From Opitutales bacterium (GTDB taxonomy: Bacteria > Verrucomicrobiota > Verrucomicrobiia > Opitutales > UBA2987), in contig CBDDEL010000016.1 of the NCBI GenBank assembly GCA_965226885.1, forward strand, positions 512,001 through 576,000: a DNA stretch of 64,000 nucleotides. Direction: 5' to 3'. A model generated the notes under the pieces. The model was not told where the DNA came from and made no database searches. It saw only the letters and a list, made by a program, of their open reading frames with translations. Positions within the stretch are counted from its first letter, which is position 1. Every line of letters starts with the position of its first letter. Shown here in pieces: positions 1 through 64,000 of this stretch. Made by a program: the position numbers and the translations under genes.

Positions 1-156
1 GATGGCAACTGGAAAAAGAATTCCTGCCAAGACAGCGATTATGGCGATTACCGAGAGCAGTTCGACCAGGGAGAACGCTCCTCGTCCCCAACGGAGGCAT
101 GTATCGTTTCGGCAGGGATTAAGGCGTGGATAGCAGGTTGTCGGCGGTGGATTCAT
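1..156 (-). CDS. Prepilin-type N-terminal cleavage/methylation protein (5' part; runs off window start)
   Basis: Manual translation of the minus strand from ATG at 156 gives ...RGAFSLVELLSVIAIIAVLAGILFPVAI, a type IV prepilin motif. The start codon is uncertain. Confidence 0.75.
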   Translation of the reverse strand, partial: MNPPPTTCYPRLNPCRNDTCLRWGRGAFSLVELLSVIAIIAVLAGILFPVAI

Positions 157-796
157 TTTCAAAATAGTCTGCGGCGAAAATGCCGTTCGCGGGCAAGGCC
201 GGACCGAGTGCGCCATCCGGCCCGATGGACATCAGGATGTATCCGGGCCGCTGCCAATCCTGGGGCGAGGGATTTTCGCCGATTGTTTTGTATTGGTAAA
301 TATAAGGAGCGCCCCAGGGATCGATGAGGTAATTTTCTGCAAAACCCTGGTCCAGAGACAGCAATGGGCGGTTGCCAGAGGGGATCGGCTGGTGAGCCGT
401 TTGAAACTGTGAAATTTCGATAAAATGCCTTCCCTTGGCGCTGGTCAACGGATCGCTACCGGCCAGGAACCGGCCGCTGTTATCCGCATTAGGCTGAAAT
501 CCGGCGGTCGGGCCGCGATTGCCGATGAGGGCGGCATAGAGTTCGCGGGAGCCGTCGCTCCCGGCGTCGGCATAAATCCAGGGATAATCGCCATAATAGG
601 CTTTATAAGATTCCAGGGCCTGCGTTAGAAGGACCAATTGGCCCACCGCTTTGTCGCGGGCGGATCTTCTCTGCAAACCCTCTGAAATACCAATTGCCAG
701 CCCTGCCAGAATAAGGAGAAACCCCATCACCAAGAGTAATTCAAAAAGGGTAAAAGCGGACTTATTTTCCGGGCGCGGGTCGCACATTGCGGACAT
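119..796 (-). CDS. Type II secretion pseudopilin (GspG-like) with prepilin N-terminus
   Basis: SAFTLFELLLV prepilin motif; ALESYKAYYGDYP and LIDPWGAPYIY motifs of GspG-like pseudopilins. Confidence 0.8.
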   Translation of the reverse strand: MSAMCDPRPENKSAFTLFELLLVMGFLLILAGLAIGISEGLQRRSARDKAVGQLVLLTQALESYKAYYGDYPWIYADAGSDGSRELYAALIGNRGPTAGFQPNADNSGRFLAGSDPLTSAKGRHFIEISQFQTAHQPIPSGNRPLLSLDQGFAENYLIDPWGAPYIYQYKTIGENPSPQDWQRPGYILMSIGPDGALGPALPANGIFAADYFENESTADNLLSTP

Positions 797-905
797 TCGG
801 CCATTATTGAAAGACGGAATAACCGTGTCAACTGACGAAACGGTGAGATGGGGATTTCAGGAATCAATAATCCCCGAAAACCAAGTGTGCCCTACTGTTT
901 TCTAA

Positions 906-926
906 AACCACGGATGAGCACGGATA
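906..926 (+). repeat. Degenerate ~10-nt-unit intergenic repeat
   Basis: AACCACGGATGAGCACGGATA; related units occur at ~15200, 15285, 24995, 26623 and 57065. Confidence 0.45.
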
Positions 927-1069
927 ATGAAAAATAGATTCATATAACCGCCCCAGGAACTCTTTTCAAAATGGATCCATGGGCGTTGCCTAACGGCAAA
1001 TTATGACACGTAAAGATGTGGTGTATTGACGTTTGAAAATAAAAAACCGCCGAAGTTCTCTAGGATCGG

Positions 1070-1723
1070 TTAGATTTCGTCTCCCCAAATGGCTTTAATC
1101 TTCTGCTTGCCGAGCATCTGCTCCGGCGTATAGCCGCCTCGCATGTGACGCGGGCCCGGATACCCGACCACTTTCCAGCCAATGTAATCGCGGTTGCCGC
1201 CGTACTTCGGATCGGCAAGGAAGGCGATAATTGTGTGTGTGCGGAGCGTCCCGAAAAACTCCTCCGGTTTGACATCGCCATCGGGCCAGCCGTTGGCCTC
1301 ACCCAATTCGAGGGCGATGAGCACCGCGTCCTGCTGATCGGGCGTGAGCTCGATAAAGGCAGTGCCATAGCGTTCTCGGGACACCGCATCCAGGCCCGGC
1401 AGACCCTTCTCATAGATCGATCGCAGCTCAGCGTCTTCATGCGCGAGCGCTTTGTCGATGAAGTTCACACAGTTCGCTTCGATAGCGCCCGGCTCGTGAT
1501 CGGCAGGGATGATGCGGCCGGTGATCGCCTCCACCGTCCTCCACTCGAAGTTGCTCAACACCTCCGGCTCACTGGATTCCTGCGCAGCACTCAAAGCGAG
1601 CGGCCGCGGCATATTCCAGAGCACCCAGAAGGCACCTCCGTAGAGGGCGCTCTGGGCTACGAACTCGCGGCGAGAGACCCGCCGCGGTTTCAATGTCTTT
1701 TTCCTGGATTGGCGTGTTGTCAT
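1070..1723 (-). CDS. Gluconate 2-dehydrogenase subunit 3 family protein (Tat substrate)
   Basis: SRREFV twin-arginine signal; RIIPAD..PGA, FLADPKYGGNRDYIGWKVVGYPG motifs; overlaps the stop of the GMC gene. Confidence 0.88.
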   Translation of the reverse strand: MTTRQSRKKTLKPRRVSRREFVAQSALYGGAFWVLWNMPRPLALSAAQESSEPEVLSNFEWRTVEAITGRIIPADHEPGAIEANCVNFIDKALAHEDAELRSIYEKGLPGLDAVSRERYGTAFIELTPDQQDAVLIALELGEANGWPDGDVKPEEFFGTLRTHTIIAFLADPKYGGNRDYIGWKVVGYPGPRHMRGGYTPEQMLGKQKIKAIWGDEI

Positions 1724-2678
1724 AAGTTACCTTTACTCCCCTCGGTCACGAAATAGTCCCCAACCCTATAGGCGTTTGCAAGGATCGTTAGCGTTGGGTT
1801 GTAGCCGCCCGAGGTCGGGAAGCAACTTCCGTCCACTACCCAGAGATTCTTCACGTCGTGACTGCGACACCCACGATTAAGGACCGAACGCTTGGGATCA
1901 GTACCTATTCGGCACGTCCCGTGTAGGTGCGAGCTACCCTTCATCGGCTGACCCTGGGTGAGCGGGAAAGGGATCCACTTCTCGACGGCACCAGCCGCAT
2001 CTGCGAACTCCGACATTCGCTCAGCATACCAGGCGCTCATGGCAAGGTCGTTGGGATGCTGGTGATGAGTGATGCGCGGTACCGGAAGTCCCCATGCGTC
2101 CTTTACCTCGGGATCGAGATCCATACGGTTTTCCTCCATCGGAAGGTCTTCGAGGACGCCGTGCAAGCTCACGGTTCGCGGAAAAGTGCGTAGGAAGTCT
2201 TTGTATTCCTGCCCCCACGTCCGGTGGAGGCCAGGATACGACTGCTGAAACAGCGCGTACATCAGCGGCTGCCTTGCTGGGATGTTCGCTTCGACGACAA
2301 CGCCGCCTCGGATGAATCCGCGCTTCGGGTCACTAGCATGCAAGTCATCGAAGGCGGCATGGGTTTCGAGCCCTGTGAACCCATGTGCCAACTCGTCTAT
2401 AGTGAAGGCCACGATCGGAAAGAGGTGATAGGTCAGGTTGCGGCCAACGAGATCGTTTGAATTCGCGAGGCCGTCGGGAAAAGAGCTGGATGTCGACATG
2501 AGCAATAGGTGTGGCGTACCGACTGCGTTACCACATACGATGATGTGCCGAGCGAACACTTCACGCTCCTCTCTGAAAATCTGGTCGATATAGCGTACAC
2601 TCCGGGCGCGGCCGTCTCTTCCTAGCGTGATCTCGAAGGCCAATGCGCTAGGCCGCAGGTCGAGGCGGCCTGTAGCTA
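1720..2678 (-). pseudogene. GMC oxidoreductase, C-terminal part (IS-interrupted)
   Basis: GLANSNDLVGRN, HLHGTCRIG, NLWVVDGSCFPTSGGYNPTLTI motifs; joins in frame with 7674-8372 once the IS is removed. Confidence 0.9.
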
Positions 2679-2877
2679 GAGGCTGTCCCAAAAGGGTGAT
2701 TTTTGCGAGGGCTTTTGATAGGCGCTCATTTTAGAGGTATTTGCATTTGGGAGAGTATCAACTTTGCTCTCCTATGACGTTAGGATACTGGTTTTGGGGT
2801 CCGGTTGCCTGGTTTTCTTTGTATGAGCCGACAGTAAGGCTGTGAAAAAGTATTGTCCTTGCTTTTCCGCACTCTAG

Positions 2878-4464
2878 CCCGGATATTTCATGAAGGGTAA
2901 AGTTTGGCTCGTAAGGGTAAAGTTTGGCTCGTTATTGCTATTGGAGATGGATTTCTTTGTATTTTGGGCGGATCGTCTTGATTTTGAGGTGTTTTTCAGG
3001 GTGTAGAGACACTTCCCCCTTTCCCCCATTGGTTCGGTAGCGCCGGGGGCAGCGCCAATGCGCCCTTTAGGTTGGCACCAACCGGCGGGCCGCATGGTTG
3101 AAAAGACTGGCCCATGGATAACTTTCACTTAGATGAAAGTGAATCGTTCGGGTGTTGCGCACGATTACCGCTCCGATCTTGATTAATTTTAGCCGTAGAC
3201 TGTGGCATTGGAGCCGCGCCCACTTCGTCCCTTTTAATGCGAACCGGCGCAAGGCTTCCATCAAGGTGTAGGCCAGCCCCGACAAGAGCAATCGCCACTG
3301 GTTGGCCCACCATTTATGCGCGCTGGTGCGTTCGCTGAACAATTGCATCTGTTCCTTGATCCGGTTCTCCATCTCACCGCGGCCACAGTATACTTTGTCG
3401 TAAAGCTCTTGGGGATCGCCCTGCAGGTTCGTCACCACGAAGCGCGGGTTGGACCCCTGTGCGGTGTGTTCGGCTTTGTGGATGATAAGGCGTTGGCGCC
3501 GCCACGATTTTGCCCCATACTCGAAGTGCTGAAACAGCCGTTGCTTTTTGCCGCTACCCTCGAACCATTGTTTGGCTTGCTCCTGCAACTGCCGGGCCGC
3601 TTGCTGCAAGCGTGCATGGCGGGCCGTTCCCACTATAAAATAAACCTCGTTGCGCTCGCACCACGAGAGAATCCGATCCCGGCAGAATCCGCTGTCGGCA
3701 CGCCAAATAATCCGCGTATGGGGCCAGCTTTGGCGAATCCGTTTAACCAGCAATTTGAGGATGGCCCCGGCATGCTTGCTCGCATCGATCTTGCTGGGCC
3801 GCAGGTAGGCCACCAGAAGCTGATCGCCGCAAAAAACATACAGCGGCAAAAAACAGTAATGATCATAATAACCGTGGAAAAAACGTCCCTCCTGGAGCCC
3901 GTGCACCGGATTGTCGGTGGCGTCAAAGTCCAGGATGATCTCTTCGGGTTCCTCGGCAAAGGATCCCATGAACTGTTCGACCAGCAACTCGTTCAGGGCA
4001 AAGGCTGCCCGCCGATCCTGCCCGTTTTCAAAACGACACAAAGTCGGCGCGCTGGCCAACGCTTCAGTGCGCCCCGTTACCGTTTGCAACAAAGGATCGC
4101 GGCGCAGGGTGTCAAAGTCGTTCAAATCCTCATAGCCCGCCACCAGCCCGTAAACGCGCTGCCGGATCATGGCCAGCATCTCATGGCGCACTTTGCCCTT
4201 CTGCCGTTTGTCTACTAATTGCCGGGCCGCTTGCTCGGTCAAGCCCAACTGCCGATCCACTTCCCGGATCAAAAGCAGCCCGGCATCCGAAGTAACCTCA
4301 CCGCCCTTAAAATCAACCCGCACACGGCGGCCTTTTACCCTTGTCAACTGTAGTTCTAATTGTTTACTTTTTGTCATCGCTGATATTGCTTTAATGTTTA
4401 ATCTATCCTGCTGTATATCAGCAGATAAGCATATCAGCGATACTTTTTTTATGAAATTTCCGGG
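2878..4464 (-). mobile_element. IS1380-family element, isoform A
   Basis: Ends CCCGGATATTTCAT / ATGAAATTTCCGGG; CTAG on both flanks. Confidence 0.93.
3067..4377 (-). CDS. IS1380-family transposase (436 aa)
   Basis: FKGGEVTSDAGLLL, ILDFDATD, RADSGF, YCGRGEMENRIKE motifs. Confidence 0.95.
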   Translation of the reverse strand: MTKSKQLELQLTRVKGRRVRVDFKGGEVTSDAGLLLIREVDRQLGLTEQAARQLVDKRQKGKVRHEMLAMIRQRVYGLVAGYEDLNDFDTLRRDPLLQTVTGRTEALASAPTLCRFENGQDRRAAFALNELLVEQFMGSFAEEPEEIILDFDATDNPVHGLQEGRFFHGYYDHYCFLPLYVFCGDQLLVAYLRPSKIDASKHAGAILKLLVKRIRQSWPHTRIIWRADSGFCRDRILSWCERNEVYFIVGTARHARLQQAARQLQEQAKQWFEGSGKKQRLFQHFEYGAKSWRRQRLIIHKAEHTAQGSNPRFVVTNLQGDPQELYDKVYCGRGEMENRIKEQMQLFSERTSAHKWWANQWRLLLSGLAYTLMEALRRFALKGTKWARLQCHSLRLKLIKIGAVIVRNTRTIHFHLSESYPWASLFNHAARRLVPT

Positions 4465-5773
4465 CTAGCGCCGCCGCTTTGGTTTTTAGTTCGTCTTGCT
4501 GGGCCAGCATCTTGGCTACTTTCCATAGGTTGTGCGAGAGTACCGACCAGGCTACGCTGATCGAGCGGTTGGCAAAGCCTTTGCTGCGCAACCGCCCGGC
4601 CTGCCAGCGATTCTTCAATACCCCGATCCGCCCTTCGGTGCTGGCCCGGCGCTTTTGCAATTGTCTGAACAGTGGTTCCTCCATCCGTTTTTTCAACTGC
4701 TTCGGATCGCGTGGACAGAGCGCGTCGTAGATTCCCTCCTGGGCTAACTGCCGGCGGGCCCGCTGGGAGGCAAATCCCCGGTCCGCGCACATGGCCGCTA
4801 TGGGTTCTTCCAGGTTGAAGCGGTTCTGTCTTTGCAGACTCTCTTGCATTTGTTCATTTTCGCTTGGAGTTCGGCTGCCGTAGAGTTTCCAGTCCAGCAG
4901 GTACCCTTCAACGCTTTCTCCCAAAAACAGGGTGTTGCCGAACTCGACCTCTTGGCCCGCTTTACCTCGCACAATCACCTGCACATCGAGTTCGTAAACA
5001 CTCAAGACTTTCTCTGCGTTTTTCACCTGGCGGCCGCCAATGATCCGCTCGTGCGCCTGTTTGATGACCACCGGGATTTGCTCGCTCATGCGCTCCATCC
5101 GGGCGAGGATCTGTTGGACCTGTTTTTCGCTGTAATCGCTTTGCTCCCAGCAGGCTTGCAATAATTCCCGGTGACTGCGGGCATGCTCCCCGATCCGTTT
5201 GAGCAGCTTTTTCATCTGCCTCAAGATACCCTTGCGCTGCCGCGCGCTGTCCTTTCGCCGCCGGCTGTGGGTCATCTGTATGCACAGCCGATTCATCTGC
5301 CGAGCCAAGGGCTCCGGTTCGATCGGCATGCGATGGCGCAAACCGGCCTTCTCGCGGATCAGCCGGATCGCTTTGAGCAACGTGCCGGCTACATCCTTGA
5401 GTAATACCCAGTCCGTCGGCCAATGAATGTTAGCCTCCAAACAGGTGCCGTCGATCAGGCAAATGGTGGTGTCAATCGGCTTGTCCAATCCCACCTGCCG
5501 GGCCAGAAGGGCATCGCCCACCACCTCAGTCAAGGTCCGGTGCAAGGCCCTCAACTGCTCTTCGCTGAAAAACTTCGAGGCCCGCTCCAGGGTGCTTTTG
5601 GAGATGCCCCTGATGCCATCGATCTGCCGGACACGGCAAAAGTCGGCCAACAGATCGCTGCTGCCCAGAGCCCGCGACAAATGCCGAAACGAAATCCCTC
5701 CGAGCAGACGGCCCAGCGTATCCATGCGCAGTGCCTTGATGGCAAAACTGGCCCGCTGCCGCCGGGCCTTTAA
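4465..5773 (-). pseudogene. IS5/ISNCY-like DDE transposase, main fragment
   Basis: Matches residues ~60 to end of the 57375-58856 transposase; cut by IS1380 insertions. Confidence 0.88.
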
Positions 5774-7340
5774 CCCGGATATTTCATGAAGGGTAAAGTT
5801 TGGCTCGTTATTGCTATTGGAGATGGATTTCTTTGTATTTTGAGCAGATCGTCTTGATTTTTAGGTGTTTTTCAGGGTGTAGAGACACTGCCCCCTTTCC
5901 CCCATTGGTTCGGTAGTGCCGGGGGCAGCACCAATGCACCCTTTAGGTTGGCACCAATCGGCGGGCCGCATGGTTGAAAAGACTGGCCCAAGGACAACCC
6001 TCACTTAGGTGAAAGTGAATCGTTCGGGTGTTGCGCACGATGACCGCTCCGATCTTGATTAATTTGAGCCGCAGGGTGTGGCATTGGGCCCGCGCCCACT
6101 TCGTCCCTTTTAAGGCTAACCGGCGCATGGCTTCCATCAAGGTGTAGGCCAGCGCCGACAAGAGCAATCGCCACTGATTGGCCCACCATTGATGGGCGCT
6201 GGTGCGCTCGCTGAACAATTGCATCTGTTCCTTGATTCGGTTCTCCATTTCACCGCGGCCACAGTATACCTTGTCGTAAAGCTCCTGGGGATCGCCCGGC
6301 AGGTTCGTCACCACGAAGCGCGGGTTGGACCCCTGTGCGGTGTGTTCGGCTTTATGGATGACCAACCGCAGCCATCGCCACGAATCGGCAGCATAGACGA
6401 AGTCCTGGAATAACCGTTGTTTTTTACCCCTTAGTTCGAACCATTCTTTGGCCTGCTTTTGCAACTGCTGGGCGTCTTGCTGCAAGCGTGCATTGCGAGC
6501 CATCCCCACGATGTAACTAACTTCGTTGCGGTCACACCAAGAGAGTATCCGGTCTCGACAAAATCCACTGTCGGCGCGCCAAATAATCCGCGTACGGGGC
6601 CAGCTTTGGCGAATCCGTTTAACCAGCAATTTGAGGATGGCCCCGGCATGCTTGCTGGCATCGATCTTGCTCGGCCGCAGGTAGGCCACCAGCAGCTGAT
6701 CACCGCAAAAAACATATAGCGGCAGAAAACAGTAATGATCATAATAACCGTGGAAAAAACGTCCCTCCTGGAGCCCGTGCACCGGATTGTCGGTGGCGTC
6801 AAAGTCCAGGATGATCTCTTCGGGTTCCTCGGCAAAAGAGCCCATGAACTGTTCGACCAACAGCTCGTTTACCGCAAAGGCCGCCCGCCGATCCTGCCCG
6901 TTTTCAAAACGACACAAAGTCGGCGCGCTGGCCAACGTTTCAATGCGCCCCGTTACCGTTTGCAACAATGGATCGTGGCGCAGGGTATCAAAGTCGTTCA
7001 AATCCTCATAGCCCGCCACCAGCCCGTAAACGCGCTGCCGCAGCATCCCCAATACCTCATGGCGTACTTTGCCCTTCTGCCGTTTGTCCACTAACTGTCG
7101 GGCCGCTCGTTCGGTCAAGCCCAACTGCCGATCCACTTCCCGGATCAAAAGCAGTCCGGCATCCGAAGTAACCTCTCCGCCCTTGAAATCAACCCGCACA
7201 CGGCGGCCTTTTACCCTTGTCAACTGTAGCTTTAATTGTTTACCTTTTGTCATCGCTGATATTGCTTTAATTATTGATCTATCCTGCTGTATATCAGCAG
7301 TTAAGCATATCAACGATACTTTTTTTACGAAATATCCGGG
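5774..7340 (-). mobile_element. IS1380-family element, isoform B
   Basis: Ends CCCGGATATTTC / GAAATATCCGGG; flanks TTAA (left) and TTAG (right). Confidence 0.93.
5943..7253 (-). CDS. IS1380-family transposase, isoform B
   Basis: Same motifs as isoform A with a divergent C-terminal patch; start set at MTKGKQ by alignment with isoform A. Confidence 0.93.
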   Translation of the reverse strand: MTKGKQLKLQLTRVKGRRVRVDFKGGEVTSDAGLLLIREVDRQLGLTERAARQLVDKRQKGKVRHEVLGMLRQRVYGLVAGYEDLNDFDTLRHDPLLQTVTGRIETLASAPTLCRFENGQDRRAAFAVNELLVEQFMGSFAEEPEEIILDFDATDNPVHGLQEGRFFHGYYDHYCFLPLYVFCGDQLLVAYLRPSKIDASKHAGAILKLLVKRIRQSWPRTRIIWRADSGFCRDRILSWCDRNEVSYIVGMARNARLQQDAQQLQKQAKEWFELRGKKQRLFQDFVYAADSWRWLRLVIHKAEHTAQGSNPRFVVTNLPGDPQELYDKVYCGRGEMENRIKEQMQLFSERTSAHQWWANQWRLLLSALAYTLMEAMRRLALKGTKWARAQCHTLRLKLIKIGAVIVRNTRTIHFHLSEGCPWASLFNHAARRLVPT

Positions 7341-7518
7341 TTAGACCCATTGGCTGCCACCCCTCCAAGGCCAGCTCAATGGCCTGCGATTCCACCTCCG
7401 AGTCGATCAGCAGCCGATCGATTCGATCAATGGTGGCGCGGAAGTTATCGTAATCGAGGCACCGGTCGACCACAGTTAAAGCTGGACGCAGGAGGCATTG
7501 GATGGCTATATTTTTCAT
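7341..7518 (-). pseudogene. IS5/ISNCY-like transposase, N-terminal fragment
   Basis: MKNIAIQCLLRP...PMGL matches the N-terminus of the intact copy. Confidence 0.88.
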
Positions 7519-7673
7519 AGAAAGGGCTATATTGATTTTCGCTAACTCAATTATAGAACCCTTTTTTGGCCGGATCGAGCAAAAACTTGCTCTTTCCGGC
7601 TCTTTTTATCAACGTCATCCAGTTGACTATCATCCAGTTGACTATAAAATCTTTATATTTTTGGGACAGCCTC

Positions 7674-8372
7674 TAGCTAGCGCTTTCGGGATCGAGATGG
7701 CAAACGTTGTGCCTTTGGCCCCAATCGGGCAGCCGTAGCTAGAGCAGGTGCCACCGTATATACATGCCGGGCGCCCCCCTTGTGGGCGCGAGTTTATGGC
7801 CATGGGAGTCGGGAAGGGGTGATAGCCGAGCTTCCTTGCGCCACGGGCAAAGCGGACGCTGCCGGTGCGGTCCGGATGCGGTGGGTTGGGATAGCCGCGC
7901 TTGCGGGGAGAGCCAAAGGGGTTTGCGGTCGCATCCCCCGACACCCCGAACTCCCACTCGGCCCGCTCGTAGTAGGGTTCGATCTCGTCATAATCGAAGG
8001 GCCAATCAGCCAGGCTCGCACCGGGAACGGGACCTTCCATGGAGAGCACTTTAAACTCATCGGGCCGAAAACGCCACGACCAAGTCGCCCAATGGAGCAT
8101 CGTCCCACCCACACAATAAGCCACCCTGTTGAAGCGACTCGTTTCAGTTGGGCTGTCCTCGTCGTAGCGCCAAGTTTCGACCTGGTCCGGCGAGAAGAGT
8201 TCGTCCCGTACGACCATGTGGAGTTCGTCGTCGCTGAACTGTGAGGGCTGGAGGAATGGGCCCCGCTGAAGAGCGACCACCCGAAACCCCGCCGCGGTTA
8301 GCTCCTGGATCATGACCCCACCGCCGGCTCCAGTGCCAATCACGCAAACGTCGAACTCATCTTTCTGGCCAT
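7674..8372 (-). pseudogene. GMC oxidoreductase, N-terminal FAD-binding part
   Basis: FDVCVIGTGAGGG Rossmann motif, VGGTMLHW, CIYGGTCSSYGCPIGAK. The likely ATG at 8372 is out of frame by one base. Confidence 0.9.
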
Positions 8373-8397
8373 ATTGTTGAACCTTTTCTCTTGGCGC

Positions 8398-8463
8398 CCC
8401 TAACGTCTGAGCTCTGCTGCGTACCGGTAGCGTTCGAGGCCTTCAAGAACTTGATCGAAGGGA
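8398..8463 (-). other. Partial attC-like site (right half plus stem), split by IS1380
   Basis: Minus strand reads GCAGAGC-TCAGAC-GTTAGGG, 25 nt before the GMC ATG; the stem continues at 10839-10853. Confidence 0.5.
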
Positions 8464-10006
8464 CTAGCCCGGATATTTCATGAAGGGTAAAGTTTGGCTC
8501 GTTATTGCTATTGGAGATGGATTTCTTTGTATTTTGGGCGGATCGTCTTGATTTTGAGGTGTTTTTCAGGGTGTAGAGACACTTCCCCCTTTCCCCCATT
8601 GGTTCGGTAGCGCCGGGGGCAGCGCCAATGCGCCCTTTAGGTTGGCACCAACCGGCGGGCCGCATGGTTGAAAAGACTGGCCCATGGATAACTTTCACTT
8701 AGATGAAAGTGAATCGTTCGGGTGTTGCGCACGATTACCGCTCCGATCTTGATTAATTTTAGCCGTAGACTGTGGCATTGGAGCCGCGCCCACTTCGTCC
8801 CTTTTAATGCGAACCGGCGCAAGGCTTCCATCAAGGTGTAGGCCAGCCCCGACAAGAGCAATCGCCACTGGTTGGCCCACCATTTATGCGCGCTGGTGCG
8901 TTCGCTGAACAATTGCATCTGTTCCTTGATCCGGTTCTCCATCTCACCGCGGCCACAGTATACTTTGTCGTAAAGCTCTTGGGGATCGCCCGGCAGGTTC
9001 GTCACCACGAAGCGCGGGTTGGACCCCTGTGCGGTGTGTTCGGCTTTGTGGATGATAAGGCGTTGGCGCCGCCACGATTTTGCCCCATACTCGAAGTGCT
9101 GAAACAGCCGTTGCTTTTTGCCGCTACCCTCGAACCATTGTTTGGCTTGCTCCTGCAACTGCCGGGCCGCTTGCTGCAAGCGTGCATGGCGGGCCGTTCC
9201 CACTATAAAATAAACCTCGTTGCGCTCGCACCACGAGAGAATCCGATCCCGGCAGAATCCGCTGTCGGCACGCCAAATAATCCGCGTATGGGGCCAGCTT
9301 TGGCGAATCCGTTTAACCAGCAATTTGAGGATGGCCCCGGCATGCTTGCTCGCATCGATCTTGCTGGGCCGCAGGTAGGCCACCAGAAGCTGATCGCCGC
9401 AAAAAACATACAGCGGCAAAAAACAGTAATGATCATAATAACCGTGGAAAAAACGTCCCTCCTGGAGCCCGTGCACCGGATTGTCGGTGGCGTCAAAGTC
9501 CAGGATGATCTCTTCGGGTTCCTCGGCAAAGGATCCCATGAACTGTTCGACCAGCAACTCGTTCAGGGCAAAGGCTGCCCGCCGATCCTGCCCGTTTTCA
9601 AAACGACACAAAGTCGGCGCGCTGGCCAACGCTTCAGTGCGCCCCGTTACCGTTTGCAACAAAGGATCGCGGCGCAGGGTGTCAAAGTCGTTCAAATCCT
9701 CATAGCCCGCCACCAGCCCGTAAACGCGCTGCCGGATCATGGCCAGCATCTCATGGCGCACTTTGCCCTTCTGCCGTTTGTCTACTAATTGCCGGGCCGC
9801 TTGCTCGGTCAAGCCCAACCGCCGATCCACTTCCCGGATCAAAAGCAGCCCGGCATCCGAAGTAACCTCACCGCCCTTAAAATCAACCCGCACACGGCGG
9901 CCTTTTACCCTTGTCAACTGTAGTTCTAATTGTTTACTTTTTGGTAGTGTTAACATTTTGAATGTTTAAGCTGTACTTTTTAGCGTGATTATGTTGTGAA
10001 CTGGGA

Positions 10007-10270
10007 ATGGTCCATATCACAGTAAAATGTCCTCAATGCGGAAGCGATCACATCATCAAGCACGGCAAGGATCCGAAAGGGGTTCAGAAGTATCGATGCA
10101 AGGGGTGTGGTTATCAGTTTCGGCTTCACCCCAAAAGTCGTGAGCATCCTCCGGCGCTGGTCAAGCAGGTGCTCCGTGCGCACCAAAACCGGATGAGCCT
10201 GCGTGCCATTTACCGTACCTTCGGGGTAGCCCCAAAGACGGTCATCGAATGGATTAAAAAAAAGTCCTGA
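10007..10270 (+). CDS. insA: IS1 InsA-like protein (Zn ribbon plus HTH)
   Basis: CPQCGS...YRCKGC; A8G slippery run at 10256-10264. Confidence 0.88.
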   Translation: MVHITVKCPQCGSDHIIKHGKDPKGVQKYRCKGCGYQFRLHPKSREHPPALVKQVLRAHQNRMSLRAIYRTFGVAPKTVIEWIKKKS

Positions 10271-10272
10271 GT

Positions 10273-10731
10273 TTGCCGAAGCTGGAGTCCACTCTGCTTG
10301 CCCGCCAGTGTAGTGATGTGCTGGAACTGGACGAGGTGTGGTCATTCTGGGGCGATAAGCGTTCGGGGCAGGTATGGCTATGGGTAGCCTTGTGTCGACG
10401 TACCCGACAGGTCGTCGGGTTTTCTCTGGGTGATCGTAGCGATCAAACGTGCTGGCAGTTGTATCACAACATCGCCCAGCCCTATCGCGACTGTGCCACC
10501 GTAAGCGATTACTGGGAAAGCTACGACAAGGTTTTCCCTCACAACAGCGCCAGCGGGAAACAATCCGGCCAAACCGCCCATATCGAACGCTGGAACAATA
10601 CCTTGCGACAGTCCCTGTCACGCTATGTGCGTAAAACGCTGTCATTCTCGAAGTCTTTGGTCATGCATTTTCGCGTCCTGTGCTTGTTCATCTGGGAATA
10701 CAACAGCAATATCAAATATTCGTCATGTTAA
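10273..10731 (+). CDS. insB: IS1 InsB-like catalytic domain (probably -1 frameshift fusion)
   Basis: LELDEVWSF, SDYW, TAHIERWNNTLRQ motifs. Confidence 0.88.
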   Translation: MPKLESTLLARQCSDVLELDEVWSFWGDKRSGQVWLWVALCRRTRQVVGFSLGDRSDQTCWQLYHNIAQPYRDCATVSDYWESYDKVFPHNSASGKQSGQTAHIERWNNTLRQSLSRYVRKTLSFSKSLVMHFRVLCLFIWEYNSNIKYSSC

Positions 10732-10850
10732 CACTACCTACTTTTTGTCATCGCTGATATTGCTTTAATGTTTAATCTATCCTGCTGTATATCAGCAGAT
10801 AAGCATATCAGCGATACTTTTTTTATGAAATTTCCGGGCTAACCCTGCCG

Positions 10851-11412
10851 GTGGTTAACTCCTTTATATATGGAGAGGAAAAGAAAATAGAGAACACGGA
10901 ACGCTCCAATCGCCTGGTCAACCGCGGACGGGACCTGCGGAAAATCGGCGACCTGCAAGGCTCCCTGCACGATCTCAATGAAGCCGTTCGCATCAATCCC
11001 TATAATACCGCGGCCTACGTGCAAAGAGGCATCACAAGAGCCCAAACAAAGGATTTCGACGGTTCCTATTTCGATTTCGAGAAAGTGCTGGAAATAGATC
11101 CGGGAGATATTACAGCCCTCTTCGGTCGCGCCGTCATGCACGATATTACAGCCCTCTTCGGTCGCGCCGTCATGCACGAGATGAAAAATGACATCAATGG
11201 GGCCATGCAGGATTTTAATACCGTGCTGCGTTTGAAACCCGACCATAACATGGCCACCTTTAAACGTGGAAACCTCAAGCTCGGCCTCGGCCTTTATAAA
11301 GAGGCGATTGAAGATTATACAAAGGTCATCGATCGAAGACCAAACACTACCACTGTTCTCTCGGCCCGGGGGATCGCGAAAATGCAAACCGGAGATCTGA
11401 CTGGCGCCTTAG
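10851..11412 (+). pseudogene. TPR-repeat protein fragment
   Basis: Repeated A(Y/L)xxRG...A..DF..V(L/I) TPR units; 3' end cut by IS1380; in-frame 36-bp duplication at 11106-11177. Confidence 0.8.
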
Positions 11413-12994
11413 CCCGGATATTTCATGAAGGGTAAAGTTTGGCTCGTTATTGCTATTGGAGATGGATTTCTTTGTATTTTGAGCAGATCGTCTTGATTTT
11501 TAGGTGTTTTTCAGGGTGTAGAGACACTGCCCCCTTTCCCCCATTGGTTCGGTAGTGCCGGGGGCAGCACCAATGCACCCTTTAGGTTGGCACCAATTAG
11601 GTTGGCACCAATCGGCGGGCCGCATGGTTGAAAAGACTGGCCCAAGGATAACTCTCACTTAGGTGAAAGTGAATCGTTCGGGTGTTGCGCACGATGACCG
11701 CTCCGATCTTGATTAATTTGAGCCGCAGGGTGTGGCATTGGGCCCGCGCCCACTTCGTCCCTTTTAAGGCTAACCGGCGCATGGCTTCCATCAAGGTGTA
11801 GGCCAGCGCCGACAAGAGCAATCGCCACTGATTGGCCCACCATTGATGGGCGCTGGTGCGCTCGCTGAACAATTGCATCTGTTCCTTGATTCGGTTCTCC
11901 ATTTCACCGCGGCCACAGTATACCTTGTCGTAAAGCTCCTGGGGATCGCCCGGCAGGTTCGTCACCACGAAGCGCGGGTTGGACCCCTGTGCGGTGTGTT
12001 CGGCTTTATGGATGACCAACCGCAGCCATCGCCACGAATCGGCAGCATAGACGAAGTCCTGGAATAACCGTTGTTTTTTACCCCTTAGTTCGAACCATTC
12101 TTTGGCCTGCTTTTGCAACTGCTGGGCGTCTTGCTGCAAGCGTGCATTGCGAGCCATCCCCACGATGTAACTAACTTCGTTGCGGTCGCACCAAGAGAGT
12201 ATCCGGTCTCGACAAAATCCACTGTCGGCGCGCCAAATAATCCGCGTACGGGGCCAGCTTTGGCGAATCCGTTTAACCAGCAATTTGAGGATGGCCCCGG
12301 CATGCTTGCTGGCATCGATCTTGCTCGGCCGCAGGTAGGCCACCAGCAGCTGATCACCGCAAAAAACATATAGCGGCAGAAAACAGTAATGATCATAATA
12401 ACCGTGGAAAAAACGTCCCTCCTGGAGCCCGTGCACCGGATTGTCGGTGGCGTCAAAGTCCAGGATGATCTCTTCGGGTTCCTCGGCAAAGGAGCCCATG
12501 AACTGTTCGACCAACAGCTCGTTTACCGCAAAGGCCGCCCGCCGATCCTGCCCGTTTTCAAAACGACACAAAGTCGGCGCGCTGGCCAACGTTTCAATGC
12601 GCCCCGTTACCGTTTGCAACAATGGATCGTGGCGCAGGGTATCAAAGTCGTTCAAATCCTCATAGCCCGCCACCAGCCCGTAAACGCGCTGCCGCAGCAT
12701 CCCCAATACCTCATGGCGTACTTTGCCCTTCTGCCGTTTGTCCACTAACTGTCGGGCCGCTCGTTCGGTCAAGCCCAACTGCCGATCCACTTCCCGGATC
12801 AAAAGCAGTCCGGCATCCGAAGTAACCTCTCCGCCCTTGAAATCAACCCGCACACGGCGGCCTTTTACCCTTGTCAACTGTAGCTTTAATTGTTTACCTT
12901 TTGTCATCGCTGATATTGCTTTAATTATTGATCTATCCTGCTGTATATCAGCAGTTAAGCATATCAACGATACTTTTTTTACGAAATATCCGGG
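11413..12994 (-). mobile_element. IS1380 isoform B
   Basis: Near-identical to 5774-7340; flanks TTAG / CTAG; 15-bp duplication at 11582-11611. Confidence 0.93.
11597..12907 (-). CDS. IS1380-family transposase, isoform B
   Basis: Intact ORF with IS1380 motifs. Confidence 0.93.
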   Translation of the reverse strand: MTKGKQLKLQLTRVKGRRVRVDFKGGEVTSDAGLLLIREVDRQLGLTERAARQLVDKRQKGKVRHEVLGMLRQRVYGLVAGYEDLNDFDTLRHDPLLQTVTGRIETLASAPTLCRFENGQDRRAAFAVNELLVEQFMGSFAEEPEEIILDFDATDNPVHGLQEGRFFHGYYDHYCFLPLYVFCGDQLLVAYLRPSKIDASKHAGAILKLLVKRIRQSWPRTRIIWRADSGFCRDRILSWCDRNEVSYIVGMARNARLQQDAQQLQKQAKEWFELRGKKQRLFQDFVYAADSWRWLRLVIHKAEHTAQGSNPRFVVTNLPGDPQELYDKVYCGRGEMENRIKEQMQLFSERTSAHQWWANQWRLLLSALAYTLMEAMRRLALKGTKWARAQCHTLRLKLIKIGAVIVRNTRTIHFHLSESYPWASLFNHAARRLVPT

Positions 12995-13199
12995 CTAGGG
13001 GCTAATTAGGGGTAGATGGGTAGGTTTATTCTGATCCGTTGACGGACTCATTGCTATGGTCCCTCTCTCCCAGAGTCAAGCTATTCGCTTTGCTAAGGGA
13101 AAAACTTTTCCCTTATATCGGGGCTGATACCTCTCAGATCGGTAAAACATCTTCCGACAAACACATTTTCAACGTCCTGCACGCTCCATCAACAGAGGA

Positions 13200-13256
13200 G
13201 TCTAACGTCAGTATTGACGGGAGCTTTTAGGCGTACGGCCCAAAGCATAGTTCGAC
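13200..13256 (-). other. Degenerate attC site (57 bp)
   Basis: Minus strand: GTCGAAC 4 nt after the pilin stop, then CGTCAAT-ACTGAC-GTTAGAC. L-box pairing is poor. Confidence 0.6.
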
Positions 13257-13260
13257 TTGT

Positions 13261-13665
13261 TTACTTGGCGGCTGGTCGCTGATTTTCGTGAATACAGACA
13301 TGAGCGATCGACGCGGTATGCTGTCCCTTGCACTGGAGGTGGTATTTCAGGTTGCCACTCTTAACGCTCCAGTCGTAAGGGCCGTCAATGGGGCATTCGT
13401 AGGGCTGGTTGAGAAAGCCTTGCGTCACCATGTCATTGATTTGGTCAGGATATAGTCCTTTGGGGAAAGCGTATAGTTCCAGCGCGTCTTGGTAGATTCT
13501 CAAGTTGTTGAGGCAAACGTTAAGTTGTGAAGTCTGACGTATTTTTTGAAAAGCGATCATGGCCATAGCGGCGAGCAGGCCAATGATCACCACAACAATC
13601 ATGATTTCCACAAGAGTGAATGCGGTTGTTCTGGACGCGCGGTATTTGGATCCAATGTGCTTCAT
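13261..13665 (-). CDS. Prepilin-type (type IV pilin/pseudopilin) protein
   Basis: AFTLVEIMIVVVIIGLLAAMA motif; CLNNLR and CPIDGPY motifs; Cys-rich C-terminus. Confidence 0.88.
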   Translation of the reverse strand: MKHIGSKYRASRTTAFTLVEIMIVVVIIGLLAAMAMIAFQKIRQTSQLNVCLNNLRIYQDALELYAFPKGLYPDQINDMVTQGFLNQPYECPIDGPYDWSVKSGNLKYHLQCKGQHTASIAHVCIHENQRPAAK

Positions 13666-13785
13666 GCTTTAATTAAGACAATACGGATGGCATGATTTCC
13701 CGCAAATTGAGATTCTCGTATTTGACGTGTACTGGATTTGTTGGACACGGGATTCTCTTATATTCATTGTTTATTGATTAGTGTG

Positions 13786-14703
13786 TCAGGCGGCTTGTTT
13801 TGGTAAAGGGTTTTGTTTTCTCGTTGCCCCCCATGGGGGGCAAATATTTTCCTCGAATTGGACTGGGCTTTGGTAACTCAGAGAGGAATGTTTGCGATAT
13901 CGGTTGTAGAAGATTTCCACGTATTCGAAGACAGTTGATCGCAGTTCGCGCTCGTCGGCAAAGTGGCGGCCTCGAATCGTGCTGGTCTTGAAGCGGCCGT
14001 AGAACGATTCCATGGCCGCGTTGTCGTAGCAGTTGCCTTGGGCGCTCATGCTCGGCTTCATGCCTAGTTCAGAGACCAGCCTCTGATAGTCGTCGCTGGC
14101 GTAGGGGCTGCCCCGATCGCTGTGATGAATAATCCCGGTGCGCAGTGTGCCGCGGGTCATGGCCGCGGCTTTGAGGGCCTTGCCAACCAGCTTCGCGTCG
14201 TTGTGGTTGGAAACGCTCCAGCCCAGCAGGCGTCGGCTGAACAGGTCCATCACCGTGGCCAAGTACATCCAACCGGCCAGGGTCCGTAGGTAGGTCGTGT
14301 CCGCCACCCAGACCTCGTCGATATGGGTCGGCTGGCCATGCTTTTTAAGCACATTGGGGCTGTAACCATAGGGATGGTTACTGTTGGTTTTTAATGGCTT
14401 AAAGCGTTTACTCTGGGTGCTTTTGATTCCCATTTCACGCATCAGACGCAGAGCCCGGTCACGGCCGCAATCGATGCCCTCATCATCCTTCAGATGGCGG
14501 TGCATTGGCCGATGCCCATAGCGGCCCTTGGCCTCTTTGTGTACCTTCAGGATCGCCCCCTTGATTCCCTCGTCCTCGATCCGCCGGGCCGAGGGCGCTC
14601 GGTGCCTCCAGCAGTAATAGCCACTGCGACAAATCCCCATCGCCGAGCATATTTCCTCGATCTTGAAGCGCCCCTCGTTGTCTTTGACAAACTGGTACTT
14701 CAT
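13786..14703 (-). CDS. IS3 OrfB (integrase-core DDE)
   Basis: WVADTTY, HHSDRGSPY, GNCYDNAAMESF; its ATG overlaps the OrfA stop (ATGA). Confidence 0.93.
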   Translation of the reverse strand: MKYQFVKDNEGRFKIEEICSAMGICRSGYYCWRHRAPSARRIEDEGIKGAILKVHKEAKGRYGHRPMHRHLKDDEGIDCGRDRALRLMREMGIKSTQSKRFKPLKTNSNHPYGYSPNVLKKHGQPTHIDEVWVADTTYLRTLAGWMYLATVMDLFSRRLLGWSVSNHNDAKLVGKALKAAAMTRGTLRTGIIHHSDRGSPYASDDYQRLVSELGMKPSMSAQGNCYDNAAMESFYGRFKTSTIRGRHFADERELRSTVFEYVEIFYNRYRKHSSLSYQSPVQFEENICPPWGATRKQNPLPKQAA

Positions 14704-15008
14704 TGTTCGTCCTTGGCAAAGTAGCCCACCGTTTTTTTTAGTATCTGGTTGATCCGCTCCGAGCGGCGCAGCTCTTTGCGAAGACGATCTATCTCGGCCG
14801 CCATCTCCTTCGGACTGCTCTGTCGCTTTGAGGTGGCTTCGCCCTGCTGATCGTCCAGATAGAGCCTCTTCCACCTATACAATTGGTTGGTGTTGACCCC
14901 AAGTTTGGTCGATACCTCGGTGGCGCTCAGACCATCGAGTATCATCAGTTGAACTGCCTCATTTTTGAACTCTATACTGCGTCTTCTTCCCATGCTTCGA
15001 TTCTCCAT
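14700..15008 (-). CDS. IS3 OrfA (HTH)
   Basis: EFKNEAVQL...LGVNTNQLYRW; ends ILKKTVGYFAK. Confidence 0.92.
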   Translation of the reverse strand: MENRSMGRRRSIEFKNEAVQLMILDGLSATEVSTKLGVNTNQLYRWKRLYLDDQQGEATSKRQSSPKEMAAEIDRLRKELRRSERINQILKKTVGYFAKDEQ

Positions 15009-15054
15009 TTAGGAGAATCTCGTGTCCACTTTTTCCAGTGCACATCATATTTGA

Positions 15055-15091
15055 GTCGAACTACTATATGTATGCGGCAAATACGCCGCCT
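15055..15091 (-). other. Integron core site (attI-like or truncated attC) upstream of the pilin cassette
   Basis: Minus strand ...GCGGCGTATTTGCCGCATACATATAGTA-GTTCGAC; the core is exactly complementary to GTCGAAC after the pilin gene. Confidence 0.5.
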
Positions 15092-15198
15092 ATTAAATTA
15101 AGGCTATTGAAAGATTCGGCAGGGGAATATTAGCTGCAAAAGGCTCAAAGGAAGATAAGTCGACCTGTTTCAGGGTAAAGTTAGCGCCAATATTTATG

Positions 15199-15300
15199 AA
15201 ACCGCAGATTTGAGGATATCGCTTCGCTCGGTACACAGATAAACGCTGATGGGGAGGGTAATTATTGGGTGTTAATTAACGAATATCTGTGTTTATCCGT
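15199..15300. repeat. Inverted pair of ~10-nt-unit repeats
   Basis: AACCGCAGAT...TACACAGATAAACGCTGAT followed by ATCTGTGTTTATCCGT. Confidence 0.5.
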
Positions 15301-15379
15301 TTTTTTGGGGTGAAAATGGGGGAAAAATGAATTTTTTTTCATGTTTATTCAAACGCATCAAACGGAGCCAACGTATCTA

Positions 15380-15408
15380 TTGCAAGTTTTCAGGATTTAT
15401 GTTATAGT
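15380..15408 (+). promoter_or_regulatory. Putative sigma70 promoter
   Basis: TTGCAA-17 nt-TATAGT with extended -10 TG. Confidence 0.45.
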
Positions 15409-15526
15409 GTCGGCTCAACACTGATTTATCAACCTGACCCCGAAAACTATGAAGAAATTTTGTGAATTTAAATTATGCTCTACCGAAACTGATGTGAAAA
15501 TTCTGTCAAAGAAGCCATTTGAAGCA

Positions 15527-15554
15527 TTGACAGGGGTGGAATGTTGCCTAGGTT
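15527..15554 (+). promoter_or_regulatory. Putative sigma70 promoter for rho
   Basis: TTGACA-16 nt-TAGGTT, about 175 nt before the rho ATG. Confidence 0.4.
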
Positions 15555-15729
15555 GGGATGAACTTGCCTTGTATAAGCCGCCTCAATTACCTGATTGAAG
15601 CCAGCCCAAGGCGAATTGCAGGAGGTTTAGGGTTTCTAGAGAAAAGCCTGTCCTCTACACTCACGGATTATTCCGGTCTTTCCGATTTTCCAATATATTT
15701 TCATTACATTTCTTTTCATTTTATTGCGA

Positions 15730-16860
15730 ATGCAAAAAAACGATACATCGCCCCAGGAGGAGCTTGTTGAAGGCATCCTGGAGCCCCAGCCAAATAAAGC
15801 GGGCCAGCTGATCAATCCGGCCCGCAATGGCCGCATGCGCCCTGACGACCCCTTTGTGCCCAGAGAATTGATCCGCCGTTTTAAAATTAACAAGGGCAGT
15901 TGGATATGCGCCAAGGCGCACCGGGACCCCCGTTTTCCCAATCCCAAGGTGCGCTACGTGGATACCATCGACGGTTATCCGGTGGACCAGCGAAAACGGG
16001 AAATCCCATTTTCGCAGTTGACCACCATAACCCCGGATGAATGGCTGCAACTGGAAACCAAGGACGGGGCCATGACGGTGCGGGCGATTGATATGTTTTG
16101 CCCCATCGGCAAGGGGCAGCGGGGTCTCATCGTGGCGCCCCCGCGGACTGGAAAAACCATTATCCTGCGCGATATTGCCTTGGGTGTGCTTGAAAACCAT
16201 CCGGAATGCCATGTCATGATCCTGCTGGTGGATGAGCGCCCGGAGGAAGTCACCGACCTGAAGCGGAGCGTACCCTGCGAAGTCTTCGCCTCCTCCAACG
16301 ACGAGGAAGTAATCAATCATTTGCGTATAGCCGATCTGGCCATCGAGCGGGCCAAAAGATTGGTCGAGGTGGGCAAAGACGTGGTCGTGCTGCTGGATTC
16401 GCTGACCCGGCTGGCCCGCGCCCACAACTCGGCCCGAGGTACCAGCGGGCGCACCATGACGGGTGGGCTGGACATTCGCGCACTGGAGAAACCGCGTCAA
16501 CTGTTCTCGGCGGCTCGCAATACGGAGGAAGCGGGCAGCTTGACCATTATGGCCTCGGCCCTTGTGGAAACGGGCAGCCGCATGGACGACCTGATTTTCC
16601 AGGAATTCAAAGGAACCGGCAACATGGAAATGGTCCTCGACCGCAAAGTGGCCGAACTGCGGATTTGGCCCGCCATGAATATCTCTTCTTCCGGAACCCG
16701 GCGGGAAGAACTCCTCCTGGAGCCTAAAATGCTGGATCGCTGCCATTTCTTTCGACGCGCGTTGGCCGGCATGAAGGTGGATGATGCGGCGGAAACAGCC
16801 ATCACACGTCTGGGGAAAACCAAAAACAACGCGGAGTTTCTGAATCTGATTAACCTCTAG
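15730..16860 (+). CDS. rho: Transcription termination factor Rho (short form)
   Basis: PIGKGQRGLIVAPPRTGKT, LLVDERPEEV, LDSLTRLARA, FKGTGNME, SGTRREELL. Confidence 0.95.
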   Translation: MQKNDTSPQEELVEGILEPQPNKAGQLINPARNGRMRPDDPFVPRELIRRFKINKGSWICAKAHRDPRFPNPKVRYVDTIDGYPVDQRKREIPFSQLTTITPDEWLQLETKDGAMTVRAIDMFCPIGKGQRGLIVAPPRTGKTIILRDIALGVLENHPECHVMILLVDERPEEVTDLKRSVPCEVFASSNDEEVINHLRIADLAIERAKRLVEVGKDVVVLLDSLTRLARAHNSARGTSGRTMTGGLDIRALEKPRQLFSAARNTEEAGSLTIMASALVETGSRMDDLIFQEFKGTGNMEMVLDRKVAELRIWPAMNISSSGTRREELLLEPKMLDRCHFFRRALAGMKVDDAAETAITRLGKTKNNAEFLNLINL

Positions 16861-17034
16861 GAGCATAGCATCATACCGCAAACATGGGCAATGCAGTAAC
16901 CAAAATATAAGGATATGGACGAGAAAAGATCAGAGAAGGAACGGTGGGGTATCCGCAAAAGACCCCGGAAATTTTTTTTTATTTTATTAGTGCATTTTCA
17001 TTTGTAAGCACTAACTTGCCTTTTTTCTTTTTGC

Positions 17035-18798
17035 ATGCATAATTTTGCTGATCAGTGTCTGGACATGGCCCGCACAATGTTGGGTCAAAATCTTGGCGCA
17101 ATCAACGAGGACGGTTCCATATCGCCAGTTGAGGGCGAAAACCCGCGCTTGGATGAGCCCGGACATGCCGCTTTGGCTATAGGGGAATACCACCGCTTGA
17201 CGGGCGATACGCAGTTGGAGGATTTCGACCTGGTCGATCTGGCCGCCCGCACCATAACGGCCCAGGTTTTCACGGAAGAAAGCCAGGAAAACGGTCTGGC
17301 CTATACCGCCCTGGGGCTACTCTCCTTCGGGCCCTCCAAGGACCGCAACCCGGTTTGGGAACGACTACTCGACCCAACGCGGGAAAAACTGGACCATCGC
17401 CTACTGGCCCGCACCGATTACGATAACCACATGCAAGCCTTTAATGTGGCCAAGGCGGTTGCAAGGTTCAGCATGGGCCTTTCCAAAAAAGATGAAACAG
17501 GCCGCCTGATCGATCGATTTATCGAGCGAATCAAGACCAATAGTTCGGCCAATTACGCGGACGACGGCCCCGAGGAAGGAATGGGCGGCGTATTCGATAT
17601 TTACGGTATTTTGAGCTTCGTATTCATCCGCCAGGCCTTACAACTGCACTCCAACATGCACCTGAGGGAAAGAAAACTGCCTAGTTTGCGAACGTTCGCG
17701 GAAAAATATATCCGCATGATGCCGGACATCGTGCGGCAGGATGGCATGGGCTGGATTTACGGCCGGGGCATCGGCGCTTACGGTCAAATGCACTGCATCA
17801 GCCTATTACTCCAGGGTATGAGAGACGGTTGGATTACCGATGACAAGAAACCAATGTATTGTGACATACTGCGTCGATTATTTCAGTTTTTCTTCTTAAC
17901 TTATCTGGACCAGGAAAACGGAAATATGGTGGTAAGGGACGCAGAGCGTGACACGACTGATGCGCATACTACACGCATGGCCAATTTTGACGGCGCCCGC
18001 TACCTCTGCCAATGGGCTAGACTGGCCCGATCCATCGGCGGCGCCATGACTTCTGAAGCGTCTCTCACCCGAACTAGTGGACGGTTCGTCATTTTCGATA
18101 AAAGCAATCGCAAGGAACAGGGGCTATTTATTTATCAGGATACCGATAGCGGATTGCACATCCAACTGCCTTTGGTCGGGGCTGGTTCCCAGATTTCGTC
18201 CAATTCATTGTCCTTTCCGCATTGCCCTGGGGTGTTCGACTGGCCCTCCAACCACTACCTGCCGGTCATGATGCCGGAATTGACATTCGGCGACAAAGTC
18301 ATTGTGCCCTCCTATTATGGAAAAAAATGCGTTACTGGGCTAGGCCTTAGGCGCTCATTCTACTTCAGATACCAGCAGCCCGAGTTGATTACGAAGGAGG
18401 GAAAAATAGTGCCTGGCTTGGGCAGTGTTAATGTTTCCTGGACCTTTGCCGGCAACAAAGTGATTAGCGATTTCATTTTCCGGGTAAAAAACAGGGTGCA
18501 AATGGACCAGATGCGCTATGTTCTGGTCATTGGAGCACCCCACTCCAACTACCGGATTGGCACAACCTATACTTTGGGTGCTGAGGGTTTGCGCTGCCAA
18601 GTGCTCAATGACGATTTTCAGGCCATTTGGGAAAATACCGAAGTTGTTACCAATGAGCCGCAATTTAAAACTATTTACGGCAATATCCACTACTTGCAAA
18701 CTTTTTCCCGCGACCACGCGCTCATCATGCGTCCCGGACAGCAATACCGTTTAACCGTCACTTTCGAGCCTGATATCATTTTCGCATTCGCAGAGTAG
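17035..18798 (+). CDS. Hypothetical protein (587 aa), possibly alpha/alpha-toroid plus beta-sandwich
   Basis: Long clean ORF; helical N-half with FDIYG and WIYGRG motifs, beta-rich C-half; no signal peptide. Confidence 0.75.
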
Positions 18799-18881
18799 TA
18801 GGCAATCAATGGCCCCGGCAGCCTCACCTTAGGGCAGTGGAAAGAGAACTCGATTGGCCACAAATTTATAGCCTATTCAAA

Positions 18882-19643
18882 ATGCTTTCCATACGCATCA
18901 TTCCATGCCTCGACGTAACCGCGGGTAGGGTCGTCAAAGGCATCCGCTTTAAACAGTTGCGCGATGCCGGCGATCCTGTGGAAATTGCCGCCGCTTATGA
19001 AAAACAAGGTGCCGACGAGCTAGTCTTTCTGGATATTACGGCTTCTAGCGATGGGCGGCAAATCATGCGAAAAGTGGTCGAGGCGACCGCTGCCCAATGC
19101 TTCATGCCGCTAACCGTGGGAGGAGGTTTGCGAAACCTGGAAGACATCCGGCAGATGCTAAATTCGGGGGCCGACAGGGTCAGTCTCAATACAGCGGCCG
19201 TAGACAACCCGGACCTTGTTTTACAAGCGGCCCAAAAATTTGGGAACCAATGCATTGTTCTTGCCATTGATGCTAAAAGAAACCCCGATGGGAAAAGCTG
19301 GCAGGTTTATACTCACGGCGGCCGCAATCGCACTACGATTGACGCCGTGGAATGGGCGCAAAAACTTTGTCGTCTTGGGGCGGGGGAAATTCTTCTCACC
19401 AGCATGGATCGGGATGGAACCTGCAAGGGCTATGATATCGAGCTGACCAGGAGAATCAGCGATGCGATCGAGGCTCCGGTTATCGCCTCTGGAGGGGCGG
19501 GCAATCTCGATCACTTGGCCGAAGTTCTGAAAGAAGGCAGGGCGAGCGCCGTTTTGGCGGCATCTATTTTCCATTTCGGAGAATATAAAATCATTGAGGC
19601 TAAACGAAGATTAGCCAAGGTAGGAATACCGGTCAGACTGTGA
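18882..19643 (+). CDS. hisF: Imidazole glycerol phosphate synthase cyclase subunit
   Basis: [50 protein letters not shown]. Confidence 0.97.
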
Positions 19644-19691
19644 TTGGAATTCGCCTCTTCATCCATCTCTGGTTTGAGAAGGCTCTCAGTT

Positions 19692-19961
19692 TTATTTATA
19701 CACCTGCAAATATTGCATGGCCTTGTCGTAACTGCGGCGAGCGAGAAAATGAGCCAATTGGGGTTCGAGGCCGTTACGGTGCTCCTGCAGCCAAGCATCG
19801 ATCGACTGAATCACATTTACCAAACCTGTGCCCTGTTCTTCCGACAAAGAATGGAGGAGTTCCTTCAATCGTTTCAATGGAGGTGTTTCCGATGTCACAA
19901 GGCAGATTCGATGAATATTACGATAAAAATTTATTATGAACAGTTCCCGGCCATAAAGCAA
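19692..19961 (-). CDS. Small helical hypothetical protein (true start probably further downstream)
   Basis: Protein-like C-terminus LEPQLAHFLARRSYDKAMQYL. Confidence 0.5.
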   Translation of the reverse strand: MLYGRELFIINFYRNIHRICLVTSETPPLKRLKELLHSLSEEQGTGLVNVIQSIDAWLQEHRNGLEPQLAHFLARRSYDKAMQYLQVYK

Positions 19962-19965
19962 GGTT

Positions 19966-20425
19966 TTAAGAAAAATAACGGTTAATAAAATTGATGGATT
20001 CGACAGCTAATTCCTGAAAATTAAACAGCAAACGATCATGGATAAGCAATACAAAATCGTACCGCTCATCACCTATCAAATCCATGACGACGATTTCGCG
20101 CGGTTTGTTGTAACGAAAACCGAAATTCGAATTGAGAGGATCGAAAGCAAAAGCGTCCCGGTTTTTCATAAATGTTTTCAACACGGTCAAGGGTATGGCA
20201 GAGGAAAGTCCTTCCGGCCCTCCCCTCCCTTGATTTCAAGAGGGCCGGATCCAGCTCCGGGCTGCTGGCCACAATGCGTACGTTCTCGAAAGACACTTTC
20301 AACAAATCGTGAATGGTTTTTTCAAAAAGTGTGATCGCTATTTCTTGCTCGCCACGATAACGTGATCGTTGATCACCAAATATCCTGAAAGGTGAATGAG
20401 AAATCGAGAACCCAGGCCGGACCAC
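19966..20425 (-). pseudogene. Frameshifted gene remnant, FG-GAP/VCBS-like C-terminus
   Basis: Two overlapping frames; ends PREIVVMDLIGDERYDFVLLIHDRLL. Confidence 0.4.
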
Positions 20426-20497
20426 GTGCTAATTTAAATGACGGTCTCTCCATTGGCATCAACCTGTTCTTTGAGCGATTCCACCTACGGAGATAGC

Positions 20498-21834
20498 TTA
20501 TGGGCGATCATCATCATAATATTGGAGCAGTCCTTCCACAATTCCGTCGGCATATTCGCGGACAAGGCTTTTGCGCCGCGCTCCGGCCACTTCCCGCCAT
20601 CCTTCGTAATCTCCGGCCTGCACTCGCTCGGCAACTTCCCGGCTGTTGAGGACATAAGGCTCAAGATAGATCACCGGGCACTGGTATAGGCGATTGGCCA
20701 TAAGGTTGCGAGCCCATAAATAAGGACTGCCTCCAACCCTCCAACCTTCACCGCATTGGGCGTTGTGTAGGTATAAGGTGGAAGTCCGTTGGCCGCCACC
20801 ATGGGTAATATCAAGGCCTCCCCCAAAGCAATTTCTTCCCGGGCCGTACCGGAAAGGAGCTTTATCAGCATTTCGAACCGAACATCGTCATAGGATAATT
20901 CCTCCCGGCTGTAAGCGCCGTTGACCAAAATGTGAAAGTGATTTTCACGAGTATAGATTCCTTTTTCTCCATTAATCCAGGAAGAGGCATTAAAATGCAA
21001 AGCCAGAACGAGATCGGGTTTGAGCTGACGATTTATTTTTTCCGCCCGAGTTCGGATTTCACTGACCCGGTAGAAGAGTAATTCACTCAGTTTCTTGATT
21101 TCCCGCGGTTGTATTTGGGCATCGGCATCAGCCCGGTATTGTCTCTTTCCGCTTAATTTTTTATAGGCAGCCGGAATCAAGCTTTTAACGGTCTCTTCGG
21201 TCGCAGGTTTCGCCTCACCACGGGTCAGCCACACCTTTGCCCCCAACGAAACGAGTTTTTGTCGCAGATGCAGGGCCACCTTCAAGGTCATATCGCCTTC
21301 CTGGATCGGGCCACTCCCTTCAAAATTAAAAGACCGCTCCTCCATCGGCCCGTAGGCTCCTCCAATATGACCGGGGTCGAGGACGATGCGCAATCCGGCC
21401 AATGGGCTGCCCTTTGCCACCGGCGGCATGGCCTCCATCGGCCTCCAATAGCGCGGTGGCGCCTCAACCGGCTGTTGGGAGGCGTAGTCGGCAAACCGCA
21501 AAATAAAATCCTCCCCCTCTTCCTCCGCCCGGAGACGGATTCGCGCCTGATGGTTTTCAAGGCGAATCCATGGCTCATAGGAATTTCCCGGAGCATAAAC
21601 CTCGTCGAGCAATTTTAAAAACCGTTCCGCAGTTATGGTATTTTGAAATTGTTCAAGCTGCGCCCATGGGGGCGGCTGGCCCAGAGAAGTCAGTTTAGCT
21701 TGCAGCCAGGTGGGGTATACCAGTGCGGCGGCAAATATTACACCGATTGACGGAATATTCCACCCGGCCGCCCATTGGTCCAAAAGCGGTCTTTGGCACT
21801 GCCGCCAGACCATCGTTCGAAGCACTAGCGCCAA
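20498..21834 (-). pseudogene. N-acetylmuramoyl-L-alanine amidase (Amidase_3), frameshifted
   Basis: IVLDPGHIGG, LALHFNA; removing the 8-bp duplication at 20730-20745 restores ...VGGSPYLWARNLMANRLYQCPVIYLEP. Confidence 0.85.
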
Positions 21835-21843
21835 CCCCGGTCT

Positions 21844-22290
21844 CTATTCTACCGTAATGCGGATTTTTTTCGATACCACGGGAGTATCGTGGGGTATGTG
21901 CAGGTGGTTTCCCAAAAGCAGTTGCAAGGTATGTTTGCCGGGAGCCAGCTCAACGGTCGTTTCAGTTTGCCCTCCCCCAAAATGAACATGGTTTTCATCC
22001 GCCGGAATAGGCAGGCTAACATCCGGCAATCCATCCACATTGATGAGCAGATGATGGTGCCCGGTGCCCGGTTTTTCCACGCCGGCCGGCGCAATGCCCA
22101 TGCCCTTCAATCCAAATCGCACTGTCAACGGGCTTGTCACGACTTGTCCCTCAGTAGGCATGATGATGTAAACACCATCCCCCTCGGGATAAACCGGTGC
22201 TGTTTCAACCGCTGGTTTTGGAGAACAACCGGAGAAGGCCAAGGCAAGCAAAGACAGCAATATAATTGGGAAATGGGTTTTACTCATCAT
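21844..22290 (-). CDS. DUF4399 domain lipoprotein
   Basis: Lipobox FSGC; VRFGLKGMGIAPAG, TGHHHLLI, HFGGGQTE, LAPGKHTLQL. Confidence 0.9.
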   Translation of the reverse strand: MMSKTHFPIILLSLLALAFSGCSPKPAVETAPVYPEGDGVYIIMPTEGQVVTSPLTVRFGLKGMGIAPAGVEKPGTGHHHLLINVDGLPDVSLPIPADENHVHFGGGQTETTVELAPGKHTLQLLLGNHLHIPHDTPVVSKKIRITVE

Positions 22291-22535
22291 GATTCCTTAT
22301 TTTTTGAGAAATGTTAATCGGTCCAACTAGCCAATACGTGGATCTCCATCATTGGCTCATATGACTAACAGGGGAAACGGATTACAAAAGATAGAGGGCG
22401 AATACGGCAAGCCTATTCCAGGTTGAAGAAAAAAGAAATACATGGTGTTTTGATTCCTTAAACACGGTCTGTTCGTTTGAAGACTAGGGACGTTCGAGTT
22501 TGGACCTTTCTTAAACTCAATAAAAAATTTTCGGA

Positions 22536-24995
22536 TTATCGATCGACATCGGCAAATTGCATGGCGTAAAGCTTTGATCCGCGCATCCGAAAAACAATTT
22601 GTACCGTTTTTCCCTGCAAGCTTGAGACGTCGGTTCCTGATGACAGCCATTCCACTTCGGTTTCGATAAAATCACCGTTGATGTAGAGACAATCGTCCAA
22701 TGAAAATCCTTCCACCGGTAAACCATTTTTATCCAAAAAACCGATTTGGGCATAGCCCGCGGCTTCGGTGTCGATATTGAGAACGAGCCGGTTTCCCTCG
22801 AACGTCAATGGCCGCGTCGTCATGTAAGCCTCTTTGTCATAAGGGGAATCCGCCGAGACGAATCCGTCCAAACGCTGCACCAAACGATAAACGGCGCTCT
22901 GCTCGTGACCCTTGCGGTAGGTGGAGTGATAAACCTCCTCGCCATAGTAATACTGCCAGATTTCGTCTCCTCGCCTGACCATACCGTGGGCGGTGTAGGC
23001 TTGGTGGACATCGCGTCCTTCGTGCAGCCCTATGCCGACATAAGCCGGCCGCGAGTGGCGCTGCCAGTTCACCCCGTCGCGACTGATCGAAAGCTGAGTC
23101 TCTATGGGACCGGAACCACGACTACGCTCCGGGTCCATGAGCGCCTGGCGGCCCTTCCGTCCATCCAATTCGTAATGAAAATAGACGATGGGGAACGCCA
23201 GATAAGTATCGGGCGCCCAGGGATACTTCGTTGCCTTGGTGACATAGATATCGACACCCACGGGATCGACGCCGTCCTCGGGGGCGAAGGCATGCGGAAA
23301 TTCCAGGCCGATACCTCCCAGAGTCAGCGGGCCATTGTCCAGATACCACGGCATGGGGTCGCGAATACGACCAGTTGCCTCGGCCGCTTCTCGTGTTTCT
23401 TCCTGAGTTACGGGCTGAAAAGGCCACGGAGTATAGAGGTCTTTTGTTTCGGTCAAAACGGATTCCCGCTGGGTGGCTCCGGCTATGGTTTTATTGATTC
23501 CAGTGCGATGATACCCGACATATAGCTGGCGTTGGTCATCGTAAAAAGTGCACGATTGGGTGCCCGAGCGAAAAGGCAGAACGGATGTCCGGTTCCGCCG
23601 CCAGGAATACCCATCGGGGGATTCATAAACGAAAATGCCCCGCCGATGATAACCGCTGATATATTTCCAGCGCGATTCCGGTGGCCCGTTGGGATCGATA
23701 AATGGATTCCCCAAACCGCCCACCATTTCATGCAGAACGATATTCCTGTGGCCCTTGTATTCGCCATTTCCTATATCCGGGATGGTCCAGTTGATGCCAT
23801 CGCGGGAAGTTCGCACGGCCAGATAATCATCCGCCACGGAATTGTAGAGACGCAAGAGACCATCCTCATCCTCAACAAGGGTGAGGTGCTTACGAAAAGG
23901 TCCCTTGATGCCTTCGATGACTCTTTCGGCCAGGCGCGGGGGGTTCACCTGAAAGTGGATACCTTCCATTTTCTCGACCAGGGCGTCGTCGATAAATAGG
24001 TGTTTTCTTCCACCTAAAGGAAGGACATTCCGGGTTGATTCACCATTCGGAAAAAGAAGCGGGGGACCGGCCACTAACGAAATTTCCCGGCCGCTTTTTT
24101 GGACGATGGGGGAAAAGCTGGATGGTGGCTTGAAGTCGCCCTGATAAACCCGCCCCAGAGAAAATTTCAGCTCATCCAATCGACCCGGCAAGGGGTTGCC
24201 CCATGTGCCGTTGCGACCGACCGAAAAGTAGTCTTCGTCGCCAAAATCTAGGGACTGAAAAGCCGCTTTTCGGGGAAGGGTTTGCAAGATGCCATCGACA
24301 TAGTGCCGCAACTGGTTTTCTTCCGCATCGTAAACAAAAGCCAGATGACGCCATTTCCGGGAACCAAGGCGAATGGCCGATCTATCAGACGGAATGGCCA
24401 GGCTGATACCGCTCGGTTCATTGTGTAATACAAATCCATCCAGGTTTTTATTGGTTGCCAGACGGGTGACTTTTTCATTTTCACCGCGGGGACCTTGGCC
24501 GATTTCAAAAACCACTCCTTCCGCGTCAGCCTTTCGAGTGGGCCAATACCAGAACTCAACCGTCCAGTCATAAGCCCCCAGATTGAGCCGGGTGCGCGTT
24601 GCCTGGGCAAATCCCGCCTGTTTTCGCAAATGGGTTTCCCCACTCGTCATCAAACCGCAAAAATTGGCGTTCATCCACGACATCGGCTCGACGGTGCGTC
24701 CCTCCGGCGTTTCCCGCTGGGTCAACCCAAACCATTCCTCCCCCTCCGGATATTCAATGGAAGGCTGGGCAACAGGTTCCAGGGCATGGCCGAACTTGCC
24801 CTCAACGATCTGCCCACCCGGCCCGATCACCATAGGATAATCATTGTCCGACTCATCGCTAAGGACACAGCTTGGATAAATCCCAATCTGTTCATCGAAC
24901 AGCCAAAGGGCGATGGTGCTATTTTCCACCGCCCAAACCAAGTTCATACAGCAAACCGACAGGGAAATTATTAACAAGGAGTTCCAGTTTTTCAT
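22536..24995 (-). CDS. Secreted LamG/ConA-like plus beta-propeller glycoside hydrolase-like protein
   Basis: Signal peptide; ALWLFDE, WTVEFW, WRHLAFVYD (LamG); repeated SxDGxxW Asp-boxes; RLDGFVS C-terminal motif. Confidence 0.75.
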   Translation of the reverse strand: MKNWNSLLIISLSVCCMNLVWAVENSTIALWLFDEQIGIYPSCVLSDESDNDYPMVIGPGGQIVEGKFGHALEPVAQPSIEYPEGEEWFGLTQRETPEGRTVEPMSWMNANFCGLMTSGETHLRKQAGFAQATRTRLNLGAYDWTVEFWYWPTRKADAEGVVFEIGQGPRGENEKVTRLATNKNLDGFVLHNEPSGISLAIPSDRSAIRLGSRKWRHLAFVYDAEENQLRHYVDGILQTLPRKAAFQSLDFGDEDYFSVGRNGTWGNPLPGRLDELKFSLGRVYQGDFKPPSSFSPIVQKSGREISLVAGPPLLFPNGESTRNVLPLGGRKHLFIDDALVEKMEGIHFQVNPPRLAERVIEGIKGPFRKHLTLVEDEDGLLRLYNSVADDYLAVRTSRDGINWTIPDIGNGEYKGHRNIVLHEMVGGLGNPFIDPNGPPESRWKYISGYHRRGIFVYESPDGYSWRRNRTSVLPFRSGTQSCTFYDDQRQLYVGYHRTGINKTIAGATQRESVLTETKDLYTPWPFQPVTQEETREAAEATGRIRDPMPWYLDNGPLTLGGIGLEFPHAFAPEDGVDPVGVDIYVTKATKYPWAPDTYLAFPIVYFHYELDGRKGRQALMDPERSRGSGPIETQLSISRDGVNWQRHSRPAYVGIGLHEGRDVHQAYTAHGMVRRGDEIWQYYYGEEVYHSTYRKGHEQSAVYRLVQRLDGFVSADSPYDKEAYMTTRPLTFEGNRLVLNIDTEAAGYAQIGFLDKNGLPVEGFSLDDCLYINGDFIETEVEWLSSGTDVSSLQGKTVQIVFRMRGSKLYAMQFADVDR

Positions 24996-25127
24996 TATTC
25001 GCGGTTATTAGCGTTCATTCGCGGTTAAATAAATTCTATCTACCTACTATAATTATATAACATAGCATTTGGATTTAAATCGGTTTTTCATAATAGTGAA
25101 CATCAGAACACATTATATATAGTAAAT

Positions 25128-26439
25128 CACTAGTGTCTAGTTAAGCGGCCAGTCTAAAGTCGTATTTCGTTGATGATGTGTTTGTTGAGTAGCCACATGG
25201 ATGTGACGCATTTGAAGTTAGCTGGCGCTTTCCGCACCCTTTTTGAGACTGGGCAGCATGAACGAAGGCCGCCTTGCATTCACGCAGGCGATGGATTTGC
25301 TCCATCGCGAACAGTTCGAACGCTGCGTTAGTCTTTATCCCATGCCAAGAACCAGTCGTAGTTTCAGTGCCCGTGATCAGTTCTTGAGCATGGCCTTTGC
25401 GCAAATGACATTCCGTGAGAGTTTGCGTGACATCGAGGCGTGTCTGCGGGGAAGTCCTCACTTGTATGCGATGGGAATCCGGGGCAATGTGACACGCACG
25501 AACTTGGCCTACGCCAACGAGCATCGCAACTGGCGCCTTTACGAAGCATTGGCTCAAGTGCTCATCGCCAAGGCGCGCCGTTTGTATGCCCAAGACGCGA
25601 TTGGATTGAATGTAGACGAGATGGTTTATGCCCTGGATGCCTCGACCATAGACCTGTGCCTGTCGTTGTTTTCGTGGGCAACATTTCGCCGCACCAAGGC
25701 GGCCATCAAACTGCATACGATGATGGACTTGCGTGGCTCCATCCCTATATTCATCAGTATTACAGACGCAAGCGTGCATGACGTGAACATCCTTGATGAA
25801 CTGGCTTTTGAACCCGCAAGCATTTACGTAATGGATCGTGGTTACGTCGATTTTCAGCGGCTCTTTCGCATCCATTTGGCTGCTGCCTTCTTCGTCACCC
25901 GCGCCAAAAGCAATATGAGTTTTTACGTTAGTGCTTCCCAACCCGTGGACCGATCCAGCGGAATCAGTTGCGACCAGATCATCGGATTGAAAGTCGCCAA
26001 AAGCAAAAGCCAATACCCCGGCAAGCTCCGGCGCATTCGCTACCGCGATGGCGCAACTGGCCAGAGGCTGGTCTTCCTCACCAACAACTTCACCTTGCCC
26101 GCCTTGACTATCGCGGCCATTTACAAAAGCCGCTGGCGCATTGAGCTGTTCTTTAAGTGGATCAAGCAAAACCTCCGCATCAAGGCTTTCTACGGCACCA
26201 CCGAAAACGCCGTGAAGACCCAAATTTGGGTAGCCATATGCGTTTATCTCATGGTCGCCTGTTTGAAAAAAGTGCATGGAGTCACTGAAAGTCTGAGTCG
26301 GATTCTGCAAGTTTTGAGTGTGAACGTCTTTCAAAAAGATCCTGTATATCAACTACTTGCAAAGTTCGAAACAAGAAAGCCAAACTTAGCATTACACAAC
26401 CAGTTGATGCTCAAGGGCTTTTAACTGGACACACTAGTG
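25128..26439 (+). mobile_element. IS4-family element
   Basis: IRs CACTAGTGTCTAGTTAA / TTAACTGGACACACTAGTG; 9-bp TSD ATAGTAAAT. Confidence 0.92.
25258..26424 (+). CDS. IS4-family transposase (DUF4372 plus DDE)
   Basis: LDASTIDL, MDRGYVD, YKSRWRIELFFKWIKQNL. Confidence 0.94.
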   Translation: MNEGRLAFTQAMDLLHREQFERCVSLYPMPRTSRSFSARDQFLSMAFAQMTFRESLRDIEACLRGSPHLYAMGIRGNVTRTNLAYANEHRNWRLYEALAQVLIAKARRLYAQDAIGLNVDEMVYALDASTIDLCLSLFSWATFRRTKAAIKLHTMMDLRGSIPIFISITDASVHDVNILDELAFEPASIYVMDRGYVDFQRLFRIHLAAAFFVTRAKSNMSFYVSASQPVDRSSGISCDQIIGLKVAKSKSQYPGKLRRIRYRDGATGQRLVFLTNNFTLPALTIAAIYKSRWRIELFFKWIKQNLRIKAFYGTTENAVKTQIWVAICVYLMVACLKKVHGVTESLSRILQVLSVNVFQKDPVYQLLAKFETRKPNLALHNQLMLKGF

Positions 26440-26705
26440 ATAGTAAATAGTAAATCGCAAGCTTTTTTTTCACAAATATCGAAATTAATAATTCCTGTTA
26501 ACACTCCTTGGTCTTCAATAGTTTAGAAAAATTTTCATCATTTTCCTGCCCAGTTTGCACAAAGTGTTCAACTTTCCAGCCTTCCCGGTTGACGTAAAAT
26601 AGTCTAATTCCCCTTTTTTTCTATCTGCGTTTATCTGTACCATCTGAGGTTAAAAAAAAACATCGGTGTTCGGATTCGAAACATGTTGATATTAAGAGAA
26701 TAAAT

Positions 26706-28112
26706 TCAATTGTTTACCGTCATTTCCTGAGCGCCCACTTCTTTTCGCCATTTTTTCAACTTTTCAAACATGCGATTGGCCAGATCGGGCATATCCGCGG
26801 CCAGATTGTGGCGTTCGCCGAGATCCGATTCCAGGTCGAATAATTCCAGGGCGCCGTCTTCCCCTGTTTTCGATTGTTCGAACCATTCGATCAATTTATA
26901 CTTGCCCTCCCGTATGGCGCCCGCTGGGGCAATGCCTTGGTGATGATAGTGAGGGTAATGAAAATAAACCGCCTCCCTTTGCAATTTTCCGGTTTGTTTT
27001 AATACAGGAAGAATACTTTCACCGTCGATGTCGGGGTAATTTTCAATGATTCCGACCAATTCATTGAAGGTCGGGAAAAAGTCGTTGCTGATAACGATCT
27101 CATTGCTAACGCTTCCGGGCTCAATGACGCCGGGCCAACTGGCAATCAGCGGCGTCCTGATGCCTCCTTCGTAAAGATCGGACTTGCTGCCCCGCAGAGG
27201 AAATTCGTCTTTGGGTCCCAAGTGCCCATTATCCGAGAAAAAAATGACCAGGGTATTGTCCAGTAACTCCAGGTCCTCCAGTTTTTGCATGACCTCACCC
27301 ACGCTCTTGTCCAGGGTTTCCAACATAGCCGCCTGCACGGGGTTGTCATGACCGTATTCCTCCAGATCGGCATCGGGTTTTGCCGCGTATTTATCAATCA
27401 ATTCCTTTTTCTCAATCTGTGGCCGATGGATGGAATTATGGGTTATATAACAGAAAAAAGGTTTATCTCTATTGGCCTCGATGAATTGCAGGGAGCGTTC
27501 GGTGATCTCCCTTACATGATGGGCGTCGTTTTCGTATTTACTCTCTCTTCCCGCCCCCGGTTTATGGGTGGTCAGTACATCATCGAACCCATGCGATTGT
27601 GGATCTCCCGGCCTTCCGGGGCTATAATTCTTGTCCACGTTAAGATGCCATTTTCCGAAATGACCGGATACATAACCGGCTTTTTTCAAGGATTCCGGGA
27701 TGGTCGTTGTATCAAGGGGAAGACTTTTGGCCCAATCCGGAGTTTTCAGTTTTTCACTCAGGTCGTTGCCGGGAATGTAATCGGTTATGTGGAGCCGGGT
27801 CGGATACTGGCCGGTCATAATACTGGCCCGAGTCGGAGAACAGATCGGACTGGCCGCATAAGCCTCTGTAAACCGCATCCCCCGGCTGGCCAGCCGGTCG
27901 ATGTTGGGTGACTCGTAATACGTGCTTCCATAACTCCCTAATTGATGCCAGCCGAGGTCATCGGCCAAAATCAAAACAATGTTGGGCTTTCTATGATTAA
28001 CTAAGTGATGAGCCCCCTTCAGAGATTGGGCTGCCGGAGGAATCATCCCCAAAAAGGTGAGAGCCGCCGTTCCCAGGCCCAAATCCTTTAAAAAGGTTCT
28101 GCGGTCTGTCAT
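26706..28112 (-). CDS. Sulfatase (S1, arylsulfatase A-like), Tat-exported
   Basis: RRTFLK; PNIVLILADDLG; CSPTRASIMTG; GKWHL; SDNG. Confidence 0.93.
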   Translation of the reverse strand: MTDRRTFLKDLGLGTAALTFLGMIPPAAQSLKGAHHLVNHRKPNIVLILADDLGWHQLGSYGSTYYESPNIDRLASRGMRFTEAYAASPICSPTRASIMTGQYPTRLHITDYIPGNDLSEKLKTPDWAKSLPLDTTTIPESLKKAGYVSGHFGKWHLNVDKNYSPGRPGDPQSHGFDDVLTTHKPGAGRESKYENDAHHVREITERSLQFIEANRDKPFFCYITHNSIHRPQIEKKELIDKYAAKPDADLEEYGHDNPVQAAMLETLDKSVGEVMQKLEDLELLDNTLVIFFSDNGHLGPKDEFPLRGSKSDLYEGGIRTPLIASWPGVIEPGSVSNEIVISNDFFPTFNELVGIIENYPDIDGESILPVLKQTGKLQREAVYFHYPHYHHQGIAPAGAIREGKYKLIEWFEQSKTGEDGALELFDLESDLGERHNLAADMPDLANRMFEKLKKWRKEVGAQEMTVNN

Positions 28113-28166
28113 TTTCTGTTGCCGTTCATTTAAAGATTCCAGGCACATAATTTATTATTTCAATTA

Positions 28167-30179
28167 CTAACTTGAGGTTTGCACATCGTCGACCCGAAAC
28201 ACGCTCAAGGGAACCTTAACTTCCGATCCGGGCATGTCCTCTTCATCCAGGCCCGGATTGCCGGGATTTCCATCGAGGTAAAGCCTGGGCACATAGCCCC
28301 TCCAGGAACCGGTCCGAAATACGATCCTCTCCAAAGTTTCGACCGGGTAGGCAAATGCCACATTTTCCCTCAGCCACTCGCCATCGAGGGACAAATCATA
28401 GGCCTGCTTTTGGCAATCGAATCTGATTTTTATCTCATACCATTGGCCGGGACGAATGGGCAATGGGCGAGGGTTTTGTTTGTTCAGATCAAGGGAGAGC
28501 CAATCGGGATCGATTCGCAAGCGCAAGGGCCGTTCATTGTAGCGGTCCTGCAATTCTATCTCGAATATGTTGTGCCCAATTTTTTCCGCTTGAACGCGAA
28601 ACTGGACAACACCTTTTTCACTTTCCGGAAAGGCGCGTTCGGCCAGGGCGTAGTCGTAAGGATCTTCGTCCCGGAACTCAAGGTAGCTGCGCGAATCGCC
28701 CTCCCCCGAGGATGCGATTGAAATTGGAGCCCATTGGGGCACATGCAAGTTCCAGTATTCCAGGTCGGAAACTTGATTCATAGAATCGAAATTCTGCTCG
28801 ATAGGCTCATTAACGGTTCCTTTAACAGGCAATCTCGTGCGGGTTACCCAGATGTCCTCTTTGTTCATGCTGAATGTGTTCCACATGTGTTCACCGGGCG
28901 GATTGCCATTGCCCTCAGCAATACCGCGTATGTATTGAGGGCCGCGGTTTTTATGGATTCCCTGGTAGCGCATGGGGGGCACTTCGCTTTGCAAGCTCAA
29001 CATATTGTCGAATTCATGACCATCGTCACCAGTCATAATGACCATTGGGTAACGATTCCGCCGACTGGCCGAATGGTTGTAAACCAACGCATAGCGACGG
29101 TCATCTGTCATCTGTCCCCATACCTTGGCTCCACAGGTCATCAAGGTTTTGGAGAGTGCGAACGGAGTCCAGGTCTGTCCCTCATCCTCGCTCAGTGCAC
29201 TCCACTGTCTTTTCCATAAACCAACAACCACTCCATCCGGCCGGTGGTAATAGCTCAGGGCCTTGGGCGGAGATTCCTCATCATAAGATTTAATCGTAAA
29301 AAATCCATCCTTGGCCCGGTCTTCTTCCCACCATTGCAAGGTTTTCAGTTTATCCTTGAGCAATGCCTCGCATGCTTCCACGAATTCGCGGTCTTCGCTC
29401 TCTTTGAAAAATGGATAATCGGTATTGCTTTCATTCCAGCCCGCGTGGCTATTGTAGCGAATGAAATAAATGGGGCCTGAACTGCCGTCCTCATAAATTT
29501 CCCTCACTACCCGTCCGAGGCCTCTGCCCGTATTGGGGCTGTCTCTCGGCGTCTGGCAATAGCTGTAAAAGGCGAGGGTCAACAATTTGCCGTTGGGGGC
29601 GGTGTAAAACCCCATCCTCTGGTGCATCACCGATGTCATCCCCTCGGGAACATCGCCCCTCTCGTCTTCAATTGCAGGGAGCGTATAAACCGGGAAAATG
29701 ACTTCCGGTCGAGACCAGTGAAAACCGTCTTCTGAAGTCATCAGGAGCGTCCGGCCCGGCGGATTATGCTCTTCTTTCAAGTTGCTCAAATATTGGTGGT
29801 AAAAACGACCGTTCCAGTAAGCGAGGTAAGGTTGGTGATTATAGGTCCAGCCTGCATCGCTGCCTATTTCCGGCGGTTGGGAACGATTAGCCCGAAAGGC
29901 CTGATACTTATGCACTCCCACGGCCGAACGCACCTTTCCATGGTAAAAACGTTTATCTGTCTGCTGGGATCCCACATATTTGACCGGTTCCGCTTTGGAG
30001 TTTTCTAGAGACGGCGGTTTGTGGGTACCAGCCAGAAGTTCATCTGCCAGAATCAGAATAATGATAAAGAAAACACTCCATTTGAGAATAATAATTGGCG
30101 GGTTTTCAGCCATGTGATAGATTCTTTTACACATAAAATTTTTCTCAAGTTGAAATGGATCGCATGGTTTTACAGTCAA
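28167..30179 (-). CDS. GH143-like glycoside hydrolase (BT_1020 N-terminal-like), stand-alone
   Basis: GWTYNHQPYLAYWNGRFY, MHQRMGFY, GRVVREI, GPIYFI, DYPFFKES motifs recalled from BT_1020; start uncertain. Confidence 0.75.
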   Translation of the reverse strand: MTVKPCDPFQLEKNFMCKRIYHMAENPPIIILKWSVFFIIILILADELLAGTHKPPSLENSKAEPVKYVGSQQTDKRFYHGKVRSAVGVHKYQAFRANRSQPPEIGSDAGWTYNHQPYLAYWNGRFYHQYLSNLKEEHNPPGRTLLMTSEDGFHWSRPEVIFPVYTLPAIEDERGDVPEGMTSVMHQRMGFYTAPNGKLLTLAFYSYCQTPRDSPNTGRGLGRVVREIYEDGSSGPIYFIRYNSHAGWNESNTDYPFFKESEDREFVEACEALLKDKLKTLQWWEEDRAKDGFFTIKSYDEESPPKALSYYHRPDGVVVGLWKRQWSALSEDEGQTWTPFALSKTLMTCGAKVWGQMTDDRRYALVYNHSASRRNRYPMVIMTGDDGHEFDNMLSLQSEVPPMRYQGIHKNRGPQYIRGIAEGNGNPPGEHMWNTFSMNKEDIWVTRTRLPVKGTVNEPIEQNFDSMNQVSDLEYWNLHVPQWAPISIASSGEGDSRSYLEFRDEDPYDYALAERAFPESEKGVVQFRVQAEKIGHNIFEIELQDRYNERPLRLRIDPDWLSLDLNKQNPRPLPIRPGQWYEIKIRFDCQKQAYDLSLDGEWLRENVAFAYPVETLERIVFRTGSWRGYVPRLYLDGNPGNPGLDEEDMPGSEVKVPLSVFRVDDVQTSS

Positions 30180-30284
30180 GGTACACTTTATTATTGAACC
30201 TTACAATATTTGTATTGAATGCAATGATTCTGAAAGCTATTTTGTCAACAATATTTACCTGAAATGCCGTAATTGTTTAAATAA

Positions 30285-31697
30285 ATGCAATATATGAAAA
30301 AAATTACTTTTTCACCAATGAGGATATTTTTCTCAATTCTGGGAGCTGTCGCTCTCTCTTATGTTAATTGCCTGGCAGTAAAACTGGAGGCGGCACAGTT
30401 GATAGCCGGCCCCATGGTTGGCCACACGACCACGACTTCGGCCAATATTTGGGTCGAAACGGATGCCCCGGCCGATGTCCGCATTGATTACTGGCAGGAA
30501 CCGCGCCTCATCTACGATCCGGTTTTGCTTGAGCCCATCTTGCGGGGAACGGCCTCCGGTCGCACATCCTCCGATTTTCCGCACACCGGTGTGGTTGAAT
30601 TGGCGAACCTCAATACCGGTCGGCTGATTCATTATAATGTCCTTATAAACGGCAAAATCGTGCGCGCTCTCAGCAGCCAGATTTTTTCCCTTTTTCCTCC
30701 CGAAGTAATTAATCTCCAGGCGCCGGACGATGTGACAAATTTTTCGGTTGGGTTCGCCTCCTGCAATTTCCCCGCCCGCATTCCCATCCAGCCTATATGG
30801 GCGCAAGTTGTGCGTCGGCGTCCGGTGGCCTTTTTGTTTTTGGGAGACAACAATTATTTGCCAAGCAAACACGAAAACCTCGATATCGATGAAGAAGATT
30901 TGCGCTTTGTCATCTCCGATACGCACCGGACTTTAAAAAATGTCGCCGGTGTTCGCGAATTAATGGCCTCCACCTCCAGCTACGGGATTTGGGATGACCA
31001 CGATTACGGTCCGGGAAACTCCGACCGAACTTTCAAGGGCAAGGATATCAGCCTCCAGGCCTTTCGCCGCTATTGGGCCAACCCGGCGACCGATATTTCC
31101 GACCCTCCCGGAGTCTTTCATTCTTTTCGCGTCGCCGATGCCGAATTCTTCATGCTCGACAACCGTTACAACCGCGACCCGAATCTGGCGGAGGACCGTA
31201 GCACCATGCTGGGTTCTATCCAGCTTGAGTGGTTGAAAAAAAATCTGAAAAAAAGCACCGCCACTTTTAAAATAATCGGCAGCGGTGGAACCCTGGCCGT
31301 CGATCAAGGAAAGGAAACCTGGAGCCGGTTCGGAACCGAGCGCGACGATTTTCTCAAGTGGATGTTCGCCGAGAAAATCGAAGGAGTGCTATTCATCGCG
31401 GGAGACTGGCATGTTGGCGTTCTCAACCGCCTCCATCGCCCCCAGGACGCCTACCCTCTTTACGAACTCCTCAGCTCCAACCTGGCGGTCAAAATCATAC
31501 CCCGCGACACCGTCGAAATCGCGCAAGGCCCCAGCAACAAACAATGGGCCTCCCCCTTCGTCCAAGACTTCAATTTCGGCCTCCTCCGTTTCACCGGAAA
31601 ACGAGGCAACCGAACCGTAACCCTCCAAATCATCGACGAACAAGGCACCATCCGCATCGAACTTGTGGTTAACGAATCCGACCTGGCTTACAATTAA
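30285..31697 (+). CDS. PhoD-like alkaline phosphatase/phosphodiesterase
   Basis: GPMVG, FASCN, FLGDNNY, IWDDHDYG, LDNRYNR, AGDWH. Confidence 0.88.
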   Translation: MQYMKKITFSPMRIFFSILGAVALSYVNCLAVKLEAAQLIAGPMVGHTTTTSANIWVETDAPADVRIDYWQEPRLIYDPVLLEPILRGTASGRTSSDFPHTGVVELANLNTGRLIHYNVLINGKIVRALSSQIFSLFPPEVINLQAPDDVTNFSVGFASCNFPARIPIQPIWAQVVRRRPVAFLFLGDNNYLPSKHENLDIDEEDLRFVISDTHRTLKNVAGVRELMASTSSYGIWDDHDYGPGNSDRTFKGKDISLQAFRRYWANPATDISDPPGVFHSFRVADAEFFMLDNRYNRDPNLAEDRSTMLGSIQLEWLKKNLKKSTATFKIIGSGGTLAVDQGKETWSRFGTERDDFLKWMFAEKIEGVLFIAGDWHVGVLNRLHRPQDAYPLYELLSSNLAVKIIPRDTVEIAQGPSNKQWASPFVQDFNFGLLRFTGKRGNRTVTLQIIDEQGTIRIELVVNESDLAYN

Positions 31698-32018
31698 ACG
31701 GTTAATTTTTTTTTGGCTGAAACAACAGTGTGTAGATACACAAATAAGAGTATCCAAAAAATCAAGTGTGGTATCTCGACAGGATTTCCCCACTTAATAG
31801 CATTGGGTAGGTCAGTAAAACATCCTATGATTAGACATCCAAAAATAAGCGTCCAGAACCCGCTCCAAAGCAACCTGTTTCGATTCCAATAAGGTATTCG
31901 AACTTGACCGGGATAATTGCGAAGTGCCCACCAGAGACCTAATATTGCGATTGGACCCAAAACAAGCCATCCGATGAACTCATAAAAAATTGGAATTGCA
32001 ATGGCTTCGGAGTTGGTG
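31694..32018 (-). pseudogene. Membrane protein remnant, 5' end lost at IS3
   Basis: Three hydrophobic segments; the frame begins at the IS3 end. Confidence 0.55.
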
Positions 32019-32057
32019 TGATGTGCACTGGAAAAAGTGGACACGAGATTCTCCTAA

Positions 32058-32369
32058 ATGGAGAATCGAAGCATGGGAAGAAGACGCTTTAGTATAGAGT
32101 TCAAAAATGAGGCAGTTCAACTGATGATACTCGATGGTCTGAGCGCCACCGAGGTATCGACCAAACTTGGGGTCAACACCAACCAATTGTATAGGTGGAA
32201 GAGGCTCTATCTGGACGATCAGCAGGGCGAAGCCACCTCAAAGCGACAGAGCAGTCCGAAGGAGATGGCGGCCGAGATAGATCGTCTTCGCAAAGAGCTG
32301 CGCCGCTCGGAGCGGATCAACCAGATACTAAAAAAAACGGTGGGCTACTTTGCCAAGGACGAACAATGA
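32058..32369 (+). CDS. IS3 OrfA
   Basis: HTH ORF; has one extra Phe codon compared with two other copies. Confidence 0.92.
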   Translation: MENRSMGRRRFSIEFKNEAVQLMILDGLSATEVSTKLGVNTNQLYRWKRLYLDDQQGEATSKRQSSPKEMAAEIDRLRKELRRSERINQILKKTVGYFAKDEQ

Positions 32370-33283
32370 AGTACCAGTTTGTCAAAGACAACGAGGGGCG
32401 CTTCAAGATCGAGGAAATATGCTCGGCGATGGGGATTTGTCGCAGTGGCTATTACTGCTGGAGGCACCGAGCGCCCTCGGCCCGGCGGATCGAGGACGAG
32501 GGAATCAAGGGGGCGATCCTGAAGGTACACAAAGAGGCCAAGGGCCGCTATGGGCATCGGCCAATGCACCGCCATCTGAAGGATGATGAGGGCATCGATT
32601 GCGGCCGTGACCGGGCTCTGCGTCTGATGCGTGAAATGGGAATCAAAAGCACCCAGAGTAAACGCTTTAAGCCATTAAAAACCAACAGTAACCATCCCTA
32701 TGGTTACAGCCCCAATGTGCTTAAAAAGCATGGCCAGCCGACCCATATCGACGAGGTCTGGGTGGCGGACACGACCTACCTACGGACCCTGGCCGGTTGG
32801 ATGTACTTGGCCACGGTGATGGACCTGTTCAGCCGACGCCTGCTGGGCTGGAGCGTTTCCAACCACAACGACGCGAAGCTGGTTGGCAAGGCCCTCAAAG
32901 CCGCGGCCATGACCCGCGGCACACTGCGCACCGGGATTATTCATCACAGCGATCGGGGCAGCCCCTACGCCAGCGACGACTATCAGAGGCTGGTCTCTGA
33001 ACTAGGCATGAAGCCGAGCATGAGCGCCCAAGGCAACTGCTACGACAACGCGGCCATGGAATCGTTCTACGGCCGCTTCAAGACCAGCACGATTCGAGGC
33101 CGCCACTTTGCCGACGAGCGCGAACTGCGATCAACTGTCTTCGAATACGTGGAAATCTTCTACAACCGATATCGCAAACATTCCTCTCTGAGTTACCAAA
33201 GCCCAGTCCAATTCGAGGAAAATATTTGCCCCCCATGGGGGGCAACGAGAAAACAAAACCCTTTACCAAAACAAGCCGCCTGA
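32366..33283 (+). CDS. IS3 OrfB
   Basis: DDE motifs as in 13786-14703. Confidence 0.93.
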   Translation: MKYQFVKDNEGRFKIEEICSAMGICRSGYYCWRHRAPSARRIEDEGIKGAILKVHKEAKGRYGHRPMHRHLKDDEGIDCGRDRALRLMREMGIKSTQSKRFKPLKTNSNHPYGYSPNVLKKHGQPTHIDEVWVADTTYLRTLAGWMYLATVMDLFSRRLLGWSVSNHNDAKLVGKALKAAAMTRGTLRTGIIHHSDRGSPYASDDYQRLVSELGMKPSMSAQGNCYDNAAMESFYGRFKTSTIRGRHFADERELRSTVFEYVEIFYNRYRKHSSLSYQSPVQFEENICPPWGATRKQNPLPKQAA

Positions 33284-33388
33284 CACACTAATCAATAAAC
33301 AATGAATATAAGAGAATCCCGTGTCCAACAAATCCAGTACACGTCAGAAGGATAAGCGCCAGCATGAAGCATCCATGCGTAGTACCCG

Positions 33389-34189
33389 GGTAGTGTATAA
33401 AAAAAGAATGTTATTTTGTATTTTTAGCTGTACAAATAGCGTTAGGCAGTTTATTCTTAGTGCATGGTTACTAAGATTATTAATTGTCGGCACTGTGGAA
33501 GTGAAAATATCATTAAATTTGGCAAGACGCCCAACCATAAACAGCGCTACCGCTGCCATGATTGTGGTAAACAAAGCCGCGAAAACCCCACAGTGAAATA
33601 CACCGAAGAGCAAAAAGAAATGATCCTTCGAGTCTATCAGGAACGCAGCAGTCTACGCGGTTTACAGCGCGCCTTCGGGGTGAGTCCCAACACCGTTTTG
33701 AGTTGGTTAAAAAAACGACAATCGCTGCGACCGCTCAAAAGCACGATTCTGGCGGCCCGCCGCCATGATGTCATTGAACTGGACGAACTGTGGTCTTTTG
33801 TGGGGCGCAAGAGCGATGCCCAATGGGTTTGGATCGCTCTTTGCCGACGCACCCGTCAAATCCTCTCCTATGCCATTGGGCCTCGGGATTGGTATCGTTG
33901 CCGGGAACTTTACGAGCGTCTGCCACGGGCCTACAAAAGATGTGCCACCTACAGCGACTTTTGGAGCACTTATGATGAAGTCTTTCCTCATAACCGATCC
34001 GTGGGAAAAGAAACCGGTGAAACGGCCCATGTGGAACGATGGAACAATACCCTGCGCCAACGACTGGGTCGTTTCACACGCAAAACCCTCTCCTTTTCCA
34101 AGCTTAAGAGTATGCATGAAACCTGTCTGAGACTTTTCATTCATCAATATAATCAAGAATTAGCCACCATTCCTACTTAATACACTACC
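33389..34189 (+). mobile_element. IS1-family element, second type (no TSD)
   Basis: IRs GGTAGTGTAT / ATACACTACC. Confidence 0.9.
33464..34180 (+). CDS. IS1 transposase, InsA-InsB in a single frame
   Basis: CRHCGS..YRCHDC plus IELDELWSF...VERWNNTLRQ in one ORF across an A7C run. Confidence 0.92.
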   Translation: MVTKIINCRHCGSENIIKFGKTPNHKQRYRCHDCGKQSRENPTVKYTEEQKEMILRVYQERSSLRGLQRAFGVSPNTVLSWLKKRQSLRPLKSTILAARRHDVIELDELWSFVGRKSDAQWVWIALCRRTRQILSYAIGPRDWYRCRELYERLPRAYKRCATYSDFWSTYDEVFPHNRSVGKETGETAHVERWNNTLRQRLGRFTRKTLSFSKLKSMHETCLRLFIHQYNQELATIPT

Positions 34190-34467
34190 CAGAATTTGAC
34201 CGGGCAATCGGTCATTTTCGGCGCTATAACCAAAAATCACTGTCTAACCTGAAACCTGATGGGGTTTTCTGTGAAAAAGTGTTTTATCTGGATATGTTCG
34301 GTATGCTTGCCTCGTTCGCGAATCGATTTTTATTGAGACAGTCGTTGCCGACAATCAGGCAAATTCTAATCTGGGATCGATTTTTGGTGCCGTTATCCCG
34401 TATTTTTGACAAAGTGTTTTTTTATCGATTCGGAAAAACCATAGTTGCCATTTGGCAGAAAATATAA
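34190..34467 (+). pseudogene. Class I SAM-dependent methyltransferase, 3' remnant
   Basis: Frame starting at the IS1 end reads EFDRAIGHFRRY...WDRFLVPLSRIFD..GKTIVAIW. Confidence 0.65.
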
Positions 34468-34544
34468 AATTAAGATGATTCGCGGTTTCCGCACTGGAAA
34501 CGTTCAAGCGCGCACTGGAAACGTTCAAGCGAATAGAAACATAA

Positions 34545-35771
34545 ATGACGCCAGAGCCTTCAATTTTTTCCAATAAGTGGACTGTCTTTTCATTGCTTGC
34601 AATTGCCGCAACCGCTGCCAAGGCAGGCATATCCCTTTTGGGCTACAATTACGATGTGCAGTCATTTTACATAGTATCCGACCTGGTAGTAGAGGGAAAG
34701 AATTTCTACGCTGAGACGGCGAGACATGTTTACGGACCCGTTTGGGCCTATTTGCTGGGCGCGATCCGGTTCCTTCAATTATCTCTTTTGAATGACGTTT
34801 CCATACAAAATTTCCATCTTTTGCTCGCCCTGTTTTTATCTCTGGCGGACATCGCTATAGGTTTTGCCCTGTGGCGTTATTTTTCCTTCGCCGCTGGTTG
34901 CCTCTTCCTCATAAATCCGGTTTCCCTTTTATTAACCGGCTATCATTCACAAATCGAAAATCTGGCTATTCTTCCCGGAATCATGGCATGCGGGCTGCTT
35001 GCTGCCGGAGGCAAAAACCGGCAGTTCAAATTCTGGGCGGGAGTGGGACTCCTTGCGCTGTCGCTTTCGGTTAAGCATATTTTTTTCCTTATTCCCGTTT
35101 GGTTTTTATTCAACAAAAGCCTGAATTTACGTGAAAGACTTATATTATTTTTTGTCCCGGCCTTCATTTTTTTAATATCGTTTATTCCTTTTGTCATAGC
35201 AAATCCTGCCGCCTTCGACAGGGTAAAGTTCATTTTCACCGGTTATAGCTCCACCCACATGAGCGGCTTTTATCCACAACTCATTGATTTGTTTTTTCCG
35301 GTGAAGTTCTTTGAAAAAGCATTTTCCATTCTTCCAATTTTTTCGGGATTCAAGCTGATCTGGATCATTACCCTGGCTTCGCTTGGCCTGCTCTTGAAAA
35401 ATAAATCTCCGCTGGAGAGCTGCCTCATTTATCTGGTCGCCGTATGTGTGACCTCCAGCGCCCTGGTCGAGCAATACCTGGCCATCCCAATGGTCTCATG
35501 TATCGTATTCCGGAAAAATCCGGCCATGCGTTGGTATATTTATCTGGCCACAATTTTTCTGGCCACATCGCCCGCCAATATCGGCAGTCTACCGGCCATG
35601 TCATGGCTGGCGGCACCCACCCAGGCAGTTGGCCTGCAAGCATGGCATCCGGTGGCCGGGATGTTCATATTTCTGGTCTGGTATTTCTGCCGACCCAAGC
35701 TGCAATGGTCCCGAAAACCGGCTCAAAATACGGAGAGGGAAATTATTATAGAGAAAGAATCCGGAGTTTAA
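34545..35771 (+). CDS. Multi-pass membrane protein, GT-C fold glycosyltransferase-like (GT87/PIG-M-like)
   Basis: About 10 TM segments; YNYD, YGP, DI, INP...GYHSQIE, SVKH, QY motifs. Confidence 0.65.
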   Translation: MTPEPSIFSNKWTVFSLLAIAATAAKAGISLLGYNYDVQSFYIVSDLVVEGKNFYAETARHVYGPVWAYLLGAIRFLQLSLLNDVSIQNFHLLLALFLSLADIAIGFALWRYFSFAAGCLFLINPVSLLLTGYHSQIENLAILPGIMACGLLAAGGKNRQFKFWAGVGLLALSLSVKHIFFLIPVWFLFNKSLNLRERLILFFVPAFIFLISFIPFVIANPAAFDRVKFIFTGYSSTHMSGFYPQLIDLFFPVKFFEKAFSILPIFSGFKLIWIITLASLGLLLKNKSPLESCLIYLVAVCVTSSALVEQYLAIPMVSCIVFRKNPAMRWYIYLATIFLATSPANIGSLPAMSWLAAPTQAVGLQAWHPVAGMFIFLVWYFCRPKLQWSRKPAQNTEREIIIEKESGV

Positions 35772-35837
35772 TCCATGCCATTCGGGTGCAACCAACGGCT
35801 TGCATCGGGATGAATATCTGCTAAAAACTACGATTTA

Positions 35838-37085
35838 ATGGTAATTGAGGTTAAAATTCCAACCCTCGGGGAAAGCATCACATCGGGTCTTCTCTCGGCT
35901 TGGCATGTCAAAGATGGTGACCAGGTTGAAACCGACCAGGCCATTTATGAGTTGGAAACCGATAAAATCACCTCCGAGGGATTGGCCGATTGCAACGGGC
36001 GGATTTCCTTGCAGGCCAAGGAAGGGGAAGAAGTCGAGATTGGGCAAATCATCGCTCTGATCGACGATTCCGTGAAAGCCTCCATGGAAACCAGCAAAAG
36101 CGAACCATCGCCGGAAGCTGAGAAGGAAATTGCCGCCCCCCCACCGGAACCCATTAAAACACAAATAGAACCGCATAAAAAGAGCCCCATTAAATCTCCG
36201 GCAGTCCGCCATTTGGCGGCGGAAACAGGTATAGACCTGGCCACGATCTCAGGAACCGGCAAGGGCGGCCGCGTGACCAAGGGAGATATTTTAAAGGAAA
36301 CCAAACGGATAAAACCGAAAAGCCCCGCACCGGCCCCAACTCCGGCGCAACCCCAAATGCAGCCAGCGGCGGTGGCAGGCGATTCGCCCAAAGTCACCCG
36401 CAAGAAAATGACCCGGCTGCGCCGGAGGATTGCCGAACGCCTGGTAGCTGCGCAGCATTCCGCGGCCATCCTTTCGACCTTCAACGAGGCGGACATGAGT
36501 GAGGTTATGGCCCTGCGCAAAACGCATCAGGAAGCCTTCGTGGCCAAACACGGGGTAAAGCTCGGCTTCATGTCCTTTTTTCTCAAAGCGACCGTCAAGG
36601 CCTTGCAGGAAGTGCCCGCCATCAATGCGCAAATCGATGGGGATGAAATTGTGCAAAACCATTATTACGATATTGGCGTGGCGGTCAGCACCCCCAAGGG
36701 ATTGCTCGTGCCGGTGGTGAGAAATGCCGATGCGCTTTCATATGCGGAGATCGAAACCAGCATCGTCAACTATGCCAGAAAAGCGCGCGAGGGCAGGATG
36801 TCGATCGACGATTTGCAAGGGGGTGTTTTCACCATAACCAATGGGGGCATCTTCGGCTCCCTGCTTTCCACGCCCATCCTCAACCAGCCGCAAAGCGGTA
36901 TTCTCGGAATGCACACCATCAAGATGAGACCGGTGGTTGTCGATGGGCAAGTAGTGGCCAGGCCGATGATGTACCTGGCCCTTTCCTACGACCATCGCTT
37001 GGTGGACGGGAGCGAAGCGGTCACATTTCTGGTCAAAATAAAAGAAGCCATCGAAAACCCGTCCCGGCTTCTCCTCGAAATTTAG
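35838..37085 (+). CDS. sucB: Dihydrolipoyllysine-residue succinyltransferase (E2)
   Basis: ELETDKI lipoyl site; [26 protein letters not shown]. Confidence 0.95.
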
Positions 37086-37088
37086 AGT

Positions 37089-38492
37089 ATGAAGGAATCT
37101 AATTTTGATCTAACCGTGATCGGTTCGGGCCCCGGGGGATACGTCTGCGCAATACGGGCCGCCCAACTTGGTTTGAAAACCGCTTTGGTGGAGAAAGACC
37201 CCTACCTTGGAGGAACCTGCATGAATGTCGGCTGCATCCCCAGCAAGGCCCTGCTGCACTCGACGGAGGTTTACCACCAAACGGTCGAGACTGTCAGATC
37301 CCACGGCATTGAGACCGGTCCGGTTTCCATCGACCTGAAAAAGTTGATGGAAAAAAAAGATGGAGTGGTCAACCGACTGCGTAAAGGGGTGGAAGCGCTC
37401 GTCAAGGGTCGCAAAATTGAAATTTTTAAAGGATTCGGGCGGCTGACCGGAAAGGGAGCCATCGAGGTGCAGTCCGAAAGCGGGACGGAGAAAATCGAGG
37501 CTAAAAATATTGTCCTGGCAACCGGGTCGAAGATCGTCGAATTGCCCTTTCTCAAATTCGACGGGAAAACGGTTGTCTCCAGCGACCAGGCCATCGCTTT
37601 TGACAAAATCCCCGAAAAACTCGTCGTAGTGGGCGGAGGAGCCATCGGGCTGGAACTAGGGTCTGTCTGGAATCGCCTGGGGAGCGAAGTTTCGATAATT
37701 GAATTTCTTCCCAACATCGCCCCCACTTTCGATCCCGACATATCCAAAAGAGCCATGCGTTTCTTCAAGAAACAGGGCATGTCCATTAACACTTCGGCCA
37801 AAGTCACCGGACTCGAAAAGAGAGATGGCATTACTTTGGTTCTGGTTGAGAAAAAAGGCGCCATTTCGAAATACGAAGCGGACAAGGTTCTCATTTGCGT
37901 GGGCCGAAAACCATTCCATGAGGGCCTCGGCCTGAAGGAGGCTGGAGTCGAGACCACGACCCAAGGTTTTATTAAAACCGATACCGGTTTTCGAACCTCC
38001 GCACCTGGCATATTTGCCATCGGCGATACCATTGAGGGACCCATGTTGGCCCACAAAGCGGAAGAAGAAGGCGTGGCGGTGGCGGAAATCATTGCGGGAC
38101 GGCACGGCGAGGTAAATTACCAGACAATCCCCAATGTCATCTACACCGAGCCGGAAATCGCCGGTGTGGGAATTACGGAAACTGAAGCCAAGGAAAACAA
38201 TACCGCCATCAAAGTAGGCAAATTTTCCCTTGCCGCCAATGGCCGGGCCATCGCCACGGATGCCCAGGATGGATTTGTCAAAGTGATTGCCGATGCGCAA
38301 ACGGATCGGCTCCTCGGGGTGCAAATCCTGGCCAAAAACGCTTCCGAATTAATCGCCGCGGCGGTGGCTCACATGGAATACGGGGGCAGCGCCGAAGATT
38401 TGGCCCGGACGGTCCACGCCCACCCCACACTCTCGGAAGCCCTTAAAGAGGCCGCCCTCGCAGTGGACAAGGCATCCATTCATTCGCTTTAG
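37089..38492 (+). CDS. lpdA: Dihydrolipoyl dehydrogenase
   Basis: [28 protein letters not shown]. Confidence 0.97.
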
Positions 38493-38524
38493 GTGAGGCT
38501 TGGTCAGCTAATCAAGACCGCCAG

Positions 38525-38920
38525 TCAATCCATTCCCCGTCTCTCCAGATCCACCTCATCGAAACCGACATAATGCCCTAATTCATGGAGGTAGGTTTGG
38601 GTCACCTCATGGCGGTAGTTTCGCATATTGTGACCGGAGTAGTCCCAGATATTATCCAGAAATAGCAATATTTGGGGCGGCAGAGGAAGCAAATCGCATC
38701 CTGAATCCGGAAATGCTTCGCCCACAAAGAGGCCAAGAATGTCGCGCTCGACTCCTTCAGCCTGCAAATCAGGATTTGGATAGGGCTCATAGACACAGGG
38801 AATTTTCTCGCTTGTTTGCCGCAATTTAGCAGGCAAAGCCTGGAGTGCTCTACGGACTTCATCATCGGCGACTAGCACCAGACGCCGCCAGAGTTTTTTT
38901 CCACCGATTTTTTGCGCCAT
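38525..38920 (-). CDS. Zincin-like minimal metallopeptidase family protein
   Basis: ILGLFVG, TYLHELGHYVG (HExxH). Confidence 0.85.
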   Translation of the reverse strand: MAQKIGGKKLWRRLVLVADDEVRRALQALPAKLRQTSEKIPCVYEPYPNPDLQAEGVERDILGLFVGEAFPDSGCDLLPLPPQILLFLDNIWDYSGHNMRNYRHEVTQTYLHELGHYVGFDEVDLERRGMD

Positions 38921-38970
38921 CAGCCGTTTCCGAATTTTCCCGGCCAGGAAATTGCCCCCCTGTCGGTTCT

Positions 38971-40224
38971 CTACAAAGCCTTTAAAATTATACTGGCATT
39001 GTGGCCGCCGAATCCAAGACTATTGGTCATGGCAACCCTGACATTGGCCGATGTCTTTTTGTTGGGCACGTAATTTAAATCACAATTCTCGTCGGGGACT
39101 TCGTAATTGATGGTGGGAGGAACTTCGCCCGTTTCAATGACCTTGATGCAGGCGGCCACCTCGATGGCCCCGGCCGCTCCCAGAAGGTGCCCGGTCATGG
39201 ATTTTGTCGAACTAATGAGCAGCTTGCGGGCATGGTCCCCAAACACTTCTTTAACCGCGCTAGTTTCGGTTTTGTCATTCAATTGGGTGGAGGTGCCGTG
39301 AGCGTTTATATAGTCGATCTCGTGGGCGGCCAGGCCGGCATCTTTTAAAGAGTTATTGAGGCAAAGGGCCAATCCCTCTCCCGTAGGATCAGGAGAAGTA
39401 ATGTGGTAAGCGTCGCAGGTAGCTGAGTATCCAGCCAACTCGCAATAGATATGAGCGCCGCGAGCCCGGGCATGCTCCTCTGATTCGATAATGACGGCAC
39501 CGGCGCCTTCGCCCATGATAAATCCGTCGCGTGTTTTGTCAAAGGGCCGACTGGCGCGTTTGGGGTCGTCATTGCGGCTCGTGCTCATGGCTTTCATGGA
39601 GCAAAAACCGGCGAAGCTCAACCGGGTGATAGAGGCTTCGCTGCCGCCCGCCAACATGATGTCGGCATCGCCATAACGAATCATGCGAAGGGCTTCGCCG
39701 ATGGAATGGGCGGAGGTGGAGCAAGCGCTTACGAGCCCGAAATTGGGGCCCTTGGCGCCCAGTTCGATGGCCACCACCCCGGAAGCGATATTGGCAATGA
39801 GCGATGGAATGGTAAAGGGTGAGACTTTGCGCGGCCCTAACTTGGTGAGCCGGTCGTATTGTATCTCGAAGGTCTCCATCCCGCCGATTCCCGACCCCAT
39901 GAGCACGCCGAAACGAGTTTTATCCAGCCTTGTCACGTCCAGGCTGCCGTCTTTGATTGCTTCCTTGGCGGCGCCCAAAGCCAGTTGGGTGTAACGATCG
40001 TTACGCCGCACTTCCTTGGCGTCCATATACTGAAGGGGATCGAAATCCCGCGCTTCGGCGCTTAATTGACAGGTAAATTCCGAAGGGTCGAACCGGCCCA
40101 CCCGGTCGATGCCGCATCGACCGGCCAGAAGGCTGGTCCAAAAGGATTCGATATTGTTACCAAGAGAGGTGACAACCCCGATTCCTGTGATGACCACTCG
40201 GTGGTTGGGGGAATGCTGGTCCAT
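38971..40224 (-). CDS. fabF: Beta-ketoacyl-ACP synthase II
   Basis: RVVITGIG, VSACST, NAHGTST, KSMTGHLLGAAG, NSLGFGGHN. Confidence 0.97.
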   Translation of the reverse strand: MDQHSPNHRVVITGIGVVTSLGNNIESFWTSLLAGRCGIDRVGRFDPSEFTCQLSAEARDFDPLQYMDAKEVRRNDRYTQLALGAAKEAIKDGSLDVTRLDKTRFGVLMGSGIGGMETFEIQYDRLTKLGPRKVSPFTIPSLIANIASGVVAIELGAKGPNFGLVSACSTSAHSIGEALRMIRYGDADIMLAGGSEASITRLSFAGFCSMKAMSTSRNDDPKRASRPFDKTRDGFIMGEGAGAVIIESEEHARARGAHIYCELAGYSATCDAYHITSPDPTGEGLALCLNNSLKDAGLAAHEIDYINAHGTSTQLNDKTETSAVKEVFGDHARKLLISSTKSMTGHLLGAAGAIEVAACIKVIETGEVPPTINYEVPDENCDLNYVPNKKTSANVRVAMTNSLGFGGHNASIILKAL

Positions 40225-40292
40225 GAGGGAGGTCGCCCGGCCTCGGCTAGATTAACAATCAGGGACAATCAGGGGAAGGGGCTGAAAAAGGA

Positions 40293-40550
40293 TCAGCTGC
40301 CGGCTTTATCTTCAAGGTACTTGACGACATCGCCAACCGTTTGCAGTTGCTCCGCATCGCTCTCGGGAATTTCGCCATCGATCTCGTCCTTGAATTCCTC
40401 CTCGAAAGCCATGATTAGCTCAACGGTATCCAACGAGTCCGCCCCGAGATCATCGAGAAAAGATGCCTCTGGAGTAACTTGCTCCTCATTGACATTGAGC
40501 TGGTTAACAATGATTTCGCTGACCCGCTGTGCAATAGTTTTATCTGCCAT
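40293..40550 (-). CDS. acpP: Acyl carrier protein
   Basis: [21 protein letters not shown]; start at MADKT. Confidence 0.97.
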
Positions 40551-40584
40551 ATTCGATATTAGGTTTACTTTTACGTATTTCGCA

Positions 40585-41325
40585 TCACATGACCATGCCG
40601 CCGTCAACTGTAAAAATTTGCCCGGTGATGTATGCTGCCTTCTCGGAGCACAAATAATCCACCATGTTGGCAATATCTGAAGGTTGACCCAGCCGTTTCA
40701 AAGGAATGTTCTTTAAAATGATGTCGCGCGTTTTTTCGTCAAGTCCAGAAGTCATATCGGTCTCAATAAAACCTGGCGCCACCGCGTTGACGGTGATTTG
40801 GCGTGAGGCCAGTTCTTTGGCCAGGGTTTTGGTCAACCCGATCATACCGGCCTTGGAGGAAGCATAATTGGCCTGGCCTGCATTTCCCGCCAAACCGCTG
40901 ACTGAGGTAATATTGACAATGCGGCCCCAGCGTGCCCGGGCCATGGGGTGGGCCAGGTTCTTCACCCAGTGAAAGCAACTGGAGAGATTCGTCTCGATGA
41001 CATCATGCCAATTTTCCTCCGACATGCGAAGTATGAGACCATCTCGAGTGATTCCGGCGTTATTAACCAGAATATCTACGGTGCCATGTATTTCCAGCAA
41101 AGACTTGGCCAATTCCGCTACAGCCCGGCCATCGGAGACATCGACGGCGTGCCATGAGGCGGCCCCACCGGATTGGTTGATGGCCTCGGCAGTGGCGCCG
41201 CAACTGTTTTCCGAGCGGCTGACGCAGAGCACGTGGGCACCGCCTGCAGCCAGTTGTTCGGCAATAGCCCGGCCGATCCCCCGCCCGGCACCGGTGACCA
41301 GGGCAACTCTATTTTCTAATGACAT
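40585..41325 (-). CDS. fabG: 3-oxoacyl-ACP reductase
   Basis: [21 protein letters not shown]. Confidence 0.97.
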
Positions 41326-41382
41326 GGACTTATCAGCTAAAAATTAATGGTTGATTGTAATATTTTGACGATCCCAAGATGT

Positions 41383-42549
41383 TTAATAGACATCCCTTTG
41401 GTAACGTTTTTCCTTTTTCAGATTTTTGACCCAGGCAACGGCTTCCTCCTCGCTCATGCTCCCCTGCTCCCTAGCGATTTGATGGAGGGCGGCGTTCACA
41501 TCTTTGGCCATTCTTTTGGCGTCTCCGCAAACATAGAAATAAGCGCCTTCTTGCAGCCATTTCCATAACTCGGCGGCATTTTCGAGCATTTTGTCCTGAA
41601 CGTAAATTTTGTAATCCTGGTCGCGGGACCAGGCCAAATCGAGGCGGTCGAGTTGGCCCTCGGTCAGGTATTTATCAAATTCATCTCCGTAAAGATAATC
41701 CGTATCGTGATGCTGATCGCCGAAAAAGATCCAGCTCCTTCCCTTTCCACCTCGGGTAATCCGTTCCTGTAAAAATGCCCGAAACGGGGCGATGCCGGTG
41801 CCGGGCCCAACCATGATAAGGCCCGCCGAACCATCCTCGGGCAGGCCAAAATGAGATTTCGCCACGAAAACCGCTACACAGTTCTCCAACAGAGGAGCCC
41901 GATCCGCTAAATATGACGAGCAGACTCCGGCGCGGTCGCGGCCATTGGTGTTATAGCGAACCACTGCCACCGTAAGATGGATTTCATCGGGATAAACGGT
42001 TGGCGAAGAGGCGATCGAGTAGAGGCGCGGCATCAGTTTTCGCAAATTGAGAATAAAATCCTGCGGCGCCAGCCTGGCTCCCGGAAAATCCAGAAGGAGG
42101 TCGGCAAACTCGCGATTTTCCAGGTATTCCTTGGTTTGCTCATTGTTTTCGGGGGCCAGTTTCTCCTCCAATTGTTTTTTAGTCTCCCCATCCACCCCGC
42201 TTTCCAAAAGGGCCTTGAGTATCTTTTTAGTGGGCTGCGCCAGCGACAGCCTGTGGCTGAGAGCTTCCCGCAAGGAAATGTCTTCCTCATTTTTGGGCAG
42301 ACGCACCATTTCATCCCCGGTGGCGCCCAGAACATTGAGCAGCTCTTGCACATTCTCCGGCTCATTGGTCGGAAAAATGCCCAATGAATCCCCGCAAGTG
42401 TAAACCAGGCCGCTGCCCTCGATATCTACCACAAAATGGCGTGTATCCTTGATGGAGCCCTCCTTGCTCAGCAGCCAGTTCTCCGTCAGGCGGGCTGAAA
42501 AAGGATTATTTTTGTCGTGGACAGGTTTTTCTTTAGAAACAGTGCTCAT
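41383..42549 (-). CDS. CysJ-like NADPH/FAD flavoprotein lacking the flavodoxin domain
   Basis: PRLYSIASS, GVCSSY, MVGPGTGIAPF, YVCGDAKRMAKDV, RYQRDVY; only 388 aa. Confidence 0.88.
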   Translation of the reverse strand: MSTVSKEKPVHDKNNPFSARLTENWLLSKEGSIKDTRHFVVDIEGSGLVYTCGDSLGIFPTNEPENVQELLNVLGATGDEMVRLPKNEEDISLREALSHRLSLAQPTKKILKALLESGVDGETKKQLEEKLAPENNEQTKEYLENREFADLLLDFPGARLAPQDFILNLRKLMPRLYSIASSPTVYPDEIHLTVAVVRYNTNGRDRAGVCSSYLADRAPLLENCVAVFVAKSHFGLPEDGSAGLIMVGPGTGIAPFRAFLQERITRGGKGRSWIFFGDQHHDTDYLYGDEFDKYLTEGQLDRLDLAWSRDQDYKIYVQDKMLENAAELWKWLQEGAYFYVCGDAKRMAKDVNAALHQIAREQGSMSEEEAVAWVKNLKKEKRYQRDVY

Positions 42550-42658
42550 AAAGTCATTTTCGCTTTTCGGACAGCTTCTAAAGTTATTCAGCGGCCCAAA
42601 GCAATTCTTTCCTTTGCTTCTTGGCTAGATGTGCCATGCTAATCTCCAAAGACAACTT

Positions 42659-43393
42659 ATGACAGTGGAAATAGAACGGATTCGTTTGCATAAATACCTG
42701 GCCAACGAGGGATTTTGCTCCCGCCGGGAGGCCGAGAGGTGGATTGGTGACGGCAAGATCAAGGTAAACGGCGTTACGGCCAAGATTGGCCAGAAAGTAG
42801 ATCCCGGTAAAGATATTATTACTGTCAGTGGAATTCCCGTTAAGCAGAGGCGGGCTTCCCCCGTAACGTTCATGTTGAACAAGCCCGCCGGTTTGGTTTG
42901 CAGCAACAAGGACCCCTTTCACAAGCAGACCGTCTTCGATCTGCTGCCCGCCCGCTACCGCCAACACCGGCTATTTTGCGCCGGAAGGCTGGACCTGGAG
43001 AGCGAGGGATTGCTTATCCTGACCAGCGACGGCGCCCTCGCCCAGCGCATCACCCATCCGCGCAATGAGATCATCAAGCGTTACCATGTATGGCTGAACA
43101 AACCGGCCGCCAACTCAGCCATTGCCGCCCTCTGTAGGGGAGTCCACATTGATGGCGAAAAACTGAAGGCCGAAAAAATTATTCCGATTGCTAAAGGAGC
43201 CCAGGCCGGCAAACAGTATGAGGTCCTCTTGAACCACGGACGCAAAAGGGAAATCCGCCGCATGTTCGAGCATTTCGGATGCTATGTCCGCCGCCTGCAG
43301 CGATATCAAATTGGCGGCTTGATTCTCCGGGGGCTGGGCTCGGGCCAATGCCGTCTTCTCACCGAAAAAGAAATAAATTTACTATTAGGCTGA
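42659..43393 (+). CDS. rRNA pseudouridine synthase (RsuA/RluB family)
   Basis: S4 domain RLHKYLA..SRREAE; GRLDLESEGL; GRKREIRRM. Confidence 0.92.
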   Translation: MTVEIERIRLHKYLANEGFCSRREAERWIGDGKIKVNGVTAKIGQKVDPGKDIITVSGIPVKQRRASPVTFMLNKPAGLVCSNKDPFHKQTVFDLLPARYRQHRLFCAGRLDLESEGLLILTSDGALAQRITHPRNEIIKRYHVWLNKPAANSAIAALCRGVHIDGEKLKAEKIIPIAKGAQAGKQYEVLLNHGRKREIRRMFEHFGCYVRRLQRYQIGGLILRGLGSGQCRLLTEKEINLLLG

Positions 43394-43445
43394 CAAAGCC
43401 ATTTTCTTGTGCCAATTTTAAAAGCAGAAACCACCGGATAATTAA

Positions 43446-44225
43446 ATGGGAAAAATAACCCTCCTCCTTCTCCTCTTGACGATTGCCCCCGCGATCTCAA
43501 ATGCCGCGGAAAATATCGCCCTTTACCTGGCTCCCGACGCCGGTTCGCATAAATTAGCCAATATAAATACTGAGGATAAACGCCTGGCTGGGGCCGACCC
43601 GGTCATGGACGAAGACAACCGGGCGGAGGGATGGTACTGGCTTGGTTACCAAGGCAATTTCAAAGGTTTCGTGGAACTTAAAGAGGTGGCCAAAGATTTA
43701 TCGGTCAGACCCGGTGCCCTCGTATACTTGCGAGCCTCTTCCTCCAGCCCTGTCCTGACCGTAATTACGACGGAGGATGCGGCCGAGTTGATCTATGCCG
43801 AGGACTGGGCTGAAATCAGCTTTTCAAAATCTCTACCCTTATATTTCAAACACCCGTCGAAAACCCTGCCCGTCCTCAGTTTTGGGGATGAAACAACCAG
43901 GACACAGCCCGATGGCTCCGCCCCGATTGCAATTCCCGGAATCGTTCCTTCCGTTTACGCTAACCCATCGGCCGAGAGCCCCCCGCGATATTTTGAAGGC
44001 ATCCTTGAAAATGCCACTGGCTGGATCGGGAAAAAGCCGAAGTTTAAGTTTCAATTGGTTACCGGGCGGGGCAAACGCATCGCCTATGTCGATATTACAT
44101 CGCTGCTGGTTACTAAACCGATAATATACTATCTGGAGAAAAAAGTGTTGATTTATGGAGGAGCCATCGGCCTGGACAACTCCAAAGAAATTGTCGTTTA
44201 TGTCCGCACGATCCGTCTGCATTAA
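43446..44225 (+). CDS. Exported hypothetical protein (SH3-like region possible)
   Basis: Signal peptide; clean 259-aa ORF. Confidence 0.7.
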   Translation: MGKITLLLLLLTIAPAISNAAENIALYLAPDAGSHKLANINTEDKRLAGADPVMDEDNRAEGWYWLGYQGNFKGFVELKEVAKDLSVRPGALVYLRASSSSPVLTVITTEDAAELIYAEDWAEISFSKSLPLYFKHPSKTLPVLSFGDETTRTQPDGSAPIAIPGIVPSVYANPSAESPPRYFEGILENATGWIGKKPKFKFQLVTGRGKRIAYVDITSLLVTKPIIYYLEKKVLIYGGAIGLDNSKEIVVYVRTIRLH

Positions 44226-44541
44226 TGGACTCATGGCAGGTTTCACGGAATAGTGAAATCGAATTAAATCCACTACAAATATCGGAAAATAATGAATTCC
44301 GTCCCGGTTTTGTTAAGTTTTATGTAAAAATCCTGTAATTTTTTCCGAAATAGGGATGGATTATCATAGAAATCTTGAACTTTATATCTTAAAAGTTAAT
44401 ATTCGCGTCTATATTTTCTTCTTGATTTAAAATTTTTAAAAGCAACACAGAGGGTCCAGAAAATACTTCATGGGAAAGATCCTAATCCCGCGAAACGGCG
44501 CGTGACAAGCGGGATTAATTTTTCATTTCTTCCTTTAATTG

Positions 44542-46049
44542 GAGGCTGTCCCAAAAGGGTGATTTTTGCGAGGGCTTTTGCGAGGGCTTTTGATAGGCGC
44601 TCATTTTAGAGGTATTTGCATTTGGGAGAGTATCAACTTTGCTCTCCTATGACGTTAGGATACTGGTTTTGGGGTCCGGTTGCCTGGTTTTCTTTGTATG
44701 AGCCGACAGTAAGGCTGTGAAAAAGTATTGTCCTTGCTTTTCCGCTCTCTAGGCCGCCGCTTTGGTTTTTAGTTCGTCTTGCTGGGCCAGCATCTTGGCT
44801 ACTTTCCATAGGTTGTGCGAGAGTACCGACCAGGCTACGCTGATCGAGCGGTTGGCAAAGCCTTTGCTGCGCAACCGCCCGGCCTGCCAGCGATTCTTCA
44901 ATACCCCGATCCGCCCTTCGGTGCTGGCCCGGCGCTTTTGCAATTGTCTGAACAGTGGTTCCTCCATCCGTTTTTTCAACTGCTTCGGAGCCCGTGCACA
45001 GAGCGCGTCGTAGATTCCCTCCTGGGCTAACTGCCGGCGGGCCCGCTGGGAGGCAAATCCCCGGTCCGCGCACATGGCCGCTATGGGTTCTTCCAGGTTG
45101 AAGCGGTTCTGTCTTTGCAAACTCTCTTGCATTTGTTCATTTTCGCTTGGAGTTCGGCTGCCGTAGAGTTTCCAGTCCAGCAGGTACCCTTCAACGCTTT
45201 CTCCCAAAAACAGGGTGTTGCCGAACTCGACCTCTTGGCCCGCTTTACCTCGCACAATCACCTGCACATCGAGTTCGTAAACACTCAAGACTTTCTCTGC
45301 GTTTTTCACCTGGCGGCCGCCAATGATCCGCTCGTGCGCCTGTTTGATGACCACCGGGATTTGCTCGCTCATGCGCTCCATCCGGGCGAGGATCTGTTGG
45401 ACCTGTTTTTCGCTATAATCGCTTTGCTCCCAGCAGGCTTGCAATAATTCCCGGTGACTGCGGGCATGCTCCCCGATCCGTTTGAGCAGCTTTTTCATCT
45501 GCCTCAAGATACCCTTGCGCTGCCGCGCGCTGTCCTTTCGCCGCCGGCTGTGGGTCATCTGTATGCACAGCCGATTCATCTGCCGAGCCAAGGGCTCCGG
45601 TTCGATCGGCATGCGATGGCGCACACCGGCCTTCTCGCGGATCAGCCGGATCGCTTTGAGCAACGTGCCGGCTACATCCTTGAGTAATACCCAGTCCGTC
45701 GGCCAATGAATGTTAGCCTCCAAACAGGTGCCGTCGATCAGGCAAATGGTGGTGTCAATCGGCTTGTCCAATCCCACCTGCCGGGCCAGAAGGGCATCGC
45801 CCACCACCTCAGCCAAGGTCCGGTGCAAGGCCCTCAACTGCTCTTCGCTGAAAAACTTCGAGGCCCGCTCCAGGGTGCTTTTGGAGATGCCCCTGATGCC
45901 ATCGATCTGCCGGACACGGCAAAAGTCGGCCAACAGATCGCTGCTGCCCAGAGCCCGCGACAAATGCCGAAACGAAATCCCTCCGAGCAGACGGCCCAGC
46001 GTATCCATGCGCAGTGCCTTGATGGCAAAACTGGCCCGCTGCCGCCGGG
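44542..46049 (-). mobile_element. IS5/ISNCY-like element, copy 2, 5'-truncated at IS3
   Basis: One IR (GAGGCTGTCCCAAAA) plus transposase fragment 44749-46049. Confidence 0.9.
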
Positions 46050-46227
46050 TGATGTGCACTGGAAAAAGTGGACACGAGATTCTCCTAAATGGAGAATCGA
46101 AGCATGGGAAGAAGACGCTTTAGTATAGAGTTCAAAAATGAGGCAGTTCAACTGATGATACTTGAAATGGACGGGGAAAACTGGACAGTGGAATAAGGTG
46201 GTCTTGAACCACTAAATCCGCTAACCT

Positions 46228-46533
46228 ATGAATGTTATTAAATCACGAAAGAGAAGACAATACAGTGCTGAGTTTAAAGCCCGAGTGGCCCTGGAAGCCA
46301 TCAGGGGCGCTCATACCATCAACGAGATCGCCGGTCGTTTTGAGGTGCATCCCAACCAGGTGACCCAATGGAAGAAGCAGCTTTTGCAGGGAGCAACGGA
46401 GCTGTTTTCGCGCCAGCGGCAGACTCTCAGCAAGGACAACGAGACGGAAAAAGATCACCTTTACCAGGAGATTGGAAAGCTGAAAGTAGAATGCGATTGG
46501 CTAAAAAAAAAGTCTGAACAATTCGGTTGGTGA
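46228..46533 (+). CDS. IS3 type B OrfA
   Basis: YSAEFKARVALEA, VHPNQVTQWKK; A-run at WLKKK. Confidence 0.92.
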   Translation: MNVIKSRKRRQYSAEFKARVALEAIRGAHTINEIAGRFEVHPNQVTQWKKQLLQGATELFSRQRQTLSKDNETEKDHLYQEIGKLKVECDWLKKKSEQFGW

Positions 46534-46543
46534 GAGGCGCAAG

Positions 46544-47407
46544 ATGGTGCAACCACTTCAAGGAAAAATCAGTATCGGCAGGCAATGTCAGTTGCTGGGG
46601 CTGGCCCGCGGCAGCTATTACTATCGGGCCCGTGCCCAGTGCGAGCAGAACGTTCTCTACATGCATCGCATGGATGAGCTCTACACCCAATATCCGTTTT
46701 TTGGTTCTCGCCGGATGACCCAGTGGCTGCGTCGAGAGGGCCATGCAGTGGGACGAGGCCGCATCCAGCGGCTCATGCGCCAAATGGGCCTGGAGGCTAT
46801 TTATCCGCGTCGAAACTTGAGCCAGGGGCACCGGCAGCACCGCATTTTCCCTTATCTGCTGCGGGGTTTGGCGGTCGAGCGGCCCGACCAGGTATGGTGC
46901 AGCGACATCACTTACCTGCGGCTGAGCCGAGGATTCCTTTTCTTGACCGTGGTGTTGGACTGGTTCAGCCGCTACGTGTTGAGCTGGCAGCTTTCCAACA
47001 CCCTGGAGAGCCGCTTCTGTGTGCTCGCCCTGGAGGAAGCTCTGAGGCGGGCCCAACCTCAAATCTTCAACACCGATCAAGGCAGCCAGTTTACCGGCAG
47101 CGAGTTCACCTCGGTGCTGGGGCAAGCCGGGGTGCGCATCAGCATGGACGGGCGTGGCCGCTACCTGGACAACATATTTGTTGAACGCTTTTGGAGAACC
47201 CTCAAGTATGAAGACATTTACCTGCGCGAATACGCCACGGCAAAGGAAGCCAGCGAAGGGATAGCCCGCTACCTGGACTTCTACAACCACCTGCGCCCCC
47301 ACCAAGCCCTGGGCTACCGGACCCCGGCCGAAGTCCATGCAATCGGAGCAAAACCAACCTCCCCGCCAATACAGCTTGCGGGCACCTGCGTGCCCGTCTT
47401 TGGCTAA
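46544..47407 (+). CDS. IS3 type B OrfB
   Basis: WCSDITY, FNTDQGSQF, DNIFVERFWRTLKYE. Confidence 0.92.
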   Translation: MVQPLQGKISIGRQCQLLGLARGSYYYRARAQCEQNVLYMHRMDELYTQYPFFGSRRMTQWLRREGHAVGRGRIQRLMRQMGLEAIYPRRNLSQGHRQHRIFPYLLRGLAVERPDQVWCSDITYLRLSRGFLFLTVVLDWFSRYVLSWQLSNTLESRFCVLALEEALRRAQPQIFNTDQGSQFTGSEFTSVLGQAGVRISMDGRGRYLDNIFVERFWRTLKYEDIYLREYATAKEASEGIARYLDFYNHLRPHQALGYRTPAEVHAIGAKPTSPPIQLAGTCVPVFG

Positions 47408-48455
47408 GGACAAAATATATTTTTAAAAAATAATATGAACACGATTTCCACCTTAATCCCACGTCAAAATTGTCCAAACAACCCCGTCCACTTCAACTCG
47501 ATGGTCTGAGCGCCACCGAGGTATCGACCAAACTTGGGGTCAACACCAACCAATTGTATAGGTGGAAGAGGCTCTATCTGGACGATCAGCAGGGCGGATC
47601 GAGGACGAGGGAATCAAGGGGGCGATCCTGAAGGTACACAAAGAGGCCAAGGGCCGCTATGGGCATCGGCCAATGCACCGCCATCTGAAGGATGATGAGG
47701 GCATCGATTGCGGCCGTGACCGGGCTCTGCGTCTGATGCGTGAAATGGGAATCAAAAGCACCCAGAGTAAACGCTTTAAGCCATTAAAAACCAACAGTAA
47801 CCATCCCTATGGTTACAGCCCCAATGTGCTTAAAAAGCATGGCCAGCCGACCCATATCGACGAGGTCTGGGTGGCGGACACGACCTACCTACGGACCCTG
47901 GCCGGTTGGATGTACTTGGCCACGGTGATGGACCTGTTCAGCCGACGCCTGCTGGGCTGGAGCGTTTCCAACCACAACGACGCGAAGCTGGTTGGCAAGG
48001 CCCTCAAAGCCGCGGCCATGACCCGCGGCACACTGCGCACCGGGATTATTCATCACAGCGATCGGGGCAGCCCCTACGCCAGCGACGACTATCAGAGGCT
48101 GGTCTCTGAACTAGGCATGAAGCCGAGCATGAGCGCCCAAGGCAACTGCTACGACAACGCGGCCATGGAATCGTTCTACGGCCGCTTCAAGACCAGCACG
48201 ATTCGAGGCCGCCACTTTGCCGACGAGCGCGAACTGCGATCAACTGTCTTCGAATACGTGGAAATCTTCTACAACCGATATCGCAAACATTCCTCTCTGA
48301 GTTACCAAAGCCCAGTCCAATTCGAGGAAAATATTTGCCCCCCATGGGGGGCAACGAGAAAACAAAACCCTTTACCAAAACAAGCCGCCTGACACACTAA
48401 TCAATAAACAATGAATATAAGAGAATCCCGTGTCCAACAAATCCAGTACACGTCA

Positions 48456-48793
48456 TGAAGCCGAGCATGAGCGCCCAAGGCAACTGCTACGACAACGCGG
48501 CCATGGAATCGTTCTACGGCCGCTTCAAGACCAGCACGATTCGAGGCCGCCACTTTGCCGACGAGCGCGAACTGCGATCAACTGTCTTCGAATACGTGGA
48601 AATCTTCTACAACCGATATCGCAAACATTCCTCTCTGAGTTACCAAAGCCCAGTCCAATTCGAGGAAAATATTTGCCCCCCATGGGGGGCAACGAGAAAA
48701 CAAAACCCTTTACCAAAACAAGCCGCCTGACACACTAATCAATAAACAATGAATATAAGAGAATCCCGTGTCCAACAAATCCAGTACACGTCA
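48456..48793 (+). mobile_element. IS3 type A 3' fragment
   Basis: Repeat of the last 338 bp of the element, including the right IR. Confidence 0.9.
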
Positions 48794-49060
48794 CATTGCC
48801 ATTGATGAGCCACCCTTCCACACCCCACATTCAACCATAGCTCCACCTATTTCGTTCTTCACAACATATTGAACCGCATCAATCAGCGCATTCACTCTTT
48901 CTGGCTTTGTCATGGTATAGGGTTTTACAATTTGATAGATCCCTATATTTAGGTTGCTGAAATCAGGTGGGTTGTCCGAGTTTTTCCTTGGATATCGAAC
49001 GATGTCAAATCCAGCCCTCTGTATCAGTGGTTGAATGATGGTTGTGAAGATTCTTTTCAT
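48794..49060 (-). pseudogene. TylF/MycF-family O-methyltransferase, 5' fragment
   Basis: VKPYTMT..ER, IGGAMVECGVWKGGS; cut by IS3. Confidence 0.85.
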
Positions 49061-49084
49061 TATTTCTTCTTGTGTTGTTTGGCC

Positions 49085-49148
49085 ATCTAACGTGTAGGCT
49101 GACAGACGGCGGCGCTAACCGGCGTTATCGTCGAGCCGCTTGTTCGCA
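49085..49148 (-). other. attC site (64 bp)
   Basis: TGCGAAC-5 nt-GCT[C]GACG-24 nt-TGTCAGC-6 nt-GTTAGAT, 24 nt before the TylF ATG. Confidence 0.75.
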
Positions 49149-49225
49149 GCTAATACCATATCTTGAAGTGGACGGGGTTGTTTGGACAATTTTGACGTGG
49201 GATTAAGGTGGAAATCGTGTTCATA

Positions 49226-50116
49226 TTATTTTTTAAAAATATATTTTGTCCTTAGCCAAAGACGGGCACGCAGGTGCCCGCAAGCTGTATTGGCGGGGAG
49301 GTTGGTTTTGCTCCGATTGCATGGACTTCGGGCCGGGGTCCGGTAGCCCAGGGCTTGGTGGGGGCGCAGGTGGTTGTAGAAGTCCAGGTAGCGGGCTATC
49401 CCTTCGCTGGCTTCCTTTGCCGTGGCGTATTCGCGCAGGTAAATGTCTTCATACTTGAGGGTTCTCCAAAAGCGTTCAACAAATATGTTGTCCAGGTAGC
49501 GGCCACGCCCGTCCATGCTGATGCGCACCCCGGCTTGCCCCAGCACCGAGGTGAACTCGCTGCCGGTAAACTGGCTGCCTTGATCGGTGTTGAAGATTTG
49601 AGGTTGGGCCCGCCTCAGAGCTTCCTCCAGGGCGAGCACACAGAAGCGGCTCTCCAGGGTGTTGGAAAGCTGCCAGCTCAACACGTAGCGGCTGAACCAG
49701 TCCAACACCACGGTCAAGAAAAGGAATCCTCGGCTCAGCCGCAGGTAAGTGATGTCGCTGCACCATACCTGGTCGGGCCGCTCGACCGCCAAACCCCGCA
49801 GCAGATAAGGGAAAATGCGGTGCTGCCGGTGCCCCTGGCTCAAGTTTCGACGCGGATAAATAGCCTCCAGGCCCATTTGGCGCATGAGCCGCTGGATGCG
49901 GCCTCGTCCCACTGCATGGCCCTCTCGACGCAGCCACTGGGTCATCCGGCGAGAACCAAAAAACGGATATTGGGTGTAGAGCTCATCCATGCGATGCATG
50001 TAGAGAACGTTCTGCTCGCACTGGGCACGGGCCCGATAGTAATAGCTGCCGCGGGCCAGCCCCAGCAACTGACATTGCCTGCCGATACTGATTTTTCCTT
50101 GAAGTGGTTGCACCAT
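49226..50116 (-). CDS. IS3 type B OrfB (1-nt insertion alters the C-terminal tail)
   Basis: Identical to 46544-47407 up to YRTPA. Confidence 0.88.
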   Translation of the reverse strand: MVQPLQGKISIGRQCQLLGLARGSYYYRARAQCEQNVLYMHRMDELYTQYPFFGSRRMTQWLRREGHAVGRGRIQRLMRQMGLEAIYPRRNLSQGHRQHRIFPYLLRGLAVERPDQVWCSDITYLRLSRGFLFLTVVLDWFSRYVLSWQLSNTLESRFCVLALEEALRRAQPQIFNTDQGSQFTGSEFTSVLGQAGVRISMDGRGRYLDNIFVERFWRTLKYEDIYLREYATAKEASEGIARYLDFYNHLRPHQALGYRTPARSPCNRSKTNLPANTACGHLRARLWLRTKYIFKK

Positions 50117-50126
50117 CTTGCGCCTC

Positions 50127-50432
50127 TCACCAACCGAATTGTTCAGACTTTTTTTTTAGCCAATCGCATTCTACTTTCAGCTTTCCAATCTCCTGGTAAA
50201 GGTGATCTTTTTCCGTCTCGTTGTCCTTGCTGAGAGTCTGCCGCTGGCGCGAAAACAGCTCCGTTGCTCCCTGCAAAAGCTGCTTCTTCCATTGGGTCAC
50301 CTGGTTGGGATGCACCTCAAAACGACCGGCGATCTCGTTGATGGTATGAGCGCCCCTGATGGCTTCCAGGGCCACTCGGGCTTTAAACTCAGCACTGTAT
50401 TGTCTTCTCTTTCGTGATTTAATAACATTCAT
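50127..50432 (-). CDS. IS3 type B OrfA
   Basis: Identical to 46228-46533. Confidence 0.92.
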   Translation of the reverse strand: MNVIKSRKRRQYSAEFKARVALEAIRGAHTINEIAGRFEVHPNQVTQWKKQLLQGATELFSRQRQTLSKDNETEKDHLYQEIGKLKVECDWLKKKSEQFGW

Positions 50433-51077
50433 AGGTTAGCGGATTTAGTGGTTCAAGACCACCTTATTCCACTGTCCAGTTTTCCCCGTCCATTTCATCT
50501 GTGCATCTCTTTCCAAGTGCCCTCGATCAATTCAATAATCGATGCCCCCCAAAGGTAATAGTGTCTGGAAATTTCTCTGAACCGAGATTTCCCATATGAA
50601 CATTCATAATCGTTGAAAATTGCTACTTTCCAATATTTCGATCCAATTTTTTGCTTTCATTGCGATTTGGCAATCGTTTTTTGGTATCTGCCTTTCGATT
50701 AGTGAACCTTCCGCCCTGCCTGGACAAGATCAGGCAACAGGAAACAGAACTTCAAAAAGCTGATAATCCAGACGAACCAGGAGACGTAAACAATGTATAT
50801 GGGCGTCAGGTTCATACCGCCAAGCAAGATCACTGAGATTGCCATTACCTGACCGCAGATGCTCATTGCCAATTCCTTCGCCCAGCGGGGAATGCGTCTG
50901 ACAAAAAAGCTGTGTCAGTCTGTTTCGAATCCAATTGACGAAATCGCTGAAGTTCCGTACATTTGGAGGCGTTTATTGGTGACGCTGAACGATCTCATCT
51001 GCTAGCCTGTACGACCGAAGACGGGATTTCGCTGTCATGGACCGGGTCAAGTCATATTCAAACAAGGAGAAATAGAT

Positions 51078-51182
51078 ATGGGTTTCAAAGGGAAAAAAGA
51101 TAAGGGCAAAAGGGAAAAACAAAAAAAGGCCATGCTTAGTCCAAAGGAAAAACGAAAATTGAAAAAAGAAAAGAAGAAATAA
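51078..51182 (+). CDS. Small lysine-rich protein (34 aa)
   Basis: AAGGAGA RBS 7 nt upstream; MGFKGKKDKGKREKQKKAMLSPKEKRKLKKEKKK. Confidence 0.7.
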   Translation: MGFKGKKDKGKREKQKKAMLSPKEKRKLKKEKKK

Positions 51183-51366
51183 ATGCGCAGTGCAAACCGT
51201 TGCAAATAGCGGCCAGACATTGCCGCTTTATAGTCTTTTTAAGCCTGCAAAAGCTCAGGCTTGTTCATTTTCCAGGCGGCAGCCCCAGCTAACAGGGTCA
51301 TCAATACGATGATGCCCCATTCGTTCATGATGTGCACTGGAAAAAGTGGACACGAGATTCTCCTAA

Positions 51367-51675
51367 ATGGAGAATCGAAGCATGGGAAGAAGACGCAGTA
51401 TAGAGTTCAAAAATGAGGCAGTTCAACTGATGATACTCGATGGTCTGAGCGCCACCGAGGTATCGACCAAACTTGGGGTCAACACCAACCAATTGTATAG
51501 GTGGAAGAGGCTCTATCTGGACGATCAGCAGGGCGAAGCCACCTCAAAGCGACAGAGCAGTCCGAAGGAGATGGCGGCCGAGATAGATCGTCTTCGCAAA
51601 GAGCTGCGCCGCTCGGAGCGGATCAACCAGATACTAAAAAAAACGGTGGGCTACTTTGCCAAGGACGAACAATGA
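51367..51675 (+). CDS. IS3 OrfA
   Basis: Identical to 14700-15008. Confidence 0.92.
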   Translation: MENRSMGRRRSIEFKNEAVQLMILDGLSATEVSTKLGVNTNQLYRWKRLYLDDQQGEATSKRQSSPKEMAAEIDRLRKELRRSERINQILKKTVGYFAKDEQ

Positions 51676-52589
51676 AGTACCAGTTTGTCAAAGACAACGA
51701 GGGGCGCTTCAAGATCGAGGAAATATGCTCGGCGATGGGGATTTGTCGCAGTGGCTATTACTGCTGGAGGCACCGAGCGCCCTCGGCCCGGCGGATCGAG
51801 GACGAGGGAATCAAGGGGGCGATCCTGAAGGTACACAAAGAGGCCAAGGGCCGCTATGGGCATCGGCCAATGCACCGCCATCTGAAGGATGATGAGGGCA
51901 TCGATTGCGGCCGTGACCGGGCTCTGCGTCTGATGCGTGAAATGGGAATCAAAAGCACCCAGAGTAAACGCTTTAAGCCATTAAAAACCAACAGTAACCA
52001 TCCCTATGGTTACAGCCCCAATGTGCTTAAAAAGCATGGCCAGCCGACCCATATCGACGAGGTCTGGGTGGCGGACACGACCTACCTACGGACCCTGGCC
52101 GGTTGGATGTACTTGGCCACGGTGATGGACCTGTTCAGCCGACGCCTGCTGGGCTGGAGCGTTTCCAACCACAACGACGCGAAGCTGGTTGGCAAGGCCC
52201 TCAAAGCCGCGGCCATGACCCGCGGCACACTGCGCACCGGGATTATTCATCACAGCGATCGGGGCAGCCCCTACGCCAGCGACGACTATCAGAGGCTGGT
52301 CTCTGAACTAGACATGAAGCCGAGCATGAGCGGCCAAGGCAACTGCTACGACAACGCGGCCATGGAATCGTTCTACGGCCGCTTCAAGACCAGCACGATT
52401 CGAGGCCGCCACTTTGCCGACGAGCGCGAACTGCGATCAACTGTCTTCGAATACGTGGAAATCTTCTACAACCGATATCGCAAACATTCCTCTCTGAGTT
52501 ACCAAAGCCCAGTCCAATTCGAGGAAAATATTTGCCCCCCATGGGGGGCAACGAGAAAACAAAACCCTTTACCAAAACAAGCCGCCTGA
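51672..52589 (+). CDS. IS3 OrfB
   Basis: DDE motifs; two amino-acid differences from the other copies. Confidence 0.93.
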   Translation: MKYQFVKDNEGRFKIEEICSAMGICRSGYYCWRHRAPSARRIEDEGIKGAILKVHKEAKGRYGHRPMHRHLKDDEGIDCGRDRALRLMREMGIKSTQSKRFKPLKTNSNHPYGYSPNVLKKHGQPTHIDEVWVADTTYLRTLAGWMYLATVMDLFSRRLLGWSVSNHNDAKLVGKALKAAAMTRGTLRTGIIHHSDRGSPYASDDYQRLVSELDMKPSMSGQGNCYDNAAMESFYGRFKTSTIRGRHFADERELRSTVFEYVEIFYNRYRKHSSLSYQSPVQFEENICPPWGATRKQNPLPKQAA

Positions 52590-53846
52590 CACACTAATCA
52601 ATAAACAATGAATATAAGAGAATCCCGTGTCCAACAAATCCAGTACACGTCATTCAGTGTTGGGACGACGCTTGCGCCTTTTCCTGCCGGAATGGCTTTG
52701 TCAACATCATCTTCATAGGCCCAGTCCACGATCTTGATTGAGGTGCTGTTGGCCGCAAGGTTGACCCGGATCCAGCCGAAGTGCTCGCCATCTTCATTCG
52801 TAAACCGGACGCCGATGAACTTGTTGGTACCATCGGGGAAAGGGCCAGAATTATCTAAGCCCAAAGCAGCAGGGTCGCGAGAATACCAGAATCCATTCGC
52901 GCCAGAGTTGGTGATGTTGGCAATATTGTAGTTTGCGCTCAAGGGCTTGGCAACGGGAATGGGATTAAAGCCCTCATAGGTGTATTTACCGGTAGTGTAT
53001 TTAATTATGCCCGCATACTCACCTTCAGGATAGATGATGGCGCCGAAGCCTTCTTCGGGTATGTATAAATGGGTTCTATAAAAGTCAACATCATCGTTTT
53101 CGTCCATATAGATTGGCGTATACCTATAATCAAAGCCTTCTTCCGACGTGGCCGTTAGCATAATATCCCTCACGCCGCTATAAACTATGGTGGCTTCGGC
53201 CGCAGGGGCGATGGCTAGGGCGGCGCCACCGGCGGCGGCGCTGGCTAGGGCGAGATTTCCGGGTCCGGGCCTTGCCAGACCTTTACTTCGACCATTCCCT
53301 GCCGCAAGGGCCGATGCCCGGTAGGCATCGAGCTTGTCCTTTAAATCAGTGATTTTCTTAACTGCTGGCTTTTTCTTCATCATGTAGGAGATTTATGGAT
53401 TAACTGACAGACTTGTACAATCTAGGGTAGAAAGCAGACTGGATTTTCATATACCCTTAGATGACCTGCATGTCAATAAAATCTGCCCCTAGGTGGTTTC
53501 TGGCAGATCAGTTGCAACACCAATTCAGGGGTTCATTCCCCCCCTTTCAAAAAAATTTTGATCGGCAATTTACTAATACGTGTATGCTTCCTGAAAACCC
53601 CTTTTGTAAAATTTCTAGGATAGATGGATTGACCAATACGTATATCGCCACCAGGGAAATCAACCGACCCCCCCCGCCCCCTTCGGCTGTCCTGACATTT
53701 TATAGCCATTCCTATCAAGTTTCTGGCCGTTCCTTACCTTTTAATTCCATTCAGTGCCCAAACGGTGGATGGCCTGTAAACCCCATAAACAAGCGGTATA
53801 CCCCATAAATAAAGGGCTGGAAGCTGTTCTACGATCTACTGCTGTT

Positions 53847-53896
53847 GACGGATTCTGGTTCCGTCTTTCAAGGTTCGAATCCTTGTCGGGCAGCCA
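53847..53896 (+). pseudogene. tRNA-Gln(CTG) 3' fragment (att-site remnant)
   Basis: GACGGA-TTCTGGT-TCCGTC anticodon arm, CAAGG-TTCGAAT-CCTTG T-arm, TCGGGCA-G-CCA; no D-arm. Confidence 0.85.
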
Positions 53897-53928
53897 TTAT
53901 TTGGCTCGATAGAACCAAATTTGCGCGT

Positions 53929-55068
53929 TTAAAATTTGGCCGGATCCCATATCGTCGCTGCAATGTGCTGCTCGTAATTTTTTACGTTCGCAAAATAGTA
54001 AATGGTTACGATTTTGCCATCCGCCCGCACGAGGGAGCGGGGATAGCCGAGATCGTATTTGCGGCCATCGTCCCGCAGGATGACTTCCCTGCCCCAGCTT
54101 TTGCCGTTGTCGTCGCTTAGGCGGGCCCGTATGCCGAAGGGAACCCCCCGGTATCCATAGGTGGCCGCAATACGGCCATTGGGCAAACGCACCATCGCAG
54201 GAGGATTGCCGTTGTGCAGGATGGTGTCTGTATAGGCCACCCGGCTGAGGAATTCCCAGGAGGCGCCGTTGTCGGAAGAACCATAGGCGTCCACCCAATT
54301 AACATCATTGCGGAATTCGGTATTGAGATCGATCCGCCGCCTCAGAACGGATACCAATTCCGTTTCCGAAACCCGCACTGTCGATGGCATGACCGAACGC
54401 ACTGTGAGCGGTTCGCCAGTCATCCAGGAAAGGAACTCGGCATTTTTACCCCCATCCTGTAAACGGATGCAAAATGCGCGATCCTGTAAGCTCTCCTCGG
54501 TTCGCACCTTTCTTTCTCTGGACGACAAAAAAACCAGGCAGGTGTCCTTGTCTTCAACAATGTAATCCGTGCGTGCGGTCAACTCAAGGCCCATGCCAAA
54601 ATCCGGCAGGCTATAGGGTACGCTCCAATTGTGGCCGCGGTCATAGGAAACCTGAAAATACACCCGGTTGACCACCATGGCAAAATCGGGATGGGTAAAA
54701 TCGATCCCGCCGGGACAAGGTATCGCGCCTTTTCCATTGAGATCGTCGCGTTCTTCAACGGTCCAGGTTTCACCGCCGTCGAGGCTTCGCCCCAGCGAGC
54801 TGTGGCTCGGCTTGTTTTTGTTGATGGAGTGATTGTCCTTTTTGTCCTCAAAATAGCCCTTTTTAAAACCAACCAGGATTTCGTCCCCCCAATTCCAGGC
54901 GCCGGCATTGGCCGGCCAACCCCCGAACCGTCCCGGCTCGTAATAGACAATGACGTTCTCCATTGCCTCTGATTCTCCCGCCACTGCTTCTTCCAGGGAA
55001 AATCCGCCTAAAAACATTAAACCGGTTAGAAAAATACCCATACACGTCGGTAAAGAATTCATCTTCAT
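53929..55068 (-). CDS. BNR/Asp-box (sialidase-like) beta-propeller protein
   Basis: SLDGGETW, SYDRGHNW, SSDNGASW, SDDNGKSW; DLGYP; signal peptide. Confidence 0.85.
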   Translation of the reverse strand: MKMNSLPTCMGIFLTGLMFLGGFSLEEAVAGESEAMENVIVYYEPGRFGGWPANAGAWNWGDEILVGFKKGYFEDKKDNHSINKNKPSHSSLGRSLDGGETWTVEERDDLNGKGAIPCPGGIDFTHPDFAMVVNRVYFQVSYDRGHNWSVPYSLPDFGMGLELTARTDYIVEDKDTCLVFLSSRERKVRTEESLQDRAFCIRLQDGGKNAEFLSWMTGEPLTVRSVMPSTVRVSETELVSVLRRRIDLNTEFRNDVNWVDAYGSSDNGASWEFLSRVAYTDTILHNGNPPAMVRLPNGRIAATYGYRGVPFGIRARLSDDNGKSWGREVILRDDGRKYDLGYPRSLVRADGKIVTIYYFANVKNYEQHIAATIWDPAKF

Positions 55069-55257
55069 GTTGCCTGCCCTCCTGATATACTGTTTGAAAG
55101 TTGTCTGTTGAGAATACAAAACAATACAATGTCAAACAGACTGATAATCAGCACAACTACTTTTTTTCGGTTTAACAGAATAGCCGGAAAATCGTGATGG
55201 AAAAACCGAAATCCTGTTCAGTTTAGACTCCCATGTCCTGGGAAAGGAAGGGAGAAT

Positions 55258-55731
55258 TTAAAGCGCCCGGTAGGAGTAGTCGTAAAGACCGTCCTTGGTG
55301 TAGAAGGTCACATAATCTTGCGAGTGAGTCCTTCCCCGCAAATCTGTCCAGCCCACCTGCAGCCGAATTTGCTTTTGAGAGCCTCCCAGAGAGGTAACGA
55401 AGCGAAAGCAGGTGGGGTCTCGCAAAGGAATGGTAGAAAAGTTATCCAGCGGATCAAAATCGTCTTTTCCAGGAAGGCTGGAAACTTCATTCCAAGTCAT
55501 GAGGTGGATATCATCCATTTCACTTTGCAATAGCTGCGAGGCGAAATTGGCACTCTGGACATTCTCCTGAATCAACATAGCTTGCCCCAAACCGCTGAAA
55601 CTGCCGGCCAGGACAAGGGCCAGGACGGTCGAGCCGACCATCAATTCGACTAGCGAAAACCCCTGTTTTTGTTGGGTAAAAAGCGATTCGTTTCGCCTTT
55701 TTGACAACCCGTATTTATCCAACCTTTTCAT
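55258..55731 (-). CDS. Prepilin-type N-terminal (PilV-like) protein
   Basis: QGFSLVELMVGS motif. Confidence 0.82.
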   Translation of the reverse strand: MKRLDKYGLSKRRNESLFTQQKQGFSLVELMVGSTVLALVLAGSFSGLGQAMLIQENVQSANFASQLLQSEMDDIHLMTWNEVSSLPGKDDFDPLDNFSTIPLRDPTCFRFVTSLGGSQKQIRLQVGWTDLRGRTHSQDYVTFYTKDGLYDYSYRAL

Positions 55732-55999
55732 TTGTTAATTTATAAATGTAGGGGAATTACCCTATTTGTCGAGCAAAAACATTGTAAAAAAAGTATGAAA
55801 ATTATTACGAAAGTGAATGATTTCAAAGGATTTACGTGATTTTTTTACAGTTTTTTAACAATTCGCCCATAATGAGCATAAGTGATTGATTTTTTTAACG
55901 GCACTCTGTCAATTTCGTTAAACTACAACTGAAAAAAAATACCCTACGCATTTTCGTTTGCCCTGGCTCACCCGATTTTTCTAGCCTTGCAGCTTTTAC

Positions 56000-57043
56000 A
56001 TGTCCGAATATAAGCAAATGATGAAAAGTAGAACGTGGATAAGCGGATCGCGTATCGGTTTGCTTTTTCTCGCAATGTGTTTCGCTTTCGGCCAGCCCGA
56101 AACCGGGTTTGCAATGTGGGGTAAAAAAAGGAAGCAGGCCAAGAAAAAATTGGTGGCGCCCATAGGTCCGCAAATCGGCCAAGATTACATCCTCGAACTG
56201 CCGGGGGGAGAAAAACTGGAACTCCTCTGGGTTGACCCCGGGAAATTCAAGATGGGTTCTCCGCACGATGAACGGGGAAGAGGAAACGATGAAACGCCCC
56301 ACCAGGTTGAGTTGACGAGCGGTTTCTGGCTTGGCAAATTTGAAGTTACCCAAGGACAATGGGAAGCGGTTATGGAGGAAAACCCGAGCAATTTTTCTGC
56401 CGCCGGTAAAAACGCTCCAATAGAAAAAGTCAGTTGGAATAATGTATTGAAATTTAGTCAAAAAGTGACGGAACAAGAACGCGGCGAAAAACGTCTTCCG
56501 CCGGGTTTTGAATATACTTTGCCGCTCGAGGCGCAATGGGAATATGCCTGCCGGGCCGGAACGGAAAAGGCTCTCTATACCGGGGTCTTAAATGTCGAAG
56601 GCGAGCGCAACGGCCCGGAGCTCGATCCCATCGCCTGGTATGGCGGCAACAGCGGCGTGGACTACGATGGCGGCCATAACTCCGGCGGATGGAAAGAAAA
56701 GCAGCATGACCACCGCAAGGCCGGAACTCATACAGTTGGGATGAAGCAGCCCAACAGCTGGGGATTTCATGATATGATAGGCAATGTTTACGAACTGTGT
56801 TACGACTGGTACGGCAAATATCCCAAGGGGCCGGCCCTCGATCCCCAAGGACCGCCGAAGGGCAGCAAGCGAGTCATTCGCGGCGGCGGCTGGTTCAGCA
56901 AGGCCGGGAAATGCCGATCCGCCAACCGCAATGATCGCACACCAGTATTTGGGAACAGCTCCGTGGGCTTTCGCCTGTCCTTGAGAAAATTTCAAAATAA
57001 AGTAAAAGAAAATAAGCCAACAACAAAAACAATGGATGGTTGA
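56000..57043 (+). CDS. Formylglycine-generating-enzyme-like (FGE-sulfatase) domain protein
   Basis: GKFKMGS, FEVTQGQW, EAQWEYACRAG, PNSWGFHDMIGNVYE, RGGGW, GFRL. Confidence 0.9.
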   Translation: MSEYKQMMKSRTWISGSRIGLLFLAMCFAFGQPETGFAMWGKKRKQAKKKLVAPIGPQIGQDYILELPGGEKLELLWVDPGKFKMGSPHDERGRGNDETPHQVELTSGFWLGKFEVTQGQWEAVMEENPSNFSAAGKNAPIEKVSWNNVLKFSQKVTEQERGEKRLPPGFEYTLPLEAQWEYACRAGTEKALYTGVLNVEGERNGPELDPIAWYGGNSGVDYDGGHNSGGWKEKQHDHRKAGTHTVGMKQPNSWGFHDMIGNVYELCYDWYGKYPKGPALDPQGPPKGSKRVIRGGGWFSKAGKCRSANRNDRTPVFGNSSVGFRLSLRKFQNKVKENKPTTKTMDG

Positions 57044-57192
57044 ACTCTCCTCAATAATTCACAAAACCGAAGATGACGCAGATACAGAAAGCGCCCTTCG
57101 CGCGCTATTCAGCAAATTATCCATGACCCATGATGGTCTCCGTGGTTAAAAAAATGAAGAATCAATCAGTCTCATTTTCAGTGACTATTTTA

Positions 57193-59051
57193 GAGGCTGT
57201 CCCAAAAATATAAAGATTTTATAGTCAACTGGATGACGTTGATAAAAAGAGCCGGAAAGAGCAAGTTTTTGCTCGATCCGGCCAAAAAAGGGTTCTATAA
57301 TTGAGTTAGCGAAAATCAATATAGCTAGCCCTTTCTATGCCCTTTCTATGAATAGCCCTTTCTATGCCCTTTCTATGAAAAATATAGCCATCCAATGCCT
57401 CCTGCGTCCAGCTTTAACTGTGGTCGACCGGTGCCTCGATTACGATAACTTCCGCGCCACCATTGATCGAATCGATCGGCTGCTGATCGACTCGGAGGTG
57501 GAATCGCAGGCCATTGAGCTGGCCTTGGAGGGGTGGCCGCCAATGGGTCTAAAGGCCCGGCGGCAGCGGGCCAGTTTTGCCATCAAGGCACTGCGCATGG
57601 ATACGCTGGGCCGTCTGCTCGGAGGGATTTCGTTTCGGCATTTGTCGCGGGCTCTGGGCAGCAGCGATCTGTTGGCCGACTTTTGCCGTGTCCGGCAGAT
57701 CGATGGCATCAGGGGCATCTCCAAAAGCACCCTGGAGCGGGCCTCGAAGTTTTTCAGCGAAGAGCAGTTGAGGGCCTTGCACCGGACCTTGACTGAGGTG
57801 GTGGGCGATGCCCTTCTGGCCCGGCAGGTGGGATTGGACAAGCCGATTGACACCACCATTTGCCTGATCGACGGCACCTGTTTGGAGGCTAACATTCATT
57901 GGCCGACGGACTGGGTATTACTCAAGGATGTAGCCGGCACGTTGCTCAAAGCGATCCGGCTGATCCGCGAGAAGGCCGGTTTGCGCCATCGCATGCCGAT
58001 CGAACCGGAGCCCTTGGCTCGGCAGATGAATCGGCTGTGCATACAGATGACCCACAGCCGGCGGCGAAAGGACAGCGCGCGGCAGCGCAAGGGTATCTTG
58101 AGGCAGATGAAAAAGCTGCTCAAACGGATCGGGGAGCATGCCCGCAGTCACCGGGAATTATTGCAAGCCTGCTGGGAGCAAAGCGATTACAGCGAAAAAC
58201 AGGTCCAACAGATCCTCGCCCGGATGGAGCGCATGAGCGAGCAAATCCCGGTGGTCATCAAACAGGCGCACGAGCGGATCATTGGCGGCCGCCAGGTGAA
58301 AAACGCAGAGAAAGTCTTGAGTGTTTACGAACTCGATGGGCAGGTGATTGTGCGAGGTAAAGCGGGCCAAGAGGTCGAGTTCGGCAACACCCTGTTTTTG
58401 GGAGAAAGCGTTGAAGGGTACCTGCTGGACTGGAAACTCTACGGCAGCCGAACTCCAAGCGAAAATGAACAAATGCAAGAGAGTTTGCAAAGACAGAACC
58501 GCTTCAACCTGGAAGAACCCATAGCGGCCATGTGCGCGGACCGGGGATTTGCCTCCCAGCGGGCCCGCCGGCAGTTAGCCCAGGAGGGAATCTACGACGC
58601 GCTCTGTCCACGCGATCCGAAGCAGTTGAAAAAACGGATGGAGGAACCACTGTTCAGGCAATTGCAAAAGCGCCGGGCCAGCACCGAAGGGCGGATCGGG
58701 GTATTGAAGAATCGCTGGCAGGCCGGGCGGTTGCGCAGCAAAGGCTTTGCCAACCGCTCGATCAGCGTAGCCTGGTCGGTACTCTCGCACAACCTATGGA
58801 AAGTAGCCAAGATGCTGGCCCAGCAAGACGAACTAAAAACCAAAGCGGCGGCCTAGAGAGCGGAAAAGCAAGGACAATACTTTTTCACAGCCTTACTGTC
58901 GGCTCATACAAAGAAAACCAGGCAACCGGACCCCAAAACCAGTATCCTAACGTCATAGGAGAGCAAAGTTGATACTCTCCCAAATGCAAATACCTCTAAA
59001 ATGAGCGCCTATCAAAAGCCCTCGCAAAAATCACCCTTTTGGGACAGCCTC
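57193..59051 (+). mobile_element. IS5/ISNCY-like element, copy 3 (complete)
   Basis: 15-bp IRs at both ends; flanks share only TA. Confidence 0.92.
57375..58856 (+). CDS. IS5/ISNCY-like DDE transposase (493 aa)
   Basis: IDGTCLEANIHWPTD, IVRGKAGQEVEFG, ADRGF, RRASTEGRIG. Confidence 0.9.
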   Translation: MKNIAIQCLLRPALTVVDRCLDYDNFRATIDRIDRLLIDSEVESQAIELALEGWPPMGLKARRQRASFAIKALRMDTLGRLLGGISFRHLSRALGSSDLLADFCRVRQIDGIRGISKSTLERASKFFSEEQLRALHRTLTEVVGDALLARQVGLDKPIDTTICLIDGTCLEANIHWPTDWVLLKDVAGTLLKAIRLIREKAGLRHRMPIEPEPLARQMNRLCIQMTHSRRRKDSARQRKGILRQMKKLLKRIGEHARSHRELLQACWEQSDYSEKQVQQILARMERMSEQIPVVIKQAHERIIGGRQVKNAEKVLSVYELDGQVIVRGKAGQEVEFGNTLFLGESVEGYLLDWKLYGSRTPSENEQMQESLQRQNRFNLEEPIAAMCADRGFASQRARRQLAQEGIYDALCPRDPKQLKKRMEEPLFRQLQKRRASTEGRIGVLKNRWQAGRLRSKGFANRSISVAWSVLSHNLWKVAKMLAQQDELKTKAAA

Positions 59052-59142
59052 TATAATAGCATAAATAGTATAAAAAGGGAATAGGGTAAACACTTCCCAT
59101 AAGTAAAACAATTACCCTACTAATACTTTACAACAGCATTTT

Positions 59143-59775
59143 TCAAGGCCGCAACAATGGAACGAACCTAACTTGTAGTTTTTCCAGGGCCGTAAATCCG
59201 GTTTTCTCCTTTTTGTAGGCATATAGTATCTGGCATGGCTCCGGCCCAACCGGTATTAGAAGCCTCCCTCCGGTTTTTACCTGAGCCTCCAGCTGGGGCG
59301 GCACCGAATCCACCCGGCAGGTGACTATTATCCGGTCGAATGGGGCTTCCTCGGGCCATCCGCCATAGCCGTCCCCGCACCGAAATTCGATATTTTCATA
59401 ACCTAGTAGCTGCAATAAGTTTTGCCCCTCTTCATAGAGGAAAGGATGAAACTCAATCGTATAGACCGAATCCACTATCTCGGCCAGGACAGCCGTTTGG
59501 TAACCGCTGCCGGTGCCAATTTCGAGTAATCGATGCTCCGGCTTCAAATCCAGCCATTCAGTCATCAATCCGACAATGTAGGGTTGTGAAATGGTTTGCC
59601 CGCAAGCTATCGGCAAGGCGCAATCCTTGTAGGCTTTGGACCGCAGGGAGGAGCCCACAAATAAGTGGCGGGGCACTTTTCGCAATGCATGAACAATATT
59701 CCGGTTTGTAATTTCGCCTACTTCGTAGCGTAGAAGCCGATTGACCAGACGATTGCGTTGTTCAGAATAATCCAT
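59143..59775 (-). CDS. pcm: Protein-L-isoaspartate O-methyltransferase
   Basis: VPRHLFV, GQTISQPY, LEIGTGSGYQ, GWPEEAPFD, VRFVPL. Confidence 0.95.
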   Translation of the reverse strand: MDYSEQRNRLVNRLLRYEVGEITNRNIVHALRKVPRHLFVGSSLRSKAYKDCALPIACGQTISQPYIVGLMTEWLDLKPEHRLLEIGTGSGYQTAVLAEIVDSVYTIEFHPFLYEEGQNLLQLLGYENIEFRCGDGYGGWPEEAPFDRIIVTCRVDSVPPQLEAQVKTGGRLLIPVGPEPCQILYAYKKEKTGFTALEKLQVRFVPLLRP

Positions 59776-59907
59776 CCCGATTTCTATTTAACCACATTCG
59801 TGTCCACAGAGCAAACAAGAATGGACTGAGACTCTCAGTTGACTCTGGCAGCCAATTCCCTAATGGATACGAAGCCTCCCTGAAAAATTTAACGACCAAT
59901 CAAATCA

Positions 59908-60954
59908 ATGGCCGAATCTGAAAATTCTTCTCCCCTGCCGGTAAAATTCGTCCTCATCACCATGTACGAATTTGCGGGTGACGATCGCCCCGGCGAGTTC
60001 CAGTATTTTTGCGAGGCTGAGGGCTTGCAGGAGACTCACCAGCTCCCTGCCGGGGCCTTTCCCCTGTGGACAAACGATAGAGGGCTGCTGGGGCTGGTGC
60101 TCGGCATCGGGGCTGCCAAGTCGTCCGCTTCAACTATGGCCCTGGGCCTGGATCCGCGGTTCGACCTCAGTCGCGCTTATATCATGATTGCCGGAATCGC
60201 CGGGGTCAACCCTCGCCATTGTTCCCTCGGCAGCGTGGTGTGGGCCGATTGGTGCGTGGATGGCGATCTGGCCCACGAAATCGACCCAAGAGAAATGCCG
60301 GAGGATTGGGACACCGGTCTTTTCCCCCTAGGCGCTTTTGCTCCTTGGGCTCCCATTGTGAAAGGGTCCGATTATCTATTTCTGGAGGACGTTGAGGACG
60401 AAGTATATGCTTTAAATAAGGATCTGACGCATTGGGCTTATGAGTTAACACGATCAATCGAATTGAGCGATCTGGATACGCCCACTATGCGCGATTACCG
60501 GAACAGGTATGCTGGCTATCCGGAAGCTCAGCGGCCTCCTTTCGTCATGGTGGGCGGGAATATTGGAATCACCCGCTACTGGCATGGCAAAATAACCAGT
60601 GAATGGGCTGAAAAATGGGTGCAACACTATACCGGCGGCAAAGGCAAAATGGTAACGTCCACCATGGAAGACAACGGCACATTGAGAGCTTTAAGCAACC
60701 TGGCCACTGCGGGAAAAATCGATTGGAACCGGGTCATGCTCCTACGGACCGGAAGTAATTTTACCATGCAAGCGCCGGATGGACAAACCGCTCTGGAAAG
60801 TTTGCGATGCGACGGGGCGGGCAATGAGGTGATGTTTCCCGGTTATCTTTCCAGCCTCCGGTCCCTACAGCGGGCGGGAAGCAAAGTCATCAACGAGATA
60901 ATTGACAACTGGGATCGGTTTGAAAGTGAAATCCCCGGTTCCAATTCCGGTTAA
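59908..60954 (+). CDS. Purine nucleoside permease (NUP family)
   Basis: MALGLDPRFDLS, AGIAGV, DGDLAHEIDPRE, MEDNG, LRTGSNF. Confidence 0.88.
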   Translation: MAESENSSPLPVKFVLITMYEFAGDDRPGEFQYFCEAEGLQETHQLPAGAFPLWTNDRGLLGLVLGIGAAKSSASTMALGLDPRFDLSRAYIMIAGIAGVNPRHCSLGSVVWADWCVDGDLAHEIDPREMPEDWDTGLFPLGAFAPWAPIVKGSDYLFLEDVEDEVYALNKDLTHWAYELTRSIELSDLDTPTMRDYRNRYAGYPEAQRPPFVMVGGNIGITRYWHGKITSEWAEKWVQHYTGGKGKMVTSTMEDNGTLRALSNLATAGKIDWNRVMLLRTGSNFTMQAPDGQTALESLRCDGAGNEVMFPGYLSSLRSLQRAGSKVINEIIDNWDRFESEIPGSNSG

Positions 60955-60960
60955 ACTGTG

Positions 60961-62245
60961 TCAGGCGCGTCTGGCGCAAATCCATTTTTGCACGGGAAAA
61001 GCCAAGGCTGCCGCGAGCAAGGCCGAAGCGCCCAGAATAATACCTTCCGGCGGCAACGGAATTCCCAAGGCGACAGCCGCGGCTCGGGCCATGCTGGATA
61101 CTCCCAAAACCAGAGTAACAAAGACAACCGCGGCAGTGGCCAGGTTGGCCGGCAGCCGATTGATGCCCTGTGGGCCCATTAAACTTTTGTCATTGACGAC
61201 CAAAAATAAAAAGAGAGCCGCGCAGGGAAGGAAAATGCCGTTGAGGGCCTGGGCCAAAATGATCACCGGGATGGGTTTGATTTGGAGCAGCCCAAAAGTC
61301 GTTCCAATGAGCAAAACGCTCAGCCAGACGGCCCGGTAGCGCCAGGATTTTTCGGTCCAGGAGGGCTCATCAGGATTACTCAGAAGGCTTTTGGCGGTAA
61401 TGGCGGCGGCCAGAGGCGCCGTGATTGCGGAGGTAAACCCGGCCGAAGGCGAAAAAATGGGCGGCCCATCCGCCAATGCGAGTTGTCAGCACCTCGGCAA
61501 TGGCCTGGAAACTGAATTCCGTGCTGATTGTATAACCAACCACAACCACACCCATCGATATTACGCCCCCCAGAACGATGGCCACAACCAGTCCAAACCG
61601 CAATTCGGGCAAACTTTGGCCAGCCGCAATCCCGGAGCCCAGAAACAGGTTGTAGGGCACCACGGTAGTCCCGACGAGACCCAGAACGAGTAGCCCGGCC
61701 CCCGGCGGTATCTGCGGAATGAGGAGACCCTTGACAAATTCCTGGGGTGGCGGCTGCACCAGGATGGCGGTAACCAGAAAAACCATTCCCATCAGCCCCA
61801 CCGTCGCCCCCATTGCGTTGACCACCAGGCGTATGCTGCCGAACCAAAGGAGCAGCCCGGCCCCCAGGGCGATCATCAAGGTCAGCGCTGCCCCCGGCAA
61901 ATGGGTTCCCAGAGCGGCTCCGGCGACACCACCCAACAAATTCCCCGCCTCGTAAGCGGCACAACCCAAAAAGATGGTGCCTGCCACTGCCACCGGCAAA
62001 AAACGACCCAGGGAAAATCCGCTGCATTGCCGGCGGATGGCCTGCCCCAGGTTGAGGCCGGAAACCACGGTGACCCGGGCGGCCGCTTCCTGTAAAACCA
62101 GGCAGGCCAGGGTCGAAAAGAGAAGCGCCCAGAGAAGTGTCAGTCCGTGCTTTGCCCCCGCCGCAGCCGCCGTCGTTACGGTGCCAGGCCCGATGAAAGC
62201 GGCGGCGATGACCGACCAGTAGAGGACTCGCCATAGTCGCCGCAT
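60961..62245 (-). pseudogene. Nramp-family divalent metal transporter, frameshifted
   Basis: AAAFIGPGTVTT, GTTVVPYNLFL; frame break near 61443 (FFAFG | AGFTSAITAP). Confidence 0.85.
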
Positions 62246-62261
62246 AATTTTTATAAAAACC

Positions 62262-62459
62262 CTATTCGGCGAAAAGCATCAAATGGATGGAACTGGCGGG
62301 AGGAATCGGCCCTCCGGCAAAACGGGCTTCGACCGCGGAAGTAATATTATCATGAAGTTCAGCCAGGTTGGCGCCCCCGGTATCAATCATGCGTTCATTC
62401 AGACAGGTGGCCGAATAAATGCCACTGTCGTTTTTGACAACTTCGAAGATCAATTCCAT
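62262..62459 (-). CDS. Small HicB-like fold protein
   Basis: MELIFEV...YSATC...TGGANLAELHDNITSAVEARF pattern. Confidence 0.55.
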   Translation of the reverse strand: MELIFEVVKNDSGIYSATCLNERMIDTGGANLAELHDNITSAVEARFAGGPIPPASSIHLMLFAE

Positions 62460-62632
62460 ATTTTGTGCTTGGATTTTTACAGGAAAAGTTTTCCTCAATG
62501 ATACATCGGCAAAAAAAAAGCAATCCTAAAAAGATTGCCGAAAGACGTTGAAAGTTCCCCATTCTGCTTAAAAGAATGAATCGAAAATGAAAAAAGGAAA
62601 GATTGCTGCCTGCCACTCAAACCTGAAATAGC

Positions 62633-64000
62633 ATGAAACATTGTATTGTAACGATGGAAATCGCGGGGCCGACCAAGACTGGAGGCATTGGCACCCACTG
62701 CTATTACCTGGCCAAGTTTTTGCGCCAGTCCCTCGGCCATGAGGTAACAGTCCTCCTTGGTACTCCGCTCAAGGAGAAAGATTCCGCCCACTGGCAATCC
62801 TATTTCAAAGAAAAAATCGATGTCGATTTTGAGCCCCTGGATGACTACCCACTGTTCTCGAAACAGTACAGCATGACGAATATTCACTACGCCATGACTT
62901 GGTCGCTCAATATCTGCGCCCGGTTAAAAGACTGTTCTTACGACGTTTGCCATTTTCAGGAAAACAACGCCAATGCCTTCGTGCCGACAGCGGCCAAACT
63001 GGCCGGACTCCATTTCAGAGACACCCTGTTCACGACCACTCTGCACTCTCCGGACCGCTGGATTCGGGAGGCAAATCGTGTTTATTCGCACACCGGAAGC
63101 TGGGACCTGGCAATGGATTTTATGGAAAAACTGGCAGCCGAGAAGTGCGACTATGTTGTGGCGCCGGTCCATTACATGCTCGATTATGTCTCGGAACTAG
63201 GTTGGAAAGTCGGGGAGAAGGCACGGGTCATCCCCTACCTGATCGATGGCATCGAGAAAGCGCCCAAACGCCGGTTGAACAAGAACCATATCATATTTTT
63301 CGGTCGCTTGGAAACCCGCAAAGGCCTGGAAATATTCGTCAATGCCCTTGAAAATCTGCCACCCCGGGAAAACGGGCCACTTAAAGTGACCTTCATGGGT
63401 AAACCGGGCACAGCCGACGGGAAAGACTCTCTTGATTACCTGAAGCAACACAAAGGGAAATCCCCCAACCAGGCATGGGAATTCAAAACAGACCTGGATC
63501 ACTTCCAGGCAACCGCCTATCTACAGGATCATTCCGACGCCCTGGTCGTTATCGCCTCGCCGGTCGATAACTCGCCATTTACCGTTATCGAATGCCTGGA
63601 AATGGAATTGAATGTAATTGCCGCCGCCTCTGGAGGTATACCCGAGTTGATGGGCGGCCCGGAACGGCTTTTCCCGCCAACGGCGAACGGATTACGATGC
63701 AGGCTGGATGAAATTTACCAACATGGATTGAGCGACTTTTCTCCCCATCGCTACAGCAAGGAAAAAGCGGAAAAGGGTTGGAGCCGTTATGTGGAATATC
63801 TGGAAAACGAATCCAGATCGCTCAAAAGAGGTCCTCGCTTCGCCGCCGTTTCTTCGAGGAAAAAATCCAGCGTGATCTTAACTCCCGGCCTGGACAATGG
63901 AAGGCTGGAGGAAACACTCGATACTTTGGCCAAACAAACCACCACGGATTTTGATTTGTTTATCTTCAGCAACAGCGACACTACCATTTTGGAAAAAAAA
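62633..64000 (+). CDS. Glycosyltransferase (GT4 domain followed by start of GT2-like domain); runs off window end
   Basis: Absent from the ORF track because it has no stop in the window. MKHCIVTMEIAGPTKTGGIGT, FFGRLETRKG, DNSPFTVIEC, SGGIPE, LAKQTTTDF in one frame. Confidence 0.88.
   Translation, partial: MKHCIVTMEIAGPTKTGGIGTHCYYLAKFLRQSLGHEVTVLLGTPLKEKDSAHWQSYFKEKIDVDFEPLDDYPLFSKQYSMTNIHYAMTWSLNICARLKDCSYDVCHFQENNANAFVPTAAKLAGLHFRDTLFTTTLHSPDRWIREANRVYSHTGSWDLAMDFMEKLAAEKCDYVVAPVHYMLDYVSELGWKVGEKARVIPYLIDGIEKAPKRRLNKNHIIFFGRLETRKGLEIFVNALENLPPRENGPLKVTFMGKPGTADGKDSLDYLKQHKGKSPNQAWEFKTDLDHFQATAYLQDHSDALVVIASPVDNSPFTVIECLEMELNVIAAASGGIPELMGGPERLFPPTANGLRCRLDEIYQHGLSDFSPHRYSKEKAEKGWSRYVEYLENESRSLKRGPRFAAVSSRKKSSVILTPGLDNGRLEETLDTLAKQTTTDFDLFIFSNSDTTILEKK

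Follow-up and report, generated by a model that had tools for sequence, protein, structure and literature searches.

The stretch of DNA analysed here, referred to below as the window, comprises 64,000 nucleotides of contig C16 (C16:512001-576000) from the genome of an Opitutales bacterium. The locus under study is described on the minus strand and contains the following features.

119..796, minus strand: first gene of a conserved pseudopilin operon, with a GspG-like N-terminus; a fixed flank, not cargo
988..1037, minus strand: distal junction of the variable region
1070..8343, minus strand: accessory cargo, namely a split GMC oxidoreductase gene and a gluconate 2-dehydrogenase subunit-3 family gene
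8398..8438, minus strand: a 41-nt site (CTCGAAC ... GTTAGGG) singled out in the preliminary description
8464..12998, no strand assigned: composite insertion of two IS-A copies (DDE_Tnp_1_4) around a TPR gene fragment (10851-11435, plus strand)
13009..13199, minus strand: non-coding sequence following the pilin unit, present once in the genome and cut off by the IS composite
13256-13200, minus strand: degenerate attC-like site of the pilin unit, with R'' GTCGAAC and R' GTTAGAC, the L stem (L''/L') being lost
13665-13261, minus strand: pilin-like ORF, 134 aa
15047-13723, minus strand: IS3-family element, 1325 bp, with orfA (15008-14700) and orfB (14874-13786)
15061-15055, minus strand: junction core GTTCGAC, the cassette start with a putative G|TT crossover
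15063..15330, minus strand: attI-like block, diverged in sequence, with a hairpin and the CATATAGT motif in its final 27 nt (15089-15063)
15724..16860, plus strand: rho-like gene forming the opposite conserved flank

The rho-like flank is 78-88% identical across all four sister genomes, and the pseudopilin operon gene at 119..796 has orthologues of 84% identity in G004 and 76% in G003. The features singled out in the preliminary description, that is, the cores, the IS3 element with its 4-bp duplication, the pilin ORF and GTTAGAC, are all present, as are the three additional prepilin genes claimed for the window, which profile matches place at 119-796 (minus), at 55258-55731 (minus) and from position 78 (minus) off the left edge. 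Integron cores follow the consensus GTTRRRY/RYYYAAC, with R' corresponding to GTTRRRY. Four nucleotides behind the TAA of the pilin ORF lies GTCGAAC (13256-13250), the exact complement of the start core GTTCGAC (7 of 7 positions), followed 43 nt further on by GTTAGAC (13206-13200); the two complementary cores each deviate from the consensus at one position and the R' box fits it. Any particular 7-mer should occur 0.24 times in 4 kb of a single strand, and by our own arithmetic the chance of finding the exact core complement within 10 nt past the stop of the first ORF is p ~6e-4. Of the eight copies of the block that end in a GTT core (see below), just two have a complement directly behind the first ORF, the window copy and the one heading the array on contig C15; one further core complement, at the C11 copy, falls inside an IS3 copy.

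The ends of the IS3 element, set by alignment of three copies within the window, are bounded by a 4-bp target duplication (AATA at 15051-15048 and 13722-13719; TATT on the plus strand), and the insertion point lies inside the leader between the attI-like site and the pilin gene, which measures 60 nt from GTTCGAC to the ATG once the element is subtracted. The allele free of the element is real: a 1070-nt contig from public run X4 joins position 13718 to 15048, omitting 1329 nt, that is, 1325 plus 4. No cassette-free joint with a long supporting side was found in the contigs of four sequencing runs. Several short-sided joints (sides of 22-29 nt, IS ends) were seen among the run contigs. Three IS types reach about 325, 165 and 142 copies in the genome, IS3 being the one with ~142. 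One IS-A copy of the composite insertion carries a further IS (9943-10738), and the entire 8464..12998 segment is found again at C6:24905-29438 with 99.87% identity. The GMC oxidoreductase gene (N-part 8343-7642, C-part 2691-1720) is interrupted by an IS-B with two nested IS-A copies (7679-2666), and the gluconate 2-dehydrogenase subunit-3 family gene (1723-1070) was found in one of the five genomes of the genus, that of the window (G000).

The pilin-like ORF encodes a prepilin-type protein with a predicted type IV pilin/pseudopilin fold. Its N-terminal cleavage/methylation motif scores above the cut-offs of PF07963 (N_methyl; 24.5 versus 21.2 bits) and TIGR02532 (21 versus 16.3 bits), and F16 and E20 are invariant across 18 homologues. 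It resembles type IV pilins and T2SS pseudopilins in its class III signal peptide (F+1, E+5), in the long N-terminal helix spanning residues 18-69 and in its small beta-sheet head; in a Foldseek search with the AF2 model (pLDDT 89.7), each of the best 10 PDB matches was a type IV pilin or pseudopilin (probability 0.57-1.0, TM 0.36-0.59), with none reaching E<=0.001 (best 4e-3). The protein differs from these families in that it scores under the cut-offs of all named equivalogs, including GspG (TIGR01710; 36.4 versus 88.85 bits), has Ala at position -1 and belongs to a family whose C-terminal head contains four invariant Cys and four invariant His residues. The genomic context of homologues amounted to one distant locus on genome contigs and 80 loci kept on metagenome contigs, the latter all <=59% identical over N-terminal parts, corresponding to the generic N-terminal motif. 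The closer protein homologues P0002 and P0003 are 84% identical, and the names under which homologues are deposited indicate Opitutales/Puniceicoccales. No other pilin was seen among the cassettes, which otherwise encode a hydrolase, a transporter, GH43, GNAT and methyltransferase proteins; the exchangeable pilin supply for surface variation suggested in the preliminary description is accordingly unsupported.

The preliminary description stated that no integrase accompanies the gene, which is correct for the locus and not for the genome. None of the 54 window ORFs matches Phage_integrase, all 11 genomic matches to TIGR02249 (E<=0.001) lie outside C16:512001-576000, and the window yielded no match to an integron integrase or another tyrosine recombinase; a complete integron, in which intI shares its locus with one or more attC sites, is not what it carries. 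The single intI of the genome is located on contig C10 in two halves (135411-135911 and 138434-138907). Against TIGR02249, whose cut-off is 265 bits, these halves score 188.7 and 229.7 bits and align with model positions 1-156 and 159-312, respectively; the IstA/IstB ORFs between them belong to an IS21-type element that splits the gene. A copy of the block lies divergent from this intI, ~250 bp from its start codon, in the canonical place of an attI site. Six-frame searching of the whole genome revealed no intI remnant at E<=0.001 beside any other block. The four sister genomes, drafts that are 81-93% complete, contain blocks and yielded no intI match at E<=1e-30. In genome G006, an intact intI stands beside a cassette array.

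The upstream site had been proposed to be attI-like, and comparison with its homologues bears this out. The last 27 nt of the window block match C10:135173-135199, adjoining intI, at 26 of 27 positions, and by position the block as a whole is orthologous to a complete block of sister species G004 (G004:C24:76231-76110); its left part, promoter-like by eye, is degraded with deletions. About 13 copies of the block, which range in size over ~150-260 bp, are present in this genome, and further copies were found in each of the four sister genomes searched. The three long copies (C10 beside intI, C17 and C15) are 90-92% alike over ~215-260 bp and lose all similarity after CATATAGTT. Likeness among the C10, C15, C17, G004 and window copies ends at the GTT of the junction core, and an imperfect inverted repeat, GCCTA-N8-TAGGC, surrounds the crossover at the block end, as seen directly in the family alignment. 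The C15 and C17 copies have additional upstream sequence in common. A simple scan detected no sigma-70-type promoter in the blocks. Of 15 copies inspected across five genomes belonging to the genus, six (C15, C12, C10:232463, G002:C40, G003:C346 and G004:C24) are followed on the same strand by a model-detected attC, the genome-wide background of matches to the attC models R2 and R3 being 7-8 per 5.5 Mb; downstream of the other nine, the lineage-built models detected none. At least six independent copies carry cassettes, two of them arrays of 2-4. The family shows what is expected of an attI site, a constant sequence up to the crossover followed by variable attC cassettes; the position between intI and the first cassette is occupied by the C10 copy and not by the one in the window.

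In the canonical attC hairpin, the R boxes and the L boxes are paired and some bases are extrahelical. The three sites of the C15 array behind its block have canonical folds, and each of the three cassettes begins with a core exactly complementary to its own R'', a relation also seen (7 of 7) at G002:C40. The site of the pilin unit is degenerate. Its loop resembles the lineage attC consensus, but its minimum free energy fold consists of two local hairpins instead of the canonical structure; with the R boxes forced to pair, it reaches -6.6 kcal/mol (z -1.6), which 7.7% of inner shuffles equal, whereas all five reference attC sites fold canonically and, for four of them, 0 of 300 shuffles were as good. 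Covariance models were built from attC sites of this lineage, and R2 and R3 recover three to four attC sites in the G006 array beside the intact intI. The narrow model R1 has no match at the pilin site, and R2 (13.1 bits, E 0.57) and R3 (12.9 bits, E 0.49) match it at full length with ends exactly at 13256-13200, neither match being significant by itself at these E values for the window; it ranks second among the 10 R2 and the 9 R3 matches in the whole window, and non-standard pairs account for 6 of the 13 modelled. The attC claimed for the pilin gene would be a marginal site with the predicted ends, lacking the L''/L' stem and a match to R1. The preliminary description also extended a decayed array to the sites at 8398 and 988. 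The former, 41 nt long, neither folds as an attC nor matches R1-R3 and is unsupported as such; the latter likewise has no attC fold or model match, yet it does mark the distal junction by synteny, which with G004 resumes at GTTAGGC (994-988). Because these two sites lack attC folds and model matches, the rest of the proposed array is not established as cassettes. An arm-alignment attC score and a constrained-fold shape filter were discarded, as they did not separate the genome from reversed sequence, real and null scores being distributed alike, and missed known sites; with such home-made detectors only the first attC of C15 stood out. MAFFT misaligned the arms of attC sites of unequal length, and the alignments used were built from two collinear sites first and then guided by the model. 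Chaining of cassettes by exact 7-mers yielded one cassette in G008 and halted in G006 and G004. Positions 1-20000 of the window had no Rfam match at E<=1.

The orthologous locus differs among sister species. On the rho side of G004, a full block is followed by a 394-aa methyltransferase ORF and a 56-nt textbook attC (60-69 bits), and synteny with the window returns at GTTAGGC, the R' of that attC; the start core of this cassette is not complementary to its R''. One attC of G004 and one of G000 are 79% identical. G003 has neither block nor cassette at the locus. The pilin gene is missing from the orthologous locus in both species, and no orthologue was detected in the four sister genomes, the best DNA match being 73-85% identical over the N-terminal 53-120 nt only. 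The claim of a pilin gene with cassette-type boundaries is upheld, and it can be added that the locus varies in cassette content between species. By eye, the whole module of G000 and G004 may be bordered by a ~12-nt direct repeat (CGGTTTCAT-like), of which G003 may have a single copy.

Collectively, we consider it probable, at roughly 0.65, that the pilin-like gene represents a present or former integron cassette inserted at an attI-type G|TT between rho and the fixed pseudopilin operon. As judged from sequence, the locus would be a decaying, integrase-less integron platform, with the pilin gene as the first cassette behind the attI-like block. We infer that the junctions were made by IntI acting in trans: it would have placed circular cassettes into the platform, and such recombination would have left different cargo in each species at the same junction. 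During later decay, intI would have been split by the IS21-type element, the local block would have lost much of its left promoter-like part and the pilin attC its L''/L' stem; in this strain, IS3 would then have entered the 60-nt leader and nested IS copies would have broken the remaining array. The pilin unit is probably immobile by now and probably poorly expressed. In keeping the block at many chromosomal places without an adjoining integrase, this marine-type group shows how cargo may be scattered and fixed. More tentatively, and at somewhat less than even odds, this verrucomicrobial genus may run a distributed integron, in which about a dozen integrase-less attI platforms, possibly with a promoter, would each hold one to a few cassettes and be served by a single IntI in trans, the pilin unit being a decaying satellite.

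The alternative that fares best, although we regard it as unlikely, is insertion at a secondary site, whereby the block would be an ordinary regulatory or 5'-leader element ending in GTT, receiving off-target cassettes from IntI in the manner of attG sites, and the pilin unit would be isolated and SALIN-like. Cassette insertion outside att sites has been demonstrated (bioRxiv 10.1101/2022.09.11.507474), and both the nine block copies without a detected downstream attC and the presence of blocks in all four sister genomes where no intI was found would agree with it. However, the best-conserved block occupies the canonical attI position beside intI, the three long copies all break at the same GTT over their ~215-260 bp in common, the block end carries an inverted repeat around the crossover, and the number of independent copies with cassettes is far above what random GTT sites would give.

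We give slightly less credence again to the locus being the relic of a complete integron whose intI was deleted here, the other blocks representing remnants or IS-mediated duplications and the platforms never having been used in trans. Such a history is plausible in so far as intI loss and IS-driven rearrangement are listed among the origins of CALINs (PMC4889954), the genome is rich in IS, and the upstream sequence shared by the C15 and C17 copies is as expected after duplication. It accords poorly with the lack of any intI remnant at E<=0.001 by blocks other than that of C10 and with the mere ~500 bp that separate the window block from the rho upstream region conserved with G004. Furthermore, the cargo of G000 and G004 differs at the same junction, which requires recombination after the platform was in place. 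Least probable is an ordinary chromosomal pilin gene without integron history, its GTT/AAC symmetry and 27-nt match being coincidental or due to a shared leader hairpin. In its favour, genes of the prepilin type abound in the phylum (7220 database matches at E<=0.001; six paralogues in this genome), a pseudopilin operon adjoins and the attC-like site fails the fold test, but the exact complement right after the stop, the model match ending exactly as predicted, the absence of the gene from the orthologous locus of G003 and G004, with no orthologue found in the four sister genomes, and the positional orthology with a block that heads a textbook cassette all speak against it.

The IntegronFinder 2.0 paper (PMC9024848) reportedly treats CALIN and SALIN elements, that is, attC clusters or single attC sites without an integrase. 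CALINs are defined by at least two attC sites with no intI nearby (Cury et al. 2016, PMC4889954); the window falls outside this definition because it has one marginal site only (13200-13256), and the C15 and C9 loci of the same genome fall within it. Integrase-less clusters are common, and their origin is debated between intI loss, rearrangement and secondary-site insertion (PMC4889954). As in CALIN/SALIN elements, attC cassettes are found here without a nearby intI in a genome that encodes IntI elsewhere, IS lie in and around them, and their cargo is of uncertain adaptive value; unlike them, the units have at their head an attI-like block that can be recognised and that recurs, and, in contrast to CALINs, the pilin locus has fewer than two confident attC sites. 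Sedentary chromosomal integrons are resembled by the layout of the C10 copy, with intI divergent from the block and the first cassette starting from GTT, by same-strand ORFs with short spacers and by the mutual similarity of the attC sites of the lineage; the differences are that the platform recurs at many loci with short arrays (1-4 cassettes), that the sole intI is disrupted by an IS and that the window locus has none. Loot et al. showed experimentally that cassettes can be inserted outside att sites, expressed from nearby promoters and later excised (bioRxiv 10.1101/2022.09.11.507474). The present cassettes similarly lie outside a complete integron, beside host sequence that may provide expression, but attG sites are described in that preprint as very diverse, unlike att sites, whereas the receiving sequences here belong to a single conserved family that shares homology with the site beside intI. 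Literature searches for orphan, multiple or solitary attI sites and for pilin cassettes in integrons gave nothing relevant among the papers listed, which is not proof of absence.

The pilin itself is a modest case, a lineage-specific accessory gene of the pilin fold, probably acquired as a cassette and now stranded, which in this strain IS3 separates from its upstream region. Of broader significance is the block. The attI sites of most integrons are unknown (Cury et al. 2016, PMC4889954), for which reason an attI-like block forms no part of the CALIN definition and nobody checks whether integrase-less clusters keep one. Here, homology to the site beside intI makes an attI-type block recognisable, and this block recurs at many loci and across sister species, where the cargo behind the same junction differs. 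If this reading is true, a single integrase could supply numerous expression platforms, and some of the CALIN/SALIN population would consist of "satellite" platforms, not debris.

The pilin unit most likely derives from the insertion of gene cassettes by an integron integrase (IntI) at an attI-type platform without an integrase of its own, followed by decay, a reading to which we assign a probability of about 0.65. Reading of the sequence confirmed the minus-strand arrangement of cores, IS3 element and pilin ORF given in the preliminary description:

15061-15055, minus strand, junction core GTTCGAC
15047-13723, minus strand, IS3-family element with HTH_Tnp_1 and rve ORFs, its ends placed from an alignment of the window's three copies
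13665-13261, minus strand, pilin ORF of 134 aa
13256-13250, minus strand, GTCGAAC, 4 nt past the TAA of the pilin ORF
13206-13200, minus strand, GTTAGAC

The IS3 is bordered on both sides by a 4-bp duplication, AATA (TATT on the plus strand), and upon its removal GTTCGAC lies 60 nt upstream of the pilin ATG. This IS3-free allele is real: in a 1070-nt contig from the public sequencing run X4, 13718 directly abuts 15048, and the intervening 1329 nt (1325 + 4) are absent. Furthermore, 94-100% of the words sampled from the pilin stretch are present in public runs from three studies.

The upstream site had been called attI-like, and the call held: it matches, at 26 of 27 positions, the last 27 nt of a block adjoining the intI gene on contig C10 of the same genome (G000). 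The ~260 bp between that gene and the first downstream ORF are repeated on contigs C17 and C15 at 90-92% identity, and the three copies diverge completely immediately past CATATAGTT. More diverged copies share ~130-150 bp and end in TATAGTTAGGC or close variants; including these, the family numbers ~13 in G000, and each of the four sister genomes in the genus has copies as well. Comparison with other copies indicates that the left part of the block in the window is degraded, and promoter scans demonstrated no promoter in the block. The strongest rival explanation is an off-target insertion event with a conserved regulatory element as recipient, comparable to attG as described in a preprint (bioRxiv 10.1101/2022.09.11.507474).

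As stated previously, the window carries no integrase gene, and the genome search proposed at that time recovered a single, IS-split intI outside it, on C10. TIGR02249 matches two adjoining pieces there (model positions 1-156 and 159-312; 188.7 and 229.7 bits, with a cut-off of 265), separated by ~2.5 kb with IstA/IstB-like ORFs. Judged from these matches, G000:C10:135411-138907 is the only integron integrase gene of the genome, cleanly split (156/159) by an IS21-type element. No intI was found at E<=1e-30 in the four sister genomes, drafts that are only 81-93% complete. A second, less favored rival is that the pilin locus is a relic of a formerly complete integron.

On C15, the block is followed by genes for an alpha/beta hydrolase, an SNF transporter, a GH43 protein and a GNAT protein, separated by three sites (91, 137 and 58 nt). 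Each of these folds as a canonical attC hairpin in which the R boxes pair, the spacer stays unpaired and the L stem carries one extra base on its L'' side. In all three C15 cassettes the initial seven bases are exactly complementary to the R'' of that cassette, and the same holds in contig C40 of a sister genome (G002). Covariance models were built from the lineage's own sites, R1 from two collinear sites 79% identical, R2 and R3 by iteration. They also detect three to four sites in the array adjoining the intact intI of a same-family genome (G006), place a same-strand attC downstream of 6 of the 15 block copies examined in five genomes, and yield only 7-8 matches in 5.5 Mb genome-wide. By these signatures, the block heads real cassettes. 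A second integrase-less cluster (G000:C9:42184-45241) comprises a truncated GNAT gene, a small ORF and an ORF-less unit, with at least one attC that scores strongly (R1, 50 bits; R2/R3, 66.8-70 bits), two attC-like sites of odd geometry, and IS-A and IS3 copies at its bounds. Separately, the window contains a convincing attC at 49085-49148 on the minus strand (R3, 24.8 bits, window E 3.5e-4; recovered genome-wide too), directly behind an IS end and before an ORF truncated at ~48790 by an IS3 copy; it marks a second, unrelated cassette fragment.

The pilin's own site (13256-13200) lacks the attC fold, its minimum free energy structure being two local hairpins. Forced pairing of the R boxes gives -6.6 kcal/mol (z -1.6), equaled by 7.7% of shuffles; for four of five reference attC sites, none of 300 shuffles equals the fold energy. 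With filters off and a limit of E<=10, R1 matches nothing in the window. R2 scores 13.1 bits at the pilin site (E 0.57, rank 2 of 10 in the window) and R3 12.9 bits (E 0.49, rank 2 of 9); the two matches are full length, exactly 13256-13200 and on the correct strand. The R boxes are retained, as is the loop, which lies close to the lineage consensus, but 6 of the 13 modelled pairs are non-standard. We interpret the site as a degraded attC of this lineage's family, a score of this size being no proof alone. Chance resemblance is the weakest rival. The array was also said to continue to two further sites: that at 8398 (41 nt) has neither fold nor model match and is unsupported as an attC, and that at 988, equally devoid of both, stands only as a synteny junction.

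That junction emerges from a comparison of orthologous loci. Both flanks in the window, toward rho (15241-18000) and toward the pseudopilin operon (1-970), share 84-88% identity with contig C24 of sister genome G004, where the flanks enclose a full block, one 394-aa methyltransferase ORF and a 56-nt attC (60-69 bits), at whose GTTAGGC similarity to the window resumes. In sister genome G003 the flanks are ~100 nt apart, with neither block nor cassette; in the window they are separated by 14 kb. Following repeat removal, the unique sequence comprises 13009-13710 (the pilin unit), 7680-8452 and 1-2665, the latter two carrying a GMC oxidoreductase gene interrupted by IS-B, itself harboring two IS-A copies, plus a subunit-3 gene found in none of the sister genomes. 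Accordingly, the locus is a site of variable cargo that extends from the GTT of the block to the conserved GTTAGGC. At 8343-8400 (minus strand), the only possible start codon (ATG, GTG or TTG) of the GMC oxidoreductase frame that precedes or overlaps the dinucleotide-binding motif is a GTG inside that motif; the frame may begin at a non-canonical start codon or have a damaged one. The inserted module in G000 and G004 reaches ~220 nt past the last GTTAGGC (window 766-988), and a CGGTTTCAT-like 9-12-mer appears to flank it on both sides (766-988 and 15210-15330), occurring singly in the empty G003 site (G003:C134); the repeat may be a trace of the arrival of the whole platform. Upstream of rho, 15331-15415 belongs to an 85-nt repeat family with ~25 copies in G000 (73-94% identity), tens in G003 and G004, and no Rfam match at E<=1; a small RNA, a REP-like element and a MITE are candidates.

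The IS load of G000 is extreme (megablast HSP counts: IS-A, of the DDE_Tnp_1_4 type, ~325; IS-B ~165; IS3 ~142; the IS at 9943-10738 ~47), with four IS-A copies within window 2872-13006, and its genome measures 5.48 Mb versus 3.4-4.3 Mb in the four sister genomes. A 4.5-kb composite (IS-A, nested IS, TPR gene fragment, IS-A) occurs twice (window 8464-12998 and G000:C6:24905-29438; 99.87% identity), as if it had moved like a compound transposon.

The 134-aa pilin-like protein carries a prepilin N-terminal motif (PF07963, 24.5 bits; TIGR02532 above cut-off), yet no named equivalog among pilins or pseudopilins is matched above its cut-off. An AlphaFold model from 18 homologues (pLDDT 89.7) combines a long helix (18-69) with a small sheet. 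In a Foldseek search of the PDB, each of the top 10 matches is a type IV pilin or a pseudopilin (probability 0.57-1.0, TM 0.36-0.59), none at E<=0.001. Close homologues (~23; 53-84% identity) come almost all from short metagenomic contigs, and the source names of remoter ones point to Opitutales/Puniceicoccales. Within the family, invariant C51, C91, C112 and C124 and H109, H116, H122 and H126 (HVCIHE motif; residues 51-127; window 13261-13665) suggest that the head domain has disulfide bonds or a metal site. As first described, the window contains three further prepilin-type genes, at 119-796, at 55258-55731 and off the left edge at 78.

Collectively, IntI would have put cassettes in at the integrase-less attI-type platform, and decay would have comprised disruption of intI by IS21, degradation of the left part of the block, loss of the pilin attC stem, landing of IS3 in the leader, solely in the strain of the window, and break-up of the array by IS-A and IS-B. 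The suggestion that the pilin supplied surface variation has its sole backing in the gene's family. Among the papers listed by literature searches, none described attI platforms that are orphan or multiple, nor pilin cassettes, which does not prove that such descriptions are absent. The closest known systems are CALIN/SALIN elements (Cury et al. 2016, PMC4889954), here in a genome with a defective intI. The clusters differ from these in retaining a recognizable attI-like head, which is present in multiple copies and conserved between species.
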